This document shows, one piece after another, positions 1 through 64,000 of a stretch of DNA of 64,000 nucleotides (within the stretch, counting starts at the first letter, position 1; every line of letters begins with the position of its first letter). The position numbers and the translations under genes are program-made. Location of the stretch: positions 99,780 through 163,779 of the forward strand of contig JAZSHY010000014.1 of NCBI GenBank assembly GCA_045533505.1, read 5' to 3'. A model generated the notes under the pieces. That model saw only the letters and a program-made list of their open reading frames with translations. It ran no database searches and was not told the origin of the DNA. This DNA is from Eubacteriales bacterium (GTDB lineage: Bacteria > Bacillota > Clostridia > Oscillospirales > CAG-272).

Positions 1-1340
1 CACGGCGTGATATTCTCAGCATATGCAACGAAACCTCCTGCGAGCTGAAAACCCTTCCCGGCATCTATCAGTCGCTTTCGGGCACGATTGGCGCGGATTC
101 GATGCGTGAGATTGCCCTTGAGGACCTTCTCGGCAGAGAGACCGTCCGCGTGGAGATGGACGAAATCCGCGAATTCGTGTCGGGCAAGGTGGTGCTCGTG
201 ACGGGGGGCGGCGGCTCCATCGGGAGTGAGCTCTGCCGTCAGATTGCCACCTTCCACCCAAAGCAGCTGGTCATCTTCGATATTTACGAAAACAACGCCC
301 ACGCTATCGCGCTGGAGCTTCAGGACCGCTTCCCGAGGCTTGACGTTGCCGTGCTCATCGGCTCGGTGCGCGACAGCAAGCGGATTGAGCAGGTTTTCCG
401 CCAATATAAGCCCTACGTCGTTTACCACGCGGCGGCGCACAAGCACGTACCGCTTATGGAGGGGAGCCCCTGCGAGGCTATCAAAAACAACACGATAGGA
501 ACCTACAAAACAGCCTATGCCGCCATGAAGAACGGCTGCCGCAGGTTCGTTCTTATCTCCACCGACAAGGCGGTGAACCCCACCAACATCATGGGGGCCT
601 CCAAGCGCCTTTGCGAGATGATTGTTCAGACCTTCGACAAGCGTGTGAGAGAGGGGCGTGCCGACAGCATTCCTCCTCTTTACGGGCACGGCGAGGAGGA
701 GCCGAGAAGGCCCGCCCGCACCGACTGCTTTACCCCCTCCACGGAGTTCGTGGCGGTGCGCTTCGGGAACGTTCTCGGCAGCAACGGCTCTGTCATACCG
801 CGCTTCCGTGAGCAGATTGCAAGGGGCGGCCCCGTGACGGTCACGCACCCCGATATTATCCGCTATTTTATGACCATTCCCGAGGCAGCCTCGCTCGTGC
901 TCGAGGCAGGCACCTATGCCCACGGGGGCGAGATTTTCGTGCTTGACATGGGCTCGCCCGTGAAGATTGACACCCTGGCGCGGAACCTTATCAAGCTTTC
1001 GGGCCTCCGCCCCGATGAGGATATTCCCATCGTGTATACGGGGCTCCGCCCGGGCGAGAAGCTGTACGAGGAAAAGCTGATGTCCGAGGAGGGGCTGAGA
1101 ACCACCCCGAACCGACTCATTCACATAGGCTGCCCCATTCCCTTTGACGAGGATGTCTTTCTGAAAAAGCTGCCTCGCCTCCTTGCCGCCGCCTGTGACG
1201 GGCGCGAGGACGAAATCCGTTCTCTCGTGACCGAGGTGTGCCCCACCTTCCGCCCCGCGGGGGAGCACGGCAGCGAGGAAAAGGGCGCGGCCTTTGACGA
1301 GCAGATGAAGCTTGTGGGCGCAGGCGCCGCCAAGGCGTGA
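1..1340 (+). CDS. CapD/WbpM-type polysaccharide biosynthesis protein (NDP-sugar dehydratase/epimerase); the 5' end lies outside the window
   Basis: The frame stays open from the window edge through the first ATG at 102, reading ...LKTLPGIYQSLSG.... It has the Rossmann motif VLVTGGGGSIGSEL, then VYHAAAHKHVPLME and ISTDKAVNPTNIMGASKR, typical of the CapD/FlaA1 short-chain dehydratase family. Confidence 0.8.
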   Translation, partial: RRDILSICNETSCELKTLPGIYQSLSGTIGADSMREIALEDLLGRETVRVEMDEIREFVSGKVVLVTGGGGSIGSELCRQIATFHPKQLVIFDIYENNAHAIALELQDRFPRLDVAVLIGSVRDSKRIEQVFRQYKPYVVYHAAAHKHVPLMEGSPCEAIKNNTIGTYKTAYAAMKNGCRRFVLISTDKAVNPTNIMGASKRLCEMIVQTFDKRVREGRADSIPPLYGHGEEEPRRPARTDCFTPSTEFVAVRFGNVLGSNGSVIPRFREQIARGGPVTVTHPDIIRYFMTIPEAASLVLEAGTYAHGGEIFVLDMGSPVKIDTLARNLIKLSGLRPDEDIPIVYTGLRPGEKLYEEKLMSEEGLRTTPNRLIHIGCPIPFDEDVFLKKLPRLLAAACDGREDEIRSLVTEVCPTFRPAGEHGSEEKGAAFDEQMKLVGAGAAKA

Positions 1341-1388
1341 CGCCCTGCCAAGGCATACAAAAAGCACAACGAAACGAGGTGAGAGAGC

Positions 1389-2546
1389 GTGACGGTTCAG
1401 GACGGATTTTTCCTGCTTCTTTCGCACGCGCTTTGCGAAAGGGAGCTGACCGAGGAGACACTGGCCGAGCTTCGCACCGTTGACCTCGCCTCCCTGCACA
1501 GGCTTGCCCTCTCGCAGGACCTTGCCCACCTTGTGGGAAGCGCGCTTGACAGCCTGGGGCTCCTCTCGGACGACGGGGCCTCCTCTCTTTTTCAAAGCAG
1601 CATGCTTCAGGCTGCCCTCCGCTGCGAGAGGCAGCGCTACGAATGTGAGCGCATCTATGCCCTCCTTGAGGCAGAGGGGATTGCCTTCCTGCCCCTCAAG
1701 GGTGCCGTCCTCCGTGACCTTTACCCGATACCGTGGTGGAGAACGAGCTGTGACGTGGATATCCTTGTCAGGGAGGAGGAGCTCTCGCGTGCCGCCTCGC
1801 TTCTTTCGGAGAGGCTCGGCTACACCGCCGAGAGGCAAAGGGCCTATCACGACCTTTCGCTCTATGCGGAGAACGGCGTGCACCTTGAGCTGCATTTCAG
1901 CCTTTTGGAAAACGACGCGCGGCTTGACCGCGTGCTCTCGCGCGTTTGGGACTATGCCGCGCCCGTCTGCGAGGGCTCCTCGCGCATGGCGCTCACAAGG
2001 GAATTTCTTCTCTTCCATCAGCTGGCGCATATGGCCTACCACCTTCTCTGCGGCGGCTGCGGCGTGCGTCCCTTTCTGGACGTCTTTTGCCTGCGCGAGA
2101 GGCTCTCACCCGATGCCGAGGCTCTCTCGCCCCTGCTCCGCGAGGCCTCGCTTGAGGATTTCTACCGCGGTGTCCTGTCGCTCCTTTCGGTTTGGCTTCT
2201 CGGCGAGGAGGCAACCCCCTTCACGAACGATGCGCAGCGCTATCTTCTGGAGGGCGGTGTCTACGGCTCGGCCCCCAATGCTATGGCGGTTAGGAGCCGC
2301 GAGGGCAAGGACGGTCTTCGGTACCTGCTCGGGCGGCTCTTTCCCTCCTATACCGAGCTTTCGCACATCTATCCCGTGCTAAGGCGGCACCCATGGCTTA
2401 TGCCCCTTATGACGGTGCGAAGATGGGGAAGCGCCCTCTTTCACGGAGGGCCCCGCCGTCTTTTACGTATGCTGAGGCCGAAGGCCTCCCCCTCCGCCGA
2501 GAAAAAGGAGCGCGCCGAAAGGCTCCTTGCGGAGCTTGGCCTTTAA
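1389..2546 (+). CDS. Uncharacterised nucleotidyltransferase-family protein (NTP_transf_5-like)
   Basis: 385-aa ORF with a GTG start. The central segments SCDVDILV and GVHLELHFSL resemble the family of uncharacterised nucleotidyltransferases often found near polysaccharide loci. Assignment is by motif recall only. Confidence 0.5.
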   Translation: MTVQDGFFLLLSHALCERELTEETLAELRTVDLASLHRLALSQDLAHLVGSALDSLGLLSDDGASSLFQSSMLQAALRCERQRYECERIYALLEAEGIAFLPLKGAVLRDLYPIPWWRTSCDVDILVREEELSRAASLLSERLGYTAERQRAYHDLSLYAENGVHLELHFSLLENDARLDRVLSRVWDYAAPVCEGSSRMALTREFLLFHQLAHMAYHLLCGGCGVRPFLDVFCLRERLSPDAEALSPLLREASLEDFYRGVLSLLSVWLLGEEATPFTNDAQRYLLEGGVYGSAPNAMAVRSREGKDGLRYLLGRLFPSYTELSHIYPVLRRHPWLMPLMTVRRWGSALFHGGPRRLLRMLRPKASPSAEKKERAERLLAELGL

Positions 2547-2556
2547 GCCTGCAAAT

Positions 2557-2598
2557 AAAAAGAGAGCTAACAGCAAAAAGCTGTTAGCTCTCTTTTTC
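2557..2598. terminator. Bidirectional rho-independent terminator between convergent genes
   Basis: Perfect 14-bp stem AGAGAGCTAACAGC / GCTGTTAGCTCTCT with an AAAAA loop. It is flanked by an A-run on the left and a T-run on the right. Confidence 0.8.
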
Positions 2599-2649
2599 TG
2601 TAAGGTCAGCCCCGTTCCGAGGAACAGGGCCGACTGCGCGCGTCAGGCA

Positions 2650-5600
2650 TCAGGAATAGAATTCTCCGAGCTTGACAAGGCGCTCGTATTTGGCCTTCGC
2701 GGAGGCCTCTGCCTTCTCAAAGAGGGCGGCGGCACGCTCAGGGTCCTGCTGAGCAAGGCGGGTGTAACGGGCTTCACCCTTAATGAAGGCCTGATAGTCA
2801 CCCGTCGGGGCCTTCGAATCCAGCGTGAAGGGGTTCTTCCCTTCAGCCTTAAGAGCAGGGTTGTAACGGAAGAGGTGCCAGTAGCCGGCCTCCACCGCCT
2901 TCTTCATTTCGGCCTGGCAGTTCTGCATGCCACCCTTGATGGAGTGCATTTCGCAGGGGGCGTAGCCGATGATGATGGACGGGCCGGGATATGCCTCAGC
3001 CTCGTGCATAGCCTTCAGCGTCTGGTTCGGGTCGGCACCCATGGCAACCTGTGCCACATAGACATAGCCGTAGGACATCGCAATCTGAGCGAGGTCCTTC
3101 TTGCCGATGGCCTTACCCGCGGCGGCAAACTGAGCAACCTGCCCAATCTGCGAGGCCTTCGAGGCCTGGCCGCCCGTGTTCGAATACACCTCGGTATCAA
3201 ACACCATGATGTTCACGTCCTCGCCCGAGGCAAGCACGTGGTCAAGACCGCCGAAGCCGATGTCGTAAGCCCAACCGTCGCCGCCGAAAATCCAAACGCT
3301 CTTCTTGGCGAGGTACTGCTTGTTGGCAAGAATCTTCGCGCGGAGCTCACAGCCGCAGTCGCAGGCCTCAAGAGCCGCGACGAGGGCCTTCGTGGCCTCC
3401 TCGTTGGCCGCACCGTTGTCCTTGGTGGCAAGGTACGCCTCAGCAGCCGCCTTTACCTCCTCGTTCTTCGCGGTGGCAAGGAGCTCCTCTACGTACGCAA
3501 TGGTGCGCTCGCGGAGTGTCTTCTGGCCGAGGTAGATTCCAAGGCCGTGCTCGGCGTTGTCCTCAAAGAGGCTGTTGGCCCAAGCAGGACCGCGCCCGCT
3601 CTCGCGATTGACGGTGTAAGGCGTGGAGGGAGCCGAGCCGCCCCAGATGGAGGAGCAGCCTGTGGCGTTGGAGATATACATTCTCTCGCCGAAGAGCTGC
3701 GTGATAAGACGGGCATACGAGGTCTCGGCACAGCCCGCGCAGGAGCCGGAGAACTCAAGCAGCGGCTGACGGAACTGGCTTCCCTTGATGGTCTTGGTGT
3801 CAAAGAGCTTCTTGTCATCGACGTTGGCCACGCAGTAGTCGAAGTACTTCTGCTCGCCCGACTCTCTCGCCTGGGGAACCATCTCGATGGCCTTCTTGCC
3901 TGTGCCGTCCTTTTCGCCCTTGGCGTTCACGGGGCAGGCCTTGACGCAGAGCGTGCAGCCCATGCAGTCCAGCGGGCTTACGGCCATCGTGAATTTGTAA
4001 GCACCCGACTTGTCGCCGATGACCTTGTCAATCACCTTCATGCCGGCGGGGGCGGCGGCAAGCTCGCTCTCCGAGACGGCGAAGGGACGGATGGTGGCAT
4101 GGGGGCACACGTAGGCGCAATTGTTACACTGAATGCAGTTTTCGGGGTGCCAGGTCGGCACGGTCACAGCCACGCCGCGCTTCTCGTAAGCGGCAGCACC
4201 CTGCGGGAAGGTACCGTCCACATACTTCTCAAAGGCGGAAACAGGGAGGCTGTCACCCTTCATGGAAACGACGGGAAGCACCACTCCGTTGACATAGTCA
4301 ACAAGGTCGGCGCGGGGGCCGGAGACGGCGGGGGCGGCAGGCGTCTCGCCCGCGGTCTTCCAGGACTCGGGCACCGCAACGAGGTGCAGGGCGTCCTTAC
4401 CGCTGTCGATAGCCTTGTGGTTGAGGTCCACAATGTCCTGCCCCTTCTTGAGGTAGGACTTGGTGGCCATATACTTCATATATTCAATGGCCTCGTCAAT
4501 CGGCAGAATCTTGGCAAGAGCGAAGAAGGCCGACTGAAGAATGGTGTTCTTAACCTTGGCGTTGCCGAGGTCAATGGCAAGCTTCGTGGCGTTGATGGTG
4601 TAGAACTTCACACCGTTGTTCGCGATGTAAGACTTGACGCTCGCGGGCAGATGGGCGTCAAGCTCCTCGTCCGTCCACTGGCAGTCAAGCAGGAAGGTAC
4701 CGCCCGGCACCACGTCGGTAACCATGTCGTACTTCTGCAGATACGCCTGGTTGTGGCAAGCCACGAAATCGGCCTTGTTGATGTAATAGGTGGATTTGAT
4801 GGGCGAATCGCCGAAGCGGAGGTGCGAGATGGTGACGCCGCCCGTCTTCTTGGAGTCGTACTGGAAATAGGCCTGAATGTACTTGTCGGTGTGGTCGCCG
4901 ATAATCTTGATGGAGTTCTTGTTGGCACCCACCGTACCGTCGCCGCCAAGGCCCCAGAACTTACAGCTGATGGTGCCTGCGGGGGCGGTAGCGGGGGCAA
5001 CCTTCTCGGGGAGAGAGGTGCCCGTCAGGTCATCGACAATTGCAATGGTGAAGTTGTTCTTCGGTGCTTCGGCGGCAAGGTTCTCGTACACCGCGAAAAT
5101 CGAAGCGGGGGTAGTGTCCTTCGAGCCGAGACCGTAACGGCCACCCACCACGGTGAGACCGCCGCGCCCCTCACGGGCAAGGGCGGCAAGGACGTCAAGA
5201 TAAAGCGGCTCGCCGAGGGAGCCGGGCTCCTTGGTGCGGTCAAGCACGGCAATCTTCTTGGCAGTGGCGGGGATAGCGGCGGCAAGGTGCGCAGACGAGA
5301 AAGGACGGTAGAGGCGAACCTTGACAAGGCCGACCTTCTCACCCCTCGCGTTCATGTAATCGATGACCTCCTCGATGGTATCGCAGACAGAGCCCATCGC
5401 CACAATCACACGCTCGGCGTCGGGTGCGCCGTAATAGTTGAAGAGCTGGTAGTCGGTGCCGAGCTTCGCGTTCACCTTGTGCATGTACTCCTCAACGATA
5501 GCCGGGAAGGCCTCGTAGTAGCGGTTGCAGGCCTCTCTGTGCTGGAAGAAGATGTCACCGTTTTCGGCAGAGCCGCGGAGAACGGGGAATTCGGGATTGA

Positions 5601-6243
5601 GCGAACGGGCACGGAAGGCTGCGACGGCATCGGTGTCAAGCATGTCGCGCAGGTCCTCGTAGTCCCACACCTCAATCTTCTGAATCTCATGCGAGGTACG
5701 GAAGCCGTCAAAGAAGTTAAGGACAGGATCGAGGCCCTTGATGGTGGCAAGGTGAGCCACGGCGCCGAGGGCCATAATCTCCTGGGCGTTGGTTTCTGCC
5801 AGCATGGCATAGCCTGTCTGGCGGCAGGCATACACGTCGGAATGGTCGCCGAAGATGTTAAGAGCATGGCTGGCCACGCAGCGCGCCGAAACGTGAATTA
5901 CGCTCGGCAGAAGCTCACCGGCAATCTTGTACATGTTGGGAATCATGAGAAGAAGGCCCTGAGATGCGGTGTAGGTGGTGGTAAGGGCACCCGCGGCAAG
6001 AGAGCCGTGCACAGCACCCGCGGCACCTGCCTCGGACTGCATCTCGGTCACCTTGACACGGTCACCGAACAGGTTGGTGGCGGGCTTGCCGAACACATTC
6101 TTATTGGCAGCGCTCCAGCTGTCGGTCACCTCTGCCATAGGGCTGGAAGGGGTGATAGGGTAGATGGCCGCTACTTCGGTGAATGCATAGGAAACATGCG
6201 CCGCAGCAGTGTTACCATCCATAGAAAGCTTTTTTCTTTCCAT
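2650..6243 (-). CDS. nifJ: Pyruvate:ferredoxin (flavodoxin) oxidoreductase, single-chain PFOR
   Basis: 1197 aa. The N-terminus is MDGNTAAAHVSYAFTEVAAIYPITPSSPMAE. Two ferredoxin-type motifs are present (CIQCNNCAYVCPH and CMGCTLCVKACP), and the TPP-binding region reads GGDGWAYDIGFGGLDHV. Confidence 0.95.
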   Translation of the reverse strand: MERKKLSMDGNTAAAHVSYAFTEVAAIYPITPSSPMAEVTDSWSAANKNVFGKPATNLFGDRVKVTEMQSEAGAAGAVHGSLAAGALTTTYTASQGLLLMIPNMYKIAGELLPSVIHVSARCVASHALNIFGDHSDVYACRQTGYAMLAETNAQEIMALGAVAHLATIKGLDPVLNFFDGFRTSHEIQKIEVWDYEDLRDMLDTDAVAAFRARSLNPEFPVLRGSAENGDIFFQHREACNRYYEAFPAIVEEYMHKVNAKLGTDYQLFNYYGAPDAERVIVAMGSVCDTIEEVIDYMNARGEKVGLVKVRLYRPFSSAHLAAAIPATAKKIAVLDRTKEPGSLGEPLYLDVLAALAREGRGGLTVVGGRYGLGSKDTTPASIFAVYENLAAEAPKNNFTIAIVDDLTGTSLPEKVAPATAPAGTISCKFWGLGGDGTVGANKNSIKIIGDHTDKYIQAYFQYDSKKTGGVTISHLRFGDSPIKSTYYINKADFVACHNQAYLQKYDMVTDVVPGGTFLLDCQWTDEELDAHLPASVKSYIANNGVKFYTINATKLAIDLGNAKVKNTILQSAFFALAKILPIDEAIEYMKYMATKSYLKKGQDIVDLNHKAIDSGKDALHLVAVPESWKTAGETPAAPAVSGPRADLVDYVNGVVLPVVSMKGDSLPVSAFEKYVDGTFPQGAAAYEKRGVAVTVPTWHPENCIQCNNCAYVCPHATIRPFAVSESELAAAPAGMKVIDKVIGDKSGAYKFTMAVSPLDCMGCTLCVKACPVNAKGEKDGTGKKAIEMVPQARESGEQKYFDYCVANVDDKKLFDTKTIKGSQFRQPLLEFSGSCAGCAETSYARLITQLFGERMYISNATGCSSIWGGSAPSTPYTVNRESGRGPAWANSLFEDNAEHGLGIYLGQKTLRERTIAYVEELLATAKNEEVKAAAEAYLATKDNGAANEEATKALVAALEACDCGCELRAKILANKQYLAKKSVWIFGGDGWAYDIGFGGLDHVLASGEDVNIMVFDTEVYSNTGGQASKASQIGQVAQFAAAGKAIGKKDLAQIAMSYGYVYVAQVAMGADPNQTLKAMHEAEAYPGPSIIIGYAPCEMHSIKGGMQNCQAEMKKAVEAGYWHLFRYNPALKAEGKNPFTLDSKAPTGDYQAFIKGEARYTRLAQQDPERAAALFEKAEASAKAKYERLVKLGEFYS

Positions 6244-6333
6244 GTTGAAATTCCTCCGTTTTTTATCTATATTTCCTATATTTTTGAGAACAAGGACGGG
6301 CGGCTGCGGGCACCTGCGCCCGAGCCATTCATC

Positions 6334-6363
6334 ATTATAACATAAGTCTTTTAAAAAGTAAAG
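6334..6363 (-). promoter_or_regulatory. Putative nifJ promoter (extended -10)
   Basis: The minus strand reads TTTACT-17 nt-TATAAT, with TG directly upstream of the -10 (TGTTATAAT). It sits about 90 nt upstream of the nifJ ATG. Confidence 0.45.
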
Positions 6364-6492
6364 AACTTTTTCCTAACATTTACTACAAATTTCGCTTCTT
6401 TCTCAAAGGAACACCCCTCCTCCCTCCGTGCCCTCGCACACCCCCGCCCTCGGCGGCGCGGAACGGCAGCGCGCGGCAGTCCACCTCTCCCC

Positions 6493-6521
6493 TTGACAAA
6501 CACCGCCCTCTCGGCTATAAT
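6493..6521 (+). promoter_or_regulatory. Consensus sigma-A promoter of trpS
   Basis: TTGACA (6493-6498), exactly 17 nt of spacer, then TATAAT (6516-6521). The trpS ATG follows 33 nt downstream. Confidence 0.65.
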
Positions 6522-6553
6522 GAGTAGGTAACAAGACAAACGAGGAGCTTACT

Positions 6554-7555
6554 ATGCTTGGAGAAAATAAGGTTATCTTTTCGGGGGTGCAGCCCTCGGG
6601 GAACCTGACTATCGGAAATTATCTCGGCGCCATCCGCAACTTCGCCGCTTTTCAGGACTCCTACCGCTGCTTTTACTGCGTGGTAGACCTGCACGCCGTC
6701 ACGGTGCACCAGGTGCCCGCAGAGCTGCGCCGCCGCACCTATGAAACGCTCGCGCTCTATATTGCCTGCGGTCTTGACCCCGAGAAGAACACTCTTTTCG
6801 TGCAGTCGCACGTGCCCGCCCACTGCGAGCTTTCCTGGATGCTCGGCTGTCACACCATGTTCGGCGAGCTCTCGCGCATGACGCAGTTCAAGGACAAGAG
6901 CCGAAAGCACGCCGACAACATCAATGCGGGGCTTTTCACCTACCCCGTGCTGATGGCCTCGGATATCCTCCTGTATCAGACCGACCTTGTGCCCGTGGGC
7001 ATCGACCAGAAGCAGCACCTTGAGCTCGCCCGCAACATCGCCGTGCGCTTTAACCACGCGATGGGTGACACCTTCACGGTGCCCGACGGCTACATTCCGC
7101 GCGAGGGCATGAAAATCATGTCGCTTGCCGAGCCCACCTCCAAGATGTCCAAATCCGACCCGAACCCGAATGCCGTGGTCTATATCCTTGACTCCAAGGA
7201 CGATATCCTGCGCAAGTTCCGCCGCGCGGTGACTGATTCGGGCAGCGAGGTGCGCTATGACGAGGCGAAGCCGGGCATCGCCAACCTGATGTCGATTTAC
7301 CGTTGCTTCACGGGGCGCGAGTTTTCCGAAATCGAGGCCGAGTTCTCAGGGCGCGGCTATGGGGATTTCAAGGCCGCCGTAGGCGAGGTGACCGCCGATG
7401 CCCTTGCCCCCGTGCGCGCCGAATTCTCCCGTCTTATGGCCGACAAGGCCTACCTCACCGATGTCATGCGCTCGGGGGCTGAGGCCGCAGGGCGCGCCGC
7501 CGCGAGAACCCTCGCAAAGGTGAAGCGTAAGCTTGGCTTTGTGGAGCTGAAATAA
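6554..7555 (+). CDS. trpS: Tryptophan--tRNA ligase
   Basis: 333 aa. The class I signatures are SGVQPSGNLTIGNYLG (HIGH-region equivalent) and KMSKS. An SD GAGGAG lies upstream. Confidence 0.95.
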   Translation: MLGENKVIFSGVQPSGNLTIGNYLGAIRNFAAFQDSYRCFYCVVDLHAVTVHQVPAELRRRTYETLALYIACGLDPEKNTLFVQSHVPAHCELSWMLGCHTMFGELSRMTQFKDKSRKHADNINAGLFTYPVLMASDILLYQTDLVPVGIDQKQHLELARNIAVRFNHAMGDTFTVPDGYIPREGMKIMSLAEPTSKMSKSDPNPNAVVYILDSKDDILRKFRRAVTDSGSEVRYDEAKPGIANLMSIYRCFTGREFSEIEAEFSGRGYGDFKAAVGEVTADALAPVRAEFSRLMADKAYLTDVMRSGAEAAGRAAARTLAKVKRKLGFVELK

Positions 7556-7565
7556 AGAGTGCCGC

Positions 7566-7627
7566 ACCGTCATGCCGCCTCTGCCCGTCGGGCAGAGGCG
7601 GTATGACGGGCACCCAAACGGTTTTTT
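7566..7627 (+). terminator. trpS terminator
   Basis: 20-bp stem CCGTCATGCCGCCTCTGCCC / GGGCAGAGGCGGTATGACGG with one G-U pair and a GTCG loop. A T6 run lies a few nt downstream. Confidence 0.65.
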
Positions 7628-7647
7628 AAGATTTTTTCTTTTCCCCC

Positions 7648-7676
7648 TTGACAAAGCATGCCTGCTCTGTTATAAT
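7648..7676 (+). promoter_or_regulatory. Consensus promoter of tRNA-Thr
   Basis: TTGACA (7648-7653), 17 nt of spacer, then TATAAT (7671-7676). It lies 14 nt upstream of the tRNA 5' end. Confidence 0.65.
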
Positions 7677-7690
7677 AAGCAAGGTCATAG

Positions 7691-7766
7691 GCTGCTATGG
7701 CTCAGTTGGTAGAGCACATCCTTGGTAAGGATGAGGTCATCAGTTCGAATCTGATTAGCAGCTCCA
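7691..7766 (+). tRNA. tRNA-Thr (anticodon GGT), CCA encoded
   Basis: Folded by hand as a 76-nt cloverleaf. The acceptor stem is GCTGCTA/TAGCAGC, the D arm GCTC-AGTTGGTA-GAGC, the anticodon arm CATCC-TTGGTAA-GGATG and the T arm ATCAG-TTCGAAT-CTGAT. It ends in T-CCA. Confidence 0.9.
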
Positions 7767-7964
7767 GAAAAGGCGCGCTTGCTTCAAGGCAGGCGGGCCT
7801 TTTTTGCTTCCCTCGCCTGTGCTTCTGCCCGTCTCATATGCCGAAAAAGCATACTCTCTCAGGTCTTTGCCCCCCTTTTTGTAAAAAATACTTTGCACTT
7901 TTTCCGTGGCAGCACGCAGCACCTTCCCCTTCTGCCGACGGAATTTTCAGTAAAGGAGAATGTT

Positions 7965-8642
7965 ATGACAACCGAGGAACGCGAGGCACTTCTTTGGAAG
8001 AAGCTGCCCTTTTTCGCCTCTCTTGACGAGGCTGTCCGTCATTCGCTTGCCGCGGGGGCGGCAGACATCACCCTGGAGGCAGGACAGGAGGTTGCGGGGA
8101 GCCTCGGGCAGGACGGAGGGCTTCTCCTCCTCATCCGTGGCCGCCTGCTTGTGACCATGCGCTCACACGGCGGGCGCGAGCTCCCTCTTTACCGCCTCGC
8201 TGCGGGCGACTGCTACCTCGTCTCCCGAGGCCTCTTTGGCACTCCGCGCCTTGACACCGAAGCCGAGGCCGAATGCCGCACCGTTGCTCTGCAGCTTGAC
8301 CGACCTCTCCTTTCCCGTTGCCTTGCGGGCTGCCGCGAGGCCGAGGCCTTTTTCCTCGGGAGAGAAGCCGCACGGCTTGCCGAAGCCCTCGCCGCCCTGC
8401 GCTCCGTGCTGCTTGACAGCCTTGAATTCCGTCTTGCCGCCTTCCTGCTCGGGGAGGCGGAGCGCCGCGGCGGTGACACGGTCTACTTCACGCAGGATGC
8501 CCTTGCCCGCTATATCGGCTCGGCACGCGAGGCCGTCTCGCGCACGCTCAAATCCTTTTCCGAGCGCGGGCTCGTGACCGTTTTGCGCGGCGGTGTCAGG
8601 CTGCGCGAGCGCGAGGCGCTTGCCGCCCTGTGCCGCATGTGA
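7965..8642 (+). CDS. Crp/Fnr-family transcriptional regulator
   Basis: Start chosen at ATG 7965, which has SD AAAGGAGA 7 nt upstream; the listed ORF starts earlier at 7779. The N-terminal cNMP-binding-like region reads LPFFASLDEAVRHSL...LEAGQEV. The C-terminal HTH reads QDALARYIGSAREAVSRTLKSFSERGLV. Confidence 0.8.
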   Translation: MTTEEREALLWKKLPFFASLDEAVRHSLAAGAADITLEAGQEVAGSLGQDGGLLLLIRGRLLVTMRSHGGRELPLYRLAAGDCYLVSRGLFGTPRLDTEAEAECRTVALQLDRPLLSRCLAGCREAEAFFLGREAARLAEALAALRSVLLDSLEFRLAAFLLGEAERRGGDTVYFTQDALARYIGSAREAVSRTLKSFSERGLVTVLRGGVRLREREALAALCRM

Positions 8643-8698
8643 GCCTTCGCCGCGTTCTTTAATGTGACCTCTGCACTATTGAGAATCGTTTTCGATAG

Positions 8699-8713
8699 TG
8701 TGACTTAGTCATA
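8699..8713 (+). promoter_or_regulatory. Candidate Crp/Fnr-type operator at about -41 of the perR-like promoter
   Basis: Near-perfect 15-bp palindrome TGTGACTTAGTCATA. It lies 21 nt upstream of a TATACT -10 element (8735-8740) that has no good -35 partner. Confidence 0.35.
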
Positions 8714-8768
8714 GTTTTTTTGCCGCCTTTCGGTTATACTGAATACGATAGCGAAAGGAGGGCGAGAC

Positions 8769-9158
8769 ATGGGAAAGGAATTTGCCCGTCGTGACACCCC
8801 CCAGCGCAGGCTGATACGTGAAATCCTTAGGAAATGTCACGACCACCCCACTGCCGAAGCGGTGTACCTGCGCGCCCGTGCGCAAAATCCCACCATCGGG
8901 TACGGCACGGTCTACCGCAACCTCTCGGTGCTTGCCGAGGAGGGCGAGGCACTCCGCCTGCCTATGCCAAACGGGGCAGACCGTTTTGACGGCACGGCCT
9001 CCGCCCACGGCCACTACCTTTGCCGCATATGCGGCTGCTTCGGCGATATGGAGACGGACGCCGCTCTCACCCCCGCCTTGCCCGACGGGTTTGTGAGCGA
9101 GGGGCTTCTCCTGATTGCCACGGGGGTATGCGCTGCCTGCCGTGACCGCGAAGGATAG
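8769..9158 (+). CDS. Fur-family metalloregulator (PerR-like)
   Basis: 129 aa. The DNA-binding segment is TPQRRLIREILRKCHDHPTAEAVYLRA...GYGTVYRNL. Paired CxxC motifs are present (CRICG and CAAC). The gene sits directly upstream of rubrerythrin, hence the PerR-like call. Confidence 0.75.
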   Translation: MGKEFARRDTPQRRLIREILRKCHDHPTAEAVYLRARAQNPTIGYGTVYRNLSVLAEEGEALRLPMPNGADRFDGTASAHGHYLCRICGCFGDMETDAALTPALPDGFVSEGLLLIATGVCAACRDREG

Positions 9159-9222
9159 GGCGCGGCAAGGACGGGACAATGCTTATTTTGTGTTAAACAC
9201 TATTTTTTAGGAGGAAAATATC

Positions 9223-9762
9223 ATGGCAAAAGAACTGAAGGGAACCAAAACCGAGAAAAATCTCGCAGCTGCCTTTGCGGGAGAGAGCCAGGCAAGAAAC
9301 AAGTACACCTATTTTGCATCGGTAGCCAGAAAAGAGGGCTACGAGCAGATTGCCGCTCTCTTTGAGGCGACGGCCAACAACGAGAAGGAGCACGCCAAGC
9401 TGTGGTTCAAGGAGCTGGACGGAATCGGCGATACCGCGCAGAACCTTGCCGCCGCCGCCGAGGGCGAGAACTACGAATGGACCGACATGTACGAGACCTT
9501 TGCCCGTGAGGCAGAGGAGGAGGGCTTCACCGCCCTTGCGTGGAAGTTCCGTGCCGTGGCCGCCATTGAGAAGTCCCATGAGGAAAGATACCGCGCCCTG
9601 CTCTCCAATGTGGAAATGCAGAGAGTGTTCGAGAAGGCCGAGGAGGCCATCTGGGAATGCCGCAACTGCGGCCACCTCGTGATGGGCAAGCGCGCCCCCG
9701 AGGTCTGCCCCGTCTGCGCCCATCCGAAGTCCTTCTTCGAGGTTCGCAAGGAGAACTATTGA
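9223..9762 (+). CDS. rbr: Rubrerythrin
   Basis: 179 aa. The diiron four-helix motifs include [18 protein letters not shown] and EKEHAKLW. The C-terminal rubredoxin-like motif is CRNCGH...[12 protein letters not shown]. Confidence 0.95.
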
Positions 9763-9790
9763 CAGGAGCATACGCTCCGCATACCGCAAT

Positions 9791-9820
9791 GCCCCCCGTG
9801 CTTCGGGGGGCTTTTGCTTT
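9791..9820 (+). terminator. rbr terminator
   Basis: Stem GCCCCCCG, loop TGCTT, stem CGGGGGGC, followed by TTTTGCTTTC. Confidence 0.8.
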
Positions 9821-10117
9821 CTGCGGGGGCGGATACGGAGGAAGCTTCGCAGACAAAAATTCGGCGTTTTTCACAAAGAACAGCGGCGGCAAGGGAGGCC
9901 ATACAGGGCGGGGAAGGAGGGGGCGGCAGACAGCATCCTTCTTCCGAAAATCCGTTTTCCGCAAGGCAAAAAGCACCCCTCGCCCTCGCCGCCTTGCGCG
10001 AGGGAGGGCGCCGTGGCGCGGTTGCACGGCTTTTGGTGATACTGCCGAGAAAAAAATTAAAAAGAAAAGAGAAAACACGAAAAATAGACAATAGAAACAA
10101 ATTTAAAAAGAAAAGTG

Positions 10118-10146
10118 TTGACAAAAATGTAAGATTTGAATATAAT
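10118..10146 (+). promoter_or_regulatory. Consensus promoter of the triple-repeat secreted protein gene
   Basis: TTGACA (10118-10123), 17 nt of spacer, then TATAAT (10141-10146). It is embedded in a conspicuously A/T-rich tract of roughly 110 bp. Confidence 0.6.
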
Positions 10147-10227
10147 ATAATATACATAATACACGGATACGGGTGTCGCCCGCGCTTGGCGCCGCCTCCT
10201 GTCCTGTTTTAGAAAAGGAGTATACTT

Positions 10228-13200
10228 ATGAAAAAAAGAGCTCTTTCCCTTCTTCTGCTCGTGGCTTTGGTGATAACGGCCCTGCCGCTTATCGCTCTCC
10301 CCATCGCCGCAGCAGAGCCTGCCTCTCCTCTGGAGGTCTATAACAGCCTCTATGTGCAGGAGGGCTATCAGTACGGCATTGACTTCTTCCCTCTGAACGA
10401 GCACTGGGAGGGCTATTTCGACGCCACCGCCTATCCCCCCTTTGACGAGGCGGTAATCTCGAGAGAAGCCTGGTCCCGCCAGGAGAAGGTGTGGCTTGAC
10501 CAGTTCGCCTTCCATGCCGAGGGGAACGAAACCCACATGTACACCGACAGCATGGCAGCCTCGGGCTACACTGTGGGCGCGGGCTTCCTGACCATCCGCC
10601 AGGGCGACGCCATTGGGGTAGTGTTTGAGAAATTCCCTGCGGCGCCGAGAGCCACTGCCAATGCGACGACAGCCATTACGCATCAGCTGCTTCTTAAGCA
10701 TAACACCCTCCTGAATCAGCACTCCTTTGCGCTTTCGGGTGTTTTGCTTCCCTTCTCGTCTGATGGGACGAAGTATTCATTCAACGACGCCTACAAAATA
10801 CACATGGGCCAGGGGGTGGCTGACGGAGGCCTGGGCATGGAGCCGATAAGCAACGGTAACGCCGGGAAATACGCCTCGACAGCCTCCATGAAGGTGCCCT
10901 TTGAGCTCACCACCGTGATGACCGACACCGTGAACGATGCCGCCTGCTCGTCCTCCGACGCGCCCGCTATTGCGACGCATGACACCATCAGAAACTACAC
11001 GCCTCAGGATGGGATGCTCACAGAGTATGGCGTCTTCAGCGAGGGCGGTCTTCCCTTTGACAACGCGAAGATGGTCATCGGCAAATGGTTGAACGGTGCC
11101 TCCACCCGCGGTATGGACGCGCATGTGTATGCCTACCGTTACTATGACAGAGCCCTTACCGTGGACGAAATGAAGCAGAACCACCTTGCCGACCTTGCCA
11201 AGTGGTTCCGCGTGGACACCACCTACCTCAGCATGCTGACTGCCGACCAGCTCGCCGCCCTTGCCGCCGATGCAGCGATTGTGGCCTGCGGCTTTGAGAC
11301 CGAGACGGTGGGTGACACGGGCCTGACGCCCCGTGAGTACATTGAGAATAAGGCCGAGGGCCTTGCCACGCTGGAGCTCTACAACCGCTTCTACGTGCAG
11401 GACGGCTATCAGTACGGCATTGACTTCTTCCCTCTGAACGAGCACTGGGAGGGCTATACCGCCTTCACCGCCTTCCCCGACACCGCAAGCGCGAACTGGG
11501 TGGCCGAAGAGAAGGCATGGCTTGACCAGTTTGCCTTCCATGCCGATGGCAATACGACAAGGCTCTACACCTACAAGCAAACCTCCGGGAATGCGGCGGG
11601 CTATACGCTCGGGGACGGTTACGTGACGCTCCGCACCGACCTCGCCCCCAACATCGTGCTGCTTGAAAACATGCCTGCGTTTGAAGCCGGTGACTCCGCC
11701 TCGCACCAGACACTTATCAAGCACAACACCAGGATGAACCAGTTTGGCTTTGTCTTCAACGGCCTTGCCATCGGTTATTCGGTCAGCAACGGTAACCTTT
11801 ATTCGGGCACCTCGGTCAGAACCCTTGCAAACCAATCTCTTTCGGTAGAGCCTTATGGGAGCAAGTACAGCACCTACTGCCTATCGGCTCCTATGGGCAC
11901 TCCGTTTGAATGGACGGTTGAATTCAAGGACACCCTGAACGACGATGCAATCAGCACAGGCACGTCGGGTTGGAACACCTCGATACTTCCCACTCATGAC
12001 GAAATCGCTCAGTACACTCCTCAGGCCGGACGCTTCGGCCAGCTTTACGCCTTCGGCGCCGGCGGCTTGACTTTCTCGAACGACACGCGCTTTGCCCACG
12101 GCGGTGAGGCAGACTCGCATCTGTATGCGTACCGTTACTACGACAGACTTCTCTCGCTTGAAGAGATCCGTCAGAACCACCTTGCCGACCTTATCAAGTG
12201 GTACCGCATGGATATTGAGCTGCTGTCGGTTCTTTCGGATGCGGAGCTCGCCGAGATTGCCGCTGACCCACTGGTGATTGCCTGTGCCTTCGATACTGCC
12301 GCCGTGGGTGAGACGGGCAAGTCTCCCAAGGCCTACATCGAAGCCAAGGCTGCCTCCTACCTTGCCAAGGCTGAGGCCGAGGCCTACAATGCCCTTTATG
12401 TGCAGGACGGCTACCAGTACGGCATTGACTTCTTCGCCCTGAACGAAAACTGGGCCGACTTTGTTCCCACGACCTACCCCACCTACTCGAATGACACCGC
12501 TGCCTGGTCTGCGCTTGAGAAGGCATGGCTCGACCAGTTCGCCTTCCACGCCGAGGGGAACGAAACCAAGATTCTCTCCTTTGAAAAGGACTACGAGGCC
12601 TATACGGTAGGCGCGGGCTTCCTGACCATCCGCAGCACCGACGGTATGGCGCTCGTCTTCGAGAGCTTCCCCGCGGCGCCGAGAGCCACCGATAGTGCTA
12701 CGGCAGGCATGTCGTACCAGATGCTTCTCGGTTGGCCGAGTGAAAACGCACTCTGGGGCCAGCGCTCCTTTGCCTTCGGCGGTATCTCCGTCCCGCTTTC
12801 CTCGGACGGAACGAATGTCACCCCCGCTGACAAGAACCTCCTGTGCGGATGGACGGCTGACGACGGAGCGAACCCCTCGGAGCCTTACAGGTACTCTTCC
12901 GACTACTATCATTCCGTTTCCATGAAGGCTCCCTTTGAGCTGACCACCATTCTGAAGGACACGGTAAACGACACCGCAAGCACTAACAGAGACGTCTACA
13001 AGACGCATGACGCCATCACCCATCACACCCCTCAGGACGGGCAATTCTCGGAGTACTTCTCCTCCGGTGACGGCGGCTTCCCGATGAATAACGAGACTAA
13101 CGTTATCGGCAGATGGCAGGATTACAAAACTTCCTCCCAGGCCATGCGTATGAAGCTCTACGCCTTCCGTTACTATGACAGAATGCTGAGCGCGGACGAA

Positions 13201-14001
13201 ATGAAGCAGAACCACCTTGCCGACCTTGCCAAGTGGTTCCGTGCAGACATTGACCTGCTGACAGCCCTTACCGACGAGCAGTTCGCTCAGCTTGCTGCCG
13301 ATCCGCTTGTGATTAACGTTGGCTTTGAGACGCTGACGGTGGGTGACACGGACATGACGCCCAAGGCCTACATTGAGGATAAGGCTGCCGAGATGGTTGC
13401 CGCCAACGAGGCTGCGGCCCCTGCCCTTACCTTCGCGGGCTACCAGGTCAGAATCGACACGGGCTACGCCTCCAACACCTATGCAGGCGTGCGCGCTGTC
13501 TTCGATATCGACACCGCCCTCGTTGCTGAGCTCCTTGAGACCGAGGAGGAGGTTCTCCTTTCGGTGGACATCAAGCGCGATGGCGAAGCCCGTGTGATAC
13601 TCACCATTCTCTACACGCAGGCAGGCGGCACGACTCCCGTTTCGGTCACCAAGACGGTGCTTTCGACGGGTGCCACCACCGCCTACTCCGCCGATAACAT
13701 TATCGAGCGCGAGAATGAGGCGGGCGAGACCGTGACCTCCTTCGTGTACGCCGTCACCTACCAGGGTGACACCGCCACCAAGGAGAATTACGAGATCGAA
13801 TTCTCGTATGCCTACTCTGTGGCAACGGGCTCGGGCCTCACCACCGCAGCTGCCTCTTATGCGGGACACACTCTCTCCGATGTTGTCTCTGAGACCTTCG
13901 GTGAAACGGTTTCCGCCAAGGAGCTTTACACCTACTTCGCAAATCTTCCCGAGTTCGCCGACGATACCCTTGTGAAGGGTGTTGTGGCAGCTTGCCAGTA
14001 A
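10228..14001 (+). CDS. Large secreted protein with three tandem roughly 340-aa modules (possible LamG/concanavalin-like lectin fold) and a unique C-terminal domain
   Basis: The signal peptide is MKKRALSLLLLVALVITALPLIALPIAAA/EP. Each module begins Y-N-x-[LF]-Y-V-Q-[ED]-G-Y-Q-Y-G-I-D-F-F and ends Y-A-[YF]-R-Y-Y-D-R-x-L-[ST]-x-[DE]-E-[MI]-[KR]-Q-N-H-L-A-D-L. I see no LPXTG, SLH or choline-binding anchor. Confidence 0.85.
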   Translation: MKKRALSLLLLVALVITALPLIALPIAAAEPASPLEVYNSLYVQEGYQYGIDFFPLNEHWEGYFDATAYPPFDEAVISREAWSRQEKVWLDQFAFHAEGNETHMYTDSMAASGYTVGAGFLTIRQGDAIGVVFEKFPAAPRATANATTAITHQLLLKHNTLLNQHSFALSGVLLPFSSDGTKYSFNDAYKIHMGQGVADGGLGMEPISNGNAGKYASTASMKVPFELTTVMTDTVNDAACSSSDAPAIATHDTIRNYTPQDGMLTEYGVFSEGGLPFDNAKMVIGKWLNGASTRGMDAHVYAYRYYDRALTVDEMKQNHLADLAKWFRVDTTYLSMLTADQLAALAADAAIVACGFETETVGDTGLTPREYIENKAEGLATLELYNRFYVQDGYQYGIDFFPLNEHWEGYTAFTAFPDTASANWVAEEKAWLDQFAFHADGNTTRLYTYKQTSGNAAGYTLGDGYVTLRTDLAPNIVLLENMPAFEAGDSASHQTLIKHNTRMNQFGFVFNGLAIGYSVSNGNLYSGTSVRTLANQSLSVEPYGSKYSTYCLSAPMGTPFEWTVEFKDTLNDDAISTGTSGWNTSILPTHDEIAQYTPQAGRFGQLYAFGAGGLTFSNDTRFAHGGEADSHLYAYRYYDRLLSLEEIRQNHLADLIKWYRMDIELLSVLSDAELAEIAADPLVIACAFDTAAVGETGKSPKAYIEAKAASYLAKAEAEAYNALYVQDGYQYGIDFFALNENWADFVPTTYPTYSNDTAAWSALEKAWLDQFAFHAEGNETKILSFEKDYEAYTVGAGFLTIRSTDGMALVFESFPAAPRATDSATAGMSYQMLLGWPSENALWGQRSFAFGGISVPLSSDGTNVTPADKNLLCGWTADDGANPSEPYRYSSDYYHSVSMKAPFELTTILKDTVNDTASTNRDVYKTHDAITHHTPQDGQFSEYFSSGDGGFPMNNETNVIGRWQDYKTSSQAMRMKLYAFRYYDRMLSADEMKQNHLADLAKWFRADIDLLTALTDEQFAQLAADPLVINVGFETLTVGDTDMTPKAYIEDKAAEMVAANEAAAPALTFAGYQVRIDTGYASNTYAGVRAVFDIDTALVAELLETEEEVLLSVDIKRDGEARVILTILYTQAGGTTPVSVTKTVLSTGATTAYSADNIIERENEAGETVTSFVYAVTYQGDTATKENYEIEFSYAYSVATGSGLTTAAASYAGHTLSDVVSETFGETVSAKELYTYFANLPEFADDTLVKGVVAACQ
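10333..13400 (+). repeat. Three in-frame tandem repeats of about 1.0 kb (approx. 10333-11370, 11371-12375, 12376-13400)
   Basis: The units are also similar at the DNA level. For example, GGCTATCAGTACGGCATTGACTTCTTCCCTCTGAACGAGCACTGGGAGGGCTAT occurs near 10370 and again near 11405, with a diverged third copy near 12410. Confidence 0.85.
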
Positions 14002-14032
14002 ATTCTGTTCCGCCTCCCTTCGGGGAGACAAA

Positions 14033-14067
14033 GCCTCCGCAGGGCGAAAGCCTTGCGGGGGCTTTTT
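14033..14067 (+). terminator. Terminator of the triple-repeat gene
   Basis: Stem GCCTCCGCAGGGC, loop GAAA, stem GCCTTGCGGGGGC (two G-U pairs), followed by TTTTT. Confidence 0.7.
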
Positions 14068-14179
14068 GCGTGGCCAAAAAGGAGGGGGCGGCACACCCTC
14101 GGCCAGCGGTGGCAGGCACGCGCCCGCCGAGGGGAGGCGGGCGCGTGCCGAAGGGAGGCGGGCTTTTGCGCCGAGGGGC

Positions 14180-14208
14180 TTGCGCGGGCTTTCCTTATGT
14201 GGTATACT
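14180..14208 (+). promoter_or_regulatory. Putative trmO promoter
   Basis: TTGCGC, 17 nt of spacer, then TATACT, with TG upstream of the -10 (TGGTATACT). Confidence 0.45.
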
Positions 14209-14249
14209 GGTACTGTCTTATATAATAAAGAAAAGGAAGGAGGGGCACC

Positions 14250-14942
14250 ATGCAGAAGGAGCTGACGCTGCACCCGATTGCCACCATTGAGACCGACTTC
14301 TCCGAAAAATTCGGTGTTCCGCGCCAAAGCGGGCGCGTGGAGGAGGCACTCGGGCGGATTGTCTTTTTGCCGCCCTACCGAAGCCGCGAGGCCCTGCGCG
14401 GGATTCTCGGCTTTTCACACCTTTGGCTGCTTTTTGACTTCTCGCTTTCGCACGGCTCGGGCTTCCGCCCCACGGTGCGCCCCCCGCGCCTTGGGGGAAA
14501 CCGCAGAGTCGGGGTGTTTGCCAGCCGTTCCCCCTTCCGCCCGAACCCCATCGGTCTTTCGTCGGTGCGGCTCCTGTCGGTCACCGAGAACGAGGAGGAG
14601 GGGCCCTGCCTCACCGTTGGCGGAGTGGACCTCGTTTCGGGCACGCCGATTCTCGACATCAAGCCCTATCTGCCCTTTACCGACTCGCACCCCGATGCCA
14701 CGGCGGGCTATGCCGAGGAGGGGCTCGGGCACCGTCTTTCGGTGGAGATTGCCGAGGGGCTCGACCTGCCGCTGTCTCCCCGCGAGCTCAGCCTCCTTTG
14801 CCGCATCCTCGCCGAGGACCCGCGCCCTGCCTATCAGGAGGACGCGTCTCGGCTCTACCATATCCGCCTTTTCGGGCTTGAGGTCGGCTTCCTTGTGGAG
14901 GGCGAGCGCCTCCTTGTGCAGACCTTTCGGCGCGAGGGGTAG
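14250..14942 (+). CDS. trmO: tRNA (t6A37-N6)-methyltransferase TrmO (TsaA/YaeB family)
   Basis: 230 aa. Family segments are HPIATIETDFSEKFGVPRQSG, FRPNPIGLSSVRLL and GVDLVSGTPILDIKPYLPFTDS. An SD GGAAGGAGG lies upstream. Confidence 0.85.
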   Translation: MQKELTLHPIATIETDFSEKFGVPRQSGRVEEALGRIVFLPPYRSREALRGILGFSHLWLLFDFSLSHGSGFRPTVRPPRLGGNRRVGVFASRSPFRPNPIGLSSVRLLSVTENEEEGPCLTVGGVDLVSGTPILDIKPYLPFTDSHPDATAGYAEEGLGHRLSVEIAEGLDLPLSPRELSLLCRILAEDPRPAYQEDASRLYHIRLFGLEVGFLVEGERLLVQTFRREG

Positions 14943-14958
14943 CGCACAGGGGTTTTTC

Positions 14959-14987
14959 TTGCTTTTTTCTCACGAATATGCTACAAT
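14959..14987 (+). promoter_or_regulatory. Putative coaW promoter
   Basis: TTGCTT, 17 nt of spacer, then TACAAT, with an extended -10 (TGCTACAAT). Confidence 0.5.
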
Positions 14988-15014
14988 AGGGAAAATGATA
15001 CAGGAGGCTCGGCT

Positions 15015-15848
15015 ATGGGCGTTGTAATTGGTATTGATATCGGCGGCAGCACCACGAAAATCGTGGGCTTTCTGCCCGAGGAGGGCAAGGCGAGGCTGCT
15101 TTCCCCCTTTCTGGTTTCGGCGGCTGACCCCATCACCTCGATGTACGGCGCGTTTGGCAAATTTCTCTCGGAGAACGGGCTGCCCCTTTCGGGCGTCAGC
15201 CGCGTGATGATGACGGGAGTGGGAGCCTCTTATTATAAGGAGGCCATTTACGGCCTGCCCTGCACGGGGGTTTCGGAATTCCGCGGCACGGGGCTTGGCG
15301 GCCTTTATCTTTCGGGGCTTTCGCGCGCCATAGTGGTTTCAATGGGAACAGGAACGGCCATCGTCCACGCCGAGGAGGGGCGCGAGATGGAATACCTCGG
15401 CGGCACGGGCGTGGGAGGCGGCACCCTCACGGGGCTTGCCAAGAAGCTTTTGCAGATAGAAACGCTTGAGCACCTTGACACCCTCGCCGAGGGGGGCGAC
15501 CTTTCACGGGTGGACCTCCGCATCGGCGACCTTGCGAAGACGGCGCCTGTTTCCACCATGCCGCACGACCTGACCGCCGCCAACTTCGGCAAGGTCGGCG
15601 ACCTTGCCACCAAGGAGGACCTTGCGCTCGGGCTTTTCAATATGGTGTATGAAACGATTGGCATGATGGCGATTTTCGCGGCGCGCGGGCGCGGCATCCG
15701 TGACATCGTTCTCACGGGCAATCTCGCCGTCACGCGCTATGCCGCGCTCCTCTTCCCGAGGCTTTCGGAAATCTTCGGCGTGCGCTTCACGATTCCCGAG
15801 CGGGCGCAGTTTGCCACGGTCATCGGCACCGCCCTTTGCGGCCTTTGA
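15015..15848 (+). CDS. coaW: Type II pantothenate kinase (ASKHA fold)
   Basis: 277 aa. The segments IGIDIGGSTTKIVGF, VSMGTGTAIV and YLGGTGVGGGTLTGL are present. HDLTAANFGKV matches the GDLTAANFG segment I recall from Staphylococcus type II CoaA. Confidence 0.8.
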   Translation: MGVVIGIDIGGSTTKIVGFLPEEGKARLLSPFLVSAADPITSMYGAFGKFLSENGLPLSGVSRVMMTGVGASYYKEAIYGLPCTGVSEFRGTGLGGLYLSGLSRAIVVSMGTGTAIVHAEEGREMEYLGGTGVGGGTLTGLAKKLLQIETLEHLDTLAEGGDLSRVDLRIGDLAKTAPVSTMPHDLTAANFGKVGDLATKEDLALGLFNMVYETIGMMAIFAARGRGIRDIVLTGNLAVTRYAALLFPRLSEIFGVRFTIPERAQFATVIGTALCGL

Positions 15849-15867
15849 AATTTTTTTCAAAAACCTA

Positions 15868-15896
15868 TTGTATTTTCGCGCCCCGTGTGCTATAAT
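15868..15896 (+). promoter_or_regulatory. Promoter of the rimP-nusA-infB operon
   Basis: TTGTAT, 17 nt of spacer, then TATAAT, with an extended -10 (TGCTATAAT). Confidence 0.55.
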
Positions 15897-15920
15897 GGGT
15901 ACAGTATGATGATAGGATAT

Positions 15921-15950
15921 GGGAGTGGGCGTTGCCCACTCCTACTTTTT
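15921..15950 (+). terminator. Leader terminator-like hairpin upstream of rimP (possible attenuator)
   Basis: Stem GGAGTGGGC, loop GTT, stem GCCCACTCC, followed by TACTTTTT. It lies between the promoter and the rimP SD. Confidence 0.5.
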
Positions 15951-15961
15951 GCGGAGGTTCT

Positions 15962-16414
15962 ATGAAAAAGCAAAATGTTGCCGAGGCCGTGGCCGCCCTC
16001 GTCGGGCCCACCGTTTCGGAGCTCGGATACCGCCTCTGGGACGTGGAATACGGCAAGGAGGGGGCTGACTACCACCTCACCGTCACCATTGACAGCGAGC
16101 GCGGCATTACGATTGATGACTGCGAGAGGGTGCACCGCGCCATTGACCCCATTCTTGACCTTGCCGACCCGATTGCCGACGCCTATTACCTGAACGTTTC
16201 CTCCCCCGGTGTCGAAAGGGTGCTTCGCACGCAGGAGCACTTCCGCCTGTCAATCGGCGCGCGGGTGGAGCTCCGCTTCTTCACGGCGCAGGGCGGAAGG
16301 AAGGCGGTACGGGGTACTCTCACCGCCGCCGATACGGAGGGGCTGACGCTTGACGGGAGCGAGACCTTCCCCCTCTCGGCAATTTCCAAGGTGCAAACCG
16401 TATACTTTGAATAA
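15962..16414 (+). CDS. rimP: Ribosome maturation factor RimP
   Basis: Start chosen at ATG 15962, which has SD GGAGG 6 nt upstream; the listed ORF begins at 15932. The segment VAEAVAALVGPTVSELGYRLWDVEY and the position directly upstream of nusA support the call. Confidence 0.85.
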   Translation: MKKQNVAEAVAALVGPTVSELGYRLWDVEYGKEGADYHLTVTIDSERGITIDDCERVHRAIDPILDLADPIADAYYLNVSSPGVERVLRTQEHFRLSIGARVELRFFTAQGGRKAVRGTLTAADTEGLTLDGSETFPLSAISKVQTVYFE

Positions 16415-16467
16415 CACGCACGCATATATATTATAGAAAGGAAGCTGACAGCCGTCAGCCGCACAAA

Positions 16468-17511
16468 ATGAACGCTGAATTTTACAACGCCCTCGAGGCT
16501 CTCGAAAAGGAAAAGGGGATTTCCCGTGACTACATGATGGAAAAGGTAGAGGCCGCGCTGACCAGCGCCTTCCGCCGCGAGGTGGGGGGAGAGAACGTGC
16601 GCATTGTGCTTGACCCTGTGAAGCGTGATATGCGCGTCATTCGCCTTATGACAATCGTGGAGGAGGTCACCGACCCGACCACCGAGCTCACGAGAGAGCA
16701 GGCCCTCACCGCCAAGGCCGAAAAGCGCGCCAAGGGGCGCTCCACCAAGGTCGGTGCCGTCATTGAATTTGAGCTGAACCCGAAGAACTTCCGCCGCCTC
16801 TCCGCGACGGCTGCCAAGCAGGTCATCATTCAGGCCATTCGTGAGGCCGAGCGCAACAATATGGTGCGTGAATACGAAAGCAAGAAGGAAAACGTCATTA
16901 CCGCCACGGTGGAGAAAATCGACCCCGAAAACGGTAACGCCGTTCTGAACCTCGGCACGGGCTATGCCACCCTTATGAAGGCGGAGCAGATTCCCGGCGA
17001 GGAATACACCGTCGGCCAGCGTGTGAAGGTCATTCTCACCGAGATTCACTCGGCGGAGACGCGCGGCCCCGTGGTTTCGATTTCCCGCTCGCACCCGAAC
17101 CTTCTGCGCCGTCTTTTTGAGCTTGAAATCCCCGAGGTAACCGAGGGGATTGTGGAGGTCAAGAGCGTGGCGCGCGAGGCAGGCTCCAGAGCCAAGATTG
17201 CCGTTGCCAGCAATGACCCCAACGTAGACCCCGTGGGTGCCTGCATCGGTAAGGGCGGCGTGCGTATCGCCCCCATTCTTGCCGAGCTTGCGGGCGAAAA
17301 GATTGACGTCATACATTTCAGCGAGGAGCCTGTTACCTATGTGGCCGAGGCTCTCTCCCCTGCCAAGGTGCTTTCGGTTGAGATGAGCGGTGAGCGCACC
17401 TGCCACGTCCGTGTGGCCGCTGACCAGCTCTCGCTTGCCATCGGCAAGGAGGGGCAGAACGCCAAGCTTGCCGCGCGCCTCACAGGCTTCAAAATCGACA
17501 TTAAGGCGTAA
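16468..17511 (+). CDS. nusA: Transcription termination/antitermination factor NusA
   Basis: 347 aa. The N-terminus is EFYNALEALEKEKGISRDYMMEKVEAAL. The S1 and KH regions include GACIGKGGVRI and AIGKEGQNAKLAARLTG. Confidence 0.95.
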   Translation: MNAEFYNALEALEKEKGISRDYMMEKVEAALTSAFRREVGGENVRIVLDPVKRDMRVIRLMTIVEEVTDPTTELTREQALTAKAEKRAKGRSTKVGAVIEFELNPKNFRRLSATAAKQVIIQAIREAERNNMVREYESKKENVITATVEKIDPENGNAVLNLGTGYATLMKAEQIPGEEYTVGQRVKVILTEIHSAETRGPVVSISRSHPNLLRRLFELEIPEVTEGIVEVKSVAREAGSRAKIAVASNDPNVDPVGACIGKGGVRIAPILAELAGEKIDVIHFSEEPVTYVAEALSPAKVLSVEMSGERTCHVRVAADQLSLAIGKEGQNAKLAARLTGFKIDIKA

Positions 17512-17540
17512 GCAAGAACGCCGAGGAGAGGGGGCAGACT

Positions 17541-17807
17541 ATGACACCCAAGAAAGTACCCACGCGGCGATGCCTCGGGTGCGGTGAGCATTTCCCGAAG
17601 GGCGAGCTCTCGCGCGTTGTGCGCGTGCCCTCGGGCGAAATCCGACTTGACAGAACGGGAAAGCTTGCGGGACGGGGCGCTTACCTTTGCCAAAGGGCGG
17701 AATGCCTCAGGCGGGCACGCAAGGCGCGCCGCCTTGAGCAGGCGCTTGCCTCGCCCATTTCCGAGGAGCTTTACCTGCTTCTGGAAGGAGAGCTTGACCG
17801 TGCCTGA
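17541..17807 (+). CDS. ylxR: YlxR/RnpM-family RNA-binding protein (DUF448)
   Basis: 88 aa with RRCLGCGEHFPKGELSRVVR...GRGAYLC. The position between nusA and the L7Ae-like gene is conserved. Confidence 0.85.
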   Translation: MTPKKVPTRRCLGCGEHFPKGELSRVVRVPSGEIRLDRTGKLAGRGAYLCQRAECLRRARKARRLEQALASPISEELYLLLEGELDRA

Positions 17808-18132
17808 TACACCCCCACGCTTTCTCCGCCTTCTGGGGCTTGCGAGGCGCGGAGGAAACACCGTTCTCGGCGCGCCGCTTATCTTTGCCGCCCTACGCGG
17901 CGGCAAGCGGCCCCCCTTGGTCATCGCCGCCTCCGATGCCTCGGATGCTACACAAAAAAAGCTTCGCACAAAGTGCGAATTCTACCGCATCCCCCTCTGT
18001 GTCTCTCCCTACACCAAGGAGAGCCTCAGCCACGCCGTGGGCAAGGAGGCGCCTATCGCCGCCGTTGCCATTCTCGACGCGGGCCTCGCGGAGGAGCTTG
18101 CAAAATCTTCAGGAAAGGACGCCACCGACTAA
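17800..18132 (+). CDS. ylxQ: L7Ae-family ribosomal-protein-like protein (YlxQ)
   Basis: The GTG start at 17800 overlaps the ylxR stop, and GGAAGGAG lies upstream. The segment LLGLARRGGNTVLG...PLVIAASDASDATQKK is typical of L7Ae/YlxQ. The listed ORF starts earlier at 17584. Confidence 0.7.
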   Translation: MPDTPPRFLRLLGLARRGGNTVLGAPLIFAALRGGKRPPLVIAASDASDATQKKLRTKCEFYRIPLCVSPYTKESLSHAVGKEAPIAAVAILDAGLAEELAKSSGKDATD

Positions 18133-18156
18133 GCGGTAGGCGAAGAAAACAAATTT

Positions 18157-20682
18157 ATGGCAGCTGTGAAGATTACACAAATCGCAAAGGATTTTTCCAA
18201 AAAGCAAAAGGATATTCTTGATTTTCTCGGTGCGCACGGCATTGAGAAAAAAAGCGGAGCCACCCTTACCGAGGTGGAGTTTTCCCTTTTCCTGGAGGCC
18301 TTCACGAGAGAACATCAGCTTGAGAACCTTGACGACTATCTTTCGGGCAAGGCGCGCATTGTAGTTGCCAAGGCAACCGCGCCCGCTACCGAGGAAAAGG
18401 CTCCTGCCACCGAGGAAAAGGCTCCTGCCGCCGAGGAAAAGGCTCCTGCCGCCGAGGAGAAGGCACCCGCCGCCGAGGAGAAGCCGAAGGCTCCCGAAAA
18501 GCCGCGCACCTTCCACACGGGCACGAAGAACCAGACGCCCACAGACCGCTTCAGCCGCTTCCCCGGGCGCGCGCCCGCAGCGGGAGAGCAGAAGAAGCCA
18601 CAGCCCGAGAAGCGCCCTGACCCGCGCCGCGAAAGGCAGCCCATGCCCGCACCCACACAAGAGCGCGGCGGTTACACCGTAACAACCCCCACCGATTACG
18701 CGGCGGCACCCGCACCGCGCACCCGCGTGGTGGATACCCGCACCTCCTCGGTTGACCTCTCGAAATACGACGACTCTCTCGACAAGTACTCGGGCCGCGT
18801 TTCGGACTCGCACCGTGAGAGGCAGAAAATCAAGAAGCAGGACAACCGCACGCAGAACACCAAGCAATCGCGCGAAAAGGAGCGCCTTGCCCAGGAGAAG
18901 CTGCGCCGTCAGCAGTTTGAGCGTGCCAAGAAAAAGCAGCTTGAAATTACCATTCCCGATGAAATTTCGGTAGGGGAGCTGGCCTCACGCCTCAAAAAAA
19001 CAAGTGCCGAGGTTATCAAGCGGCTCATGATGATGGGGGTTATGGCCACCGTCAATCAGAGCATCGACTATGACACCGCCTATCTCATCGCCGATGAAAT
19101 GGGGGCGATTGCCACCCGTGAGGTCGTGGTGACGATTGAGGAGCGCCTCTTTGATGACACCGCCGACACCCCCGAAAGCCTCGTGCCGCGTACCCCTGTT
19201 GTATGCGTGATGGGGCATGTTGACCACGGTAAGACCTCCCTGCTCGACGCCATTCGCCACACCAACGTGACGCGCGGCGAGGCAGGCGGTATCACCCAGG
19301 CCATCGGTGCGTATCAGGTCACGGTCAACAACCAGCTGATTACCTTCCTTGACACCCCCGGGCACGAGGCCTTCACGGCCATGCGTGCGCGCGGTGCTCA
19401 GGCCACCGATATTGCCATTCTCGTGGTAGCCGCCGACGACGGCATTATGCCCCAGACGGTGGAGGCCATCAACCACGCGAAGGCGGCGGGAATCGACATT
19501 ATCGTTGCCATCAATAAGATGGATAAGCCGCAGGCAAACCCCGACCAGGTCATGCAGGAGCTGACAAAGTACGACCTCGTTCCCGAGGAGTGGGGCGGCG
19601 ACGTTATGTGCGTGCCCGTCAGCGCACTGACGGGTATGGGCATTGAAACCCTGCTTGAGGACGTCCTTCTCGTGGCCGAGGTCAAGGAGCTGAAGGCGAA
19701 CCCGAACCGCCGTGCCAAGGGCATTGTCATCGAATCGCGCCTTGACCACGGGCGCGGCCCCGTTGCCACTGTTCTCGTGCAGAACGGTACCCTCTCGGCG
19801 GGCGACATCGTGATTGCGGGCACCTCCGTCGGGCGTGTGCGCGCCATGGTGAATGACCGTGGGCAGCAGCTGAAAACGGCAGGCCCCGGCGTGCCCGTGG
19901 AGATTATCGGTCTTTCCGAGGTTCCCGAGGCGGGTGACGAATTCAATGCCGTTGAGGATGAAAGAATGGCTCGCCAGCTTTCGGAGCAGCGCCGTGCCGA
20001 GGCGAAGGAGGAGCTCTTCCGCCAGAACGCCCGCATGAACCTTGACGACCTCTTTGCCAGAATCGGCGAGGGCGTCAAGAACCTCAACATCATCGTGAAG
20101 GCCGACGTCGCGGGCTCTGCCGAGGCGGTGAAGGCTTCGCTCCTGAAGCTCTCGAACGACGAGGTCAAGGTGTCTATCATTCACACAGCCGTCGGCGGTA
20201 TTACCGAGGGCGATGTGATGCTCGCGCGCGCCTCGGATGCCATCATCGTCGGCTTTGCCGTGCGCCCTGACCGTTCTGCCCTCGAATCGGCAAAGAGAGA
20301 CGGGGTGGACATTCGCACCTACAAGGTCATTTATGAGTGCATTGAGGAAATCGACGCCGCCATGAAGGGCATGCTTGCCCCCACCTTCCGCGAGAATGTG
20401 CTCGGCCACGTAGAGGTGCGCCAGGTCATTCACGTGTCGAAGGCGGGTATGATTGCCGGCTCCTACGTGCTGGACGGCAAGGTCACAAGAAATGCCAAAA
20501 TCCGCGTTGTGCGTGACGGCATTCTCGTGGCAGAGGACGAAATGGCCTCGCTGCGCCGCTTCAAGGACGACGTGCGCGAGGTGGCCGCAGGCTACGAATG
20601 CGGCATTACCCTTGAGAAGTTCCACGACGTCAAGGAGGGTGACATCTTCGAGGCGTACGTGATGGAGGAGGTCTCCCGCTGA
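18157..20682 (+). CDS. infB: Translation initiation factor IF-2
   Basis: 841 aa. The G-domain motifs are [22 protein letters not shown] and NKMD. The N-terminal region is low-complexity and contains [14 protein letters not shown] repeats. Confidence 0.97.
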
Positions 20683-20701
20683 CGGAGGCTGCCGAAGCAA
20701 C

Positions 20702-20735
20702 AAAAAGGAGAAGGCAATGAGCCTTCTCCTTTTTT
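20702..20735 (+). terminator. infB terminator
   Basis: Stem GGAGAAGGC, loop AATGA, stem GCCTTCTCC, followed by TTTTTT. Confidence 0.85.
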
Positions 20736-20786
20736 GCGAATAGAGCACGGGCGGCACGGAGATACTGTGGGGGAGGAGGTGATGTC

Positions 20787-20951
20787 ATGCAAGAGGAAAA
20801 GGGAAAGAGACGGCAGTGGGACGAAAAAGCGCCGAACCCGCCCGTGCCCAACCGCGCGCATACCGAAATGAGCCGCGCCCCCGCCTGTGAGAAGGGGGAT
20901 GCCCCTCGCGCGCCCGTGGCCGAAAAGCAGACCGAGAACAAGGCGCGCTGA
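20787..20951 (+). CDS. Hypothetical small protein (54 aa), unlisted in the ORF track
   Basis: ATG 20787 is preceded by GGGAGGAGG 7 nt upstream. The hand translation is MQEEKGKRRQWDEKAPNPPVPNRAHTEMSRAPACEKGDAPRAPVAEKQTENKAR. I recognise no homologue. Confidence 0.25.
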   Translation: MQEEKGKRRQWDEKAPNPPVPNRAHTEMSRAPACEKGDAPRAPVAEKQTENKAR

Positions 20952-21024
20952 TGTGCCTCCTCGCTGTGGGGGCCTCCGATGGGGGCTCCCCGCCGTGCCG
21001 CGCTGCCGCGTTGCCGCTACCTGA

Positions 21025-21059
21025 AAGAGAAAAGAAAAAGCCGCCTTTTCGGCGGCTTT
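21025..21059 (-). terminator. Terminator of the flippase-like gene
   Basis: The minus strand reads AAAGCCGCC-GAAAA-GGCGGCTTTTTCTTTTC immediately after the stop codon. Confidence 0.75.
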
Positions 21060-22094
21060 TCAGGTTCTATCGATTTCGTTTGTTCCTTTTTTCTTTCGCT
21101 GGAGGATGAGGGTCAGAATAATACCCACGATAATCGGCAGATAGAACGTCAGGAATCTCCATATAAAGGTAGATACCGGAACCAGCGTGGCATCGCTGTA
21201 TACATGACTGAAATAGCCTGCATAGCATCCCTCCGACGCGCCCATAGCACCCGGCATGGGCATAAACGCCGAAATCATGTACACAAACGCCTGACAGGAA
21301 ATGACGGTTAAGAAGTCACTCCCCGTTTCGCCAAAGCCTCTGAAAATTACGTAAGAGATGGCGAAATACACAGTCAGCTGCATCAGCGTGACAGCGATGA
21401 CCTTCACGAGCATGAGCGGCTCCTTCATAATAAACTTCATGTTATTGAAGGAGGCGTTCATAGAATCCTCTATGGCATCGCATTTCTTCTGCGGATTTTT
21501 CAGGATATGTATCTTCCCAAGGAAGAATATCGTCTTTCGAATGACCTTCATCGTGAAATCCTTGCAAAAGGAAACGAGAAGCAGGAACACGATAAAGGCG
21601 GAGCATACGCAAAAGCCCACAAGGGCAAGCGCCATAAGCGGCGCGAGGTCGTCGGTAAAGAAATCAAACCGAAGCACGAGAACCACAAGGCAGTAAAGCG
21701 TTTCGGCGATATGGTAAAGAATGAGACGGGACATCAGCACCGAGATAGACGCCGAGGCGGGAATTCCGTATCGGCTCATGTAATAGGCCTGCACGGGCTG
21801 ACCGCCGCTGGCAAACGGCGTGACGCAGTTATAATACTGCCCTATCATCGTAGTTGTGCAGGTGTGCTTAAACCTTTGCCCGGGGGAAACCTTGTTGAGT
21901 ACAATCTGTGTGGCAAGTGCCTCAAGCACCCAGTATGCCACCATAAGCAGAAGCGCTATAAGAAGGTACCAGGGGTTGAGAAGACCAAAGGCCCGTATCA
22001 GGCTGCCGCCCTCGCCGCCACTGAAAAGATACACCAGCATCAACACAAAAGCGAAGGCACACGCGACAAGGCTCCACTTAGTTGACTTTTTCAT
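21060..22094 (-). CDS. Flippase-like / lysylphosphatidylglycerol-synthase TM-domain family membrane protein
   Basis: It is a polytopic membrane protein. The start is chosen at MKKSTKWSLVACAFAFVLMLVY (22094); an alternative GTG lies at 22199. The family assignment rests on general resemblance only (UPF0104/LPG_synthase_TM-like). G+C looks lower than in the flanks by eye. Confidence 0.55.
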   Translation of the reverse strand: MKKSTKWSLVACAFAFVLMLVYLFSGGEGGSLIRAFGLLNPWYLLIALLLMVAYWVLEALATQIVLNKVSPGQRFKHTCTTTMIGQYYNCVTPFASGGQPVQAYYMSRYGIPASASISVLMSRLILYHIAETLYCLVVLVLRFDFFTDDLAPLMALALVGFCVCSAFIVFLLLVSFCKDFTMKVIRKTIFFLGKIHILKNPQKKCDAIEDSMNASFNNMKFIMKEPLMLVKVIAVTLMQLTVYFAISYVIFRGFGETGSDFLTVISCQAFVYMISAFMPMPGAMGASEGCYAGYFSHVYSDATLVPVSTFIWRFLTFYLPIIVGIILTLILQRKKKGTNEIDRT

Positions 22095-22255
22095 AAAAAC
22101 GGCTTGCCGCACTCCCCCCTTTCTCGCGAGGCTGTCGTATCCCTGCCAAAGGGCAAGGCCGAACCCATCGGGCAGCCACAAAATACTGCTTCCCTTCACT
22201 ATATGCCCCGACGGTGATTGTCAGAACCTATGCGGGAAGATTCGTTACGGTTCCT

Positions 22256-22284
22256 ATTCTATCACAATTCTCCCTTTTTGTAAA
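22256..22284 (-). promoter_or_regulatory. Putative promoter of the flippase-like gene
   Basis: The minus strand reads TTTACA, 17 nt of spacer, then TAGAAT. Confidence 0.45.
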
Positions 22285-22353
22285 GAGGAAAACCGATTTT
22301 TTTTCGACACGCCGTTCCTTTGCGAAAAATTCCCGTTTCCCCAAAAAAGCCTG

Positions 22354-22382
22354 TTGCCAATCGGCTCCCTTTGTGGTATACT
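22354..22382 (+). promoter_or_regulatory. Putative promoter of the serine hydrolase gene
   Basis: TTGCCA, 17 nt of spacer, then TATACT, with TG upstream (TGGTATACT). Confidence 0.5.
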
Positions 22383-22423
22383 GAAAGCAAGAAACGAAGA
22401 TGCCGAATGGGAGGAGGAGCTTT

Positions 22424-24259
22424 ATGGACATTCGTATGCAAAGCAGGGCCGTCACCCTTTTGTACCGCCTTTTTCTGCGCAACCATATCGGCGCGCACCA
22501 GATTCCGTACTTCCCGTCCAAGGATGAGCTCCCCCCCGAGGACACCGCCTCTCTCCCGCTTGTCGAGCCCGAGGTGCTGGGGATTTCCTCCTCGCACGCC
22601 GAGGGCTTCCTCGCCGCCCTGGAAAAATCCCGCTCCGCCTGCCTCCACTGTGTAGCGGCCTCGCGCGCAGGGCAGACCTTTCTTCTCGCCTCAGCGCCCG
22701 CCTACTCCCCCTCGGTACGGCAAACCACCTACTCTGTGGCAAAAACCGTTACGGCCCTTGCCGTGGGTATTCTCGTCTCGGAGGGGAGGCTTGACCTTGA
22801 TACCCCTGCCTACCGCCTGGTGGGCGAGGGCCTGCCGCCCCTGCTTTCGCCTCGCACGAAAAGCATTACGGTGCGCCACCTCCTGACAATGTCCAGCGGC
22901 GTGGTATTCGGTGAGGTAGGCGCGGTTACCGAGGAGATGTGGGTGCGCTCCTTTTTTGAGTCAAGCGTCGCCTTCGCGCCGGGCTCGCGCTTTGCCTACA
23001 ACAGCATGAACACCTATATCCTCTCGGTCATTGTGGAAAGACTGACCGATATGACGCTCTACGACTTCGTAAAAGAGCGGATTTTCGCTCCGCTCGCCAT
23101 TGGCGACACCCTGTGGGAGTGCTGCCCTATGGGGCACACCAAGGGGGGCTGGGGGCTCTATCTCTCGGTGGCAGACTGCCTGAAAATCGGGAACCTCATT
23201 CTCTTTGGCGGCGCGTACGGCGGCAAGCAGGTTGTCCCTCGGGAATGGATACGCCTGATGACCAGAAAGCATATCGACACCCAAGAGGGGCTTGGTGACT
23301 ACAACTACGGCTTCCACATCTGGGTGGCGCGTGACCGCAGCGCGTTTCTTGCCAACGGCATGCTGGGGCAAAATATATGGATTCATCCGAAGAACCGCAT
23401 CGTTGCCGTAACGACAGCGGGTAACTGCGAGCTCTTCCAGACGGGCTCTATGCTGAATATTATCCGCAACTTCTTTGCCACCCCTATGGATGATGCCCCT
23501 CTGAAGCCCGACAGCAAGGCTCTGCTTTCGCTCCGCGCGCACGAGGCCTCCTTCTTCTCGGGGCGGATGTGGACGCACGGGCAGGAGCCGACAAGACCGC
23601 GCCCCGACGGCTCGGTCCCCGAGGAGCTCTTCCGTTTGCTGAAGGAGAAGCCCTACCTTGCCGAGCCGAATAACTTCGGCATTCTCCCCCTCTTTGTTAT
23701 GCTCTCGCAAAACAACCTCGCGGGCGGAATCTCAAAGCTCTCCTTCTCTTCCTCGGAGGAAGGGTATTGGCTTGTCCTCGAGGAGGGCGGGGAGAGCTAC
23801 CGCATTCCCTTCGGCTTTACCGAATACCGCCACACGACTCTCTCGGTCCGCGGCGAGCTTTACCGCATCGCCACCCGCGCCGAATTCTGCGATGACACCG
23901 ACGGCGAGCCGATTCTGAAGCTGGATATCTGCTTCCCCGAAATGGCCTCGGCACGGCGCATGCGTCTCTATTATGCCACCGAAAAGCCCACTCTCATGCT
24001 CTCGGAGCAGCCGGGGTGGCAAATTATGGACGCCCTCACACGCTTTATGCAGTTTGTGCCGCGCGCCAAGCTGCTCAGCAACCTGATACGCTCGCAAATG
24101 GAAAAGGAAATCATGGGCTACCGTATTCGGACGGCCTTCGCTCCCACCCTGCAGCTTGACAGAGACCACATTCCCGACGACGGCGAATTTGCCATCCGCG
24201 AGGGAATGCAAAAGGGGCGCCTCGCCTCGCTCACCGACAAAGAGAGCGACCTCGACTGA
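22424..24259 (+). CDS. Serine hydrolase, beta-lactamase/transpeptidase-like family, with a roughly 250-aa C-terminal extension
   Basis: Start chosen at ATG 22424, with SD GGAGGAGG upstream. An SxxK motif occurs in TYSVAKTVTALAVGILVSEG. The rest of the N-terminal half looks class-C-beta-lactamase-like. I do not recognise the C-terminal half. Confidence 0.7.
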   Translation: MDIRMQSRAVTLLYRLFLRNHIGAHQIPYFPSKDELPPEDTASLPLVEPEVLGISSSHAEGFLAALEKSRSACLHCVAASRAGQTFLLASAPAYSPSVRQTTYSVAKTVTALAVGILVSEGRLDLDTPAYRLVGEGLPPLLSPRTKSITVRHLLTMSSGVVFGEVGAVTEEMWVRSFFESSVAFAPGSRFAYNSMNTYILSVIVERLTDMTLYDFVKERIFAPLAIGDTLWECCPMGHTKGGWGLYLSVADCLKIGNLILFGGAYGGKQVVPREWIRLMTRKHIDTQEGLGDYNYGFHIWVARDRSAFLANGMLGQNIWIHPKNRIVAVTTAGNCELFQTGSMLNIIRNFFATPMDDAPLKPDSKALLSLRAHEASFFSGRMWTHGQEPTRPRPDGSVPEELFRLLKEKPYLAEPNNFGILPLFVMLSQNNLAGGISKLSFSSSEEGYWLVLEEGGESYRIPFGFTEYRHTTLSVRGELYRIATRAEFCDDTDGEPILKLDICFPEMASARRMRLYYATEKPTLMLSEQPGWQIMDALTRFMQFVPRAKLLSNLIRSQMEKEIMGYRIRTAFAPTLQLDRDHIPDDGEFAIREGMQKGRLASLTDKESDLD

Positions 24260-24302
24260 CCGCGGCAACTGCAAGCAAGGCGAGCCCCCTTCAGCTTTCA
24301 AG

Positions 24303-24348
24303 AACCGAAAGGCCTCCTATGGCAGATGCCATAGGAGGCCTTTCGGTT
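24303..24348. repeat. 46-nt perfect palindrome (21-bp arms) between convergent genes
   Basis: AACCGAAAGGCCTCCTATGGC-AGAT-GCCATAGGAGGCCTTTCGGTT. Neither side has a flanking U-tract. Confidence 0.9.
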
Positions 24349-24406
24349 GTGAGCAATTACACCAAGGGATACGCTTCCCCTATATGTCCTCATACGATAA
24401 AGCGTT

Positions 24407-25165
24407 TCAGTATCTCCCCTTATTATAGAATCGCTCTCCCTTTTTGTGCGCAAACAGGTCGCAAATAACAAACACCGCGAAATAAAGCGGAACCGCTATC
24501 AAGGAAATCACGGGATAAGTCAAAAAACCAAGCCCCTCAAACGGAGAATGGATTAAGAACATTGAATTTACATCATACGCTGCCGCCTCGGAAACGAGCG
24601 CGTGGAACACAAGATTGCAATAGCCCCCGATAGCCGCCATTACAAATATTGAAATGATAATGTTTGTCATGTTTCTTTTCACATCTATTTTTATGTAACC
24701 GAAGATGGGAAGCAAAAGAATAGTAAAGAGAAGCGTGGCATGGGCGGTTATGCTTTTGAAATTCTCATAATCGGCAAGCGTGGGGTTCATTATAAAATCG
24801 ACGTTGGCGAACATGCCTACAAGTGTTGAAATGACACCGAACCAAAACAGATAATCAACGAAGAACGAACCGACTCTCGATTTTTTGTTCTTTAAGAGAG
24901 CAAAAATCAGCGCCGACCACATTACCACGTTGCAAGGATATATCGGCAAGATAAGATTAGGAGTCTCAGCCAAATACGCCATCGCATTACCGCCCGACAA
25001 CAGCTTAAAAAGCAACGAGCTGTAATGGAATACGATAGTGAAAATCGAAGAAGCTATAAGAATGACAGCTTGTGTGCGTTCCTTTTTCACATGCTTCTTT
25101 ATAACCCATACCCCAAGCCCGATTAAGGCCATGAGGATACCGTTAAAGATTAGTAGCTTTCCCAT
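24407..25165 (-). CDS. Polytopic membrane protein (YwaF/TIGR02206-like, tentative)
   Basis: 252 aa with about 7 predicted hydrophobic helices. The family call is by weak recall only. A hand count gives 26 G/C out of 60 nt for 24421-24480, well below the roughly 60% counted in infB. Confidence 0.5.
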   Translation of the reverse strand: MGKLLIFNGILMALIGLGVWVIKKHVKKERTQAVILIASSIFTIVFHYSSLLFKLLSGGNAMAYLAETPNLILPIYPCNVVMWSALIFALLKNKKSRVGSFFVDYLFWFGVISTLVGMFANVDFIMNPTLADYENFKSITAHATLLFTILLLPIFGYIKIDVKRNMTNIIISIFVMAAIGGYCNLVFHALVSEAAAYDVNSMFLIHSPFEGLGFLTYPVISLIAVPLYFAVFVICDLFAHKKGERFYNKGRY

Positions 25166-25273
25166 GTTATTGCTTCTTTGTCCTTTCTTTGTGAATTTTT
25201 CCTTGCAGATTGCAGTTTCTCATACGCAATTCCTTGATTGTGCCGCGAAAAGAAGCATTGCTGTTTACCATAC

Positions 25274-25302
25274 ATTATACCATCATTCATAAAATCGTGC
25301 AA
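25274..25302 (-). promoter_or_regulatory. Putative promoter of the membrane-protein gene
   Basis: The minus strand reads TTGCAC, 17 nt of spacer, then TATAAT (TGGTATAAT). It leaves a 5' leader of about 100 nt. Confidence 0.5.
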
Positions 25303-25368
25303 TAGTTTCATGCCAATCCCCCGTCCGGCGCCTGTAGTGTTACGGTTGAAGCGGCACTGTCCGCCCCG

Positions 25369-25397
25369 TTGACTTTTGTGTGGACATGTGTTATAAT
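25369..25397 (+). promoter_or_regulatory. Near-consensus promoter of the GLUG lipoprotein gene
   Basis: TTGACT, 17 nt of spacer, then TATAAT (TGTTATAAT). Confidence 0.55.
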
Positions 25398-25466
25398 TGG
25401 CGCGTAATATGCCCGAAGTTACCCGAAAAGCGGCTGCCCTGTCGCGTGTTTAAGAGGGGATTAAAA

Positions 25467-28400
25467 ATGAGAAAAACAGTATTTTCCATTCTTTTTACAA
25501 TTCTTGTTGTTTCTGTGCTTTTCACGCTCTGCGCCTGCGGCGATGAGGAGATAACCGTGTACGATGCGCAGGTTTATGCTTTCAACGCGTACAGTCCGAA
25601 CAACTATTTGCCAATTTGGTCTGTGTCCGGAAATATGGCGAGCTACCGGACGGGCAGCCAAAGTGACTACTTGTTGGAAGAGTGCTATAGATACGGCTTC
25701 AACTTTGAGGGCATCTTTTCCCAGCCGAACGGGCAGGGGGAGATGTATATGGACAAAACCGGTGTTATTACAAAGAACTTCGAGGAAGCCGCAAATTCAC
25801 AGCACGAGATTGTGCTTTATGCGCATTACACCGCCAACACATTCTCCCTTCCTCTCAGTCATTACGGCGGAGAATCCACCTTCGAGTTTGATTTCTTTTC
25901 AAAGGGAGCTCTTCTCCCCATAACCGACGCTCCCGATCATTACGACCACGTAGGCTGGAGAGTACCGGGAAGCGAGCGGATATACAAGACCTTGCCTGAA
26001 GAAATTATCCTCGCGTATTATACGCAATCCAATACGGAGGCGAGGAAGCCGACTCTTGAGGCGGTGTATCGTGGCTCCTTGAGGAAGGTTTCTTTTAATT
26101 CGTCGAATGATACGCTCGGCGCCAATAGCGTTCAGGTTTATTACGATGAGCCGTTTACTATCCCCGTACCAAGCGCTCCCGCCGGCAAGCTTTTTGCGGG
26201 CTGGGCATACGACGGCGTAAAAATTACCGATAGACACGGCAACAGCCTCGGCAATTACAACTATACCTTTGATATCTCCGTCAGTGCAACGTACGGAGAT
26301 GCGGTAACGGTTTCCTTTGACGTTGAATCGAACGAAGGCTTGGACAAAAGCTCCTGCGAGATTTTAGAAACGGAAACCGCCACTTGCCTCGCTCCATTCC
26401 AGTCGGGCTATCAATTTGACAGAATGGATATTTCATCCGCTAACGGCTCTGTATCCCTGCGCTATGACGAAATTGAAAATACGGAAGCTTCCTGCGGCTC
26501 TCAGCTTGGAGGGATACGAGTTTATTGCACCGTCAATCGGGACGGCTCAAGAACGTTTGAAATCCGCAAAGTAACAACCGATCTTTCAGTTAAAATATAT
26601 TACACACCCGCGCTCACCGTTCTCGAGAATGTCTCGCAGGATGTAGTTGTCGCCGACGGGCTTCCGACGCTTTCATACGGCGAGAAGTTTTCCTTACCCA
26701 TTGCGTATAAGGGCGGCTATCGCTTTGACGGATGGAAAATAGCGGGGACCGATTCTGCTATCACGGACAAGGACGGCCAAGGTCTTGCCGCTTGGAACAA
26801 TCAGGAAAGAACGGTGGGAATAGAGCCCATTTGGGTTGCAGATAATAACGCCCCGTGCGCAATAACCGATTTTGAAAGTCTTTTGGCTATCAAAAACGCC
26901 CCCGGCGGAAAGTACATTCTTCTCAACGACATAACGATCAGCGAGCAGGACTCCGCTCGCTGGACTCCCTTCGCCTTTTCGGGAGTGCTTGACGGGTTCG
27001 GGCACAAAATCAAGGGGCTTACCTTGCATGCCGCAAGCGGCAGCCTTGGTATGTTTACCACCGTTTCCGGCACCGTTAAAAACCTCACGCTTGAGAATGT
27101 TTCCGTAACAAGCCTCTCCAACACCAAGGTAAACGTGGGCGCGCTTTGCGCTACTCTTACGGGTACCGTTGAAAACGTTACCGTGTACGGCTCCGTTAGT
27201 GCGGATAACGCTAATATAGGCGGCATTTGCGGAACGGTAAACGGCGGAAGGATCAAGAGCTCCGAGAATTACGCTTCCGTTACGACGAACACGCTTGAGA
27301 GTGGCGCGGTTGCGGGCGGGATTGCGGCTTATATAACGAACGGCCTGATTAGCGGATGCGAAAACCGCGGAGAAATTACCGCCTTTGCAAACGTAGGCGG
27401 TATAGTGGGGCACGCAGACGGCGCAAACAACGTTACTCAATCCTCGAATTTTGCCAAAATCAATGCCGGCTCGGGCTACGTTGGAGGCTGCGTCGGTAAA
27501 ATCACCGCGTCAAAATTCGGTGACGGTACGGTTATCTTCAACAACCTTTCCAATACCGCGGATATAACAGCGGACGGCTCAAGCGTCGGCGGTATTATAG
27601 GCTATTGCTCGTTCTACGGAGATTGGTGGGAGAGCAAAATCTTTACGCTTGATTTCCACAGGCTCACAAACGCGGGCAACGTTGAGGGCCTATCCCATGT
27701 TGGCGGATGTATTGGCTATGCTACCTCGTCAACGGGTGTTGCCGCCTACCATCCCCAAATTGCAATCAAGCTTACCGACCTTGTAAATACGGGCGATATC
27801 ACCGCCGAAAATATAGCAGGCGGTTGCGTAGGATACGGATACAACAGCGATAACGTATCCAAGATAACCCGCTCCTCGTCAAGCGGAAACATTACAGTAA
27901 AGCATACCGCAGGCGGGATTGCGGGCTATATGACGAAGTTTGCAATCGACAGCTGCGATAACACGGGCACCGTGATACACGCGACGAGCTACTATATCGA
28001 AGACAGCGGATATTACGTAAGAATTGGCGGCTTCGCAGGCGTATGCACGGACATCACGAATTGCAAAAACCTCGCAAGCATTGAATACGCCGAAAAGGGA
28101 TGCTGTATCGGCGGTGTTGCGGGTGTTGTTACCGCAACCATTTCAAAATGCTCAAACGAGGGCAATATAACCGCACCTAAAGCAAGCGCGGTAGGCGGTG
28201 TTGTGGGAAGAATTTCTCACAGCGGAAACTACAACCTTTCAAAGCTGACGAACAGCGGAAATATCACCGCAAACGAAAGCGTTGGCGGAATTATAGGCGC
28301 CTTCAACTGCTATTTCACCTTCAACGACAGCTCAGATCACATGACCGCCATCAGCGAGCTTGCAAGCTCGGGCGACGTTTACTCCTACGGCGGCTTCTGC

Positions 28401-28670
28401 GGAGGCATCTTCGGAAAGCTGGAGGGCGAGGCGTACGACCATGATATGCGCTTCCCGAAATTCAAGGTGGTTGTTACCTTCATTGAGTGCAGCGGCAGCG
28501 TTACGTGCGAATCCCCCCTTGCAACCGGAGCGCTTATAGGCTACGCATCTACCGATTCCGACGGCTCGATAATGGACGCTTACAGCTTCACAGGAAAGCA
28601 TAACGGCGCCGACGCAACCATTGAAACCCTGGTTGGAAGTAAAAATAAGTTTACAATAGTTGAGTCTTAA
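25467..28670 (+). CDS. Surface lipoprotein with Listeria-Bacteroides (Flg_new) repeats and a long GLUG-motif repeat region
   Basis: Start chosen at ATG 25467, with SD AGAGGGGA upstream. The lipoprotein signal is MRKTVFSILFTILVVSVLFTLCAC. Flg_new-like units include GFNFEGIFSQPNGQG, LFAGWAYDGVKITDRHGN and GYRFDGWKIAGTDSAITDKDG. At least 12 units of type [VIA]GG[IVC][IVAC]G...N follow, for example VGGIVGHADG, AGGIAGYMT and VGGVVGRIS. Confidence 0.8.
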   Translation: MRKTVFSILFTILVVSVLFTLCACGDEEITVYDAQVYAFNAYSPNNYLPIWSVSGNMASYRTGSQSDYLLEECYRYGFNFEGIFSQPNGQGEMYMDKTGVITKNFEEAANSQHEIVLYAHYTANTFSLPLSHYGGESTFEFDFFSKGALLPITDAPDHYDHVGWRVPGSERIYKTLPEEIILAYYTQSNTEARKPTLEAVYRGSLRKVSFNSSNDTLGANSVQVYYDEPFTIPVPSAPAGKLFAGWAYDGVKITDRHGNSLGNYNYTFDISVSATYGDAVTVSFDVESNEGLDKSSCEILETETATCLAPFQSGYQFDRMDISSANGSVSLRYDEIENTEASCGSQLGGIRVYCTVNRDGSRTFEIRKVTTDLSVKIYYTPALTVLENVSQDVVVADGLPTLSYGEKFSLPIAYKGGYRFDGWKIAGTDSAITDKDGQGLAAWNNQERTVGIEPIWVADNNAPCAITDFESLLAIKNAPGGKYILLNDITISEQDSARWTPFAFSGVLDGFGHKIKGLTLHAASGSLGMFTTVSGTVKNLTLENVSVTSLSNTKVNVGALCATLTGTVENVTVYGSVSADNANIGGICGTVNGGRIKSSENYASVTTNTLESGAVAGGIAAYITNGLISGCENRGEITAFANVGGIVGHADGANNVTQSSNFAKINAGSGYVGGCVGKITASKFGDGTVIFNNLSNTADITADGSSVGGIIGYCSFYGDWWESKIFTLDFHRLTNAGNVEGLSHVGGCIGYATSSTGVAAYHPQIAIKLTDLVNTGDITAENIAGGCVGYGYNSDNVSKITRSSSSGNITVKHTAGGIAGYMTKFAIDSCDNTGTVIHATSYYIEDSGYYVRIGGFAGVCTDITNCKNLASIEYAEKGCCIGGVAGVVTATISKCSNEGNITAPKASAVGGVVGRISHSGNYNLSKLTNSGNITANESVGGIIGAFNCYFTFNDSSDHMTAISELASSGDVYSYGGFCGGIFGKLEGEAYDHDMRFPKFKVVVTFIECSGSVTCESPLATGALIGYASTDSDGSIMDAYSFTGKHNGADATIETLVGSKNKFTIVES

Positions 28671-28682
28671 GCACATAAAATA

Positions 28683-28716
28683 GGGGACGCGGCTTACCGT
28701 GTCCCCTTCTTCTTTC
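28683..28716 (+). terminator. Terminator of the GLUG lipoprotein gene
   Basis: Stem GGGGACGCGG, loop CTTA, stem CCGTGTCCCC (one G-U pair), followed by TTCTTCTTTC. Confidence 0.7.
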
Positions 28717-28924
28717 ACAAAGAAGCGGCAGCCTTTACACGCTGCCCACCCCTATCATCATTACCATCAAGGCCGCCCGTGTCCGTCGCATCGCGCCGCG
28801 GTGATTTATAGAATACAGGATTATGGCGCGTGTGCGCCATGTCACCTTGCCTCGCCGCCGGTCAGCAAGCTACCGTCGCTCTCGGCAGGTAATCGAACCC
28901 CGCGCCTTCCGCGCGGGGTTCGCG

Positions 28925-28990
28925 CTATGCTCCACCGGAGAACGAAAAAAGCACCTTGAAAAAGGTGCTTCGTTCTCTGGTGGAGCATAG
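28925..28990. repeat. 66-nt inverted repeat (22-nt arms, 21/22 match) that includes the 3' 13 nt of tRNA-Ala and encloses its terminator hairpin
   Basis: The left arm is CTATGCTCCACCGGAGAACGAA (28925-28946). The right arm is TTCGTTCTCTGGTGGAGCATAG (28969-28990). The inner hairpin is AAGCACCTT/AAGGTGCTT with a T-run on the minus strand. Confidence 0.9.
28945..28970 (-). terminator. Terminator of the tRNA-Met/tRNA-Ala transcription unit
   Basis: The minus strand reads AAGCACCTT-TTTC-AAGGTGCTT-TTTTCG immediately after the tRNA-Ala CCA end. Confidence 0.8.
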
Positions 28991-29053
28991 GGGATTCGAA
29001 CCCCTGACCTCAACACTGCCAGTGTTGCGCGCTCCCAACTGCGCTAATGCCCC
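28978..29053 (-). tRNA. tRNA-Ala (anticodon GGC), CCA encoded
   Basis: Hand fold of the reverse complement as a 76-nt cloverleaf: GGGGCAT-TA-GCGC-AGTTGGGA-GCGC-G-CAACA-CTGGCAG-TGTTG-AGGTC-AGGGG-TTCGAAT-CCCCT-ATGCTCC-A-CCA. It carries the G3:U70 alanine identity pair. Confidence 0.9.
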
Positions 29054-29069
29054 GTAGGGTGGGGAAATT

Positions 29070-29146
29070 TGGTGGGCCATCAAGGGCTCGAACCTTGGAC
29101 CAACCGGTTATGAGCCGGTGGCTCTAACCATCTGAGCTAATGGCCC
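29070..29146 (-). tRNA. tRNA with CAT anticodon (elongator Met, or Ile2 if lysidine-modified), CCA encoded
   Basis: Hand fold of the reverse complement as a 77-nt cloverleaf: GGGCCAT-TA-GCTC-AGATGGTTA-GAGC-C-ACCGG-CTCATAA-CCGGT-TGGTC-CAAGG-TTCGAGC-CCTTG-ATGGCCC-A-CCA. The G1:C72 pair argues against an initiator. Met and Ile2 cannot be told apart by eye. Confidence 0.85.
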
Positions 29147-29363
29147 ATATCGGCATTGCTTACTTATTATAGCAACGATATATGAACAAGTTATGAACTA
29201 CATATGTACTAAATGTTAATCCTACGTGCTTCGGGGGACCTGCTGTTTTTTGCTCAGGGCTTTTCGGGCTTCCCCGCCTTCTCGCCCCGCTGTGCACCTC
29301 GCCTCGGGGGATATGCGTGCTCTTTTTCGGTGAATTTTTCCTTATTGACAAGGGGGGAAGCTC

Positions 29364-29392
29364 TTGCAAAGACACTGTCTCTGTGATATACT
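29364..29392 (+). promoter_or_regulatory. Putative promoter of the MORN-repeat gene
   Basis: TTGCAA, 17 nt of spacer, then TATACT. Confidence 0.5.
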
Positions 29393-29438
29393 GGGGTTGA
29401 GAGTATTTGTATCATTATCAAGGAGGCAGGAGAGGTCT

Positions 29439-31106
29439 ATGGCAAGAAAAACCGTAACCCTTTCACAGGGAACCTACACAGGAGAGGTCAAGCTTTTTTC
29501 GGACACCCCTCACGGGAAGGGCGTGCTGACCTATCACAACGGTGACCGCTATGACGGCGAGTGGCGCGAGGGGAGATTCCATGGGCGCGGCATTTATTAT
29601 TACGCCAAGGGCAACCGCTACGAGGGAGAATGCGTCGATGGCAACTTCTGCGGCCAGGGGATTTTCTATTTCGCAAGCGGCGGGCGCTACGAGGGCGCCT
29701 TCCGCGATGACAACTTCAACGGCTACGGTGTTTTCTATTATTCGGACGGCACCGTGTACCGCGGCGAATGGAAGAACGATAAGCGCCACGGCAAGGGCGA
29801 GCAAACCCTCTCGAGTGGCGGCAAGTATATAGGCGACTTCTATGAGGGCGACTTCCAAGGCCAGGGTGAGCTCACCTACGCCGACGGAGGGCGGTATCGC
29901 GGCAGCTTCCGTGCGAACAAGCGCGAGGGGCGCGGCACCTTCTACTACACCGACGGCTCGACCTATGAGGGCGAGTGGCGGGACAACGTCCGTGAGGGGC
30001 AAGGCAAATACACCTATCCAACGGGCAATTTCTACGAGGGGCCGTTTGTGAACGGTGATTTTGAGGGCCACGGCATCTTCCGTTTTGCCGACGGAGCCTA
30101 TTACGAGGGCAACTTCCACCACGACAAGTTCACGGGGCACGGCGTGTACCACTATGCCGACGGTGGCCTTTATACCGGCGAATGGGCGGACGACAAGAAG
30201 CACGGCTACGGCAAGATGACCTATGCCTCGGGTGCCTGCTACGAGGGCGACTATAAGGAGGGGAAGATGCACGGGAAGGGTGTGTACACCTTCCAATCGG
30301 GCACACGCTATGAGGGCGACTTCCTCGACGGAGAGATGACGGGCGAGGGCGTCATGCAGTATACAAACGGCGCACGCTACGAGGGCAGCCTCCTTGGCGG
30401 GAAGCGGAACGGCACGGGCAAAATGCTCTTTGCCGACAAGTCCACCTATGAGGGCGGCTGGCAGGACGACCAGCGGCATGGCCGCGGCAAATCGGTGTTT
30501 GCCTCGGGTGCTGTCTATGAGGGCGAATTCTGCGAAGGGCGCCTTGAGGGGCGCGGCAAATACACCTATGCCGACGGAACGGTCTACGAGGGCGAGCTGC
30601 GTGACAGCCACTTTGAGGGACACGGCATTTACCGCTACAAGAACGGCGACGTCTACGAGGGCGATATGAAGGCCGGCAACTTCCATGGGAACGGGAAATT
30701 CACCTTTGCCGCGGGCGACGTCTACGAGGGCGAGTTCTGCGATGACAAGCGCCACGGCATGGGTGTTTATTCCTATAAGGACGGCGCGGTTTACCGCGGC
30801 GAATGGCAGATGGGCGAGCGCACCGGGTACGGCATTTACACGATGGCCTCAGGCGACGTGTATGAAGGCGACTTCGTTGACAACAACTACGAGGGCTACG
30901 GCATTTACACGACGACATCGGGCAGACGCTACGAGGGCGAATGGAAGGGCGACAGCTTTTGCGGCCACGGCATTCTCACCGAGCCCACGGGCGAGGTGTA
31001 CGAGGGGACCTGGCAAAGCCTCGGCAATGCCTCTCATGTCACCTGCACCGCGGGCGGCAGAGTGACCGCCGGGCGATTTGAGGACGGCGTCTTCACCGAA
31101 GAATAA
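29439..31106 (+). CDS. MORN-repeat protein (about 23 consecutive 23-aa repeats, no other domain)
   Basis: Start chosen at ATG 29439, with SD AGGAGG upstream. The unit Y-x-G-[ED]-[WF]-x-x-[GD]-x-x-x-G-x-G-x-x-x-[YF]-x-x-G-x-x repeats nearly end to end, for example YDGEWREGRFHGRGIYYYAKGNR and YEGEWRDNVREGQGKYTYPTGNF. No signal peptide or TM segment is present. Confidence 0.85.
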   Translation: MARKTVTLSQGTYTGEVKLFSDTPHGKGVLTYHNGDRYDGEWREGRFHGRGIYYYAKGNRYEGECVDGNFCGQGIFYFASGGRYEGAFRDDNFNGYGVFYYSDGTVYRGEWKNDKRHGKGEQTLSSGGKYIGDFYEGDFQGQGELTYADGGRYRGSFRANKREGRGTFYYTDGSTYEGEWRDNVREGQGKYTYPTGNFYEGPFVNGDFEGHGIFRFADGAYYEGNFHHDKFTGHGVYHYADGGLYTGEWADDKKHGYGKMTYASGACYEGDYKEGKMHGKGVYTFQSGTRYEGDFLDGEMTGEGVMQYTNGARYEGSLLGGKRNGTGKMLFADKSTYEGGWQDDQRHGRGKSVFASGAVYEGEFCEGRLEGRGKYTYADGTVYEGELRDSHFEGHGIYRYKNGDVYEGDMKAGNFHGNGKFTFAAGDVYEGEFCDDKRHGMGVYSYKDGAVYRGEWQMGERTGYGIYTMASGDVYEGDFVDNNYEGYGIYTTTSGRRYEGEWKGDSFCGHGILTEPTGEVYEGTWQSLGNASHVTCTAGGRVTAGRFEDGVFTEE

Positions 31107-31117
31107 TTCTTCCCTGC

Positions 31118-31146
31118 GGAGGGGGCTTACAAGGCCCCCTCCTTTT
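31118..31146 (+). terminator. Terminator of the MORN gene
   Basis: Stem GGAGGGGGC, loop TTACAAG, stem GCCCCCTCC, followed by TTTT. Confidence 0.75.
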
Positions 31147-31208
31147 GCGGTTTCTTGAGGGGCGTGACCTGCCCGAGGATAAAAAATCGCGCTTTTTGTC
31201 ATTTGGTC

Positions 31209-31237
31209 TTGTATTTTGTCGTAAGGAGTGTTACAAT
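31209..31237 (+). promoter_or_regulatory. Putative pyrP-upp promoter
   Basis: TTGTAT, 17 nt of spacer, then TACAAT. Confidence 0.45.
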
Positions 31238-31291
31238 ATATATAATTGCAAAGGAACCATTCCCAAAAACAACAACAAAGGAGAGTCCCCT

Positions 31292-32647
31292 ATGAACATG
31301 ATTTATGGCGTCAAAGACAGACCGAAAACCCTCCAGGTTCTCGTGTTTGCCCTCCAGCAGCTCCTTGCGATTCTCGCGGCCACCATTGCCGTGCCGATGA
31401 TTGTCGGCCACGGTATGTCCACCTCTGCTGCGCTCTTCGGCGCAGGTGTCGGCACGATTGTGTACCTCCTCTTCACCAAATTCCGCAGCCCCGTCTTCCT
31501 CGGCTCCTCGTTTGCCTTCCTCGGCTCGATGGCCGCTGCCTTTGCGGGCGGCGTCTCTGCCTCCGCAGGCTACCTCGGCCTTATTATCGGTGCCGTTCTC
31601 GCGGGCCTTGTGTATGTGGGCATTGCCGTTGCCATCAAATTCTTCGGCGTGAAATGGATTGGCAAGATTATGCCTCCCGTGGTCATCGGCCCGACGGTGG
31701 CCATCATCGGTCTTTCGCTCGCGGGGAACGCCATCGGCGACCTTACCAAGGGCAGTGTGCTGAACGCCGCCAAGAACCCCGTAGCCTCGCCCTACCTCGC
31801 CCTGCTCTGCGGCCTTGTGACGCTTTTCACCGTCATTCTTTGCTCGGTCTACGGTAAGAAGATGATGAAGATGATTCCCTTTATCATCGGTATCCTTGCC
31901 GGTTATATTCTCGCTGCCGTGTTCACCGTCATCGGCAACATCGCCGATGTCGATGCCATGAAGCTCATCAACTTCTCGCTCTTCGAAAGCATGCAGTGGT
32001 ATCCCGACTTCACCTTCCTGACTGCCTTCTCGGGCGGTTATGACTTCGGTGACGGCGGCACCTTCTGGTCCTACCTCGGCACGGTTGCCGTTGCCTATGT
32101 CCCCGTTGCCTTCGTGGTGCTTGCCGAGCACATTGCCGACCACAAAAACATCAGCTCCATCATCGGCGAGGACCTTCTTGAGAACCCCGGCCTCTCCCGC
32201 ACCCTTCTCGGTGACGGTGTCGGCTCTATGGCGGGCGCCTTCTTCGGCGGCTGCCCCAACACCACCTACGGTGAGAGCGTCGGCTGCGTAGCTATCTCAA
32301 GAAACGCCTCTGTCGTCACCACCGTGGCTACTGCCGCGCTTGCCATTCTCGCCGCCTTCGTGGCACCCTTCATCACCTTCCTCGCCACCATCCCCTCCTG
32401 CGTCATGGGCGGCGTGTGCGTCTCGCTTTACGGCTTCATCGCCGTCAGCGGTCTTAAAATGCTTCAGGCGGTTGACCTTGGCGAGAGCAGGAACCTCTTT
32501 GTCGCGGCTGTCATTCTGATTTGCGGCGTCGGCGGTCTTACGCTCAACTTCGGTCAGGTGACCGTGACCTCGATTGCCTGCGCTCTCATTCTCGGCATCC
32601 TTGTCAACTTCCTTGTGAATCTCAAAAAGTCCTCGGACGAGAACTAA
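31292..32647 (+). CDS. pyrP: Uracil permease (NCS2 nucleobase:cation symporter)
   Basis: Start chosen at ATG 31292, with SD AAAGGAGAG upstream. The N-terminus is QVLVFALQQLLAILAATIAVPMIVG. It is polytopic, with NCS2-type segments NTTYGESVG and SRNASVVT. It lies directly upstream of upp. Confidence 0.85.
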   Translation: MNMIYGVKDRPKTLQVLVFALQQLLAILAATIAVPMIVGHGMSTSAALFGAGVGTIVYLLFTKFRSPVFLGSSFAFLGSMAAAFAGGVSASAGYLGLIIGAVLAGLVYVGIAVAIKFFGVKWIGKIMPPVVIGPTVAIIGLSLAGNAIGDLTKGSVLNAAKNPVASPYLALLCGLVTLFTVILCSVYGKKMMKMIPFIIGILAGYILAAVFTVIGNIADVDAMKLINFSLFESMQWYPDFTFLTAFSGGYDFGDGGTFWSYLGTVAVAYVPVAFVVLAEHIADHKNISSIIGEDLLENPGLSRTLLGDGVGSMAGAFFGGCPNTTYGESVGCVAISRNASVVTTVATAALAILAAFVAPFITFLATIPSCVMGGVCVSLYGFIAVSGLKMLQAVDLGESRNLFVAAVILICGVGGLTLNFGQVTVTSIACALILGILVNFLVNLKKSSDEN

Positions 32648-32660
32648 GGGAGTCTTAGGT

Positions 32661-33308
32661 ATGGAGCAGAATGCACTTCCCAAAAATGTATTTATCTTTG
32701 ACCATCCGCTGATTCGTCACAAGGTTTCTATCCTTCGTGACGAAAAAACGGGCATGAAGGAATTCCGCGAGCTTATTGAGGAAATCACCACCCTCATGAC
32801 CTATGAAAGCATGCGCGATGTGGAAACGGTGCCCGTGGAGGTAAAAACCCCTCTTGAGGTCACCGTGCAGTACCGCATTCCCGACCACAGCGTGGTCATC
32901 GTCCCGATTCTCCGCGCGGGGCTCGGCATGGTCAACGGTATTCACACCCTCTTCCCCACCGCCAAGGTTGGCCACATCGGTATGTACCGTGACGAGGAAA
33001 CCCTCCTCCCTCACGAATACTACTGCAAGCTGCCGAAGGACATTGAGGACAAGACGGTGTTCCTGATTGACCCCATGCTGGCCACGGGCGGCTCCGCTGC
33101 CGATGCCCTCTCCGCCCTCAAGGCGAAGGGATGCAAGAAGATTAAGTTCATGGCCATCATCGGCGCCCCCGAGGGGATTGCGAAGCTGGCAGAGGCCCAC
33201 CCCGATGTGCCTGTGTACGTTTCCACCCTTGACCGCCAGCTCAACGAGAACGGCTATATCCTGCCGGGGCTCGGTGACGCAGGTGACCGCCTCTTCGGCA
33301 CGAAATAA
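32661..33308 (+). CDS. upp: Uracil phosphoribosyltransferase
   Basis: 215 aa. Family segments are FDHPLIRHKVSILRDEKT, the PRPP loop VFLIDPMLATGGSA, and GYILPGLGDAGDRLFGT. Confidence 0.95.
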   Translation: MEQNALPKNVFIFDHPLIRHKVSILRDEKTGMKEFRELIEEITTLMTYESMRDVETVPVEVKTPLEVTVQYRIPDHSVVIVPILRAGLGMVNGIHTLFPTAKVGHIGMYRDEETLLPHEYYCKLPKDIEDKTVFLIDPMLATGGSAADALSALKAKGCKKIKFMAIIGAPEGIAKLAEAHPDVPVYVSTLDRQLNENGYILPGLGDAGDRLFGTK

Positions 33309-33352
33309 AAGCTATCTCCCAAAAAGAACACCCTGCCTCACGGCAGGAAAGC

Positions 33353-33383
33353 AAAAAGGCAGAGACTGTTCTCTGCCTTTTTT
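33353..33383. terminator. Bidirectional terminator between upp and pyrB
   Basis: AAAAA-GGCAGAGA-CTGT-TCTCTGCC-TTTTTT. Confidence 0.8.
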
Positions 33384-33454
33384 GTATGTCGAAGCTTATG
33401 CCGTGGGAGGGCACCGCCCTTTCGGCAGGGCGCACCCGAGGGCTCTTTCCCCTC

Positions 33455-34504
33455 TTATTTTTCGCAGAAGACGCAGCGCCCATCCAAAAACCGAGGGGCA
33501 AGCTCCTGCTCAATTTGCGTAATGCAAGCGGGATTTTGGCAGACACGGTGGGGCAAAGCAGTTCCCTGCCGCTGTCTCGGGGTACGGTCTATCCCTGCTT
33601 CGGCAAGAAGCATAAGTATCAGGGCCATGCGCATCCACTTGCCGTTTTCCACCTGCTCGAAGTAAGCGGCGCGCGGGTCGCTGTCCACCCGAATGCTGAT
33701 TTCATTGACGCGCGGCAGAGGGTGCAGAATCGAAAGCTCCTCCTTGCCCTCGGTCAGCTTTTCGGGCGTGAGAACATAACTGTCCTTCAGCCTTTCGTAT
33801 TCCTCGGAGTCAAGGAAGCGCTCGCGCTGAATGCGCGTCATATAGAGCACATCAAGCCCGGGTATGGCAGCCTCCAGCCCCTCGGTCTCGGTAAGCGGAA
33901 TGGAAAGGCGCTCACAGGCCTCCCTCACCTCGCTCGGCAGGCGAAGCTCCTTCGGGGAAATGAGCACAAACGAATTGCCGCTGTACCGCGAAAGGGCGGC
34001 AATCAGCGAATGCACGGTGCGCCCGTTCTTGAGGTCGCCGCAGAAGCCCACGGTGAGCCCCGAAAGGCGTCCGTGGCGGCGGCGGATTGTCATAAGGTCG
34101 GTGAGCGTTTGTGTCGGATGGGCGTGGCCGCCGTCACCCGCATTGATGACGGGAACCGTGGCGTTCTCGGCGGCCACAAGCGCCGCGCCCTCTCGCGGGT
34201 GGCGCATGGCAACGATATCGGCATACGCCGAAATCACACGGGCCGTGTCGGCAACGCTCTCCCCCTTGGCAGAGGACGAGGAGGAGGCTCCCTCGAAGCC
34301 GATAACGCTCCCCCCAAGCTCCAGCATCGCCGCCTCAAACGAGAGGCGGGTGCGCGTGGAGGGCTCAAAAAACAGCGTGGCAAGCTTCTTGCGGCGGCAG
34401 GCGTCGGCATAGGTCTCGGGGTGCTCGGCAATATCGCTCCCCACCCTGAGAAGCTCGTCAAGCTCGGCAACCGAGAGGTCGCCGATATCCACAAGGCTTC
34501 TCAT
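33455..34504 (-). CDS. pyrB: Aspartate carbamoyltransferase catalytic chain with a fused C-terminal PyrI-type zinc-domain-like tail
   Basis: 349 aa. The catalytic motifs are FFEPSTRTRLSFE and HPLPRV. The last 44 aa or so carry C-Q-N-P-A-C-I ... C-V-F-C-E-K, that is CxxxxC...CxxC, as in the Zn domain of the ATCase regulatory chain. Confidence 0.9.
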   Translation of the reverse strand: MRSLVDIGDLSVAELDELLRVGSDIAEHPETYADACRRKKLATLFFEPSTRTRLSFEAAMLELGGSVIGFEGASSSSSAKGESVADTARVISAYADIVAMRHPREGAALVAAENATVPVINAGDGGHAHPTQTLTDLMTIRRRHGRLSGLTVGFCGDLKNGRTVHSLIAALSRYSGNSFVLISPKELRLPSEVREACERLSIPLTETEGLEAAIPGLDVLYMTRIQRERFLDSEEYERLKDSYVLTPEKLTEGKEELSILHPLPRVNEISIRVDSDPRAAYFEQVENGKWMRMALILMLLAEAGIDRTPRQRQGTALPHRVCQNPACITQIEQELAPRFLDGRCVFCEK

Positions 34505-35142
34505 TTCGCTATCCAGCTTTCGTCGGAGGGGTTGTTGCGGAAGGAGATAAGCCTAGCAATATCCTCCTCCTTGATGTACCCTTCCTTGGCGGCTACCTCG
34601 GCAATCGCGTCGAAGTTTGTGAGCGAGACGTTCCTGACCTTTGCCTCGGCAAGGCGCTCAAGCCCCTTCTTCATGCCATAGGTGAAGATGCTGACGATGC
34701 CGAGGACCTCGGCACCCGCCTCACGCAGAGCGTCCACAACCTCAATCACGCTGCCGCCCGTGGAGATAAGGTCCTCCACCACGACCACGCGCTGGCCCTT
34801 CTCAAGGCGCCCCTCAATCCGATTGCCGCGCCCGTGGTCCTTGGCGCCCGAGCGCACATACCCCATGGGGAGACCGAGAAGATGCCCCGTAATAGCCGCG
34901 TGGGCAATGCCCGCCGTGGAGGTGCCCATGAGGACCTCGGCCTCGGGGTATTCGCTCCGAATCAGCTCGGCAAGCCCCTCCTCCACATCGGTGCGCACCG
35001 CGGGAGAGGTGAGCGTCAGACGGTTGTCGCAATATACGGGGCTCTTGATGCCGCTTGCCCATGTGAAGGGCTCCTCGGGGCGGAAGAACACCGCGCGTAT
35101 AGAAAGCAGGTCCTTGGCGATTTTGTATTCCAAATCCTTCAT
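34501..35142 (-). CDS. pyrE: Orotate phosphoribosyltransferase
   Basis: 213 aa with FTWASGIKSPVYCDNR and the PRPP motif VVVVEDLISTGGS. Confidence 0.93.
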   Translation of the reverse strand: MKDLEYKIAKDLLSIRAVFFRPEEPFTWASGIKSPVYCDNRLTLTSPAVRTDVEEGLAELIRSEYPEAEVLMGTSTAGIAHAAITGHLLGLPMGYVRSGAKDHGRGNRIEGRLEKGQRVVVVEDLISTGGSVIEVVDALREAGAEVLGIVSIFTYGMKKGLERLAEAKVRNVSLTNFDAIAEVAAKEGYIKEEDIARLISFRNNPSDESWIAK

Positions 35143-35181
35143 TTTGTAAAGCTTCCTTTCCTTTTTGTTCGATTTCTCTTG

Positions 35182-35880
35182 TCAGTCGCAGAATTCCGCC
35201 ACGCAGCGGCGGTAGGCAGCCACAGGGTCGGCGGCGGCGGTAATCGGGCGCCCCACCACAATATAGTCCGAGCCGATGCGCTTCGCCTCGGCGGGCGTCA
35301 TCACCCGCTTCTGGTCTCCGACGTCACCGTCGGCAAAGCGAACACCGGGGGTTACCGTGAGGAAGCTCCTGCCGCAGCCCTCGTGCACCGCACCCGCCTC
35401 ACGGGGGGAGCACACCACGCCGTCAAGGCCCGAGGCCGCGGCGTTCCTTGCGTAGTGCATGACCACGTCCTCCATTTTGCCCTCCACAAGGAGGTCACGG
35501 TGCATAGTTTCCTCGTCGGTGGAGGTGAGCTGGGTGACGGCAATCAGAAGCGGGCGCGTGCCGTCCTCACGGGTGAGCCCGAGGAGGGCCGCCTCCATCA
35601 TCGGGCGCGTGCCGCCCGCGTGGAGGTTGGTCATATCCACATCGAGGCGGGAAAGCACCGCCATCGCCTTCTTTACGGTATTCGGAATATCGTGGAGCTT
35701 GAGGTCGAGAAAAATCTTATGCCCCCTCTTTTTGATTTCACGGACAATCGAGGGGCCTTCGGCATAGTAGAGCTCCATACCGATTTTGACGAAGGGCTTC
35801 TCCTCGGTGAAGAGGTCGAGGAAGGCAAAGGTCTTTTCTGCGCTGTCAAAGTCGCAGGCAATAATTACGTCTTTTCCCAT
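35182..35880 (-). CDS. pyrF: Orotidine-5'-phosphate decarboxylase
   Basis: 232 aa with IIACDFDS, FVKIGMELYY, IFLDLKLHDIPNT and YIVVGRPIT. Confidence 0.93.
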   Translation of the reverse strand: MGKDVIIACDFDSAEKTFAFLDLFTEEKPFVKIGMELYYAEGPSIVREIKKRGHKIFLDLKLHDIPNTVKKAMAVLSRLDVDMTNLHAGGTRPMMEAALLGLTREDGTRPLLIAVTQLTSTDEETMHRDLLVEGKMEDVVMHYARNAAASGLDGVVCSPREAGAVHEGCGRSFLTVTPGVRFADGDVGDQKRVMTPAEAKRIGSDYIVVGRPITAAADPVAAYRRCVAEFCD

Positions 35881-35893
35881 AGTAGGCTTCCTT

Positions 35894-36796
35894 TCAGATT
35901 TTCAAATCGTTCAGCGAGGCAATTCCGTATTTCTCCATCGCGCTCGGCAAGGAAAGAATGATATCGCGCGAAGCAAAGGGGTTCACAAGGTTGGCGGCGC
36001 CCACCTCAACGGCAGTGGCTCCCGCCATCATCATTTCAAGCACGTCCTCGGCGGTGCTGACGCCCCCCATACCGATAACGGGGACCGAAACGGCGTGGGC
36101 CACCTGATACACCATGCGGAGGGCCACCGGGAAGATGGCAGGCCCCGAAAAGCCGCCCATGGTGTTGGCAATCACGGGGCGGCGGCGGGCAAGGTCAATG
36201 CGCATGCCGAGGAGCGTGTTGATAAGGCTTATGCCGTCTGCTCCTGCCGCCTCGCAGGCCTTGGCAATCTCGGTGATGTCGGTGACGTTCGGGGAAAGCT
36301 TGATGAAAAGCGGCTTCCCCGTCACACGGCGCACAGCCGCCGTCACCTCGGCAGCCGCCGCCGGGGAGGTGCCGAAGCTCATACCGCCGCCATGCACGTT
36401 CGGGCAGCTGACGTTCACCTCAAACCACCCGATTTCGGGGCAGGCGTCAAGCCTTTTCACGGTTTCGCAGTATTCCTCCACCGAAAAGCCCGACACGTTG
36501 GCCATCACGGGCTTGTGGAAGACCGCACGCATTTTGGGGAGCTCCTCGGTTATCACCTTCTCTACCCCGGGGTTCTGAAGCCCGACGGCATTTATCATGC
36601 CCGCCGTGCATTCGGCTATCCGCGGTGTGGGATTGCCGAAGCGAGGGGCAAGCGTTGTCCCCTTGAAGGAGAAGGTGCCGAGAATGTTGATGTCATAAAG
36701 CTCAGCAAATTCATAGCCGAAGCCGAAGGTGCCGCTGGCGGGAATGACCGGGTTGGAGAGCGGTATGCCCGCAAGGCTCACACGAAGGTCTACCAT
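35894..36796 (-). CDS. pyrD: Dihydroorotate dehydrogenase B, catalytic subunit
   Basis: 300 aa with NPVIPASGTFGFG, ELNVSCPNV-like FEVNVSCPNVHGGG, and IGMGGVSTAEDVLEMMMAGA. Confidence 0.93.
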   Translation of the reverse strand: MVDLRVSLAGIPLSNPVIPASGTFGFGYEFAELYDINILGTFSFKGTTLAPRFGNPTPRIAECTAGMINAVGLQNPGVEKVITEELPKMRAVFHKPVMANVSGFSVEEYCETVKRLDACPEIGWFEVNVSCPNVHGGGMSFGTSPAAAAEVTAAVRRVTGKPLFIKLSPNVTDITEIAKACEAAGADGISLINTLLGMRIDLARRRPVIANTMGGFSGPAIFPVALRMVYQVAHAVSVPVIGMGGVSTAEDVLEMMMAGATAVEVGAANLVNPFASRDIILSLPSAMEKYGIASLNDLKI

Positions 36797-37527
36797 AAGA
36801 TTTCCTCCTTTTGCAGAACGGGGCCCTCACGGCAGATGCGCTTGTTTCCCGTCAAGGTCTTGCAGGAGCAGCCCATGCAGGCACCGAAGCCGCAGCCCAT
36901 TCTCTCCTCGAAGCTGAGCTGCCCCGAGGTCACGGTTGCTTTATGGAGGGCCTTCAGCATCGGCTCGGGGCCGCAGGCGTAGAAGTAGGTGTAGGGTGCC
37001 TCGTCAAGGGCCGCCGTAACAAAGCCCTGCCTTCCGTAGCTCCCGTCTGCCGTTGTTACGGTGACCGACACCCCGAGGGTGCGGAGCTCCTCCTCGTAAA
37101 ACACCTCACTCCTTGTGTTGAAGCCGAGAATGGCGCGCGGGCGGGCTCCCCTCGCGAGAAGCTTCTTTGCGAGCATATAAAGGGGAGGAACGCCAACGCC
37201 ACCGCCTATGAGCAAGGGAGCATCACCCGCGGGGGTGAGGTCATAGCCGTTGCCGAGCCCCGTGAGGAGGTCAAGCCTCTCTCCGACGGACATGGCCGCC
37301 ATCCTCTCGGTGCCCTTGCCGACAACCTTGTAAAGGAGCGTCAGGCGGTCTCCCTCAGCATCGCACACCGAAATCGGGCGGCGGAGGAAGAGGCCGTCAA
37401 GCAGAATGTTGACGAATTGCCCCGGCGCGGTTATGGCCGAGGTATCCCCCTCCAGCACCATACGAAAAACCGACGGTGTCAGGGGGGTGTTTTCCAGTAC
37501 GGTAAAGTAAGCTTGCTTCATGGTCAC
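36790..37527 (-). CDS. pyrK: Dihydroorotate dehydrogenase B, electron-transfer (FAD/2Fe-2S) subunit
   Basis: 245 aa with PGQFVNIL, RPISV and the C-terminal cluster motif CGFGACMGCSC. It overlaps the pyrD start by 7 nt. Confidence 0.9.
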   Translation of the reverse strand: MTMKQAYFTVLENTPLTPSVFRMVLEGDTSAITAPGQFVNILLDGLFLRRPISVCDAEGDRLTLLYKVVGKGTERMAAMSVGERLDLLTGLGNGYDLTPAGDAPLLIGGGVGVPPLYMLAKKLLARGARPRAILGFNTRSEVFYEEELRTLGVSVTVTTADGSYGRQGFVTAALDEAPYTYFYACGPEPMLKALHKATVTSGQLSFEERMGCGFGACMGCSCKTLTGNKRICREGPVLQKEEILW

Positions 37528-37530
37528 CTC

Positions 37531-40500
37531 TTACGCGTCAATGGTGGAAATACGCAGGGTGGTCTCGTCCAGAACGTCAAGAAGAACCTTGACCGTGTCA
37601 AGCGAGGTAAAGATGGTCACATTGTTCTCGGTGGCAAGCTTGCGTATCTCGTGCCCGTCATGCAGGCCGCTGGAGGAGCCGACGTCCGAGGTGTTGATGA
37701 CGTACGCGATGTGCCCCTGGCGAAGTGCCTCGGGGATTTCCTGCGAGCCCTCGCCGATTTTCGAGAGGACGTGGGTGCGGATGCCCCTCTCCTTTAAGAA
37801 GGTGGCCGTTCCGCGCGTGGCCTCAATATTGAAGCCGAGGTCATAGAAGCGGCGGATAAGAGGCAGAGCCTCCTCCTTGTCCTTATCGGCAATCGTCGCA
37901 AAGACGGTGCCGTAATTCTGCAGATGCATACCCGAGGCCTGAAGCGCCTTATAGAGAGCGCGGTTCAGCTTGTCGTCATAGCCGATGGCCTCGCCCGTTG
38001 ACTTCATTTCGGGCGAGAGGTAGGCGTCAAGACCGCGGATTTTGCTGAACGAGAAGACGGGGACCTTGACGTACCAGCGGTTCTTTTCGGGCGGGTAGAG
38101 GCAGAAGATGCCTTGCTCCTTCAGGGATTTGCCGAGCGTGACCTCGGTGGCGATATCGGCGAGGCTGTACCCCGTCGCCTTTGAAAGGAAGGGCACGGTG
38201 CGCGAGGAGCGCGGGTTCACCTCAATGATGTAGACGTTTTCGTCCTTATCGACGATAAACTGAATGTTGTAAAGTCCGACGATGCCGATGCCGAGGCCGA
38301 GCTTCTTGGCGTAGCCGAGGATAATCCCCTTGACGCGGTCCGAGATGGAGAAGGAGGGATAGACGCTGATGGAGTCACCCGAATGGATACCCGTTCTCTC
38401 AACAAGCTCCATAATGCCGGGCACAAAAACGTCCAGCCCGTCACAGATGGCATCGACCTCGACCTCCTTGCCGATGATGTACTTATCGACAAGCACAGGT
38501 CTTTCCTCGTCAATCTCCACGGCGGTTTTGAGGTAATGGCGGAGCTGCTCCTCGTTGGCCACAATCTGCATGGCGCGCCCACCGAGAACGAAGCTCGGGC
38601 GCACAAGCACGGGGTAGCCGATTTTCTCGGCGGCGGCCACACCGTCCTCAATTTTGGTGACGGCGCATCCGGGAGGCTGGGGAATGCCGAGCTTTTTGAG
38701 AAGCTTTTCAAAGAGGTCGCGGTTTTCCGCGCGGTCTATGGCGTCGCAATCGGTGCCGATAATGCGCACGCCGCGGCGGCGCAGGGGCTCGGCGAGGTTG
38801 ATGGCGGTCTGCCCGCCGAGCGAGGCAAGCGCACCCTCGGGCTTCTCAAAGTCCATAATATTCATCACGTCCTCGGCGGTCAGAGGCTCAAAATAGAGCT
38901 TGTCCGAGGTGGTGTAGTCTGTCGAAACGGTTTCGGGGTTGTTGTTGATGATAATAGCCTCGTAGTCCGACTTCCGTATGGTGGTAACGGCGTGAACGGT
39001 GGAATAGTCAAACTCCACGCCCTGCCCGATGCGGATGGGCCCCGCGCCCAGCACGACAGCCTTCTTTCTGTCAGAGAGAACCGACTGGTTCTCGCCGGTA
39101 TAGGAGGAGTAGAAGTAGGGGATATAGGCCCCTGCGTGCAGGGTGTCCACCATGCGGAACACGGGGCGGATTCCCTCACGGCGGCGCATGTCGGCAACAA
39201 AGAGCTCCGTCGTGCCCCAGAGCTTTGCGATATAGGGGTCGGAGAAGCCGAGCCGCTTGGCGGCAAGAAGCGTCTCTCTGTCGCCCTTGTTCTCGGCAAG
39301 GAGGCCCTCCATTTTGACAATGCCCTCAATGCAGGTGAGAAAGAGCTCGGTGATGTCGGTTGCCTCGTGGATTTCCTCGGTGGTGGCGCCGAGGCGGTAG
39401 AGAGCAGCCACCGCGAAGATGTTGTCGGCGCGGAAGGTGCGCACGTAATCGAGAAGCTCCTCGCGGCTCATGCCCTCAAACTTCGGCATATAGAGGTGGC
39501 ACACGCCGATTTCGAGCGAGCGCACCGATTTCAGCATGCATTCGGAAAGGTTGGAGCCTATCCCCATGACCTCGCCGGTTGCCTTCATCTGGGTGCCGAG
39601 AAGGTTCGGGGCCGAGGTGAACTTGTCAAACGGAAAGCGGGGGAACTTGGCAACGATGTAATCAAGGCGGGGCTCGCAGGCGGCGGTAGTGCCGGGCAGG
39701 GCAATCTCGTCAAGGTGCATACCGACGGCCACCTTGGCGGTCACGCGGGCAATCGGGTAACCGCTGGCCTTGGAGGCGAGCGCCGAGGAGCGCGACACAC
39801 GGGGGTTGACCTCAATGAGGTAGTACTGCCCCGAGGTGGGGTGCAGCGCGTACTGCACGTTACAGCCGCCCTCGATACCGAGCGCGCGAATGATTTTGAT
39901 GGCGCTGTCGTTGAGCATTTTCAGCTCCCCCTCTGGGAGCGAAAGAATGGGAGCCACCACCACAGAGTCGCCCGTGTGAACGCCCACGGGGTCCACGTTC
40001 TCCATGCCGCAAATAGTAATGGCACGGTCAGTGGAGTCGCGCATTACCTCAAACTCAATCTCCTTGTAGCCGCGCACGCTCTTCTCTACCAGAACCTGGT
40101 GGACGGGCGAGAGGGAGAGGCCGTTGGTAACTATCTCGACAAGCTCCTCCTCATCGTAGGCAAAGCCGCCGCCCGTGCCGCCGAGCGTGAAGGCGGGGCG
40201 AAGCACGACGGGGTAGCCGATGCGGAGGGCAGCCGCCTTGGCCTCCTCCACCGTGTAGATGATTTCGGAGGGAATGGTGGGCTCATCGATGGACTGACAG
40301 AGCTCCTTGAACATCTCGCGGTCCTCGGCGCGCTCAATGCTGGCAAAGGGGGTGCCGAGAAGCTCGACGCGGCATTCCTTCAGAATTCCGCGCTTCTCAA
40401 GCTGCATGGCAAGGTTCAGCCCCGTCTGGCCGCCGATGCCGGGCAGAATGGCATCGGGGCGCTCATAGCGCAGAATTTTGGCGATGTATTCAAGCGTCAA

Positions 40501-40704
40501 GGGCTCCATGTACACCTTGTCGGCGATGGCGGTGTCGGTCATAATGGTGGCGGGGTTGGAGTTCACAAGTATGACCTCGTACCCCTCCTCCTTGAGAGCG
40601 AGGCAGGCCTGTGTGCCCGCATAGTCGAATTCCGCGGCCTGACCGATTACAATCGGGCCCGAGCCGATAATTAAAATCTTCTTCAAATCTTTCCTTTTTG
40701 CCAT
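37531..40704 (-). CDS. carB: Carbamoyl-phosphate synthase large subunit
   Basis: 1057 aa. The N-terminus is KKILIIGSGPIVIGQAAEFDYAGTQA, and the ATP-grasp halves are duplicated (the second begins AVVLGAGPIRIGQGVEFDY). Confidence 0.97.
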   Translation of the reverse strand: MAKRKDLKKILIIGSGPIVIGQAAEFDYAGTQACLALKEEGYEVILVNSNPATIMTDTAIADKVYMEPLTLEYIAKILRYERPDAILPGIGGQTGLNLAMQLEKRGILKECRVELLGTPFASIERAEDREMFKELCQSIDEPTIPSEIIYTVEEAKAAALRIGYPVVLRPAFTLGGTGGGFAYDEEELVEIVTNGLSLSPVHQVLVEKSVRGYKEIEFEVMRDSTDRAITICGMENVDPVGVHTGDSVVVAPILSLPEGELKMLNDSAIKIIRALGIEGGCNVQYALHPTSGQYYLIEVNPRVSRSSALASKASGYPIARVTAKVAVGMHLDEIALPGTTAACEPRLDYIVAKFPRFPFDKFTSAPNLLGTQMKATGEVMGIGSNLSECMLKSVRSLEIGVCHLYMPKFEGMSREELLDYVRTFRADNIFAVAALYRLGATTEEIHEATDITELFLTCIEGIVKMEGLLAENKGDRETLLAAKRLGFSDPYIAKLWGTTELFVADMRRREGIRPVFRMVDTLHAGAYIPYFYSSYTGENQSVLSDRKKAVVLGAGPIRIGQGVEFDYSTVHAVTTIRKSDYEAIIINNNPETVSTDYTTSDKLYFEPLTAEDVMNIMDFEKPEGALASLGGQTAINLAEPLRRRGVRIIGTDCDAIDRAENRDLFEKLLKKLGIPQPPGCAVTKIEDGVAAAEKIGYPVLVRPSFVLGGRAMQIVANEEQLRHYLKTAVEIDEERPVLVDKYIIGKEVEVDAICDGLDVFVPGIMELVERTGIHSGDSISVYPSFSISDRVKGIILGYAKKLGLGIGIVGLYNIQFIVDKDENVYIIEVNPRSSRTVPFLSKATGYSLADIATEVTLGKSLKEQGIFCLYPPEKNRWYVKVPVFSFSKIRGLDAYLSPEMKSTGEAIGYDDKLNRALYKALQASGMHLQNYGTVFATIADKDKEEALPLIRRFYDLGFNIEATRGTATFLKERGIRTHVLSKIGEGSQEIPEALRQGHIAYVINTSDVGSSSGLHDGHEIRKLATENNVTIFTSLDTVKVLLDVLDETTLRISTIDA

Positions 40705-40749
40705 TTCCTTTTCCTCCGTATTTATATAACAACAATGTTTTATTTTCTG

Positions 40750-41961
40750 TCAAAGGCCTGTCTTTTCCCTGCGGTAGACCTCGCGCCCCCCCGCCACGGT
40801 CAGAAGGCTCACGCCGTAAAGCCGCCGCCCCGCAAAGGGAGTGGCGCGCCCCAGTGAAAGGAAGTCCTCCGGGTTCACCGTAAATTCCTCATCACAAAGG
40901 AACACCGAGAAGTCCTCACCGTACGGGAGCCCGAAGCGCTCGCGCGGAGCTGTGACGAGAAGCTCACAGAGCTTCTCCTCGCCGAGAATTCCCTCGCGCA
41001 CAAGGTAGGTGTAAAGCACGGGGAAGGCGGTTTCAAGACCGACAATCCCGAAGGCGCTCCCCGCGAGCCCGCGGCTCTTTTCCTCTGCACTGTGGGGGGC
41101 GTGGTCGGTGGCTATCATATCGATAGTGCCGTCAAGCACTCCGAGGAGGAGAGCCTCGCGGTCACGGCGGCTGCGGATGGGCGGATTCATCTTGAAGCAC
41201 CCGTCCTCCTGCAAATCTCCCTCGTCGAGGACGAGGTAATGCGGTGCGGTTTCACAGGTGACGTCCACCCCGCGCGCCTTGGCGGCACGGATAAGGGCCA
41301 CGCTCTCCTCGGTGGAGATATGGCACACGTGGTAGGCACAGCCGATTTTCTCCGCGAGGTAGAGGTCGCGCTCCACCTGAGCATACTCGCTCTCGGAGGA
41401 GATACCTCGGTGGCCGTGCGCCGCGGCGTAGGCCCCCTTATGAATGTAGCCGCCGTCAAGAAGGCTGTTCACCTCGCAGTGCGAAACAATCGGGCGCCCA
41501 AGCGCGAGGGCAACCGTCATGGCCTCCTTCATTCTCTCCTCGCTCTGCACCCCTCGGCCATCGTCCGAAAAGCCCACAACGTCGGGAGCGAGCGCCGCCA
41601 TATCCGAAAGCGTCTCTCCCCTCTCGCCCCGTGTGATGGCACCGAGAGGATAGACCGGGATGACCGCGTCCCTTCTTATGATGGAAAGCTGGGCATCCAG
41701 CGCCTCGCGGCAATCGGGCACGGGCGAGAGGTTCGGCATCGTGCAGACCGCGGTGTAGCCGCCGCGCGCCGCCGCAAGGCTGCCGCTTCTTATGGTTTCT
41801 TTATAAGAAAATCCCGGCTCACGAAAATGCACATGCACATCGCAAAAGCCGGGAAAAACCGTAGCATCGGAAGAAGAAAAGGAGGACGAAAAAAGGGGGC
41901 TTTCTGCAGCGGCGCGGCGGGCCGCGGCAAGAGCCTCAGCGGCGGTGAATCTCGTTTTCAT
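40750..41961 (-). CDS. pyrC: Dihydroorotase
   Basis: 403 aa. The metal-binding motif is FCDVHVHFREPG, with HCE and DHAPH further on. Confidence 0.9.
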   Translation of the reverse strand: MKTRFTAAEALAAARRAAAESPLFSSSFSSSDATVFPGFCDVHVHFREPGFSYKETIRSGSLAAARGGYTAVCTMPNLSPVPDCREALDAQLSIIRRDAVIPVYPLGAITRGERGETLSDMAALAPDVVGFSDDGRGVQSEERMKEAMTVALALGRPIVSHCEVNSLLDGGYIHKGAYAAAHGHRGISSESEYAQVERDLYLAEKIGCAYHVCHISTEESVALIRAAKARGVDVTCETAPHYLVLDEGDLQEDGCFKMNPPIRSRRDREALLLGVLDGTIDMIATDHAPHSAEEKSRGLAGSAFGIVGLETAFPVLYTYLVREGILGEEKLCELLVTAPRERFGLPYGEDFSVFLCDEEFTVNPEDFLSLGRATPFAGRRLYGVSLLTVAGGREVYRREKTGL

Positions 41962-42009
41962 GGTTGTCTCCTCTTTCCTTATTTTATTTTTATTGGGTGC
42001 GCGCAGGCC

Positions 42010-42546
42010 TCAAAGGTCGCAGATATACACGGCATCCTCGCCGTCAACCTCCGAGAGCATGACCGAAATCTTCTCTGTCTTTGAGGTCGGCACGTTCTTG
42101 CCGATATAGTCGGGGCGGAGGGGAAGCTCACGGTGGCCGCGGTCAATCAGAACGGCGAGCTGAATGGCACGGGGGCGCCCATGCGCAAAGACCGCCTCCA
42201 TGGCGGCGCGTGCCGTGCGCCCGGTATACAGCACGTCGTCCACCAGTATGACCGTCCTTTCGCTGACGTCACACGGAACGTGCTGCTCCCTTTCGATGCC
42301 CTGTCTCTCGGCATCCGAGAGGTCGTCACGGTGGCAGGTAATGTCAAGATAACCGAGGGGAACCCTGCGCCCCTCAAAGCGCTCAATGTTGTCGGCAAGG
42401 CGGTGGGCAAGCGGCTCGCCGCGGCGGCGCACGCCGAGAAGGCAGATGTCCTCCACCCCGCGGTTACGCTCGATAATCTCATGCGTAATGCGTGCCAGCG
42501 CGCGGCCAATGCCCGCCGCGTCCAAAACCTGTGCCTTCGGTTGCAT
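42010..42546 (-). CDS. pyrR: Bifunctional pyr operon attenuation regulator / uracil phosphoribosyltransferase PyrR
   Basis: 178 aa with RALARITHEIIERN, LLGVRRRG and the PRPP motif VILVDDVLYTGRTARAA. Confidence 0.93.
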   Translation of the reverse strand: MQPKAQVLDAAGIGRALARITHEIIERNRGVEDICLLGVRRRGEPLAHRLADNIERFEGRRVPLGYLDITCHRDDLSDAERQGIEREQHVPCDVSERTVILVDDVLYTGRTARAAMEAVFAHGRPRAIQLAVLIDRGHRELPLRPDYIGKNVPTSKTEKISVMLSEVDGEDAVYICDL

Positions 42547-42571
42547 ACGCTCCCTCCCCCTCTTGCATAAA

Positions 42572-42600
42572 GAAAAAAGGCTTGCCCATCGACAAGACCT
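42572..42600 (-). terminator. Leader terminator (candidate PyrR-controlled attenuator) upstream of pyrR
   Basis: The minus strand reads AGGTCTTG-TCGATGGG-CAAGCCT followed by TTTTTTC. It lies about 25 nt before the pyrR SD (GGGGGAGGGAG). Confidence 0.55.
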
Positions 42601-42705
42601 CGTTATGGCAGACCGCGCCCAAAGCGCAAAAAGCGCACGGGGGCCCGACAGAAGGAAAACCTTATCGACATCACAGTATCGACTTAAAGATTTATGCTTT
42701 CATTT

Positions 42706-42734
42706 ATTATAACACCGAAGCCCCTCTTTGTCAA
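42706..42734 (-). promoter_or_regulatory. Consensus promoter of the pyr operon
   Basis: The minus strand reads TTGACA (42734-42729), 17 nt of spacer, then TATAAT (42711-42706). Confidence 0.65.
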
Positions 42735-42777
42735 GGGGTGGGTACGCATTATTTTTAAGAAATGCTTTTTCGGCAGC

Positions 42778-42802
42778 AAGCCCCGCGGGGCTTTCTTTTT
42801 TT
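42778..42802 (+). terminator. Plus-strand terminator-like hairpin just upstream of the phage-like cluster
   Basis: AAGCCC-CGCG-GGGCTT followed by TCTTTTTTT. No plus-strand gene lies upstream of it. Confidence 0.5.
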
Positions 42803-42888
42803 GCAAAAGATGAGCCCCCTTTTCAGTGAAAGCTCATGTATTCTTATCTTGGGGCACGAGCACACCGCAAAAAGAAAGGAGACACACC

Positions 42889-43215
42889 GTGAAAGACACA
42901 CACTCTCTTTGCCACCGACTTATCGCCTATTTCACCTTTGAGCCGGGAGAGCCGCCCCCGGGCCTTGCCGGCTTTCGGGCACGCGAGGGGCTGAGCCTTG
43001 CCGAATTTGAGGCACTCAAGGCCGAGCCCACCTTTGCCGCTGCCGTGAAGGAGGCGAGGGCGCGCTATCTTGACACCCTGACGGCAGGGGCACTCCTCAA
43101 AAAGTATGACACGGGGTTTGTCAAGCATCTCATGGAGCAGGAGGCCGCGGAGAGAGAGGCGGAGAGCACGGCGGCACCGCGCACCCTCTCGGTGGAAATC
43201 CGCGTGGTGGAATGA
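42889..43215 (+). CDS. Terminase small subunit (gp3-like DNA-packaging protein)
   Basis: The GTG start at 42889 has SD AAGGAGA upstream; the listed ORF starts at 42826. The pattern PPPGLAGFRAREGLSLAEFEALK...FAAAVKEARARYLDTLTAGALLKKYDTGF matches my recalled TerS layout of an HTH followed by an oligomerisation helix. The gene sits directly upstream of TerL. Confidence 0.6.
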   Translation: MKDTHSLCHRLIAYFTFEPGEPPPGLAGFRAREGLSLAEFEALKAEPTFAAAVKEARARYLDTLTAGALLKKYDTGFVKHLMEQEAAEREAESTAAPRTLSVEIRVVE

Positions 43216-44573
43216 AGCTCTCTGTCACAAAGCGGCAAAAGGCCTTCCTCGACGCCACCGAAACCGAGGTGCTCTTCGGAGGCGCGGCGGGCGGAGGCAA
43301 ATCCTACGGGCAGCTGATTGACGCGCTCCTCTTTGCCCTGCGGTATCCCGGGAGCCGTCAGCTTCTTCTGCGGCGCACCTACCCCGAGCTTGAGCGCTCC
43401 CTGATACGCACGGCGCGCGACCTCTTTCCCGCCGAGCTCTTCCGCTATTCGGTGAGCGAGCATACGGGGCGGTTTGCAAACGGCTCGCTTCTCGACTTCG
43501 GGCACTGTGCCACCGACGGCGACGTCTACCAATATCAGTCGGCGGAGTATGACGTTGTGCGCTTTGATGAGCTGACGCACTTCACAAAGTTCCAGTACCT
43601 CTACCTTATCTCGCGCATACGGGGTGCCAACGGCTATCCGAAGCAAATCAAGTCGTCTACGAACCCCGGCGGTGTCGGGCACGCATGGGTAAAGGAGAGG
43701 TTCATCGACCCTGCCCCCTTCGGCACCTCCTTTCTGGGGGAGGACGGCTCGCGCCGCATCTTCCTGCCCGCGAGGATTGAGGACAACCGCTTCCTCCTTG
43801 CGAAGGACCCGGACTACCGCCGCCGCCTTGAGGTTCTGCCGCGCGAGGAGAGGCGTGCCCTGCTTCTCGGTGAGTGGAACCTCTTCTCGGGCCAGTTCTT
43901 CTCGGAATTCAGCTACGACCTTCATACCTGCGACCCGTGCCCCCTGCCGCCCGGCTGGCGGCGCTACCGCACCCTCGACTACGGTCTTGACCGCCTGGCG
44001 GTGCTCTGGCTTGCCCTCGCACCGACGGGCGAGGTGTACGTCTACCGTGAGCTTTGCGAGAGCAATCTCGTGATTTCGGAGGCGGCGCTCTCCATTCTTT
44101 CGCATTCGCCGCCCGAGGAGACGGTCTATGCGACGCTTGCCCCGCCTGACCTTTTCGGCAGAAGTCAGGAAAGCGGGAGGAGCCGCGCCTCGCTCTTTAT
44201 GGAGCACGGCGTGCCCTTTGTGCGCTCCTCCAATGACCGTCTCTCGGGCTGGATGGCCGTCAAGGAGCTTTTGCGTATCCGCGAGGGAGGCCTCCCCCGC
44301 CTGCGGATTTTCCGCACCTGTCGGGAGCTTATCCGCTGCCTCCCCATGCTCCTCGCAGATCCCCTCCGCCCCGGGGACGTCCTGACGGAGCCCCACGCCA
44401 TTACGCACGCCCCCGACGCCCTGCGCGGCTTTGCCGTGTATCACACCGCCCCCGAGAGTGAGAGCCCCGACACGGTGCGCCGCCCGTGGACTCCCGACAT
44501 GTGGCAGGATTATTACGCCGCAGACCGCGAGGGAAGGCGGTATCTCAAACAGAAATACGGAGAACCATTATGA
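43212..44573 (+). CDS. Terminase large subunit
   Basis: 453 aa. The Walker A motif is LFGGAAGGGKSYG and the Walker B-like segment is VVRFDELTHF. The C-terminal nuclease-like region includes RTLDYGLDRLAVLW. Confidence 0.85.
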   Translation: MKLSVTKRQKAFLDATETEVLFGGAAGGGKSYGQLIDALLFALRYPGSRQLLLRRTYPELERSLIRTARDLFPAELFRYSVSEHTGRFANGSLLDFGHCATDGDVYQYQSAEYDVVRFDELTHFTKFQYLYLISRIRGANGYPKQIKSSTNPGGVGHAWVKERFIDPAPFGTSFLGEDGSRRIFLPARIEDNRFLLAKDPDYRRRLEVLPREERRALLLGEWNLFSGQFFSEFSYDLHTCDPCPLPPGWRRYRTLDYGLDRLAVLWLALAPTGEVYVYRELCESNLVISEAALSILSHSPPEETVYATLAPPDLFGRSQESGRSRASLFMEHGVPFVRSSNDRLSGWMAVKELLRIREGGLPRLRIFRTCRELIRCLPMLLADPLRPGDVLTEPHAITHAPDALRGFAVYHTAPESESPDTVRRPWTPDMWQDYYAADREGRRYLKQKYGEPL

Positions 44574-46288
44574 AAACACCAAAAGAAAAGAAAGAACGGC
44601 TGTCCTTTTTCTCGGAGCTTTATGCCAAGGCGAAGGACAGTCACAGAAGAACAAGAGACGCGCTTGCCCGCCATATGGCACAGTATCTCGGAAGCGACGA
44701 GCTTGACGGCTCGCCCGTCCGTGCCACGGCGGTGCGCAACATTACCTATGAAATCATAGAAAGCCAGGTTTCGTCCGATATCCCCGCGCCGCACGTCAGC
44801 CACACGGGATACAGCCTTCACGGCGAGCGGTGCGCCGCCGCCGTGGAGCGCATGCTGCTTCGTATGCGTGACGAGCTCCCCTTTGAAAGGCAGAATGACC
44901 TTGACGAGCGCTACACCACCATCTTCGGCGGCTCCTGCTGGCTTGTGGAATGGGACGCCACGCGTGAGGGCGTGGGTGAGCGCGGCGGTATTCGGGTGCG
45001 CTGCCTCTCACCCGAGGATTTTATCCCCGAGCCCGATATCCCCGAGGTGGAGGATATGGAATACTGCTTCCTGCGCTATGCCACCCCGAGAAGCGAGCTT
45101 GTGCGCCGCTTCGGTATCTCGCCCGAGGAGGCCGAGGAGGGAGAATGCGAGGGCGAGCTTTTGTGTGAGGACGAGGATAGCGTGACGGTGGTCACCTGCT
45201 TCTTCCGCGAGGAGGACGGTGCCGTTTCACGCTTTGTGTTTTCGGGCAGCCTTGTCCTCTCGGATATTGAGGACTACTACGGAAGAAAGCTTCTCGTCTG
45301 CCCCACCTGCGGCGCCGAGGACGTGCCCTGCTCCTGCGGTACGGCGCGACGGCTTATGCCGCGGAGGGAGGAGCGCGTCTCCCTGCCGACGGGCGAGCTC
45401 CTTGTGCCCTATTACCGCCCGCGCCGCTTCCCCGTTGTCATCAGAAAGAACATCTCTCGCGCAGGGCAGCTGCTCGGTCAATCCGACTGCGAGGTCATTC
45501 GCCCTCAGCAGCAGGCCATCAATAAGCTTGAATCCCGCATTCAGGCAAAGCTTATGCGCTCGGGTGTCACGCCCGTTATGCCCGAGGACGCGCGCGTCTC
45601 GCCCGACAACAGCGTGTTCGGTCAGGTCATTCGCCTCGGCCCGGGAGAAACCACCGCGCGCTACGGCATCATCGACACCACCCCGAACGTTTCGCAGGAA
45701 ATCCTGCAATCAGACCGCCTCTATGAGCAGGCCCGCCGCATGGTCGGCATTTCGGATTCCTTTCTGGGGCTTTCGGACTCGACTGCCCCTTCGGGCTACG
45801 CAAAGAGGCTTCAGATTGAGCAGGCGGCTGGGCGGCTTGAATCCAAGCGCCGCATGAAGGAGGCTGCCTATGCCGACATTGACCGCCTTATCTTTGAGTT
45901 CACCCTCGCCTTTGCCGACGAGGCGCGCAAAACCCCCTACCGCGATGCGCGCGGCAGGGTGCGCGAGGCATCGTTTGACCGCTACGATTTTCTTGTGTAT
46001 GACGAGCTGCGGGGCGAATACCTCTACGATGACGGCTTTCTCTTTTCTGCCGATAGGTCGGTAACGGCGGAGGCCGCGCGTGAGCTCCTTTGGGAGAAGA
46101 ACCTGCAAAACCTCACGGCGGGAACGCTTGGCGAGCCGACTGCCCCCGAAACCCTCCTGCGGTACTGGCGCCAGCAGGAAAGGGCGTACTACCCGAATGC
46201 CAGAGAAAACGTAGAATACTTTGAAGAGCTTGTAAAGAGCAAGGAGCAAGGAGACGACTATGCAAACACGGAAGATACTTACCGATAA
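44570..46288 (+). CDS. Portal protein (putative)
   Basis: 572 aa from ATG 44570, which overlaps the TerL stop as ATGA. The size and the position immediately after TerL are the main evidence. No specific motif could be checked by eye. Confidence 0.65.
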   Translation: MKTPKEKKERLSFFSELYAKAKDSHRRTRDALARHMAQYLGSDELDGSPVRATAVRNITYEIIESQVSSDIPAPHVSHTGYSLHGERCAAAVERMLLRMRDELPFERQNDLDERYTTIFGGSCWLVEWDATREGVGERGGIRVRCLSPEDFIPEPDIPEVEDMEYCFLRYATPRSELVRRFGISPEEAEEGECEGELLCEDEDSVTVVTCFFREEDGAVSRFVFSGSLVLSDIEDYYGRKLLVCPTCGAEDVPCSCGTARRLMPRREERVSLPTGELLVPYYRPRRFPVVIRKNISRAGQLLGQSDCEVIRPQQQAINKLESRIQAKLMRSGVTPVMPEDARVSPDNSVFGQVIRLGPGETTARYGIIDTTPNVSQEILQSDRLYEQARRMVGISDSFLGLSDSTAPSGYAKRLQIEQAAGRLESKRRMKEAAYADIDRLIFEFTLAFADEARKTPYRDARGRVREASFDRYDFLVYDELRGEYLYDDGFLFSADRSVTAEAARELLWEKNLQNLTAGTLGEPTAPETLLRYWRQQERAYYPNARENVEYFEELVKSKEQGDDYANTEDTYR

Positions 46289-46964
46289 GGAGAAGGAGAG
46301 GCTTGCCGCCCTCGGCAGCTCCGAGGGTGCGCAGGGCTACGCCGCCTATCTCGGCAGACGCACAACCGATGCCTACGACTCCATGGTCTCCGAGGCGGAG
46401 GATAAGGCGCGCCGCCAAGCGGTTGGCTACGGGCGTGCGGGCGAGCGGCTTTCGGCGGCGGACCTCGGCAACGACGGCTACGCCGCCTACCTCCGCAGTG
46501 CCGCCAAGGAGGCACGGAGGGCTCGCCTTTCGCAGCTGGAGGCGGCGCGCCATTCGGAGGAAAGGGAGGCTTTGCGCGGCTATGCCGATTACCTTGACGG
46601 CATACGGCGCGAGAACGGCAAGGAGCTTTTGGCAACCGCCGAGGAGCTGCTCTCGGCCTACCACACCGCCGAGGAGGCCGAGGAAAAAATCAAGGCGGTG
46701 GGCACAGGGCGAGGGGGCGAGGAGGCCCTCCGCGAGCTCCACCGTCTCTACGGCCCCGAGCGAGGGACCGTGACCGAGAGCGAAAAGGAGGCTATGCGTG
46801 AGCTTTTGGAAACGCTGCGGCAGGCCGAGCTCCCCTATGAGAGAAATTACGAATACTGCCTCCTTCTCGGATACAGCGAGGAGATGGCTCGCAAAATGGC
46901 GACCTATCTCTACGAAACGAGAAGCGACAACACAAAAAAGCTGCATGACCTTTTCACGGATTGA
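46260..46964 (+). CDS. Hypothetical phage protein (helical, highly charged)
   Basis: 234 aa with SD AAGGAGA upstream. It overlaps the portal 3' end by 29 nt. No family is recognised. Confidence 0.5.
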   Translation: MQTRKILTDKEKERLAALGSSEGAQGYAAYLGRRTTDAYDSMVSEAEDKARRQAVGYGRAGERLSAADLGNDGYAAYLRSAAKEARRARLSQLEAARHSEEREALRGYADYLDGIRRENGKELLATAEELLSAYHTAEEAEEKIKAVGTGRGGEEALRELHRLYGPERGTVTESEKEAMRELLETLRQAELPYERNYEYCLLLGYSEEMARKMATYLYETRSDNTKKLHDLFTD

Positions 46965-47087
46965 CCCCCTTTGCAGTGAAATGTGAGTTACACTCTTTTT
47001 GTAGGGGGCCACGGCAAACGACACGGCGTATCCGGAAAGAATGGGCCGGAGAGGCCCCCTCGTCTACAAAAGGAAAGGAGAACGCAT

Positions 47088-47219
47088 ATGGAAAGCAAGA
47101 AAACAGGCTATGCCACCAACAAGGGCAGCTTTATCAAGGCACCCAAAAATCCTGCGGCAGGCGACCCCCGTGCTACCAGAACCGTAAGCAACAAGGGCGA
47201 CCTTCGCACAGGTAAATAA
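47088..47219 (+). CDS. Hypothetical small basic protein (43 aa)
   Basis: ATG 47088 is preceded by AAAGGAGA. The sequence is MESKKTGYATNKGSFIKAPKNPAAGDPRATRTVSNKGDLRTGK. The longer listed ORF (46983) lacks an SD. Confidence 0.35.
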   Translation: MESKKTGYATNKGSFIKAPKNPAAGDPRATRTVSNKGDLRTGK

Positions 47220-47242
47220 AACTTTGCAATAAGGAGCACCGT

Positions 47243-47773
47243 ATGGAAGAAGAAACAAACAACACCGAGTACCGCGAGGAGGCAGACCTCCTCACCCCGA
47301 CGGATGCCGCTGAGGAGACCGTGACCGAGAGCGGGGATACGCCGCTGCCCGAGACGGAGGCAGAGGAAGCTCCTCCGCAGGAGAGGGCCGAGGAGGTCCC
47401 CCCCTCGGACGACGGAGCCCGCTTTGCCGAGCTTGAGAGGGCAGACCTTGCCGTGCTCGCCGAAAGCTTTCCTTCCATGAGGGGAAGCAGCTCGCTTCTC
47501 TCGCTCAGAAACCCCGCCCGCTACGGCGAGCTACGTGAGCTCGGGCTCACCCCAACCGAAGCCTATCTCGCGTCGGAGGGGCTGCCGCGGGAGCGCACGG
47601 GAGACAGCCGTGCCCACCTTGCCCCGAGCCTCGGGAGGTCGGCACGCCCCTCGGGAGGTCGCATTTCGGTGGGAGAAATGGAGGCGGCGCGAGACCTGTT
47701 CCCCTCCCTCTCTGACCGCGAAATCGAGGCTCTCTGGCGCCGTTGCGCCGGAAGCTTGGGACATGTTTATTAA
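47243..47773 (+). CDS. Scaffold-like protein (acidic N-terminus), putative
   Basis: 176 aa with SD AAGGAG upstream. The N-terminal half is rich in Glu/Asp/Pro. Its position immediately before the capsid gene is typical of scaffolding proteins. Confidence 0.45.
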   Translation: MEEETNNTEYREEADLLTPTDAAEETVTESGDTPLPETEAEEAPPQERAEEVPPSDDGARFAELERADLAVLAESFPSMRGSSSLLSLRNPARYGELRELGLTPTEAYLASEGLPRERTGDSRAHLAPSLGRSARPSGGRISVGEMEAARDLFPSLSDREIEALWRRCAGSLGHVY

Positions 47774-47795
47774 GTAAGAAAGGAAACCTACCCAA

Positions 47796-48833
47796 ATGTC
47801 TATTATCTATTCGCAATCCTCGGGGGTTCACAACGCCGCCATCGGCAAGCTGGAAACTCCCATCAAAATGATTATCGAGCATGAGTCTGACTATCAGAAG
47901 AAGCGCGGCGGCGCCATGGACTGGCTCTTCAACGTGGAAAAATCCAACCGCTTCGGCGAAACCATCGTCGGGCAGAACGAGTTCGGCGTCTTCGCGGCCA
48001 CCGAAGAGGGGGAGGCCGCCACGGGCGACGGCATTCAGGAGACCTACACGAAGTTCATTGAGCACATTCAGTTCATGAAGGAATTCACCGTCACCGCCAA
48101 GATGATGGAGGACGCCAACTACGGTGTGGCCGCCGATGCGCGCCGCCGTGCCGAAAACTTCACCCGTGCCTACTACAAGACGATGCATAAGATTTGCTCC
48201 TATGCCCTCGCGAACGGCACGCTGGCCAGCGGCAGCTTTGCCGGCGCCACCCTGGACCTGACCGCCCCCGACGCGCTCCCCCTCTTCTCAAGCGTGCATA
48301 AGTACGGCATTCCCTCGGATGGGCTGACACAGTCGAACTACTTTTACGGCAACCTCTTCGCCTCGGGCGCGGCGCTTGAGGATTCGCTCGGCGCGCTTGC
48401 CTCCCGCCTCCGTAACATGAAGGACGAGAACGGCGAGGTGCTGGGCTACACCGCCGACACCATTATCCTGCCCGGCAACCGTCCTCTCGCCGAAAGCCTT
48501 GTCAAAAAGGTCTGCGGCTCATTTGGCGCGCTCGGCAACGGCTACAACGACATCAACATTCAGTACGGCAACTGGAGCATCGTGGTGCTACCCGACTGGC
48601 AGACCGAGGATGACCGCATGATGATTATGTCGAGCGAGGCCAACAAGAACCTCGGCGGCAATATGTTCTTTAACCGCGTTCCTCTTACGGTTTCGAACTG
48701 GGTTGACCACCACACGGGCAACTACCTCTGGTGCGGACGCTGCCGCTTCGGCGTCGGCTTCGGCAGCTACAAGCACATCCTTCTTGCCGTGGGGAGCGAA
48801 GCGGCAGTCGAAGGCGCAACGCCCCTCGCCTGA
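47796..48833 (+). CDS. Major capsid protein (putative)
   Basis: 345 aa with SD AAAGGAAA upstream. The size and the position after portal and scaffold are the evidence. The fold was not verified. Confidence 0.6.
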   Translation: MSIIYSQSSGVHNAAIGKLETPIKMIIEHESDYQKKRGGAMDWLFNVEKSNRFGETIVGQNEFGVFAATEEGEAATGDGIQETYTKFIEHIQFMKEFTVTAKMMEDANYGVAADARRRAENFTRAYYKTMHKICSYALANGTLASGSFAGATLDLTAPDALPLFSSVHKYGIPSDGLTQSNYFYGNLFASGAALEDSLGALASRLRNMKDENGEVLGYTADTIILPGNRPLAESLVKKVCGSFGALGNGYNDINIQYGNWSIVVLPDWQTEDDRMMIMSSEANKNLGGNMFFNRVPLTVSNWVDHHTGNYLWCGRCRFGVGFGSYKHILLAVGSEAAVEGATPLA

Positions 48834-48838
48834 GCCCT

Positions 48839-49693
48839 ATGACGGTACAGCAGCTGGAACGCGCCGTTTGCGCGTTAGGGTTTGTCGCCTCGGTTGAGGA
48901 TGCGCGCCCCCTGCTTCTTGAGGCGGCGGCGCGCGGCCTTCAGGAGCTGGCCGTCGCCTGCCCCCGTATCGGGAGCGCCACCCTCTGGCACCTGCCGTCC
49001 CCACCCCTGTACAGCGAGGGCTCCACAGAACGGCTGACGGGAGAGAAAGCGTTTTCTCTCCCGTCGGGAGCCTCCTACCTCCTGCGCCTTGCGGGGCGCG
49101 GGGAGGTAGTCTTTTCGCGCGGTGGGGAAAGCCTCGCGCTCCCCTTCTCCTCGCGCGAGGGCGAGGAGCCCGCCCTTCTCGGAGGCACGATACCCGGGAA
49201 GAACGGGGCCTTTACCGTACGCATCCGTGCCGAGGGAGGCTGGCGGCTTCTTACCCTTGCGATATACGACACTGTCTTCCCAACACTCCCTCCCGACCCC
49301 TTTGGACGGAGACGCTACGAGCTTTCTGAGCTTATTCCGGATTTCGGTGCCCTTGTCTTATGCCCCGAGGATGAGAACGGCAGGGCGCTTGTGGAGGGGC
49401 CCTCTGCCGATTATACCCTGGAGGACGGCCACATCCTCTCACTCCCGCCTCACACGGCGGGGAAAATTCTCCTGCGCTACCGCCGCCGCCTCACGCTGAG
49501 CGAGGCGGGTGAGCTCCCCATCAGCGAGGAGGAGAGCGCTCTTCTTCCGCTTTTTTGCGCCTCCTATCTCCTCCTTGAGGATGAGCCCGAAAAGGCGAGC
49601 TTCTATCTCTCGCGCTTTCACGAGGGGCTTTTGGGCCTTCAGGCAAGCAAGCTGAGCCCCACACCCTTCCGTGATGTGAACCGATGGGGGTGA
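48839..49693 (+). CDS. Hypothetical virion protein, N-terminus reminiscent of gp6-type head-tail connectors
   Basis: Start chosen at ATG 48839, which is 5 nt after the capsid stop. The N-terminus is MTVQQLERAVCALGFVASVEDARPLLLEAAARGLQELAV. The resemblance to connectors is weak recall only. Confidence 0.4.
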   Translation: MTVQQLERAVCALGFVASVEDARPLLLEAAARGLQELAVACPRIGSATLWHLPSPPLYSEGSTERLTGEKAFSLPSGASYLLRLAGRGEVVFSRGGESLALPFSSREGEEPALLGGTIPGKNGAFTVRIRAEGGWRLLTLAIYDTVFPTLPPDPFGRRRYELSELIPDFGALVLCPEDENGRALVEGPSADYTLEDGHILSLPPHTAGKILLRYRRRLTLSEAGELPISEEESALLPLFCASYLLLEDEPEKASFYLSRFHEGLLGLQASKLSPTPFRDVNRWG

Positions 49694-49698
49694 GCAAC

Positions 49699-52392
49699 AT
49701 GACAAGTACTGTTTACGAAAGGGTGTATTCCGATATGGGAGGCGTGGATTTTTCCTCCGAGCCCTCTCAGGTTTCGCCCCGTCAGTTTGCCTACCTCGAA
49801 AACATGTACCGTGACTACGCGTGCGGCTCGGGGAGTGTGGTGGAAACCATTCCCGGCTACCGCAAGGTCGCCCTTTTTGACGGGGCGGTGCATGCCCTTC
49901 ATCCTCACCCCCGAGAAAAGGACTGCCTTCTCGTGCATGCGGGGCAGCACCTTTTCCCCTTCCGCACCGAGGATGTCGCCGCAACAAGGGTGCCCCTTGC
50001 CGAGTCGCCGCAGCTGCCCACCCCATCCCCCATCAAGAGCGAGTCCGGAGGGGAGGCTCTCCTCACCGACTCTCCCTCGGCAGCGGCGGTTCACGACGGA
50101 AGCCTCTATCTTCTGGACGGGGAGCATTACCTTGTTACGGACGGAAAGATGCTCCGTTCGGTGAGCGACGGGGCCTACGTGCCGCTTATTGCTCTGGGCG
50201 GCAAGGCCTACGAGCAAAAGAATCTTCTGACAAACGAGGTGCGCGAGGAGTTTTCGCTCTCTTCGCCCAAGGATTTTCCCTTTTACACCGACGAGGAGGA
50301 CTTCATCTTTTCGCTTGACAGCGCAGGCTTTCTGACGGTAATCGGCTATGACGGCAGCGAGGAGCTCGTTGTTTTGCCTCCCCGTGCCCGCTTTGCGGGG
50401 AGAGAGTACACGGTGGCAGCGGTGGGCTCCTTCGCCTTCCGTGGCAACGAAACGGTGAGGACGCTTGTGCTTTCCGATGGAATCGTCACTCTCGCCCCCG
50501 ACGCCTTCTCTGGCATGCGGGCCCTCACCGAGGCGGTCCTCCCCGAGAGCATCACCGAGATACCCGAGAGGTGCTTTGACGGCTGCCCCTCTCTCCTTCG
50601 CATCTTTCTGCCGCGCGGGCTCAGGACTATCGGAGAAGGGGCCTTCGCCGCCGCCTCGGTCACCGAGCTTCATTTTGGCGGCAAGGAGGAGGACTTTGGC
50701 AACGTCGATGGCGGAACGCAACTCCGCCCCGCCTCGCCGCCCGAGGGCTTTTCCGCACATTTTGAGTCCTTCTACCCCATTGTCCGCTGCCACTTCCCTC
50801 TCTTTGCCGAAGTAGAGGAGCTTCGTGCCGTTCTTCTCGGCGGTGAGCCTCTTGCCGAGGCCCTCGGCGAGCCCTTCTACCGCTTCTCGACTTCCGAGGA
50901 CGGCGCGGGAAGGCTCTTCCTTGAGGCGGCGCGCGAGAGCTCTATTCTTGGGAAAACGCTTTCGCTCTCCTATCTTTGCCGCGAGGACTCGCCCTCGCTC
51001 GCAGGAGCACCCCCCGGTGTCTCGGACGGGCGCGCGGCCATCTGCGGCTGCCGTCTCGTCGCCGCCTATGAGGGGAGGCTCTTCCTCTCGGGGAACCCTG
51101 CCCTCCCCGGAACGGTATTTTACAGCGGCATACGGAGCGACGGCGTAAGCGACCCCTCCTACATCGGCGTCTATCAGCATTTCACCGACGGCGACGGAGG
51201 TGCCGCCGTTACCTTCCTGCTCCCCACCGAAACCGCCCTCTGGGTGATGACCGAGGAAAGGCCGACGCGCCCCTCGCTCTTCTGCCATGAGGGGAAGGAG
51301 GGAGACAGCGACCTCCTCCCTCGCATTTACCCGGTTTGCGACGCCATCGGCGGCATGGGCTCTCTTGGGGCAGCCATCTCCTTCCGAGGAGAGAGGCTCT
51401 TTCTCTCCCCGTTTGGTCTTGAATCCATTGAGCGGGACGGGATTTCGGGCGAGAGGCGCATTCTTCACCGCTCGGGCGCCATTGATGCGCGCCTCACCCG
51501 CGAGGACGTGACACGGGCGCACCTCTTTCACTGGGGGAGCTACCTCGGCATTGCCATTGAGGACCGTGTCTATCTTGCCGACGGCAGACGCACCGTCACG
51601 AGGGACGGCCACAGGGAATACGAATGGTACTACCTCTCGGGTATCGGCAGCTTCCGCGGTGACAGCAAGCGGTATCGCATTTCTACCGTGCTTCCGCCCG
51701 CGCTTGTGGGGCTATCGACAACGCACGACAAGGTGGACTATCCCTTTGCCCCCGCCAAGGAGGAACGCTATGCCGACGGAATGAGAATTCACTCCATTCT
51801 TTTGGGAGGAAAGGTCTATCCTTACGTCCTCGTGGGGGAGGAGGCCCATTCTGTCTTCTTCGTGGGCGAGCGGTACGGCGGCACGCTTTGCCCCGCCACC
51901 GCCTTTGCCGAAGCCGACTCGCTCCTCTTTTTCGGAACCACCGAGGGGCTGCTCATGGTGTTTGAAACCGACAGGCGCCGCGAGGACGCAACCCTGCCGA
52001 GGGAGGCCTACACCTTTTGCGGCCACGCCTACACCTCGGGCTTTGCCACACCGCTTGACGACTGCGACAGGAAGACCGCGAGAAAAACCACCGTAAAGGG
52101 GGCGGGCGCGGTGCGCTTCAAGGCGATGGCGGGCGGCAAGGTTCGGGTGCTTGCCCGCACCGAGCTCGGCGACTGGACTCACGTGGACACGCTCTTCCCC
52201 GGGCGCGCGAGCTTTGAGGAAACCGATTTCTCATCCGCCGACTTTCACACGGGCGACGACGTCGTACTCCCCTTTCGCGAATCGAAACGGCGTTGGGTGG
52301 AGAAGCAGCTCTTTTTTGTTTCGGAAGAATATCAGCGGCCCTTTGGCATTCTGTCTGTTGCCTACCGGTATCGGGTCGCAGGAAGGATATAA
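49699..52392 (+). CDS. Large virion-associated protein with an internal BspA-type leucine-rich-repeat block
   Basis: About 897 aa from ATG 49699, with SD GGGGGTGA upstream; ATG 49684 is an alternative start. The LRR block lies at about nt 50325-50710 and reads ...VVLPPRARFAGREYTVAAVGSFAFRGNETVRTLVLSDGIVTLAPDAFSGMRALTEAVLPESITEIPERCFDGCPSLLRIFLPRGLRTIGEGAFAA.... Confidence 0.6.
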   Translation: MTSTVYERVYSDMGGVDFSSEPSQVSPRQFAYLENMYRDYACGSGSVVETIPGYRKVALFDGAVHALHPHPREKDCLLVHAGQHLFPFRTEDVAATRVPLAESPQLPTPSPIKSESGGEALLTDSPSAAAVHDGSLYLLDGEHYLVTDGKMLRSVSDGAYVPLIALGGKAYEQKNLLTNEVREEFSLSSPKDFPFYTDEEDFIFSLDSAGFLTVIGYDGSEELVVLPPRARFAGREYTVAAVGSFAFRGNETVRTLVLSDGIVTLAPDAFSGMRALTEAVLPESITEIPERCFDGCPSLLRIFLPRGLRTIGEGAFAAASVTELHFGGKEEDFGNVDGGTQLRPASPPEGFSAHFESFYPIVRCHFPLFAEVEELRAVLLGGEPLAEALGEPFYRFSTSEDGAGRLFLEAARESSILGKTLSLSYLCREDSPSLAGAPPGVSDGRAAICGCRLVAAYEGRLFLSGNPALPGTVFYSGIRSDGVSDPSYIGVYQHFTDGDGGAAVTFLLPTETALWVMTEERPTRPSLFCHEGKEGDSDLLPRIYPVCDAIGGMGSLGAAISFRGERLFLSPFGLESIERDGISGERRILHRSGAIDARLTREDVTRAHLFHWGSYLGIAIEDRVYLADGRRTVTRDGHREYEWYYLSGIGSFRGDSKRYRISTVLPPALVGLSTTHDKVDYPFAPAKEERYADGMRIHSILLGGKVYPYVLVGEEAHSVFFVGERYGGTLCPATAFAEADSLLFFGTTEGLLMVFETDRRREDATLPREAYTFCGHAYTSGFATPLDDCDRKTARKTTVKGAGAVRFKAMAGGKVRVLARTELGDWTHVDTLFPGRASFEETDFSSADFHTGDDVVLPFRESKRRWVEKQLFFVSEEYQRPFGILSVAYRYRVAGRI

Positions 52393-52394
52393 GC

Positions 52395-53789
52395 ATGAGT
52401 ATCACCAAAATCACAGAGGAGGAGGTGCGCGCCCTATGGGTGCAGCGCCTCCCCGACCACCCGAACCGCACGGGCAGATTTGGCGCGCCCGGGCTCAGTG
52501 CCGCCGAGATGAAGGCCGCCTACGATGCCCTGCCGCTTCGGATTGCGGAGCATTTCAATGCCCTTGTCACGGTGCTGGAGGAGGGGAGGCTCGGCGAGCA
52601 GATTCCCTCTCTCAACGGACGCACGCTGTGCGACTTCTTCCGCGACGTGACAAGCGGAGAGCTGGCCTCCTATCTCACGGTGGACGGCGCGCGTACGCTT
52701 TCTGCCCTCGCCGCCGCCCTTGACACCCACACCCACACGGGGCTCTACGCACCGCTTGGCGCCGATGGCAAGGTGCCGAGCGAATATCTCCCCGAGATAG
52801 AGAAGGAGGAGGGCGAAGGGGGCGAAGGGGGCGAGGGCGGCGGCGCCTCTGCCGAAACGCTCACCGAGCTGCTCGATGAGATTGCGGAGCTCCGCGCATT
52901 CTGCGAAGAAGCCAAGGGGGAGCTTGCCAAGACCGAGGCGCGGCTTGAAAACCTGAGCGCGGCTGCCGTCGGCACCACACACACCTTCCTTTCGCTGAAT
53001 GTCGAGGATGCCGCAATGCTCCCCCCCGAAAACGCGCTTCCCTATGCCAAAGTTCTCAAAATCGGAGGTCCCGTCTTCTCAGAACAAGAGGCGTCTCCCC
53101 TCACAAGTTTCATTTTATACGGCAAAAACCTGCTGCCCTTCCCCTACCCCGACCTCGATACCGAGGCCGACTACAACGGGGTATCGGTCACGGTGCTGGA
53201 AAACGGTGAGCTGGAGCTCAACGGCACCGCCAGCGATGTCACCTATATCCCCCTCTTCAAAAAGGAGCACGGACTGAGCCTCCCCTGCAAGATGCTGAGT
53301 ATCGAGCCCAGTGCGGGAGATGCGATGCTGTACCTCGTCGCCGAAGAATTCGGAGGCGGTCTTTACTCCGGATACAAGCGTCCCCAGCCCCATGAACCCC
53401 TGTTTAACCAATATCCCGTCTGTCTTAGGCTTCAGAACGGTGTCACCTTTCAAAACTACCGTGTTCAGCCACACATTTGTGTCTACGATATGACATCCAG
53501 GCCCTACATTCCCTGGCACGAGCCCACCGTCCTCCCTGTCCCCGACTGGATGCTTGCCCTCCCGGGCTACGGGTGGAAGGACAACGTGGTGGAGCTTGAC
53601 GAGGCTCGTTATGTGCAAAGGCGGAGCGATTCGGGCACGCTTCTCGCTACCCCCTGTATAATCCCCCTTGACGAGAAGCTTGTCGAGGACCTCTATCTCT
53701 GTGTGGAGCAGGCCGGGTGCATCTCGTTTGTCAACCCCAAGTACTGCGAGATGGACTGCACCATCCTCTTTGGGGTGAAAACCGTATAA
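52395..53789 (+). CDS. Hypothetical virion protein (fibre/spike-like, with a coiled-coil segment)
   Basis: 464 aa from ATG 52395; the listed ORF begins at 52293. A low-complexity EGEGGEGGEGGG stretch is followed by the heptad-like LTELLDEIAELRAFCEEAKGELAKTEARLENL. Confidence 0.45.
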   Translation: MSITKITEEEVRALWVQRLPDHPNRTGRFGAPGLSAAEMKAAYDALPLRIAEHFNALVTVLEEGRLGEQIPSLNGRTLCDFFRDVTSGELASYLTVDGARTLSALAAALDTHTHTGLYAPLGADGKVPSEYLPEIEKEEGEGGEGGEGGGASAETLTELLDEIAELRAFCEEAKGELAKTEARLENLSAAAVGTTHTFLSLNVEDAAMLPPENALPYAKVLKIGGPVFSEQEASPLTSFILYGKNLLPFPYPDLDTEADYNGVSVTVLENGELELNGTASDVTYIPLFKKEHGLSLPCKMLSIEPSAGDAMLYLVAEEFGGGLYSGYKRPQPHEPLFNQYPVCLRLQNGVTFQNYRVQPHICVYDMTSRPYIPWHEPTVLPVPDWMLALPGYGWKDNVVELDEARYVQRRSDSGTLLATPCIIPLDEKLVEDLYLCVEQAGCISFVNPKYCEMDCTILFGVKTV

Positions 53790-53799
53790 GGAGAACACT

Positions 53800-54021
53800 A
53801 TGAAAGACGTAAAGCAACAGCTTATGAAGAAAAACGGCTGCAGCAAGGCCTATTACGGCGACCTTGTCAATGCCCGCATCCGTGAGCGCTATTCGCTCTC
53901 GGAGGAGCTCTCGCTCCTTAGGCGCAGAGATGAGGCACCCGAGGCCTTTGCCGCCTACTGTGCCTATGCCGAGGCCGTGAAGGCCGCCGTGCGGCAGGAA
54001 AGCGAGGGAGAGCCCGTATGA
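53800..54021 (+). CDS. Hypothetical protein (73 aa)
   Basis: It has SD AAGGAGA upstream and is coupled to the next ORF by an ATGA overlap. Confidence 0.45.
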   Translation: MKDVKQQLMKKNGCSKAYYGDLVNARIRERYSLSEELSLLRRRDEAPEAFAAYCAYAEAVKAAVRQESEGEPV

Positions 54022-54440
54022 CCTATCACCTCACATCTCTTGGCGTCGGAATCGCCACAGAGCGCGCACCCGTAGAAGCAAAAGGTAAGGTTTTGCTTAC
54101 ATTTTGTGGAGATTTGGCCGACACGGTTTGCGTGGGCGGCGTATTTTACCCGATTATCAACAACCGCGCCGAAATCCCGTGCGAGGCCATCTCGGGCATT
54201 TGCCCCGTCACCGCGCATTCGCTCACGCTGCGCCGCCGCTACCCCTGCGACCCCCTGGCAAGACTGGGAGAGAGGGGCGAGCTTATCGCCCCCGTGCCCG
54301 AGCCGTGGGAGGACCAGCTCGTGCGGCTCACCTCGCTCCTCGGCGAATGGAACGGCAGGCTGTCTGCCGCCGAGGAAGCACTTCTCTCTCTTGAAGAAAA
54401 AATCGAAACGCCTGCTATAACCTTTGGAGGTACCTTATGA
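54018..54440 (+). CDS. Hypothetical protein (140 aa)
   Basis: ATGA overlaps occur at both ends. No family is recognised. Confidence 0.45.
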   Translation: MTYHLTSLGVGIATERAPVEAKGKVLLTFCGDLADTVCVGGVFYPIINNRAEIPCEAISGICPVTAHSLTLRRRYPCDPLARLGERGELIAPVPEPWEDQLVRLTSLLGEWNGRLSAAEEALLSLEEKIETPAITFGGTL

Positions 54441-55129
54441 AAGCCCATTTGAAACTCTATTCGTTTTGTATCCTTTGTCTTTTGCTCGCTCTCTGCCTGC
54501 CGCTTTCGGCGGCAGCGGCGGAGCCGCACGGAGAGGAGACCGCGGCGGTCACCGTGACCTCGATGGCCGACGGCGCCGTGACACCCGATGCCGCGCTCAC
54601 TCCCGACAGCACCGATGCCGCGCCCGAAATTACCGACGGCGAAGCGGGCGAGTCTCCGACACCCCTCTCGCGCGCCCTGTCGCTCTTCCTTGAGAAGAAC
54701 GCAGCAAGCCTCCTCTCGGGGGCCACCCTGCTTTTCACTCTGGCAAGCTCGCTTCTTCTCCGCAAGAGGCTCATGCCCTCGCTTCTCTCGGCGCTTTCCT
54801 CTCTGATGGGGAAGAGCCGTGATGCGGTGGAGAGCATAGAGAAGCTCGGTGAGGCAGAGCGCGAGAAAATCACCTCGCTCCTCAAGGAGGCCGAGAGGCT
54901 GTGCGAGGAGGCACGTGCTACCCGTGAATACGCGGAGGCGGCCTCCGCGCTTGGCGCACAGGAGGCGGCATCGAGAAAGGCGCTTTCTCTGGTTCTCGGC
55001 GAGCAGATGTCGCTTCTCTATGAGCTTCTGATGTCGGCGAACCTGCCGCAATATCAGAAGGACCGAATCGGCGAGGCGCACGCCGCCTGCCGCGCTGCCC
55101 TCGGGGAGGCGCACCATGAGGATAACTAA
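54437..55129 (+). CDS. Secreted/membrane-anchored hypothetical protein
   Basis: 230 aa. The signal-like N-terminus is MKAHLKLYSFCILCLLLALCLPLSAAAA. An acidic T/P/D-rich linker follows, then one internal hydrophobic segment (LLSGATLLFTLASSLLL) and a helical C-terminus. Confidence 0.5.
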   Translation: MKAHLKLYSFCILCLLLALCLPLSAAAAEPHGEETAAVTVTSMADGAVTPDAALTPDSTDAAPEITDGEAGESPTPLSRALSLFLEKNAASLLSGATLLFTLASSLLLRKRLMPSLLSALSSLMGKSRDAVESIEKLGEAEREKITSLLKEAERLCEEARATREYAEAASALGAQEAASRKALSLVLGEQMSLLYELLMSANLPQYQKDRIGEAHAACRAALGEAHHEDN

Positions 55130-55481
55130 GCGGCTTCTCTTCGGCCTTATCGGATATTTCCTTTGCGTGGTGCCGCCTGCCGTTGCCATTCTTGACTATT
55201 TCCCTGTCTTTGCCGCGGAGGGAGGCGAGTTCATTCTCTCGGGAATCGGGCTGCTTCTGCTTCTCCTTGCCGCTGTCCCTCTGCGGCGCGGCCTAAAGCG
55301 AGTACTTCGGAGATTTCTTGCCTCTCCCTCTGCCTTCGGGATATGGGGGCTCGTATGGCTCCTCACCGCCTGGTTCGGGCGGATTGCCGCCGCGATTGCG
55401 GATATTGCTCTTGTGGGCTTCCTGTCCTCTCTTTTGGGTGCCATCTTCTTCCGCATGGCAAGAAGGGAGGAGAGCGTATGA
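55116..55481 (+). CDS. Small polytopic membrane protein
   Basis: 121 aa with 3-4 hydrophobic helices. It overlaps the previous ORF by 14 nt. Confidence 0.5.
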   Translation: MRITKRLLFGLIGYFLCVVPPAVAILDYFPVFAAEGGEFILSGIGLLLLLLAAVPLRRGLKRVLRRFLASPSAFGIWGLVWLLTAWFGRIAAAIADIALVGFLSSLLGAIFFRMARREESV

Positions 55482-56299
55482 CCGAGCGCGACCCCTTTTC
55501 GCTCCTTGCCGAGCAGAACGGGCGCGCAAGGAGCGCCCTGCGCCGTACCCTTGGCGAATACACAGGCGGTCTTCTGCTTACAGCCTGCCTCCTTCTGACG
55601 GCGGTCCTGCCCCTTGTGGTGCTGCGGCTTGTGAACCCCTTCTCGGCGTCCTTCCTCCTGCGAACCGCCTATGCCGCCCTCACCTCTACCCTCTCCTATC
55701 TTGTGTTTCTTCCCGAGGGGCGTCGGGCCGAGGAGAAGCGTGACGCCTCCTTCGCCGAGACCGAGGAACGGCTCTCTCGGCTTTCGCGCTTTGTGCGCCT
55801 CGGCCATCTTGCCTCCTTCTCGCTCTATTGCCGTGAGGCGGCGGAACGGGAATGTGAGGAAAGAAGGGAGGCTCTGCTTGCGGCTGCCGAGGCCGAGCCC
55901 CGCCGTGCACGGCGGCTGCGGCGTAGGGCACGGCGCCTCCGCCCTTGCCCGATTTCCCCCGCCCTTGTTCTTTGCCGCGAGGGGCGGGGCGAGGTGAACA
56001 GCGTGGGGAGGAGAGGGGGCACGGGGCTCTGCCGCGCTGCCCTCCTGCGACCTCTTTTCGTTCTTCTCTCCTCGCTCCTTTTTTCCTCGGTTATGGTGCT
56101 TCCCGGAGAGGCGCTCGATACCTCTACCGCCGTTCAGATTCTTTCGGGGCTTTTCGGTGTGACGATGGCCGCCTTTGCCGGCTTTTCGGCAGGAGGCGCG
56201 CAGGCGAAGAGCCTGCTCGGCATGACCGAGAGACGTATTCTCTTTCTCTCCTCCTTTTGCGAGGAGAAGGGACTTAACGAGGGAGCGTCACTCCTCTGA
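55478..56299 (+). CDS. Membrane protein with an Arg-rich central region
   Basis: 273 aa from ATG 55478, which overlaps the previous stop as ATGA; the listed ORF starts at 55343. Hydrophobic helices lie near the N- and C-termini. The central segment is EPRRARRLRRRARRLR. Confidence 0.5.
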   Translation: MTERDPFSLLAEQNGRARSALRRTLGEYTGGLLLTACLLLTAVLPLVVLRLVNPFSASFLLRTAYAALTSTLSYLVFLPEGRRAEEKRDASFAETEERLSRLSRFVRLGHLASFSLYCREAAERECEERREALLAAAEAEPRRARRLRRRARRLRPCPISPALVLCREGRGEVNSVGRRGGTGLCRAALLRPLFVLLSSLLFSSVMVLPGEALDTSTAVQILSGLFGVTMAAFAGFSAGGAQAKSLLGMTERRILFLSSFCEEKGLNEGASLL

Positions 56300-56318
56300 A
56301 ATTCTTTTGGCGGAGCGA

Positions 56319-56347
56319 TTGCAACACGCCGAGAAATATGGTATACT
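56319..56347 (+). promoter_or_regulatory. Putative promoter of the TVP38-family gene
   Basis: TTGCAA, 17 nt of spacer, then TATACT (TGGTATACT). Confidence 0.5.
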
Positions 56348-56395
56348 AAGAAAAAAGGCATCCTGTGATGCCTATCTTCCTTATGAGGTGACAGC

Positions 56396-57187
56396 ATGAA
56401 AGCTTTTTTTGGGAGACTTCGGGACGGCTTCGCTCGGAACAAGAGCACTATCCTGCATTTTGCTCTTCTCATTCTTTCGGTGGCAGCCGTTTCCGTTTTG
56501 TCCTTTTTCCTTCTGCGGGCCTTTGGCGTGATGGACTTCAATGCCGAGGGGCAGATGGTGTTTAACGGAGAGCTTTTTGCCTCCTTCTCGGACGCGTGGT
56601 ACGGCTGGATATTCTTTATCCTCCTGCAAACCGTTCTCTCCATGCTGCTTTGTGTCTTCCCCGGTGTCTCTATGGCCCTCATTATTCTCTCGACCACCGT
56701 GGTGTTCCCCGGGCAGCCGTGGCGCTCCTTTATCCTCTGCTTTGTGAGCGTTTTGATTGCCAGTATCACAATGTATATTGTGGGCTGCTTTGGCGGCTAC
56801 CGTCTTACCGTCCGCTTTGTCGGGCAGGAGGATGCTGACCGCGCCCTCGACCTGCTTCGCGACAAGGGCACCTTCTTCTTCCCCTTTATGATGCTCTTTC
56901 CCTTCTTCCCCGACGAAGCGCTCACCATGGTGGCGGGCACCACCCGCATGAGGCTTTCGTGGTTCCTGCCCTCCATCATCGTGGCGCGCGGCATTGGCAT
57001 TGCCACCATCGTCTTCGGCCTCTCTGTTGTGCCGTTTGACCGCTTCACCACCTTCTGGCACTGGCTCGTTTTCGTGCTCCTTGTGGTTCTTCTCGTTCTG
57101 GCCGTCCTCTTTGGGGCCTCGCGCTTTAACCGCTATATGGAGAGAAAAAAGGCCGAGGAGGCGACGGGAGAAGCAACCGAAGAGTAA
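56396..57187 (+). CDS. TVP38/TMEM64 (VTT/DedA-related) family membrane protein
   Basis: 263 aa and polytopic. It contains FPFMMLFPFFPDEALTMVAGTTRM, typical of the SNARE-associated/VTT domain. Confidence 0.7.
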   Translation: MKAFFGRLRDGFARNKSTILHFALLILSVAAVSVLSFFLLRAFGVMDFNAEGQMVFNGELFASFSDAWYGWIFFILLQTVLSMLLCVFPGVSMALIILSTTVVFPGQPWRSFILCFVSVLIASITMYIVGCFGGYRLTVRFVGQEDADRALDLLRDKGTFFFPFMMLFPFFPDEALTMVAGTTRMRLSWFLPSIIVARGIGIATIVFGLSVVPFDRFTTFWHWLVFVLLVVLLVLAVLFGASRFNRYMERKKAEEATGEATEE

Positions 57188-57221
57188 GCCCTTTCCGCAG
57201 ACTCCTCCCTCCGCATAAGGA

Positions 57222-57256
57222 AGGGCGGCAGAACTTGGTTCTGCCGCCCTTTTTCT
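57222..57256. terminator. Terminator shared by the convergent TVP38-family gene and pnuC
   Basis: Stem AGGGCGGCAGAAC, loop TTG, stem GTTCTGCCGCCCT, followed by TTTTTC. Confidence 0.8.
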
Positions 57257-57258
57257 TT

Positions 57259-57957
57259 TCAGCTTTTCTCTTGCTTTCTCTTCATTCTCCGCCAGTTGAA
57301 GAAGCCGTAGGCGTCGTTCATAAGGAACATCGCAAAGCAAATTACCACCGAAAGATAGGAGGTGTTATGAAGCGCGGCAAGGCCCCAGAGAAGAATGAGA
57401 ACAAGGTCGTTTATGGCATACGCAAAGGCATACCACGGGCTGCGGCGCGCCGCAAAGTACACGGCAACAAAGCTCGTGGTGACCGAAAAGGTGCTTGGCA
57501 GGAGATTGGCCGTGCCGAACTCCCGAAGCACGAAGTAGAAGAGCACGGTAACTGCCACAGCAAGGCAGGGCAGGAGCACGGCGTCCCGCACGGTGAGATG
57601 CCCGACGCGCACCTCGGCACGCCCTGCCCCCGAGGGGTGGCGCAGCCATGCAATAAGCGAAAACACCGCCATCGGCACGCTCATGCCGAGATAGGTCAGC
57701 ATTTCGCCGTAGTAGGCGTAGGAATAGGAAATGATGCCGTAAAGAACACCGAAAACTATAAAAAGCGCCTGGCCGAGAGGGTTGCCCTTAGCGCTGAACA
57801 CGAGGGCCACCGAGCCTACGAGCGAGGCCGCCAGCGAGAGCGCGCTTTCCTCTCGGAAAAGAAAATACGAAAGAAGAATGCCCGCTGCGGAAACCGCCCA
57901 CAGGAGCTTTTCAAAGGTGGAGAAATACCGCCACGCGGCAAGGAGCTTAGTCTTCAT
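57259..57957 (-). CDS. pnuC: Nicotinamide riboside transporter PnuC
   Basis: 232 aa with 7-8 TM helices. Segments include FSAKGNPLGQALFIVFGVLYGIISY and NDAYGFFNWRRM. Confidence 0.8.
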   Translation of the reverse strand: MKTKLLAAWRYFSTFEKLLWAVSAAGILLSYFLFREESALSLAASLVGSVALVFSAKGNPLGQALFIVFGVLYGIISYSYAYYGEMLTYLGMSVPMAVFSLIAWLRHPSGAGRAEVRVGHLTVRDAVLLPCLAVAVTVLFYFVLREFGTANLLPSTFSVTTSFVAVYFAARRSPWYAFAYAINDLVLILLWGLAALHNTSYLSVVICFAMFLMNDAYGFFNWRRMKRKQEKS

Positions 57958-58067
57958 ATCTACCTCAAATGCCTCTTATGCACAGTAAGCGAAGGATGCC
58001 TCTCCCTCTTTTTAAGAGGGATACGCCCCCTCCGCGTAACAGAGGGGGCGCGCTTTGGCAGGATGGC

Positions 58068-59741
58068 TCAGAAGAGGCCGACAATCCTGCCGTCTGTCTC
58101 TACGTCTATTGCCTCGGCGGCGGGCACCCTCGGCAGGCCCGGCATTGTCATGATGTCACCCGTGAGGGCCACGATAAAGCCTGCGCCGGCAGAGACCTTG
58201 ACCTGCTTGACCGTGACGGTAAAGCCGGTGGGGGCGCCGAGCTTTGTGGGGTCGTCCGAGAAGCTGTACTGGGTTTTGGCCATGCAGACGGGGAGCCCAC
58301 CGTAGCCGAGCGAGGTGAGCGTGGCAAGCTGCTTCCTCGCGGCGGGCGTGAAGGTAACGCCGTCGGCACGGTAAACTCTCTTGGCAATCGCCTCGATTTT
58401 GTCCTCGATGCTACCCTCCGACGGATAGCTGTACGAGAAGTCGTTCTCCTCCTCGCAAAGGGCAAGCACCTCGCGTGCGAGGGCCTCGCCGCCGCGTCCT
58501 CCCTCGGCCCACACGGTGGAGAGAACCACCTTCACGCCGAGCGCACGGCAGCGCTCTATGACGAGCGCGATTTCGGCATCGGTATCCGTCGGGAAGCGGT
58601 TGACCGCCACCACGCAGGGGAGGCGGTAGACCTCAGTGATGTTCTCCACGTGCCGCAGAAGGTTCGGCAGGCCCGCATCAAGCGCGGCCAGGTTCTCGTT
58701 CCCAAGCTCGGCTTTGGCAAGACCGCCGTGCATTTTCAGCGCGCGCACGGTGGCCACCATCACGACGGCATCGGGACGGAGCCCTGCTGCACGGCACTTG
58801 ATATCAAGGAATTTCTCGGCACCGAGGTCGGCACCGAAGCCCGCCTCGGTCACCACATAATCCGAAAGCTTCATCGCCATACGGGTAGCAATCACAGAGT
58901 TGCAGCCGTGGGCGATGTTGGCGAAGGGACCGCCGTGCACGAAGGCAGGCGTCCCCTCCAGCGTCTGGACGAGGTTCGGCGCAAGGGCGTCCTTCAGGAG
59001 GGCGGCCATCGCACCCACGGCGGAGAGGTCGCCCGCCGTGACGGGGCGTTCGTCATAGGTGTAGCCCACCACAATGCGCGAGAGGCGCGCCTTGAGGTCC
59101 TCGATGTCCGAGGCGAGGCAGAAGACTGCCATAATCTCGGAGGCCACCGTAATATCAAAGCCGTCCTCACGCGGCACGCCGTTGACGCGCCCGCCAAGCC
59201 CGTCGGTCACGAAGCGAAGCTGGCGGTCATTCATGTCCACGCAGCGGCGCCACGTAATGCGGCGCGGGTCTATGCCGAGGCGGTTGCCCTGATAGATATG
59301 GTTGTCTATCATCGCGGCAAGGAGATTGTTGGCGGCACCGATGGCATGGAAGTCACCCGTGAAATGGAGGTTGATGTCCTCCATCGGCACGACCTGCGCG
59401 TAGCCGCCGCCCGCCGCGCCGCCCTTGACGCCGAACACGGGGCCGAGCGAGGGCTCACGGAGCGCAACCGAGGTGCGCTTGCCGAGGCGGGAGAGCCCGT
59501 CGGCAAGGCCGATGGTCGTGGTGGTCTTCCCCTCGCCCGCGGGGGTGGGGGTGATGGCGGTGACGAGAATCAGCTTACCGTCGGCTCTTTTGCTTTCACG
59601 GAGGAGCCCAAGCCCCACCTTGGCCTTGTAGCGTCCGTACGGCTCCAGGTATTCGTCGGGAATACCCGCGCGCGCCGCAATCTCGGTGATGGGGCGCATG
59701 GGCGTTTGCTGGGCGATTTCGATATCGGTAAGATAGGCCAT
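58068..59741 (-). CDS. fhs: Formate--tetrahydrofolate ligase
   Basis: 557 aa. The N-terminus is [17 protein letters not shown], and the P-loop region reads [20 protein letters not shown]. Confidence 0.97.
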
Positions 59742-59752
59742 CTTGCTTCTCC

Positions 59753-62700
59753 TTATTTCTTAAAATATTTGACCGCGGAGGCAAACATCTTCATGTCGTA
59801 TTCGCCGTACACGTTGCGGTAAAGCCCCCCTCCGATACGCTCGGAGTGGCCCATCTTGCCGAACACTCTGCCGTCGGGCGAGGTGATGCCCTCAATGGCA
59901 AAGGCCGAGCCGTTCGGGTTGTAGCGGATATCCGACGTCGGGAAGCCCTCGCCGTCCACATACTGCGTGGCAATCTGCCCGCGCGCGGCGAGCTCGGAGA
60001 CGAGCGCGTCGGACGCGAGGAAGCGGCCCTCACCGTGAGAAATCGGCACGGTGTAAATGTCCCCGACCTCGGTGGCGGCAAGCCACGGCGAGAGATTGGA
60101 GGCAATGCGGATTCTCACCATCTTGGACTGATGGCGCGCGATGCGGTTGAAGGTGAGGGTGGGAGAGGCCTCGTCGGTATCGACGATTTTGCCGTACGGC
60201 ACAAGGCCGAGCTTGATAAGGGCCTGGAAGCCGTTGCAGATACCGCACATAAGGCCGTCGCGCCTGTCAAGAAGCTCCTCAACCGCCTCGCGGATGGCGG
60301 CGTTCTTGAAGAAGGCCATGATGAACTTGCCCGAGCCGTCGGGCTCGTCACCGCCCGAGAAGCCGCCCGGCACGAAAATCATCTGTGAGGTGCGGATGCG
60401 CTCGGCAAAGTCCGAAACGCTTCGGGCAATCCCCTCACGGGTGAGGTTGTTGATGACGAAGATTTCGGCCTCGGCACCCGCATCGCGCATGACCTTGGCG
60501 GAATCGTACTCGCAGTTGGTGCCCGGGAACACGGGAATGAGAACACGCGGCCTCGCCGCCCCGACACGGGGCGAGGGACGGGCGGCGGCCCGATGGGAGA
60601 AGGCCTCGTAGCGCACGGCCTCGCCCTCGGCAACGGGGTACACGCTCTCAAGCCTGCCCTCGTAAAGGGCCGAAAGCTCGGCAAGCGTAAGGCTCTCGCC
60701 GTCACGGGTGACGTTGGCCCCGTCTGTCACGCGGCCAACGGGGGTTGCCCCCTCTATCGGCTGCTCGCTCTCCACGAGGAAGGAGCCGTAACGGTAGGCA
60801 AAGAGCTCCTCGGTGGTGAGGGCGGTGTCGTAGGCAAAGCCGAAGCCGCCACCCAGTATCATCTTGTAAACACCCTCGGCAATGCCGCCATAGGTCGGCG
60901 TCCACGCCGAAAGCAACACGCCCTCGGCACGGAGGGCCTCCATGCGACGGAAGAGCGCGAGAAGCGACTCGGGCTTCGGAAGCCCGTCCTCACGGTATTC
61001 GGGAGAAAGGAGCGACACGTAGCTGCCCGCCCGCTTGCATTCGGGCGAGAGGACCTCGCTGACCTTCCCCGTGGTTACGGCAAACGAGACGAGGGTGGGC
61101 GGCACGTCAAGGCTTTCAAACGAGCCCGACATGGAGTCCTTGCCGCCGATGGCACCGATGCCGAAATCCAGCTGGGCGCGGAAGGCGCCGAGAAGGGCGG
61201 CGAGGGGCTTGCCCCAACGGGCGGCGTCGCGCCCTGGCTTTTCAAAGTATTCCTGGAAGGTGAGGTAGACCTCGCGGAAGGAGGCCCCCGTCGCAACGAG
61301 GCGCGAGATGCTCTCCACCACGGCGAGATACGCGCCGTGATACGGGCTCCTTTCGGTGATGTAGGGGTTATAACCCCAGGACATGAAGGAGCAGTCGTCG
61401 GTGTGCCCCTTCTCTACCGAAATCTTGTGCACCATAGCCTGTATCGGGGTTTTCTGAAAGGCACCGCCAAAGGGCATGAGCACGGTGCCCGCGCCGATGG
61501 TGGAGTCAAAGCGCTCGGAGAGGCCGCGGTGCGAGGCCACGTTCAGGTCGGAGACCAGCGCGCGGTAGCCCTCGCGGAAGGAGGTGACGGGGGCGCGGCG
61601 GTAATCCTTCGGGGCGGCAGGCGCAATTTCGATGTGCTTTTCGGCACCGTTGGAGTTCAAAAACTCGCGCGAGAGGTCCACGATGGTTTTGCCGTTCCAG
61701 CGCATGCGGAGTCTCTTTTCGGCGGTAACCCTTGCCACCACGGTGGCCTCAAGGTTCTCTGCCGCGGCGGCGGCGAGGAAGGCGTCCACGTTCTCGCGCT
61801 CCACCACAACCGCCATTCTCTCCTGCGATTCACTGATGGCAAGCTCGGTGCCGTCAAGCCCCTCGTACTTCTTCGGCACGCGGGAAAGGTCAATGTCAAG
61901 ACCGTCGGCAAGCTCGCCGACAGCCACCGAAACGCCGCCCGCGCCAAAGTCGTTGCAGCGCTTTATCATGCGGCAGGCCTCGGGATTGCGGAAGAGGCGC
62001 TGGAGCTTGCGCTCCTCGGGCGCGTTACCCTTCTGCACCTCTGCCCCGCAGGTTTCAAGCGAGGAGAGGGTATGCTTCTTGGAGGAGCCCGTCGCACCGC
62101 CGCAGCCGTCACGCCCCGTGCGCCCGCCGAGAAGAATGACGGCATCGCCGTCCTCGGGGCACTCACGGCGGACGTTCGCCTCGGGGGCGGCGGCAATCAC
62201 CGCGCCGATTTCCATGCGCTTGGCGGCGTAGCCCTCGTGATAGATTTCGTCAACAAGCCCCGTGGCAAGCCCTATCTGGTTGCCGTACGAGGAATAGCCC
62301 GCCGCAGCCGTTTGCACGAGCTTGCGCTGGGGGAGCTTGCCCTTCATGGTCTCCTCAATAGGCCTTGTCGGGTCGGCTGCCCCCGTAACGCGCATGGCGG
62401 CATAGACGTAGGACCGCCCCGAAAGCGGGTCGCGGATGGCACCGCCGATGCAGGTGGCGGCACCGCCGAAGGGCTCGATTTCGGTGGGGTGGTTATGCGT
62501 TTCATTCTTAAAGAGGAGGAGCCACGGCTCGCTGACGCCGTCCACCTCCACGTCAATCTTCACGGTGCAGGCGTTGATTTCCTCGGATTCGTCAAGGCGG
62601 TCAAGCTTGCCCGTGCGGCGAAGCTCACGCACGGCGAGGGTGGCCACGTCCATAAGGTTCTTCGGCTTGGTTCTGCCGAGCCTCTCGCGGGTGGCGAGGT

Positions 62701-63439
62701 ATTCCTCCCACGCGGCGGCAAGCGTTTCGTCCTCGAAGCGCACCCCGTCAATCGTGGTGAGGAAGGTGGTGTGGCGGCAATGGTCGGACCAATAGGTGTC
62801 AATCATGCGGATTTCGGTGAGCGTGGGGTCGCGCCCCTCACTCACGAAATAGTCGCGGCAGAAGCGGATGTCGTCAAGGTCCATGGCCAGCCCGTAGGCA
62901 GAAAGGAAGTCGGCAAGCCCGCCCTCGTCAAGCGAGGTGAAGCCCGAAAGCACCGCCACCTCGGTGGGCACCTCGTAGGGCATGGCGAGTGTTTCGGGGA
63001 GCGAGAGAGAGGCCTCTCTTGCCTCCACGGGGTTAATAAGATATTTTTTGATGGCCTGCTTGTCCTCCTCCGAAAGCTCGCCCTCAAAGAGGTATACGCG
63101 CGCCGTGCGGATGGTGGGCCTGTCGCCCTGTGTCATCAGCTGAATGCACTGGGCGGCAGAGTCGGCCCTCTGGTCAAACTGCCCGGGCAGATATTCCACC
63201 GCGAGCACATAGTCGGCAGAGGGGCAGGTGTCGTACACAAGGTCAAGCTGAGGTTCGGAGAACACGGTGCCGACGGCACGGGCGAAGAGAGCCTCCTCCA
63301 TATTCTCCACGTCGTAGCGGTTGAGAAGCCGCACCGAGCGCAGGGAGGCAATTCCCAGAAGGCCCGAAAGCTCGGCATAGGCGGCGCGCGCCTCATTCTC
63401 CAGCCCCTCGCGTTTTTCTACATAAATTCTGTAAACCAT
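59753..63439 (-). CDS. purL: Phosphoribosylformylglycinamidine synthase, single-chain large type
   Basis: 1228 aa with an N-terminal PurS-like region, a central FGAM synthetase region, and a C-terminal glutaminase with GICNGFQAL. Confidence 0.95.
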
Positions 63440-63442
63440 ACT

Positions 63443-64000
63443 TTACTCCTTACCCGCGGCGAGCGCGCGTTTGCCGATGTCATGGCGATAAAACGCCTTT
63501 TCAAAGTGGATTTGCTCACAGCGGGCATAGGCCAGCGACAGAGCCTCGGAGAGGCTGTCACCCTTGCCGAGAACGCCGAGCACACGCCCCCCGCTTGTCA
63601 CGAGCGCACCGTCACGAAGGGCGGCACCCGCCACCACAACGTGGGGGGACAGCTCCTCGGGGAAGGTGATGGGGTAACCCTTCTCATACGAGGAGGGATA
63701 GCCGCCCGACGCCATAACAACACAGGCCGCCGCGCCCTGCGAGAAGCGCACGGGGCAATCGGCAAGCGTGCCGTTTGTGGTCGCCTGCATAACCGTGAGA
63801 AGGTCGCTCTCAAGAAGAGGAAGCACCACCTGCGTTTCGGGGTCGCCGAAGCGGCAGTTGTATTCAATCACACGCGGCCCCTTCGGGGTGAGCATAAGGC
63901 CGAAGTAGAGCCAGCCCGAGAAGGCGCGCCCCTCGGCGGCCATGGCACGCACCGTCGGTAGAAAGATGGTCTCCATGCACTCCTCCGCCACGGCCTCGGT
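63443..64000 (-). CDS. purD: Phosphoribosylamine--glycine ligase (3' portion only; the gene continues past the window edge)
   Basis: The C-terminal sequence is ...GPRVIEYNCRFGDPETQVVLPLL...VVMASGGYP...VTSGGRVLGV.... The stop codon lies 3 nt before the purL start. Confidence 0.9.
   Translation of the reverse strand, partial: TEAVAEECMETIFLPTVRAMAAEGRAFSGWLYFGLMLTPKGPRVIEYNCRFGDPETQVVLPLLESDLLTVMQATTNGTLADCPVRFSQGAAACVVMASGGYPSSYEKGYPITFPEELSPHVVVAGAALRDGALVTSGGRVLGVLGKGDSLSEALSLAYARCEQIHFEKAFYRHDIGKRALAAGKE

Follow-up and report, generated by a model that had tools for sequence, protein, structure and literature searches.

A LamG-like three-module protein from a gut Clostridia bacterium as a probable multivalent binding protein of a large family

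The present analysis suggests that the open reading frame (ORF) at 10228..14001 (+) of the window, by which we mean the whole 64,000-nt stretch of DNA that was analysed, encodes a multivalent binding protein, highly expressed, non-catalytic, and either secreted or located on the cell surface, which has been diversified by recombination, a reading to which we assign a probability of about 55%. According to this proposal, a stand-alone and strongly expressed gene of an uncultured gut Clostridia (Eubacteriales) bacterium would give a product that is exported via the Sec pathway and cut by signal peptidase I, leaving an acidic protein of ca. 135 kDa without a catalytic domain. This protein would resemble three beads on a string, each bead being a divergent LamG/concanavalin A-like (ConA-like) jelly roll with a conserved framework, composed of the first strand, the last strand, and the subsequent QNHxADxxKxF helix, and with hypervariable central loops. 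Small three-helix spacers would separate the beads, and the chain would end in a domain made of a beta-sandwich plus helices, possibly involved in cell-surface retention or assembly. By analogy with LamG and CBM-type modules, the variable loops are most likely the sites that bind glycans or other surface ligands, and the protein may function in a multivalent manner, as an adhesin or a lectin-like capture protein, the binding specificity of which could be varied through gene conversion and cassette exchange among modules and among paralogues. The protein is thereby a new version of a familiar type of surface-binding protein and not a new kind of biological system.

Gene, export signal, and domain layout

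The ORF encodes 1257 aa, and its existence as first described is confirmed. From its N- to its C-terminus, the protein is made up of a signal peptide, three modules, each 335-347 aa long, and a C-terminal domain (CTD) of 191 aa. The features of the gene and its flanks are the following.

10050..10117, + strand: A-rich stretch abutting the -35 hexamer on its upstream side (sequence reading)
10118..10146, + strand: sigma-70-type promoter, TTGACA, 17-nt spacer, TATAAT (promoter scan and sequence reading)
10214..10220, + strand: ribosome-binding site AAAGGAG, 7 nt upstream of the ATG (sequence reading)
10228..10314, + strand: signal peptide, aa 1-29, MKKRALSLLLLVALVITALPLIALPIAAA followed by E (sole hydrophobic segment; type kept family-wide)
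10339..11379, + strand: module 1, aa 38-384 (motif positions, MAFFT alignment, custom HMMs for the module core plus tail motif)
11380..12384, + strand: module 2, aa 385-719 (motif positions, module alignment, custom HMMs)
12385..13425, + strand: module 3, aa 720-1066 (motif positions, module alignment, custom HMMs)
13426..13998, + strand: CTD, aa 1067-1257, predicted beta-sandwich followed by two terminal helices (AlphaFold2 model)
14031..14067, + strand: intrinsic terminator with a 15-bp stem, GAAA loop, and U5 tract (RNA folding and sequence reading)

The promoter matches the consensus at 12 of 12 positions and is kept in the syntenic strain L031, as is the A-rich stretch, which is possibly an UP-element-like region. 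Promoters with at least 11 of 12 matches are found upstream of 12 of the 21 family genes, compared to ca. 2% of random 250-nt windows, and AAGGAG-like sites precede nearly all family genes examined; near-consensus promoters are a trait of the family. The terminator has a folding energy of -31.7 kcal/mol (z-score -4.6), with none of 200 shuffles folding as well. Because the perfect promoter and the ribosome-binding site are combined with a strong terminator, the ORF is a stand-alone transcription unit with its own promoter, ribosome-binding site, and terminator, and it is probably highly expressed. The genes around it are housekeeping genes, which give no hint of its function. Two further ORFs of the window were considered: a 1272-aa + strand ORF at 2527-6345 with no Pfam hits was rejected as a second family member, being the shadow of a PFOR gene on the opposite strand, and the ORF at 25380-28670 is not a family member.

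The preliminary description had proposed a clear signal peptide and no known wall or membrane anchor, and both statements hold. The N-terminus has a textbook layout (MKKR, a hydrophobic core, and AAA followed by E), with signal peptidase I cleavage predicted after AAA. Counted over the 95 of 148 family representatives that start in this manner, the conserved positions are K2 (100%), R4 (96%), S7 (88%), L10 (97%), and P20 (88%). The mature protein has a mass of 134.7 kDa and a pI of 4.5, is rich in Ala and Thr and poor in Cys, and would be secreted. No LPXTG motif is found near the C-terminus, which ends in VVAACQ, and no C-terminal transmembrane segment is present, there being no hydrophobic window in the 1257-aa protein beyond the signal peptide. 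A Pfam scan (E ≤ 10) of the protein gives no SLH, CWB2, dockerin, or cohesin domain and no recognised CBM family; no catalytic domain is found in it either.

Each regular expression derived from the start and end motifs of the modules described earlier matches exactly three times, with the start motifs at aa 38, 385, and 720 (nt 10339, 11380, and 12385) and the end motifs at aa 301-328, 633-660, and 978-1005, and the boundaries first given agree with the present ones to within 2-3 codons. The pairwise identity of the modules is 46-52% in the MAFFT alignment and 48-53% in global alignments, module 2 being the most divergent (48-50% identical to modules 1 and 3). At the DNA level, a repeat search returns three-copy families with spacings of 996-1041 nt. 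The invariant polar residues of the module, namely D15, N20, R267, Y269, Q280, N281, H282, D285, and K288, belong to the invariant residues located in the first strand, the last strand, and the post-domain helix, and the central region is the least conserved part. Such concentration of the conservation at the domain ends and in the post-domain helix says nothing on binding. The helical linker noted after the end motif is also reproduced by the model of module 1, which has predicted helices at module residues 302-309, 312-316, and 331-346. In this model, a divergent LamG/ConA-like jelly roll would span ca. aa 38-330, followed by the three-helix spacer at ca. aa 331-384.

The CTD opens with a conserved motif, F-x-G-Y-Q-V-R ... 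A-G-V-R-A-V-F, and is modelled by AlphaFold2 with a pLDDT of 94.9 and a pTM of 0.89. No convincing structural relative of the model is found in the PDB (best E 2e-3, TM <0.3) or in the viral library BFVD, and the domain has no match in PDB sequences or Pfam. It had been regarded as unique to this protein, which turns out not to be the case: it is found in 37 of the 154 family proteins examined, usually at the extreme C-terminus. With the CTD profile, a word-indexed homologue search returned one match and no information on architecture.

Recombination and the family

The preliminary description had reported near-identity of modules 1 and 2 over stretches of more than 50 nt and had proposed recent duplication or gene conversion. 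This near-identity is confirmed by an exact run of 54 nt (10363-10416 and 11404-11457), and a 48-nt exact run is shared by modules 1 and 3, starting at 11163 and 13194. We attribute these runs to gene conversion, because exact runs of such length are not explicable by chance in modules that are about 50% identical in protein. Gene conversion is further supported by the replacement of a cassette in the syntenic strain L031. The proteins of the neighbouring genes are here 99-100% identical, compared to 84% for the target protein, whose dN is about 10 times that of its neighbours. Module 3 and its counterpart in the orthologue share 95% identity, while the collinear blastn matches to L031 end at 11552 and restart at 12112, leaving the following segment without a counterpart.

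11553..12111, + strand: module 2 core cassette without collinear counterpart in L031 (blastn)

Here dS amounts to 0.95, as opposed to 0-0.02 for the genes nearby. The orthologue has a mosaic module 2, one part being 100% identical to the orthologue's own module 1 and another part 85-90% identical to module 1 of the paralogue P0003. The module 2 core has been replaced by recombination, and the sequence comparisons suggest that the family diversifies by exchange of module pieces.

A word-indexed search returned 4 proteins, and reading the protein as an orphan was rejected on the basis of an exhaustive profile search, which gave 453 cluster representatives with a threshold of E ≤ 1e-3, or 71 with E ≤ 1e-30. 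The protein belongs to an uncharacterised family and is not an isolated oddity, this family comprising at least 453 clusters. The survey of module copy number shows that the family proteins are all large and contain 2-8 tail motifs spaced 300-450 aa apart. The named members all come from gut MAGs of uncultured Clostridia, Eubacteriales, or Oscillospiraceae, and several paralogues are present per genome, often in tandem. Some relatives carry AXE1/S9 esterase, GDSL/SGNH, DUF4886, beta-helix/GH141_M, GH20b, dockerin, or Flg_new domains (Dockerin_1 in 1 of the 26 relatives scanned); the enzyme-bearing ones are distant, the tail being their sole match. A literature search did not return a description of the family. 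About 450 sequence clusters of very large, putatively secreted gut-Clostridia proteins have so far been essentially without annotation, and the present analysis gives them a structural identity, with LamG-like modules, a diagnostic tail helix and spacer, and an uncharacterised CTD. New Pfam-type models are warranted, one for the module tail and spacer and one for the CTD. Among the surface-exposed proteins of these organisms, the family members probably rank with those that are expressed most highly and evolve fastest, which makes them candidate determinants of attachment to glycans or to the host, of susceptibility to phages, and of recognition by the immune system. It is conceivable, and offered here only tentatively, that the family represents an undescribed class of major, highly expressed envelope/adhesion proteins in uncultured gut Clostridia, with a dedicated, strongly conserved signal peptide (MKKRILSLLLLVAM.VTALPL), a new CTD for surface retention or assembly, and a variation in antigenicity or specificity that arises, under pressure from phages or host IgA, as cassettes are exchanged among modules and among paralogues.

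SlpA and the CWP proteins of Clostridioides difficile form one of the paralogous surface-protein families of Firmicutes that have a shared export/anchor part and variable exposed parts. The main rival to the reading as a binding protein is that the present protein is an S-layer-like or other major envelope structural protein, one of a paralogous set that follows the same logic; the shared export signal and the conserved tail, spacer, or CTD would then serve anchoring and assembly, and the exposed cores would vary under phage or immune pressure. The features shared with the C. difficile family are multiple copies per genome, strong promoters, a conserved N-terminal signal, a shared conserved module, variable cores, and cassette-type variation between strains. 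The monocistronic gene with its perfect promoter, strong ribosome-binding site, and strong terminator, a trait seen across the family, is compatible with such a role, and so are the size and composition of the acidic mature protein, the frequently tandem paralogues, the replaced cassette and the high dN between strains that are otherwise nearly identical, the strongly conserved signal peptide, and the shared CTD. However, none of the domains known to anchor S-layer proteins, such as SLH and CWB2, is found in the Pfam scan, the repeating unit is LamG-like, and the surface location is putative. The relatives fused to esterases, beta-helix enzymes, or dockerin resemble accessory binding modules rather than lattice subunits, and the CTD, present in just 37 of the 154 family proteins, is therefore not a universal anchor. 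We thus consider an S-layer-like role rather unlikely.

Module fold and the link to LamG

No Pfam family, including Laminin_G_3 (PF13385), matches the full protein (hmmscan, E ≤ 10), and no match to it is found in NCBIfam, PHROGs, or PDB sequences, in agreement with the initial statement that no characterised family has this architecture. PDB sequences were searched with the whole protein, with profiles of the module and of the CTD, and with the canonical LamG module of the family member P0087, in no case with a meaningful match. Distant relatives found by the module profile, on the other hand, have Pfam Laminin_G_3 matches that stop where the shared tail motif, YxxRxYxRxLxxxE-QNHxAD, begins. 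Laminin_G_3 matches adjoin the tail in P0087 (LamG 1287-1429, tail 1414-1479), P0094 (LamG 210-275, tail 257-328), P0035 (LamG 1603-1679, tail 1664-1730), and one further member; among the named matches, that of P0087 is noted as lying above the gathering score (31.4 vs 27.6 bits). Both end motifs of the present modules are visible in the canonical LamG module of P0087. In hhalign, the present and the distant modules align with a probability of 99.1% (E 5e-19) over the last strand and the helix, the default local mode aligning the tail only and a permissive mode also the first strand at position 1, with an unreliable centre.

Module 1 is modelled by AlphaFold2, with no more than moderate confidence, as a mostly-beta structure (mean pLDDT 70.8, pTM 0.80), much of the central region having a pLDDT below 50. 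The top 50 PDB matches of this model in Foldseek are all ConA-like lectin or accessory domains, such as the lectin domain of trans-sialidase, CBM40, the Hc-N subdomain of botulinum toxin, and VIP36, with probabilities of up to 0.99, yet these matches are weak (E ~1e-3, TM 0.2-0.3). The profile comparison supports the earlier suggestion that the module ends like the last strand of a LamG/concanavalin-type domain, and the structure prediction is compatible with such a fold without being decisive. The modules are remote homologues of LamG_3, a relation that is transitive via family members and strong for the domain ends only.

Both the motif of the first strand (VQxGxxxxxDF) and that of the last strand (vYxxRvYnRaLtxxEi) are of the same kind as in the canonical LamG_3 modules of the relatives, and the present type of module, like Laminin_G_3, typically has a non-catalytic, accessory place in secreted proteins of bacteria. 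The differences are that the present modules have no PF13385 match, that large variable insertions in the centre bring them to ~290 aa, the Pfam model measuring ~150 aa, and that the conserved QNHxADxxKxF helix and the three-helix spacer lie outside the LamG model. CBM40 and the trans-sialidase lectin domain, the best structural matches of the module model, are likewise beta-sandwich lectin modules on secreted proteins of gut or host-associated microbes, but the identity is as low as 10-13%, sialic-acid-binding residues are not identifiable in the present protein, and a catalytic partner domain is lacking. The proposed binding of glycans or other surface ligands has contextual support from the distant relatives, which pair the same module with carbohydrate esterases, beta-helix enzymes, dockerin, and Flg_new repeats.

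The ConA-like superfamily also includes glycoside hydrolases and lyases, and an alternative is that the modules are enzymes of the glucanase or polysaccharide-lyase type, which would make the protein a tri-catalytic carbohydrate-active enzyme. Invariant polar residues do exist in the module, and glycoside hydrolase domains, for instance of GH43, are among the Foldseek matches. However, the portions matched in the solved structures belong to lectin or accessory domains and not to catalytic ones, and the Pfam link leads to a non-catalytic family. The invariant residues are moreover located outside the cleft-forming central sheet, the central region, in which the cleft would be expected, is the least conserved, and the relatives combine the module with separate catalytic domains. 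The enzymatic alternative is thus improbable. An origin from a phage or toxin, as a receptor-binding or tail-fibre-like protein or as a toxin with an Hc-N-like receptor-binding jelly roll, would be in line with the variation of the gene between strains and with Foldseek matches to a cyanophage tailspike and to the Hc-N jelly rolls of botulinum and tetanus toxins, but it is highly improbable, since this likeness is at the level of the generic ConA-like fold only, toxin domains, including protease and translocation domains, are missing from the Pfam scan of the 1257-aa protein, two strains keep the gene in a stable and syntenic neighbourhood of housekeeping genes (the family member P0004 being likewise surrounded by such genes), and a phage origin in particular was rejected in view of no relatives in 2.9 million viral contigs and no PHROGs match.

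The reading as a multivalent binding protein also invites comparison with the non-catalytic multi-module proteins by which gut and rumen Clostridia bind polysaccharides, and with the scaffoldins of these bacteria. The present protein differs from these in having no cohesin, dockerin, or recognised CBM family, but it shares with them the large, putatively secreted array of tandem beta-sandwich modules with linkers, and among its relatives one has a type I dockerin and others have carbohydrate esterase or beta-helix domains.

Gene organization and surroundings

The ORF that encodes the target protein is flanked by expression signals, listed here in order:

Rubrerythrin terminator, 5′ of the target gene
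10118–10146, perfect sigma-70-type promoter (TTGACA-17-TATAAT), preceded by an A-rich stretch
Ribosome-binding site AAAGGAG, 7 nt 5′ of the ATG
10228–14001 (+), ORF of the target, product of 1257 aa
Terminator hairpin 3′ of the stop codon (15 bp, GAAA loop, U5 tract; −31.7 kcal/mol, z −4.6)

With its own promoter, ribosome-binding site, and terminator, and with the rubrerythrin terminator preceding it, the target gene is therefore a monocistronic unit. The neighbors are housekeeping genes, with PFOR, TrpRS, a Crp-family regulator, Fur, and rubrerythrin upstream and TrmO, PanK, NusA, and, further on, IF-2 downstream. The N-terminus of the product (MKKR, a hydrophobic core, and AAA|E) is the sole hydrophobic segment of the protein, in agreement with the clear signal peptide of the preliminary description, and the mature protein has a computed mass of 134.7 kDa and a pI of 4.5. 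Neither an LPXTG motif nor a C-terminal transmembrane segment is found in it, so that the earlier statement that known wall or membrane anchors are lacking also holds.

It should be mentioned that a 1272-aa ORF at 2527–6345 (+), without a Pfam match, overlaps the PFOR gene at 2650–6243 (−), which encodes 1197 aa with POR_N, POR, PFOR_II, EKR, Fer4, and TPP_enzyme_C domains; the former was rejected as a gene, being a shadow of PFOR on the minus strand. The region 24000–28700 has a low GC content (0.47–0.51, compared to ~0.60 elsewhere in the window) and contains an ORF at 25380–28670 (+). The encoded protein of ~1070 aa has a signal resembling that of a lipoprotein (MRKTVFSILFTILVVSVLFTLCAC) and a sub-threshold Flg_new as its sole match. 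It does not belong to the LamG-tail family; it is likely a further large surface protein and may have been acquired horizontally. At the Rfam gathering threshold, the whole window contains only three tRNA genes, at 7691–7763 (+), 28981–29053 (−), and 29073–29146 (−), and no rRNA.

Modules and C-terminal domain

The proposed organization in three tandem modules is confirmed by the motifs, the start motif matching exactly three times (aa 38, 385, and 720) and the end motif likewise (aa 301–328, 633–660, and 978–1005). The motif positions set the following module bounds:

aa 38–384, module 1
aa 385–719, module 2
aa 720–1066, module 3
aa 1067–1257, C-terminal domain (CTD), 191 aa, after module 3

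The modules share 46–53% protein identity, and repeat families in the DNA, with three copies each at intervals of 996–1041 nt, span them. The similarity reported at the DNA level is real: an exact run of 54 nt is common to modules 1 and 2 (at 10363 and 11404) and one of 48 nt to modules 1 and 3 (at 11163 and 13194), far exceeding chance for modules that are half identical in protein.

For module 1, the AlphaFold2 model, built on an 11-sequence alignment (pTM 0.80, pLDDT 70.8), is mostly beta, with a last strand at residues 261–269, followed by a helix at 275–289 and three more helices. A Foldseek search of this model against the PDB gives concanavalin-A-like lectin or accessory domains as all of its top matches, namely the trans-sialidase lectin domain, the CBM40 of Vibrio and pneumococcal sialidases, VIP36, the Hc-N jelly roll of botulinum and tetanus toxins, and accessory domains of GH43 enzymes; the probabilities reach 0.99, yet with E ~1e-3 and TM of 0.2–0.3. 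In distant relatives, Pfam Laminin_G_3 stops exactly where the HMM of the tail (the last strand, the QNHxAD-type helix, and the spacer) starts:

P0087, Laminin_G_3 at 1287–1429 (31.4 bits, gathering score 27.6), tail HMM at 1414–1479
P0094, Laminin_G_3 at 210–275 (E 3e-5), tail HMM at 257–328
P0035, Laminin_G_3 at 1603–1679 (E 0.097), tail HMM at 1664–1730

One more relative among 26 further ones is positive for this domain. The canonical LamG module of P0087 starts with "VQDGLQFYFD" and ends with "LYTVRVYNRVLTEDELLVNRFVDVAKFYGLDL", the query having "VQEGYQYGIDFF" and "VYAYRYYDRALTVDEMKQNHLADLAKWFRVDT" at the corresponding places. Over the tail, an hhalign comparison of the query modules with 77 distant modules yields a probability of 99.1% (E 5e-19). 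Under permissive settings, the alignment also takes in the first strand, at position 1, while the centre is unreliable. Judging from these alignments and the model, each module is predicted to fold as a jelly roll of the LamG/ConA type, divergent and enlarged, with ~290 aa, in line with the resemblance to this type previously suggested for its last strand. The framework is conserved and the centre hypervariable; behind the jelly roll come a helix specific to the family and a spacer of three helices.

A D-x-x-x-D motif at module residues 196–200 (protein aa 233–237, DTVND), with equivalents in modules 2 and 3, is nearly invariant in the 11 aligned modules, including the distant ones of P0004, a three-module relative of 1771 aa. 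Many LamG/ConA-like domains have a metal or ligand site, and this motif may contribute to one here along with the invariant residues D15 and N20. Also invariant are W23 and QNHxADxxK, which with D15 and N20 may make up either such a site or an intramodule clasp.

The CTD model (32-sequence alignment) is very confident (pLDDT 94.9, pTM 0.89) and consists of a beta-sandwich of eleven strands and two C-terminal helices. No convincing relative was found among PDB structures (best E 2e-3 and TM <0.3, to generic Ig-like sandwiches) or in the viral structure library BFVD, and none among PDB sequences and in Pfam. Its usual position in family members is the extreme C-terminus, and our guess is that it serves in surface retention or assembly.

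An unannotated family in uncultured Clostridia

That no characterized family had been recognized is borne out by the searches, the target matching nothing in Pfam or NCBIfam (E ≤ 10), in PHROGs (E ≤ 0.01), or in PDB sequence and profile searches. A word-indexed search of 5.8 billion proteins returns four proteins only: the target itself (P0001), an orthologue that is 81% identical (P0002), a paralogue with two modules, located outside the window on the same 214-kb contig (P0003), and P0004, whose gene likewise stands alone amid housekeeping genes. The exhaustive HMMER search with a profile built from 11 aligned modules (A1) detects 453 cluster representatives at E ≤ 1e-3, of which 216 pass E ≤ 1e-10 and 71 pass E ≤ 1e-30, with up to 8 matched stretches in one protein. 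The module was split into three custom HMMs (tail, core, and CTD), which were run on 154 proteins, i.e., the matches listed from this search and three near-identical cluster members. Every one of the 154 has the tail, which was mapped as many as 7 times per protein, with a period of 300–450 aa, while the core is recognizable in 81 and the CTD in 37; the largest protein has 4512 aa.

Named members are "hypothetical proteins" of Clostridia MAGs, and the thirty family loci in GTDB species-representative genomes all belong to uncultured Eubacteriales, Clostridia, or Oscillospiraceae MAGs, with sources including goat colon, sheep colon, and a Hadza sample. There are several paralogues per genome, often in tandem; tandem or adjacent paralogues are frequent at the MAG loci L009, L011, L018, L019, L026, and L028, and several MAGs have at least 3–5 copies (lower bounds from a scan with narrow peptide patterns). 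The promoter comparison covers the 21 family genes whose upstream DNA is readable: 12 have a sigma-70 consensus match of at least 11/12 within 250 nt upstream, compared to ~2% of random windows, and nearly all have AAGGAG-type ribosome-binding sites. The same type of signal peptide opens 95 of the 148 full-length representatives (consensus MKKRILSLLLLVAMxVTALPL; K2 100%, R4 96%, S7 88%, L10 97%, M14 75%, P20 88%). This conservation is unusual given how divergent the proteins otherwise are, and may reflect either a dedicated targeting route or homogenization of the 5′ end by recombination.

The close relatives have no Pfam domain of any kind. The distant ones, which have mainly the tail in common with the query, include Peptidase_S9/AXE1 and GDSL/SGNH esterases, DUF4886, GH20b, a right-handed beta-helix with GH141_M, BspA-type LRR, Flg_new, and one type I dockerin. 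Accessory modules that bind carbohydrates or surfaces commonly occur with such domains. The query consists of the modules and the CTD only and is thus, as far as visible, non-catalytic.

Strain variation and interpretation

The contig of a second strain (L031, ENA) is fully syntenic with the window, and its Fur, rubrerythrin, TrmO, PanK, and NusA are 99–100% identical (dS 0–0.02, dN ≤ 0.004). The promoter and the ribosome-binding site of the target gene are also kept, whereas the target protein itself shows just 84% identity, with the divergence distributed as follows:

Substitution rates within the target gene, second strain versus window
Module 1: dN 0.063, dS 0.105
Module 2: dN 0.32, dS 0.95
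Module 3: dN 0.028, dS 0.056
CTD: dN 0.024, dS 0.014

The core of module 2 (window 11553–12111) has no collinear counterpart in the second strain. Module 2 of the orthologue is mosaic: it matches module 1 of its own protein at 100% identity in one part and module 1 of P0003 at 85–90% in another, and resembles module 2 of the window at the ends only. This makes the target gene a hotspot of both gene conversion and cassette exchange. The mosaic and the exact runs between modules substantiate the gene conversion suggested before; such recombination is typical for exposed proteins under diversifying pressure.

In the reading we favor, with a probability of about 0.55, the target is strongly expressed, exported by the Sec pathway, and non-catalytic, and its three LamG-like modules serve in binding. 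It would act as a multivalent lectin- or adhesin-like protein, with recombination diversifying its specificity. The main alternative, an S-layer-like or other structural protein of the envelope, would agree with the expression signals, the composition, the paralogy, and the variation between strains, but known anchors are absent and relatives are fused to enzymes, and we consider it rather improbable. That the modules are catalytic jelly rolls is unlikely, and a phage or toxin origin of the target very unlikely indeed. As a multivalent binding protein, the target would join a known kind, large secreted Firmicute proteins with tandem LamG-type modules. What is new is the subfamily, which is divergent, lacks annotation, comprises at least 453 clusters, and is missed by current Pfam and NCBIfam models, its diagnostic tail helix and spacer, and the uncharacterized CTD without a solved structural relative, along with clear cassette-exchange dynamics.

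Finally, IF-2 (window 18157–20682), whose named relatives are at most 67% identical and all come from "Clostridia" or "Eubacteriales bacterium" MAGs, is 93% identical in the second strain, compared to 99–100% for the five other neighbors, a difference for which the variable N-terminal region of IF-2 is probably responsible.
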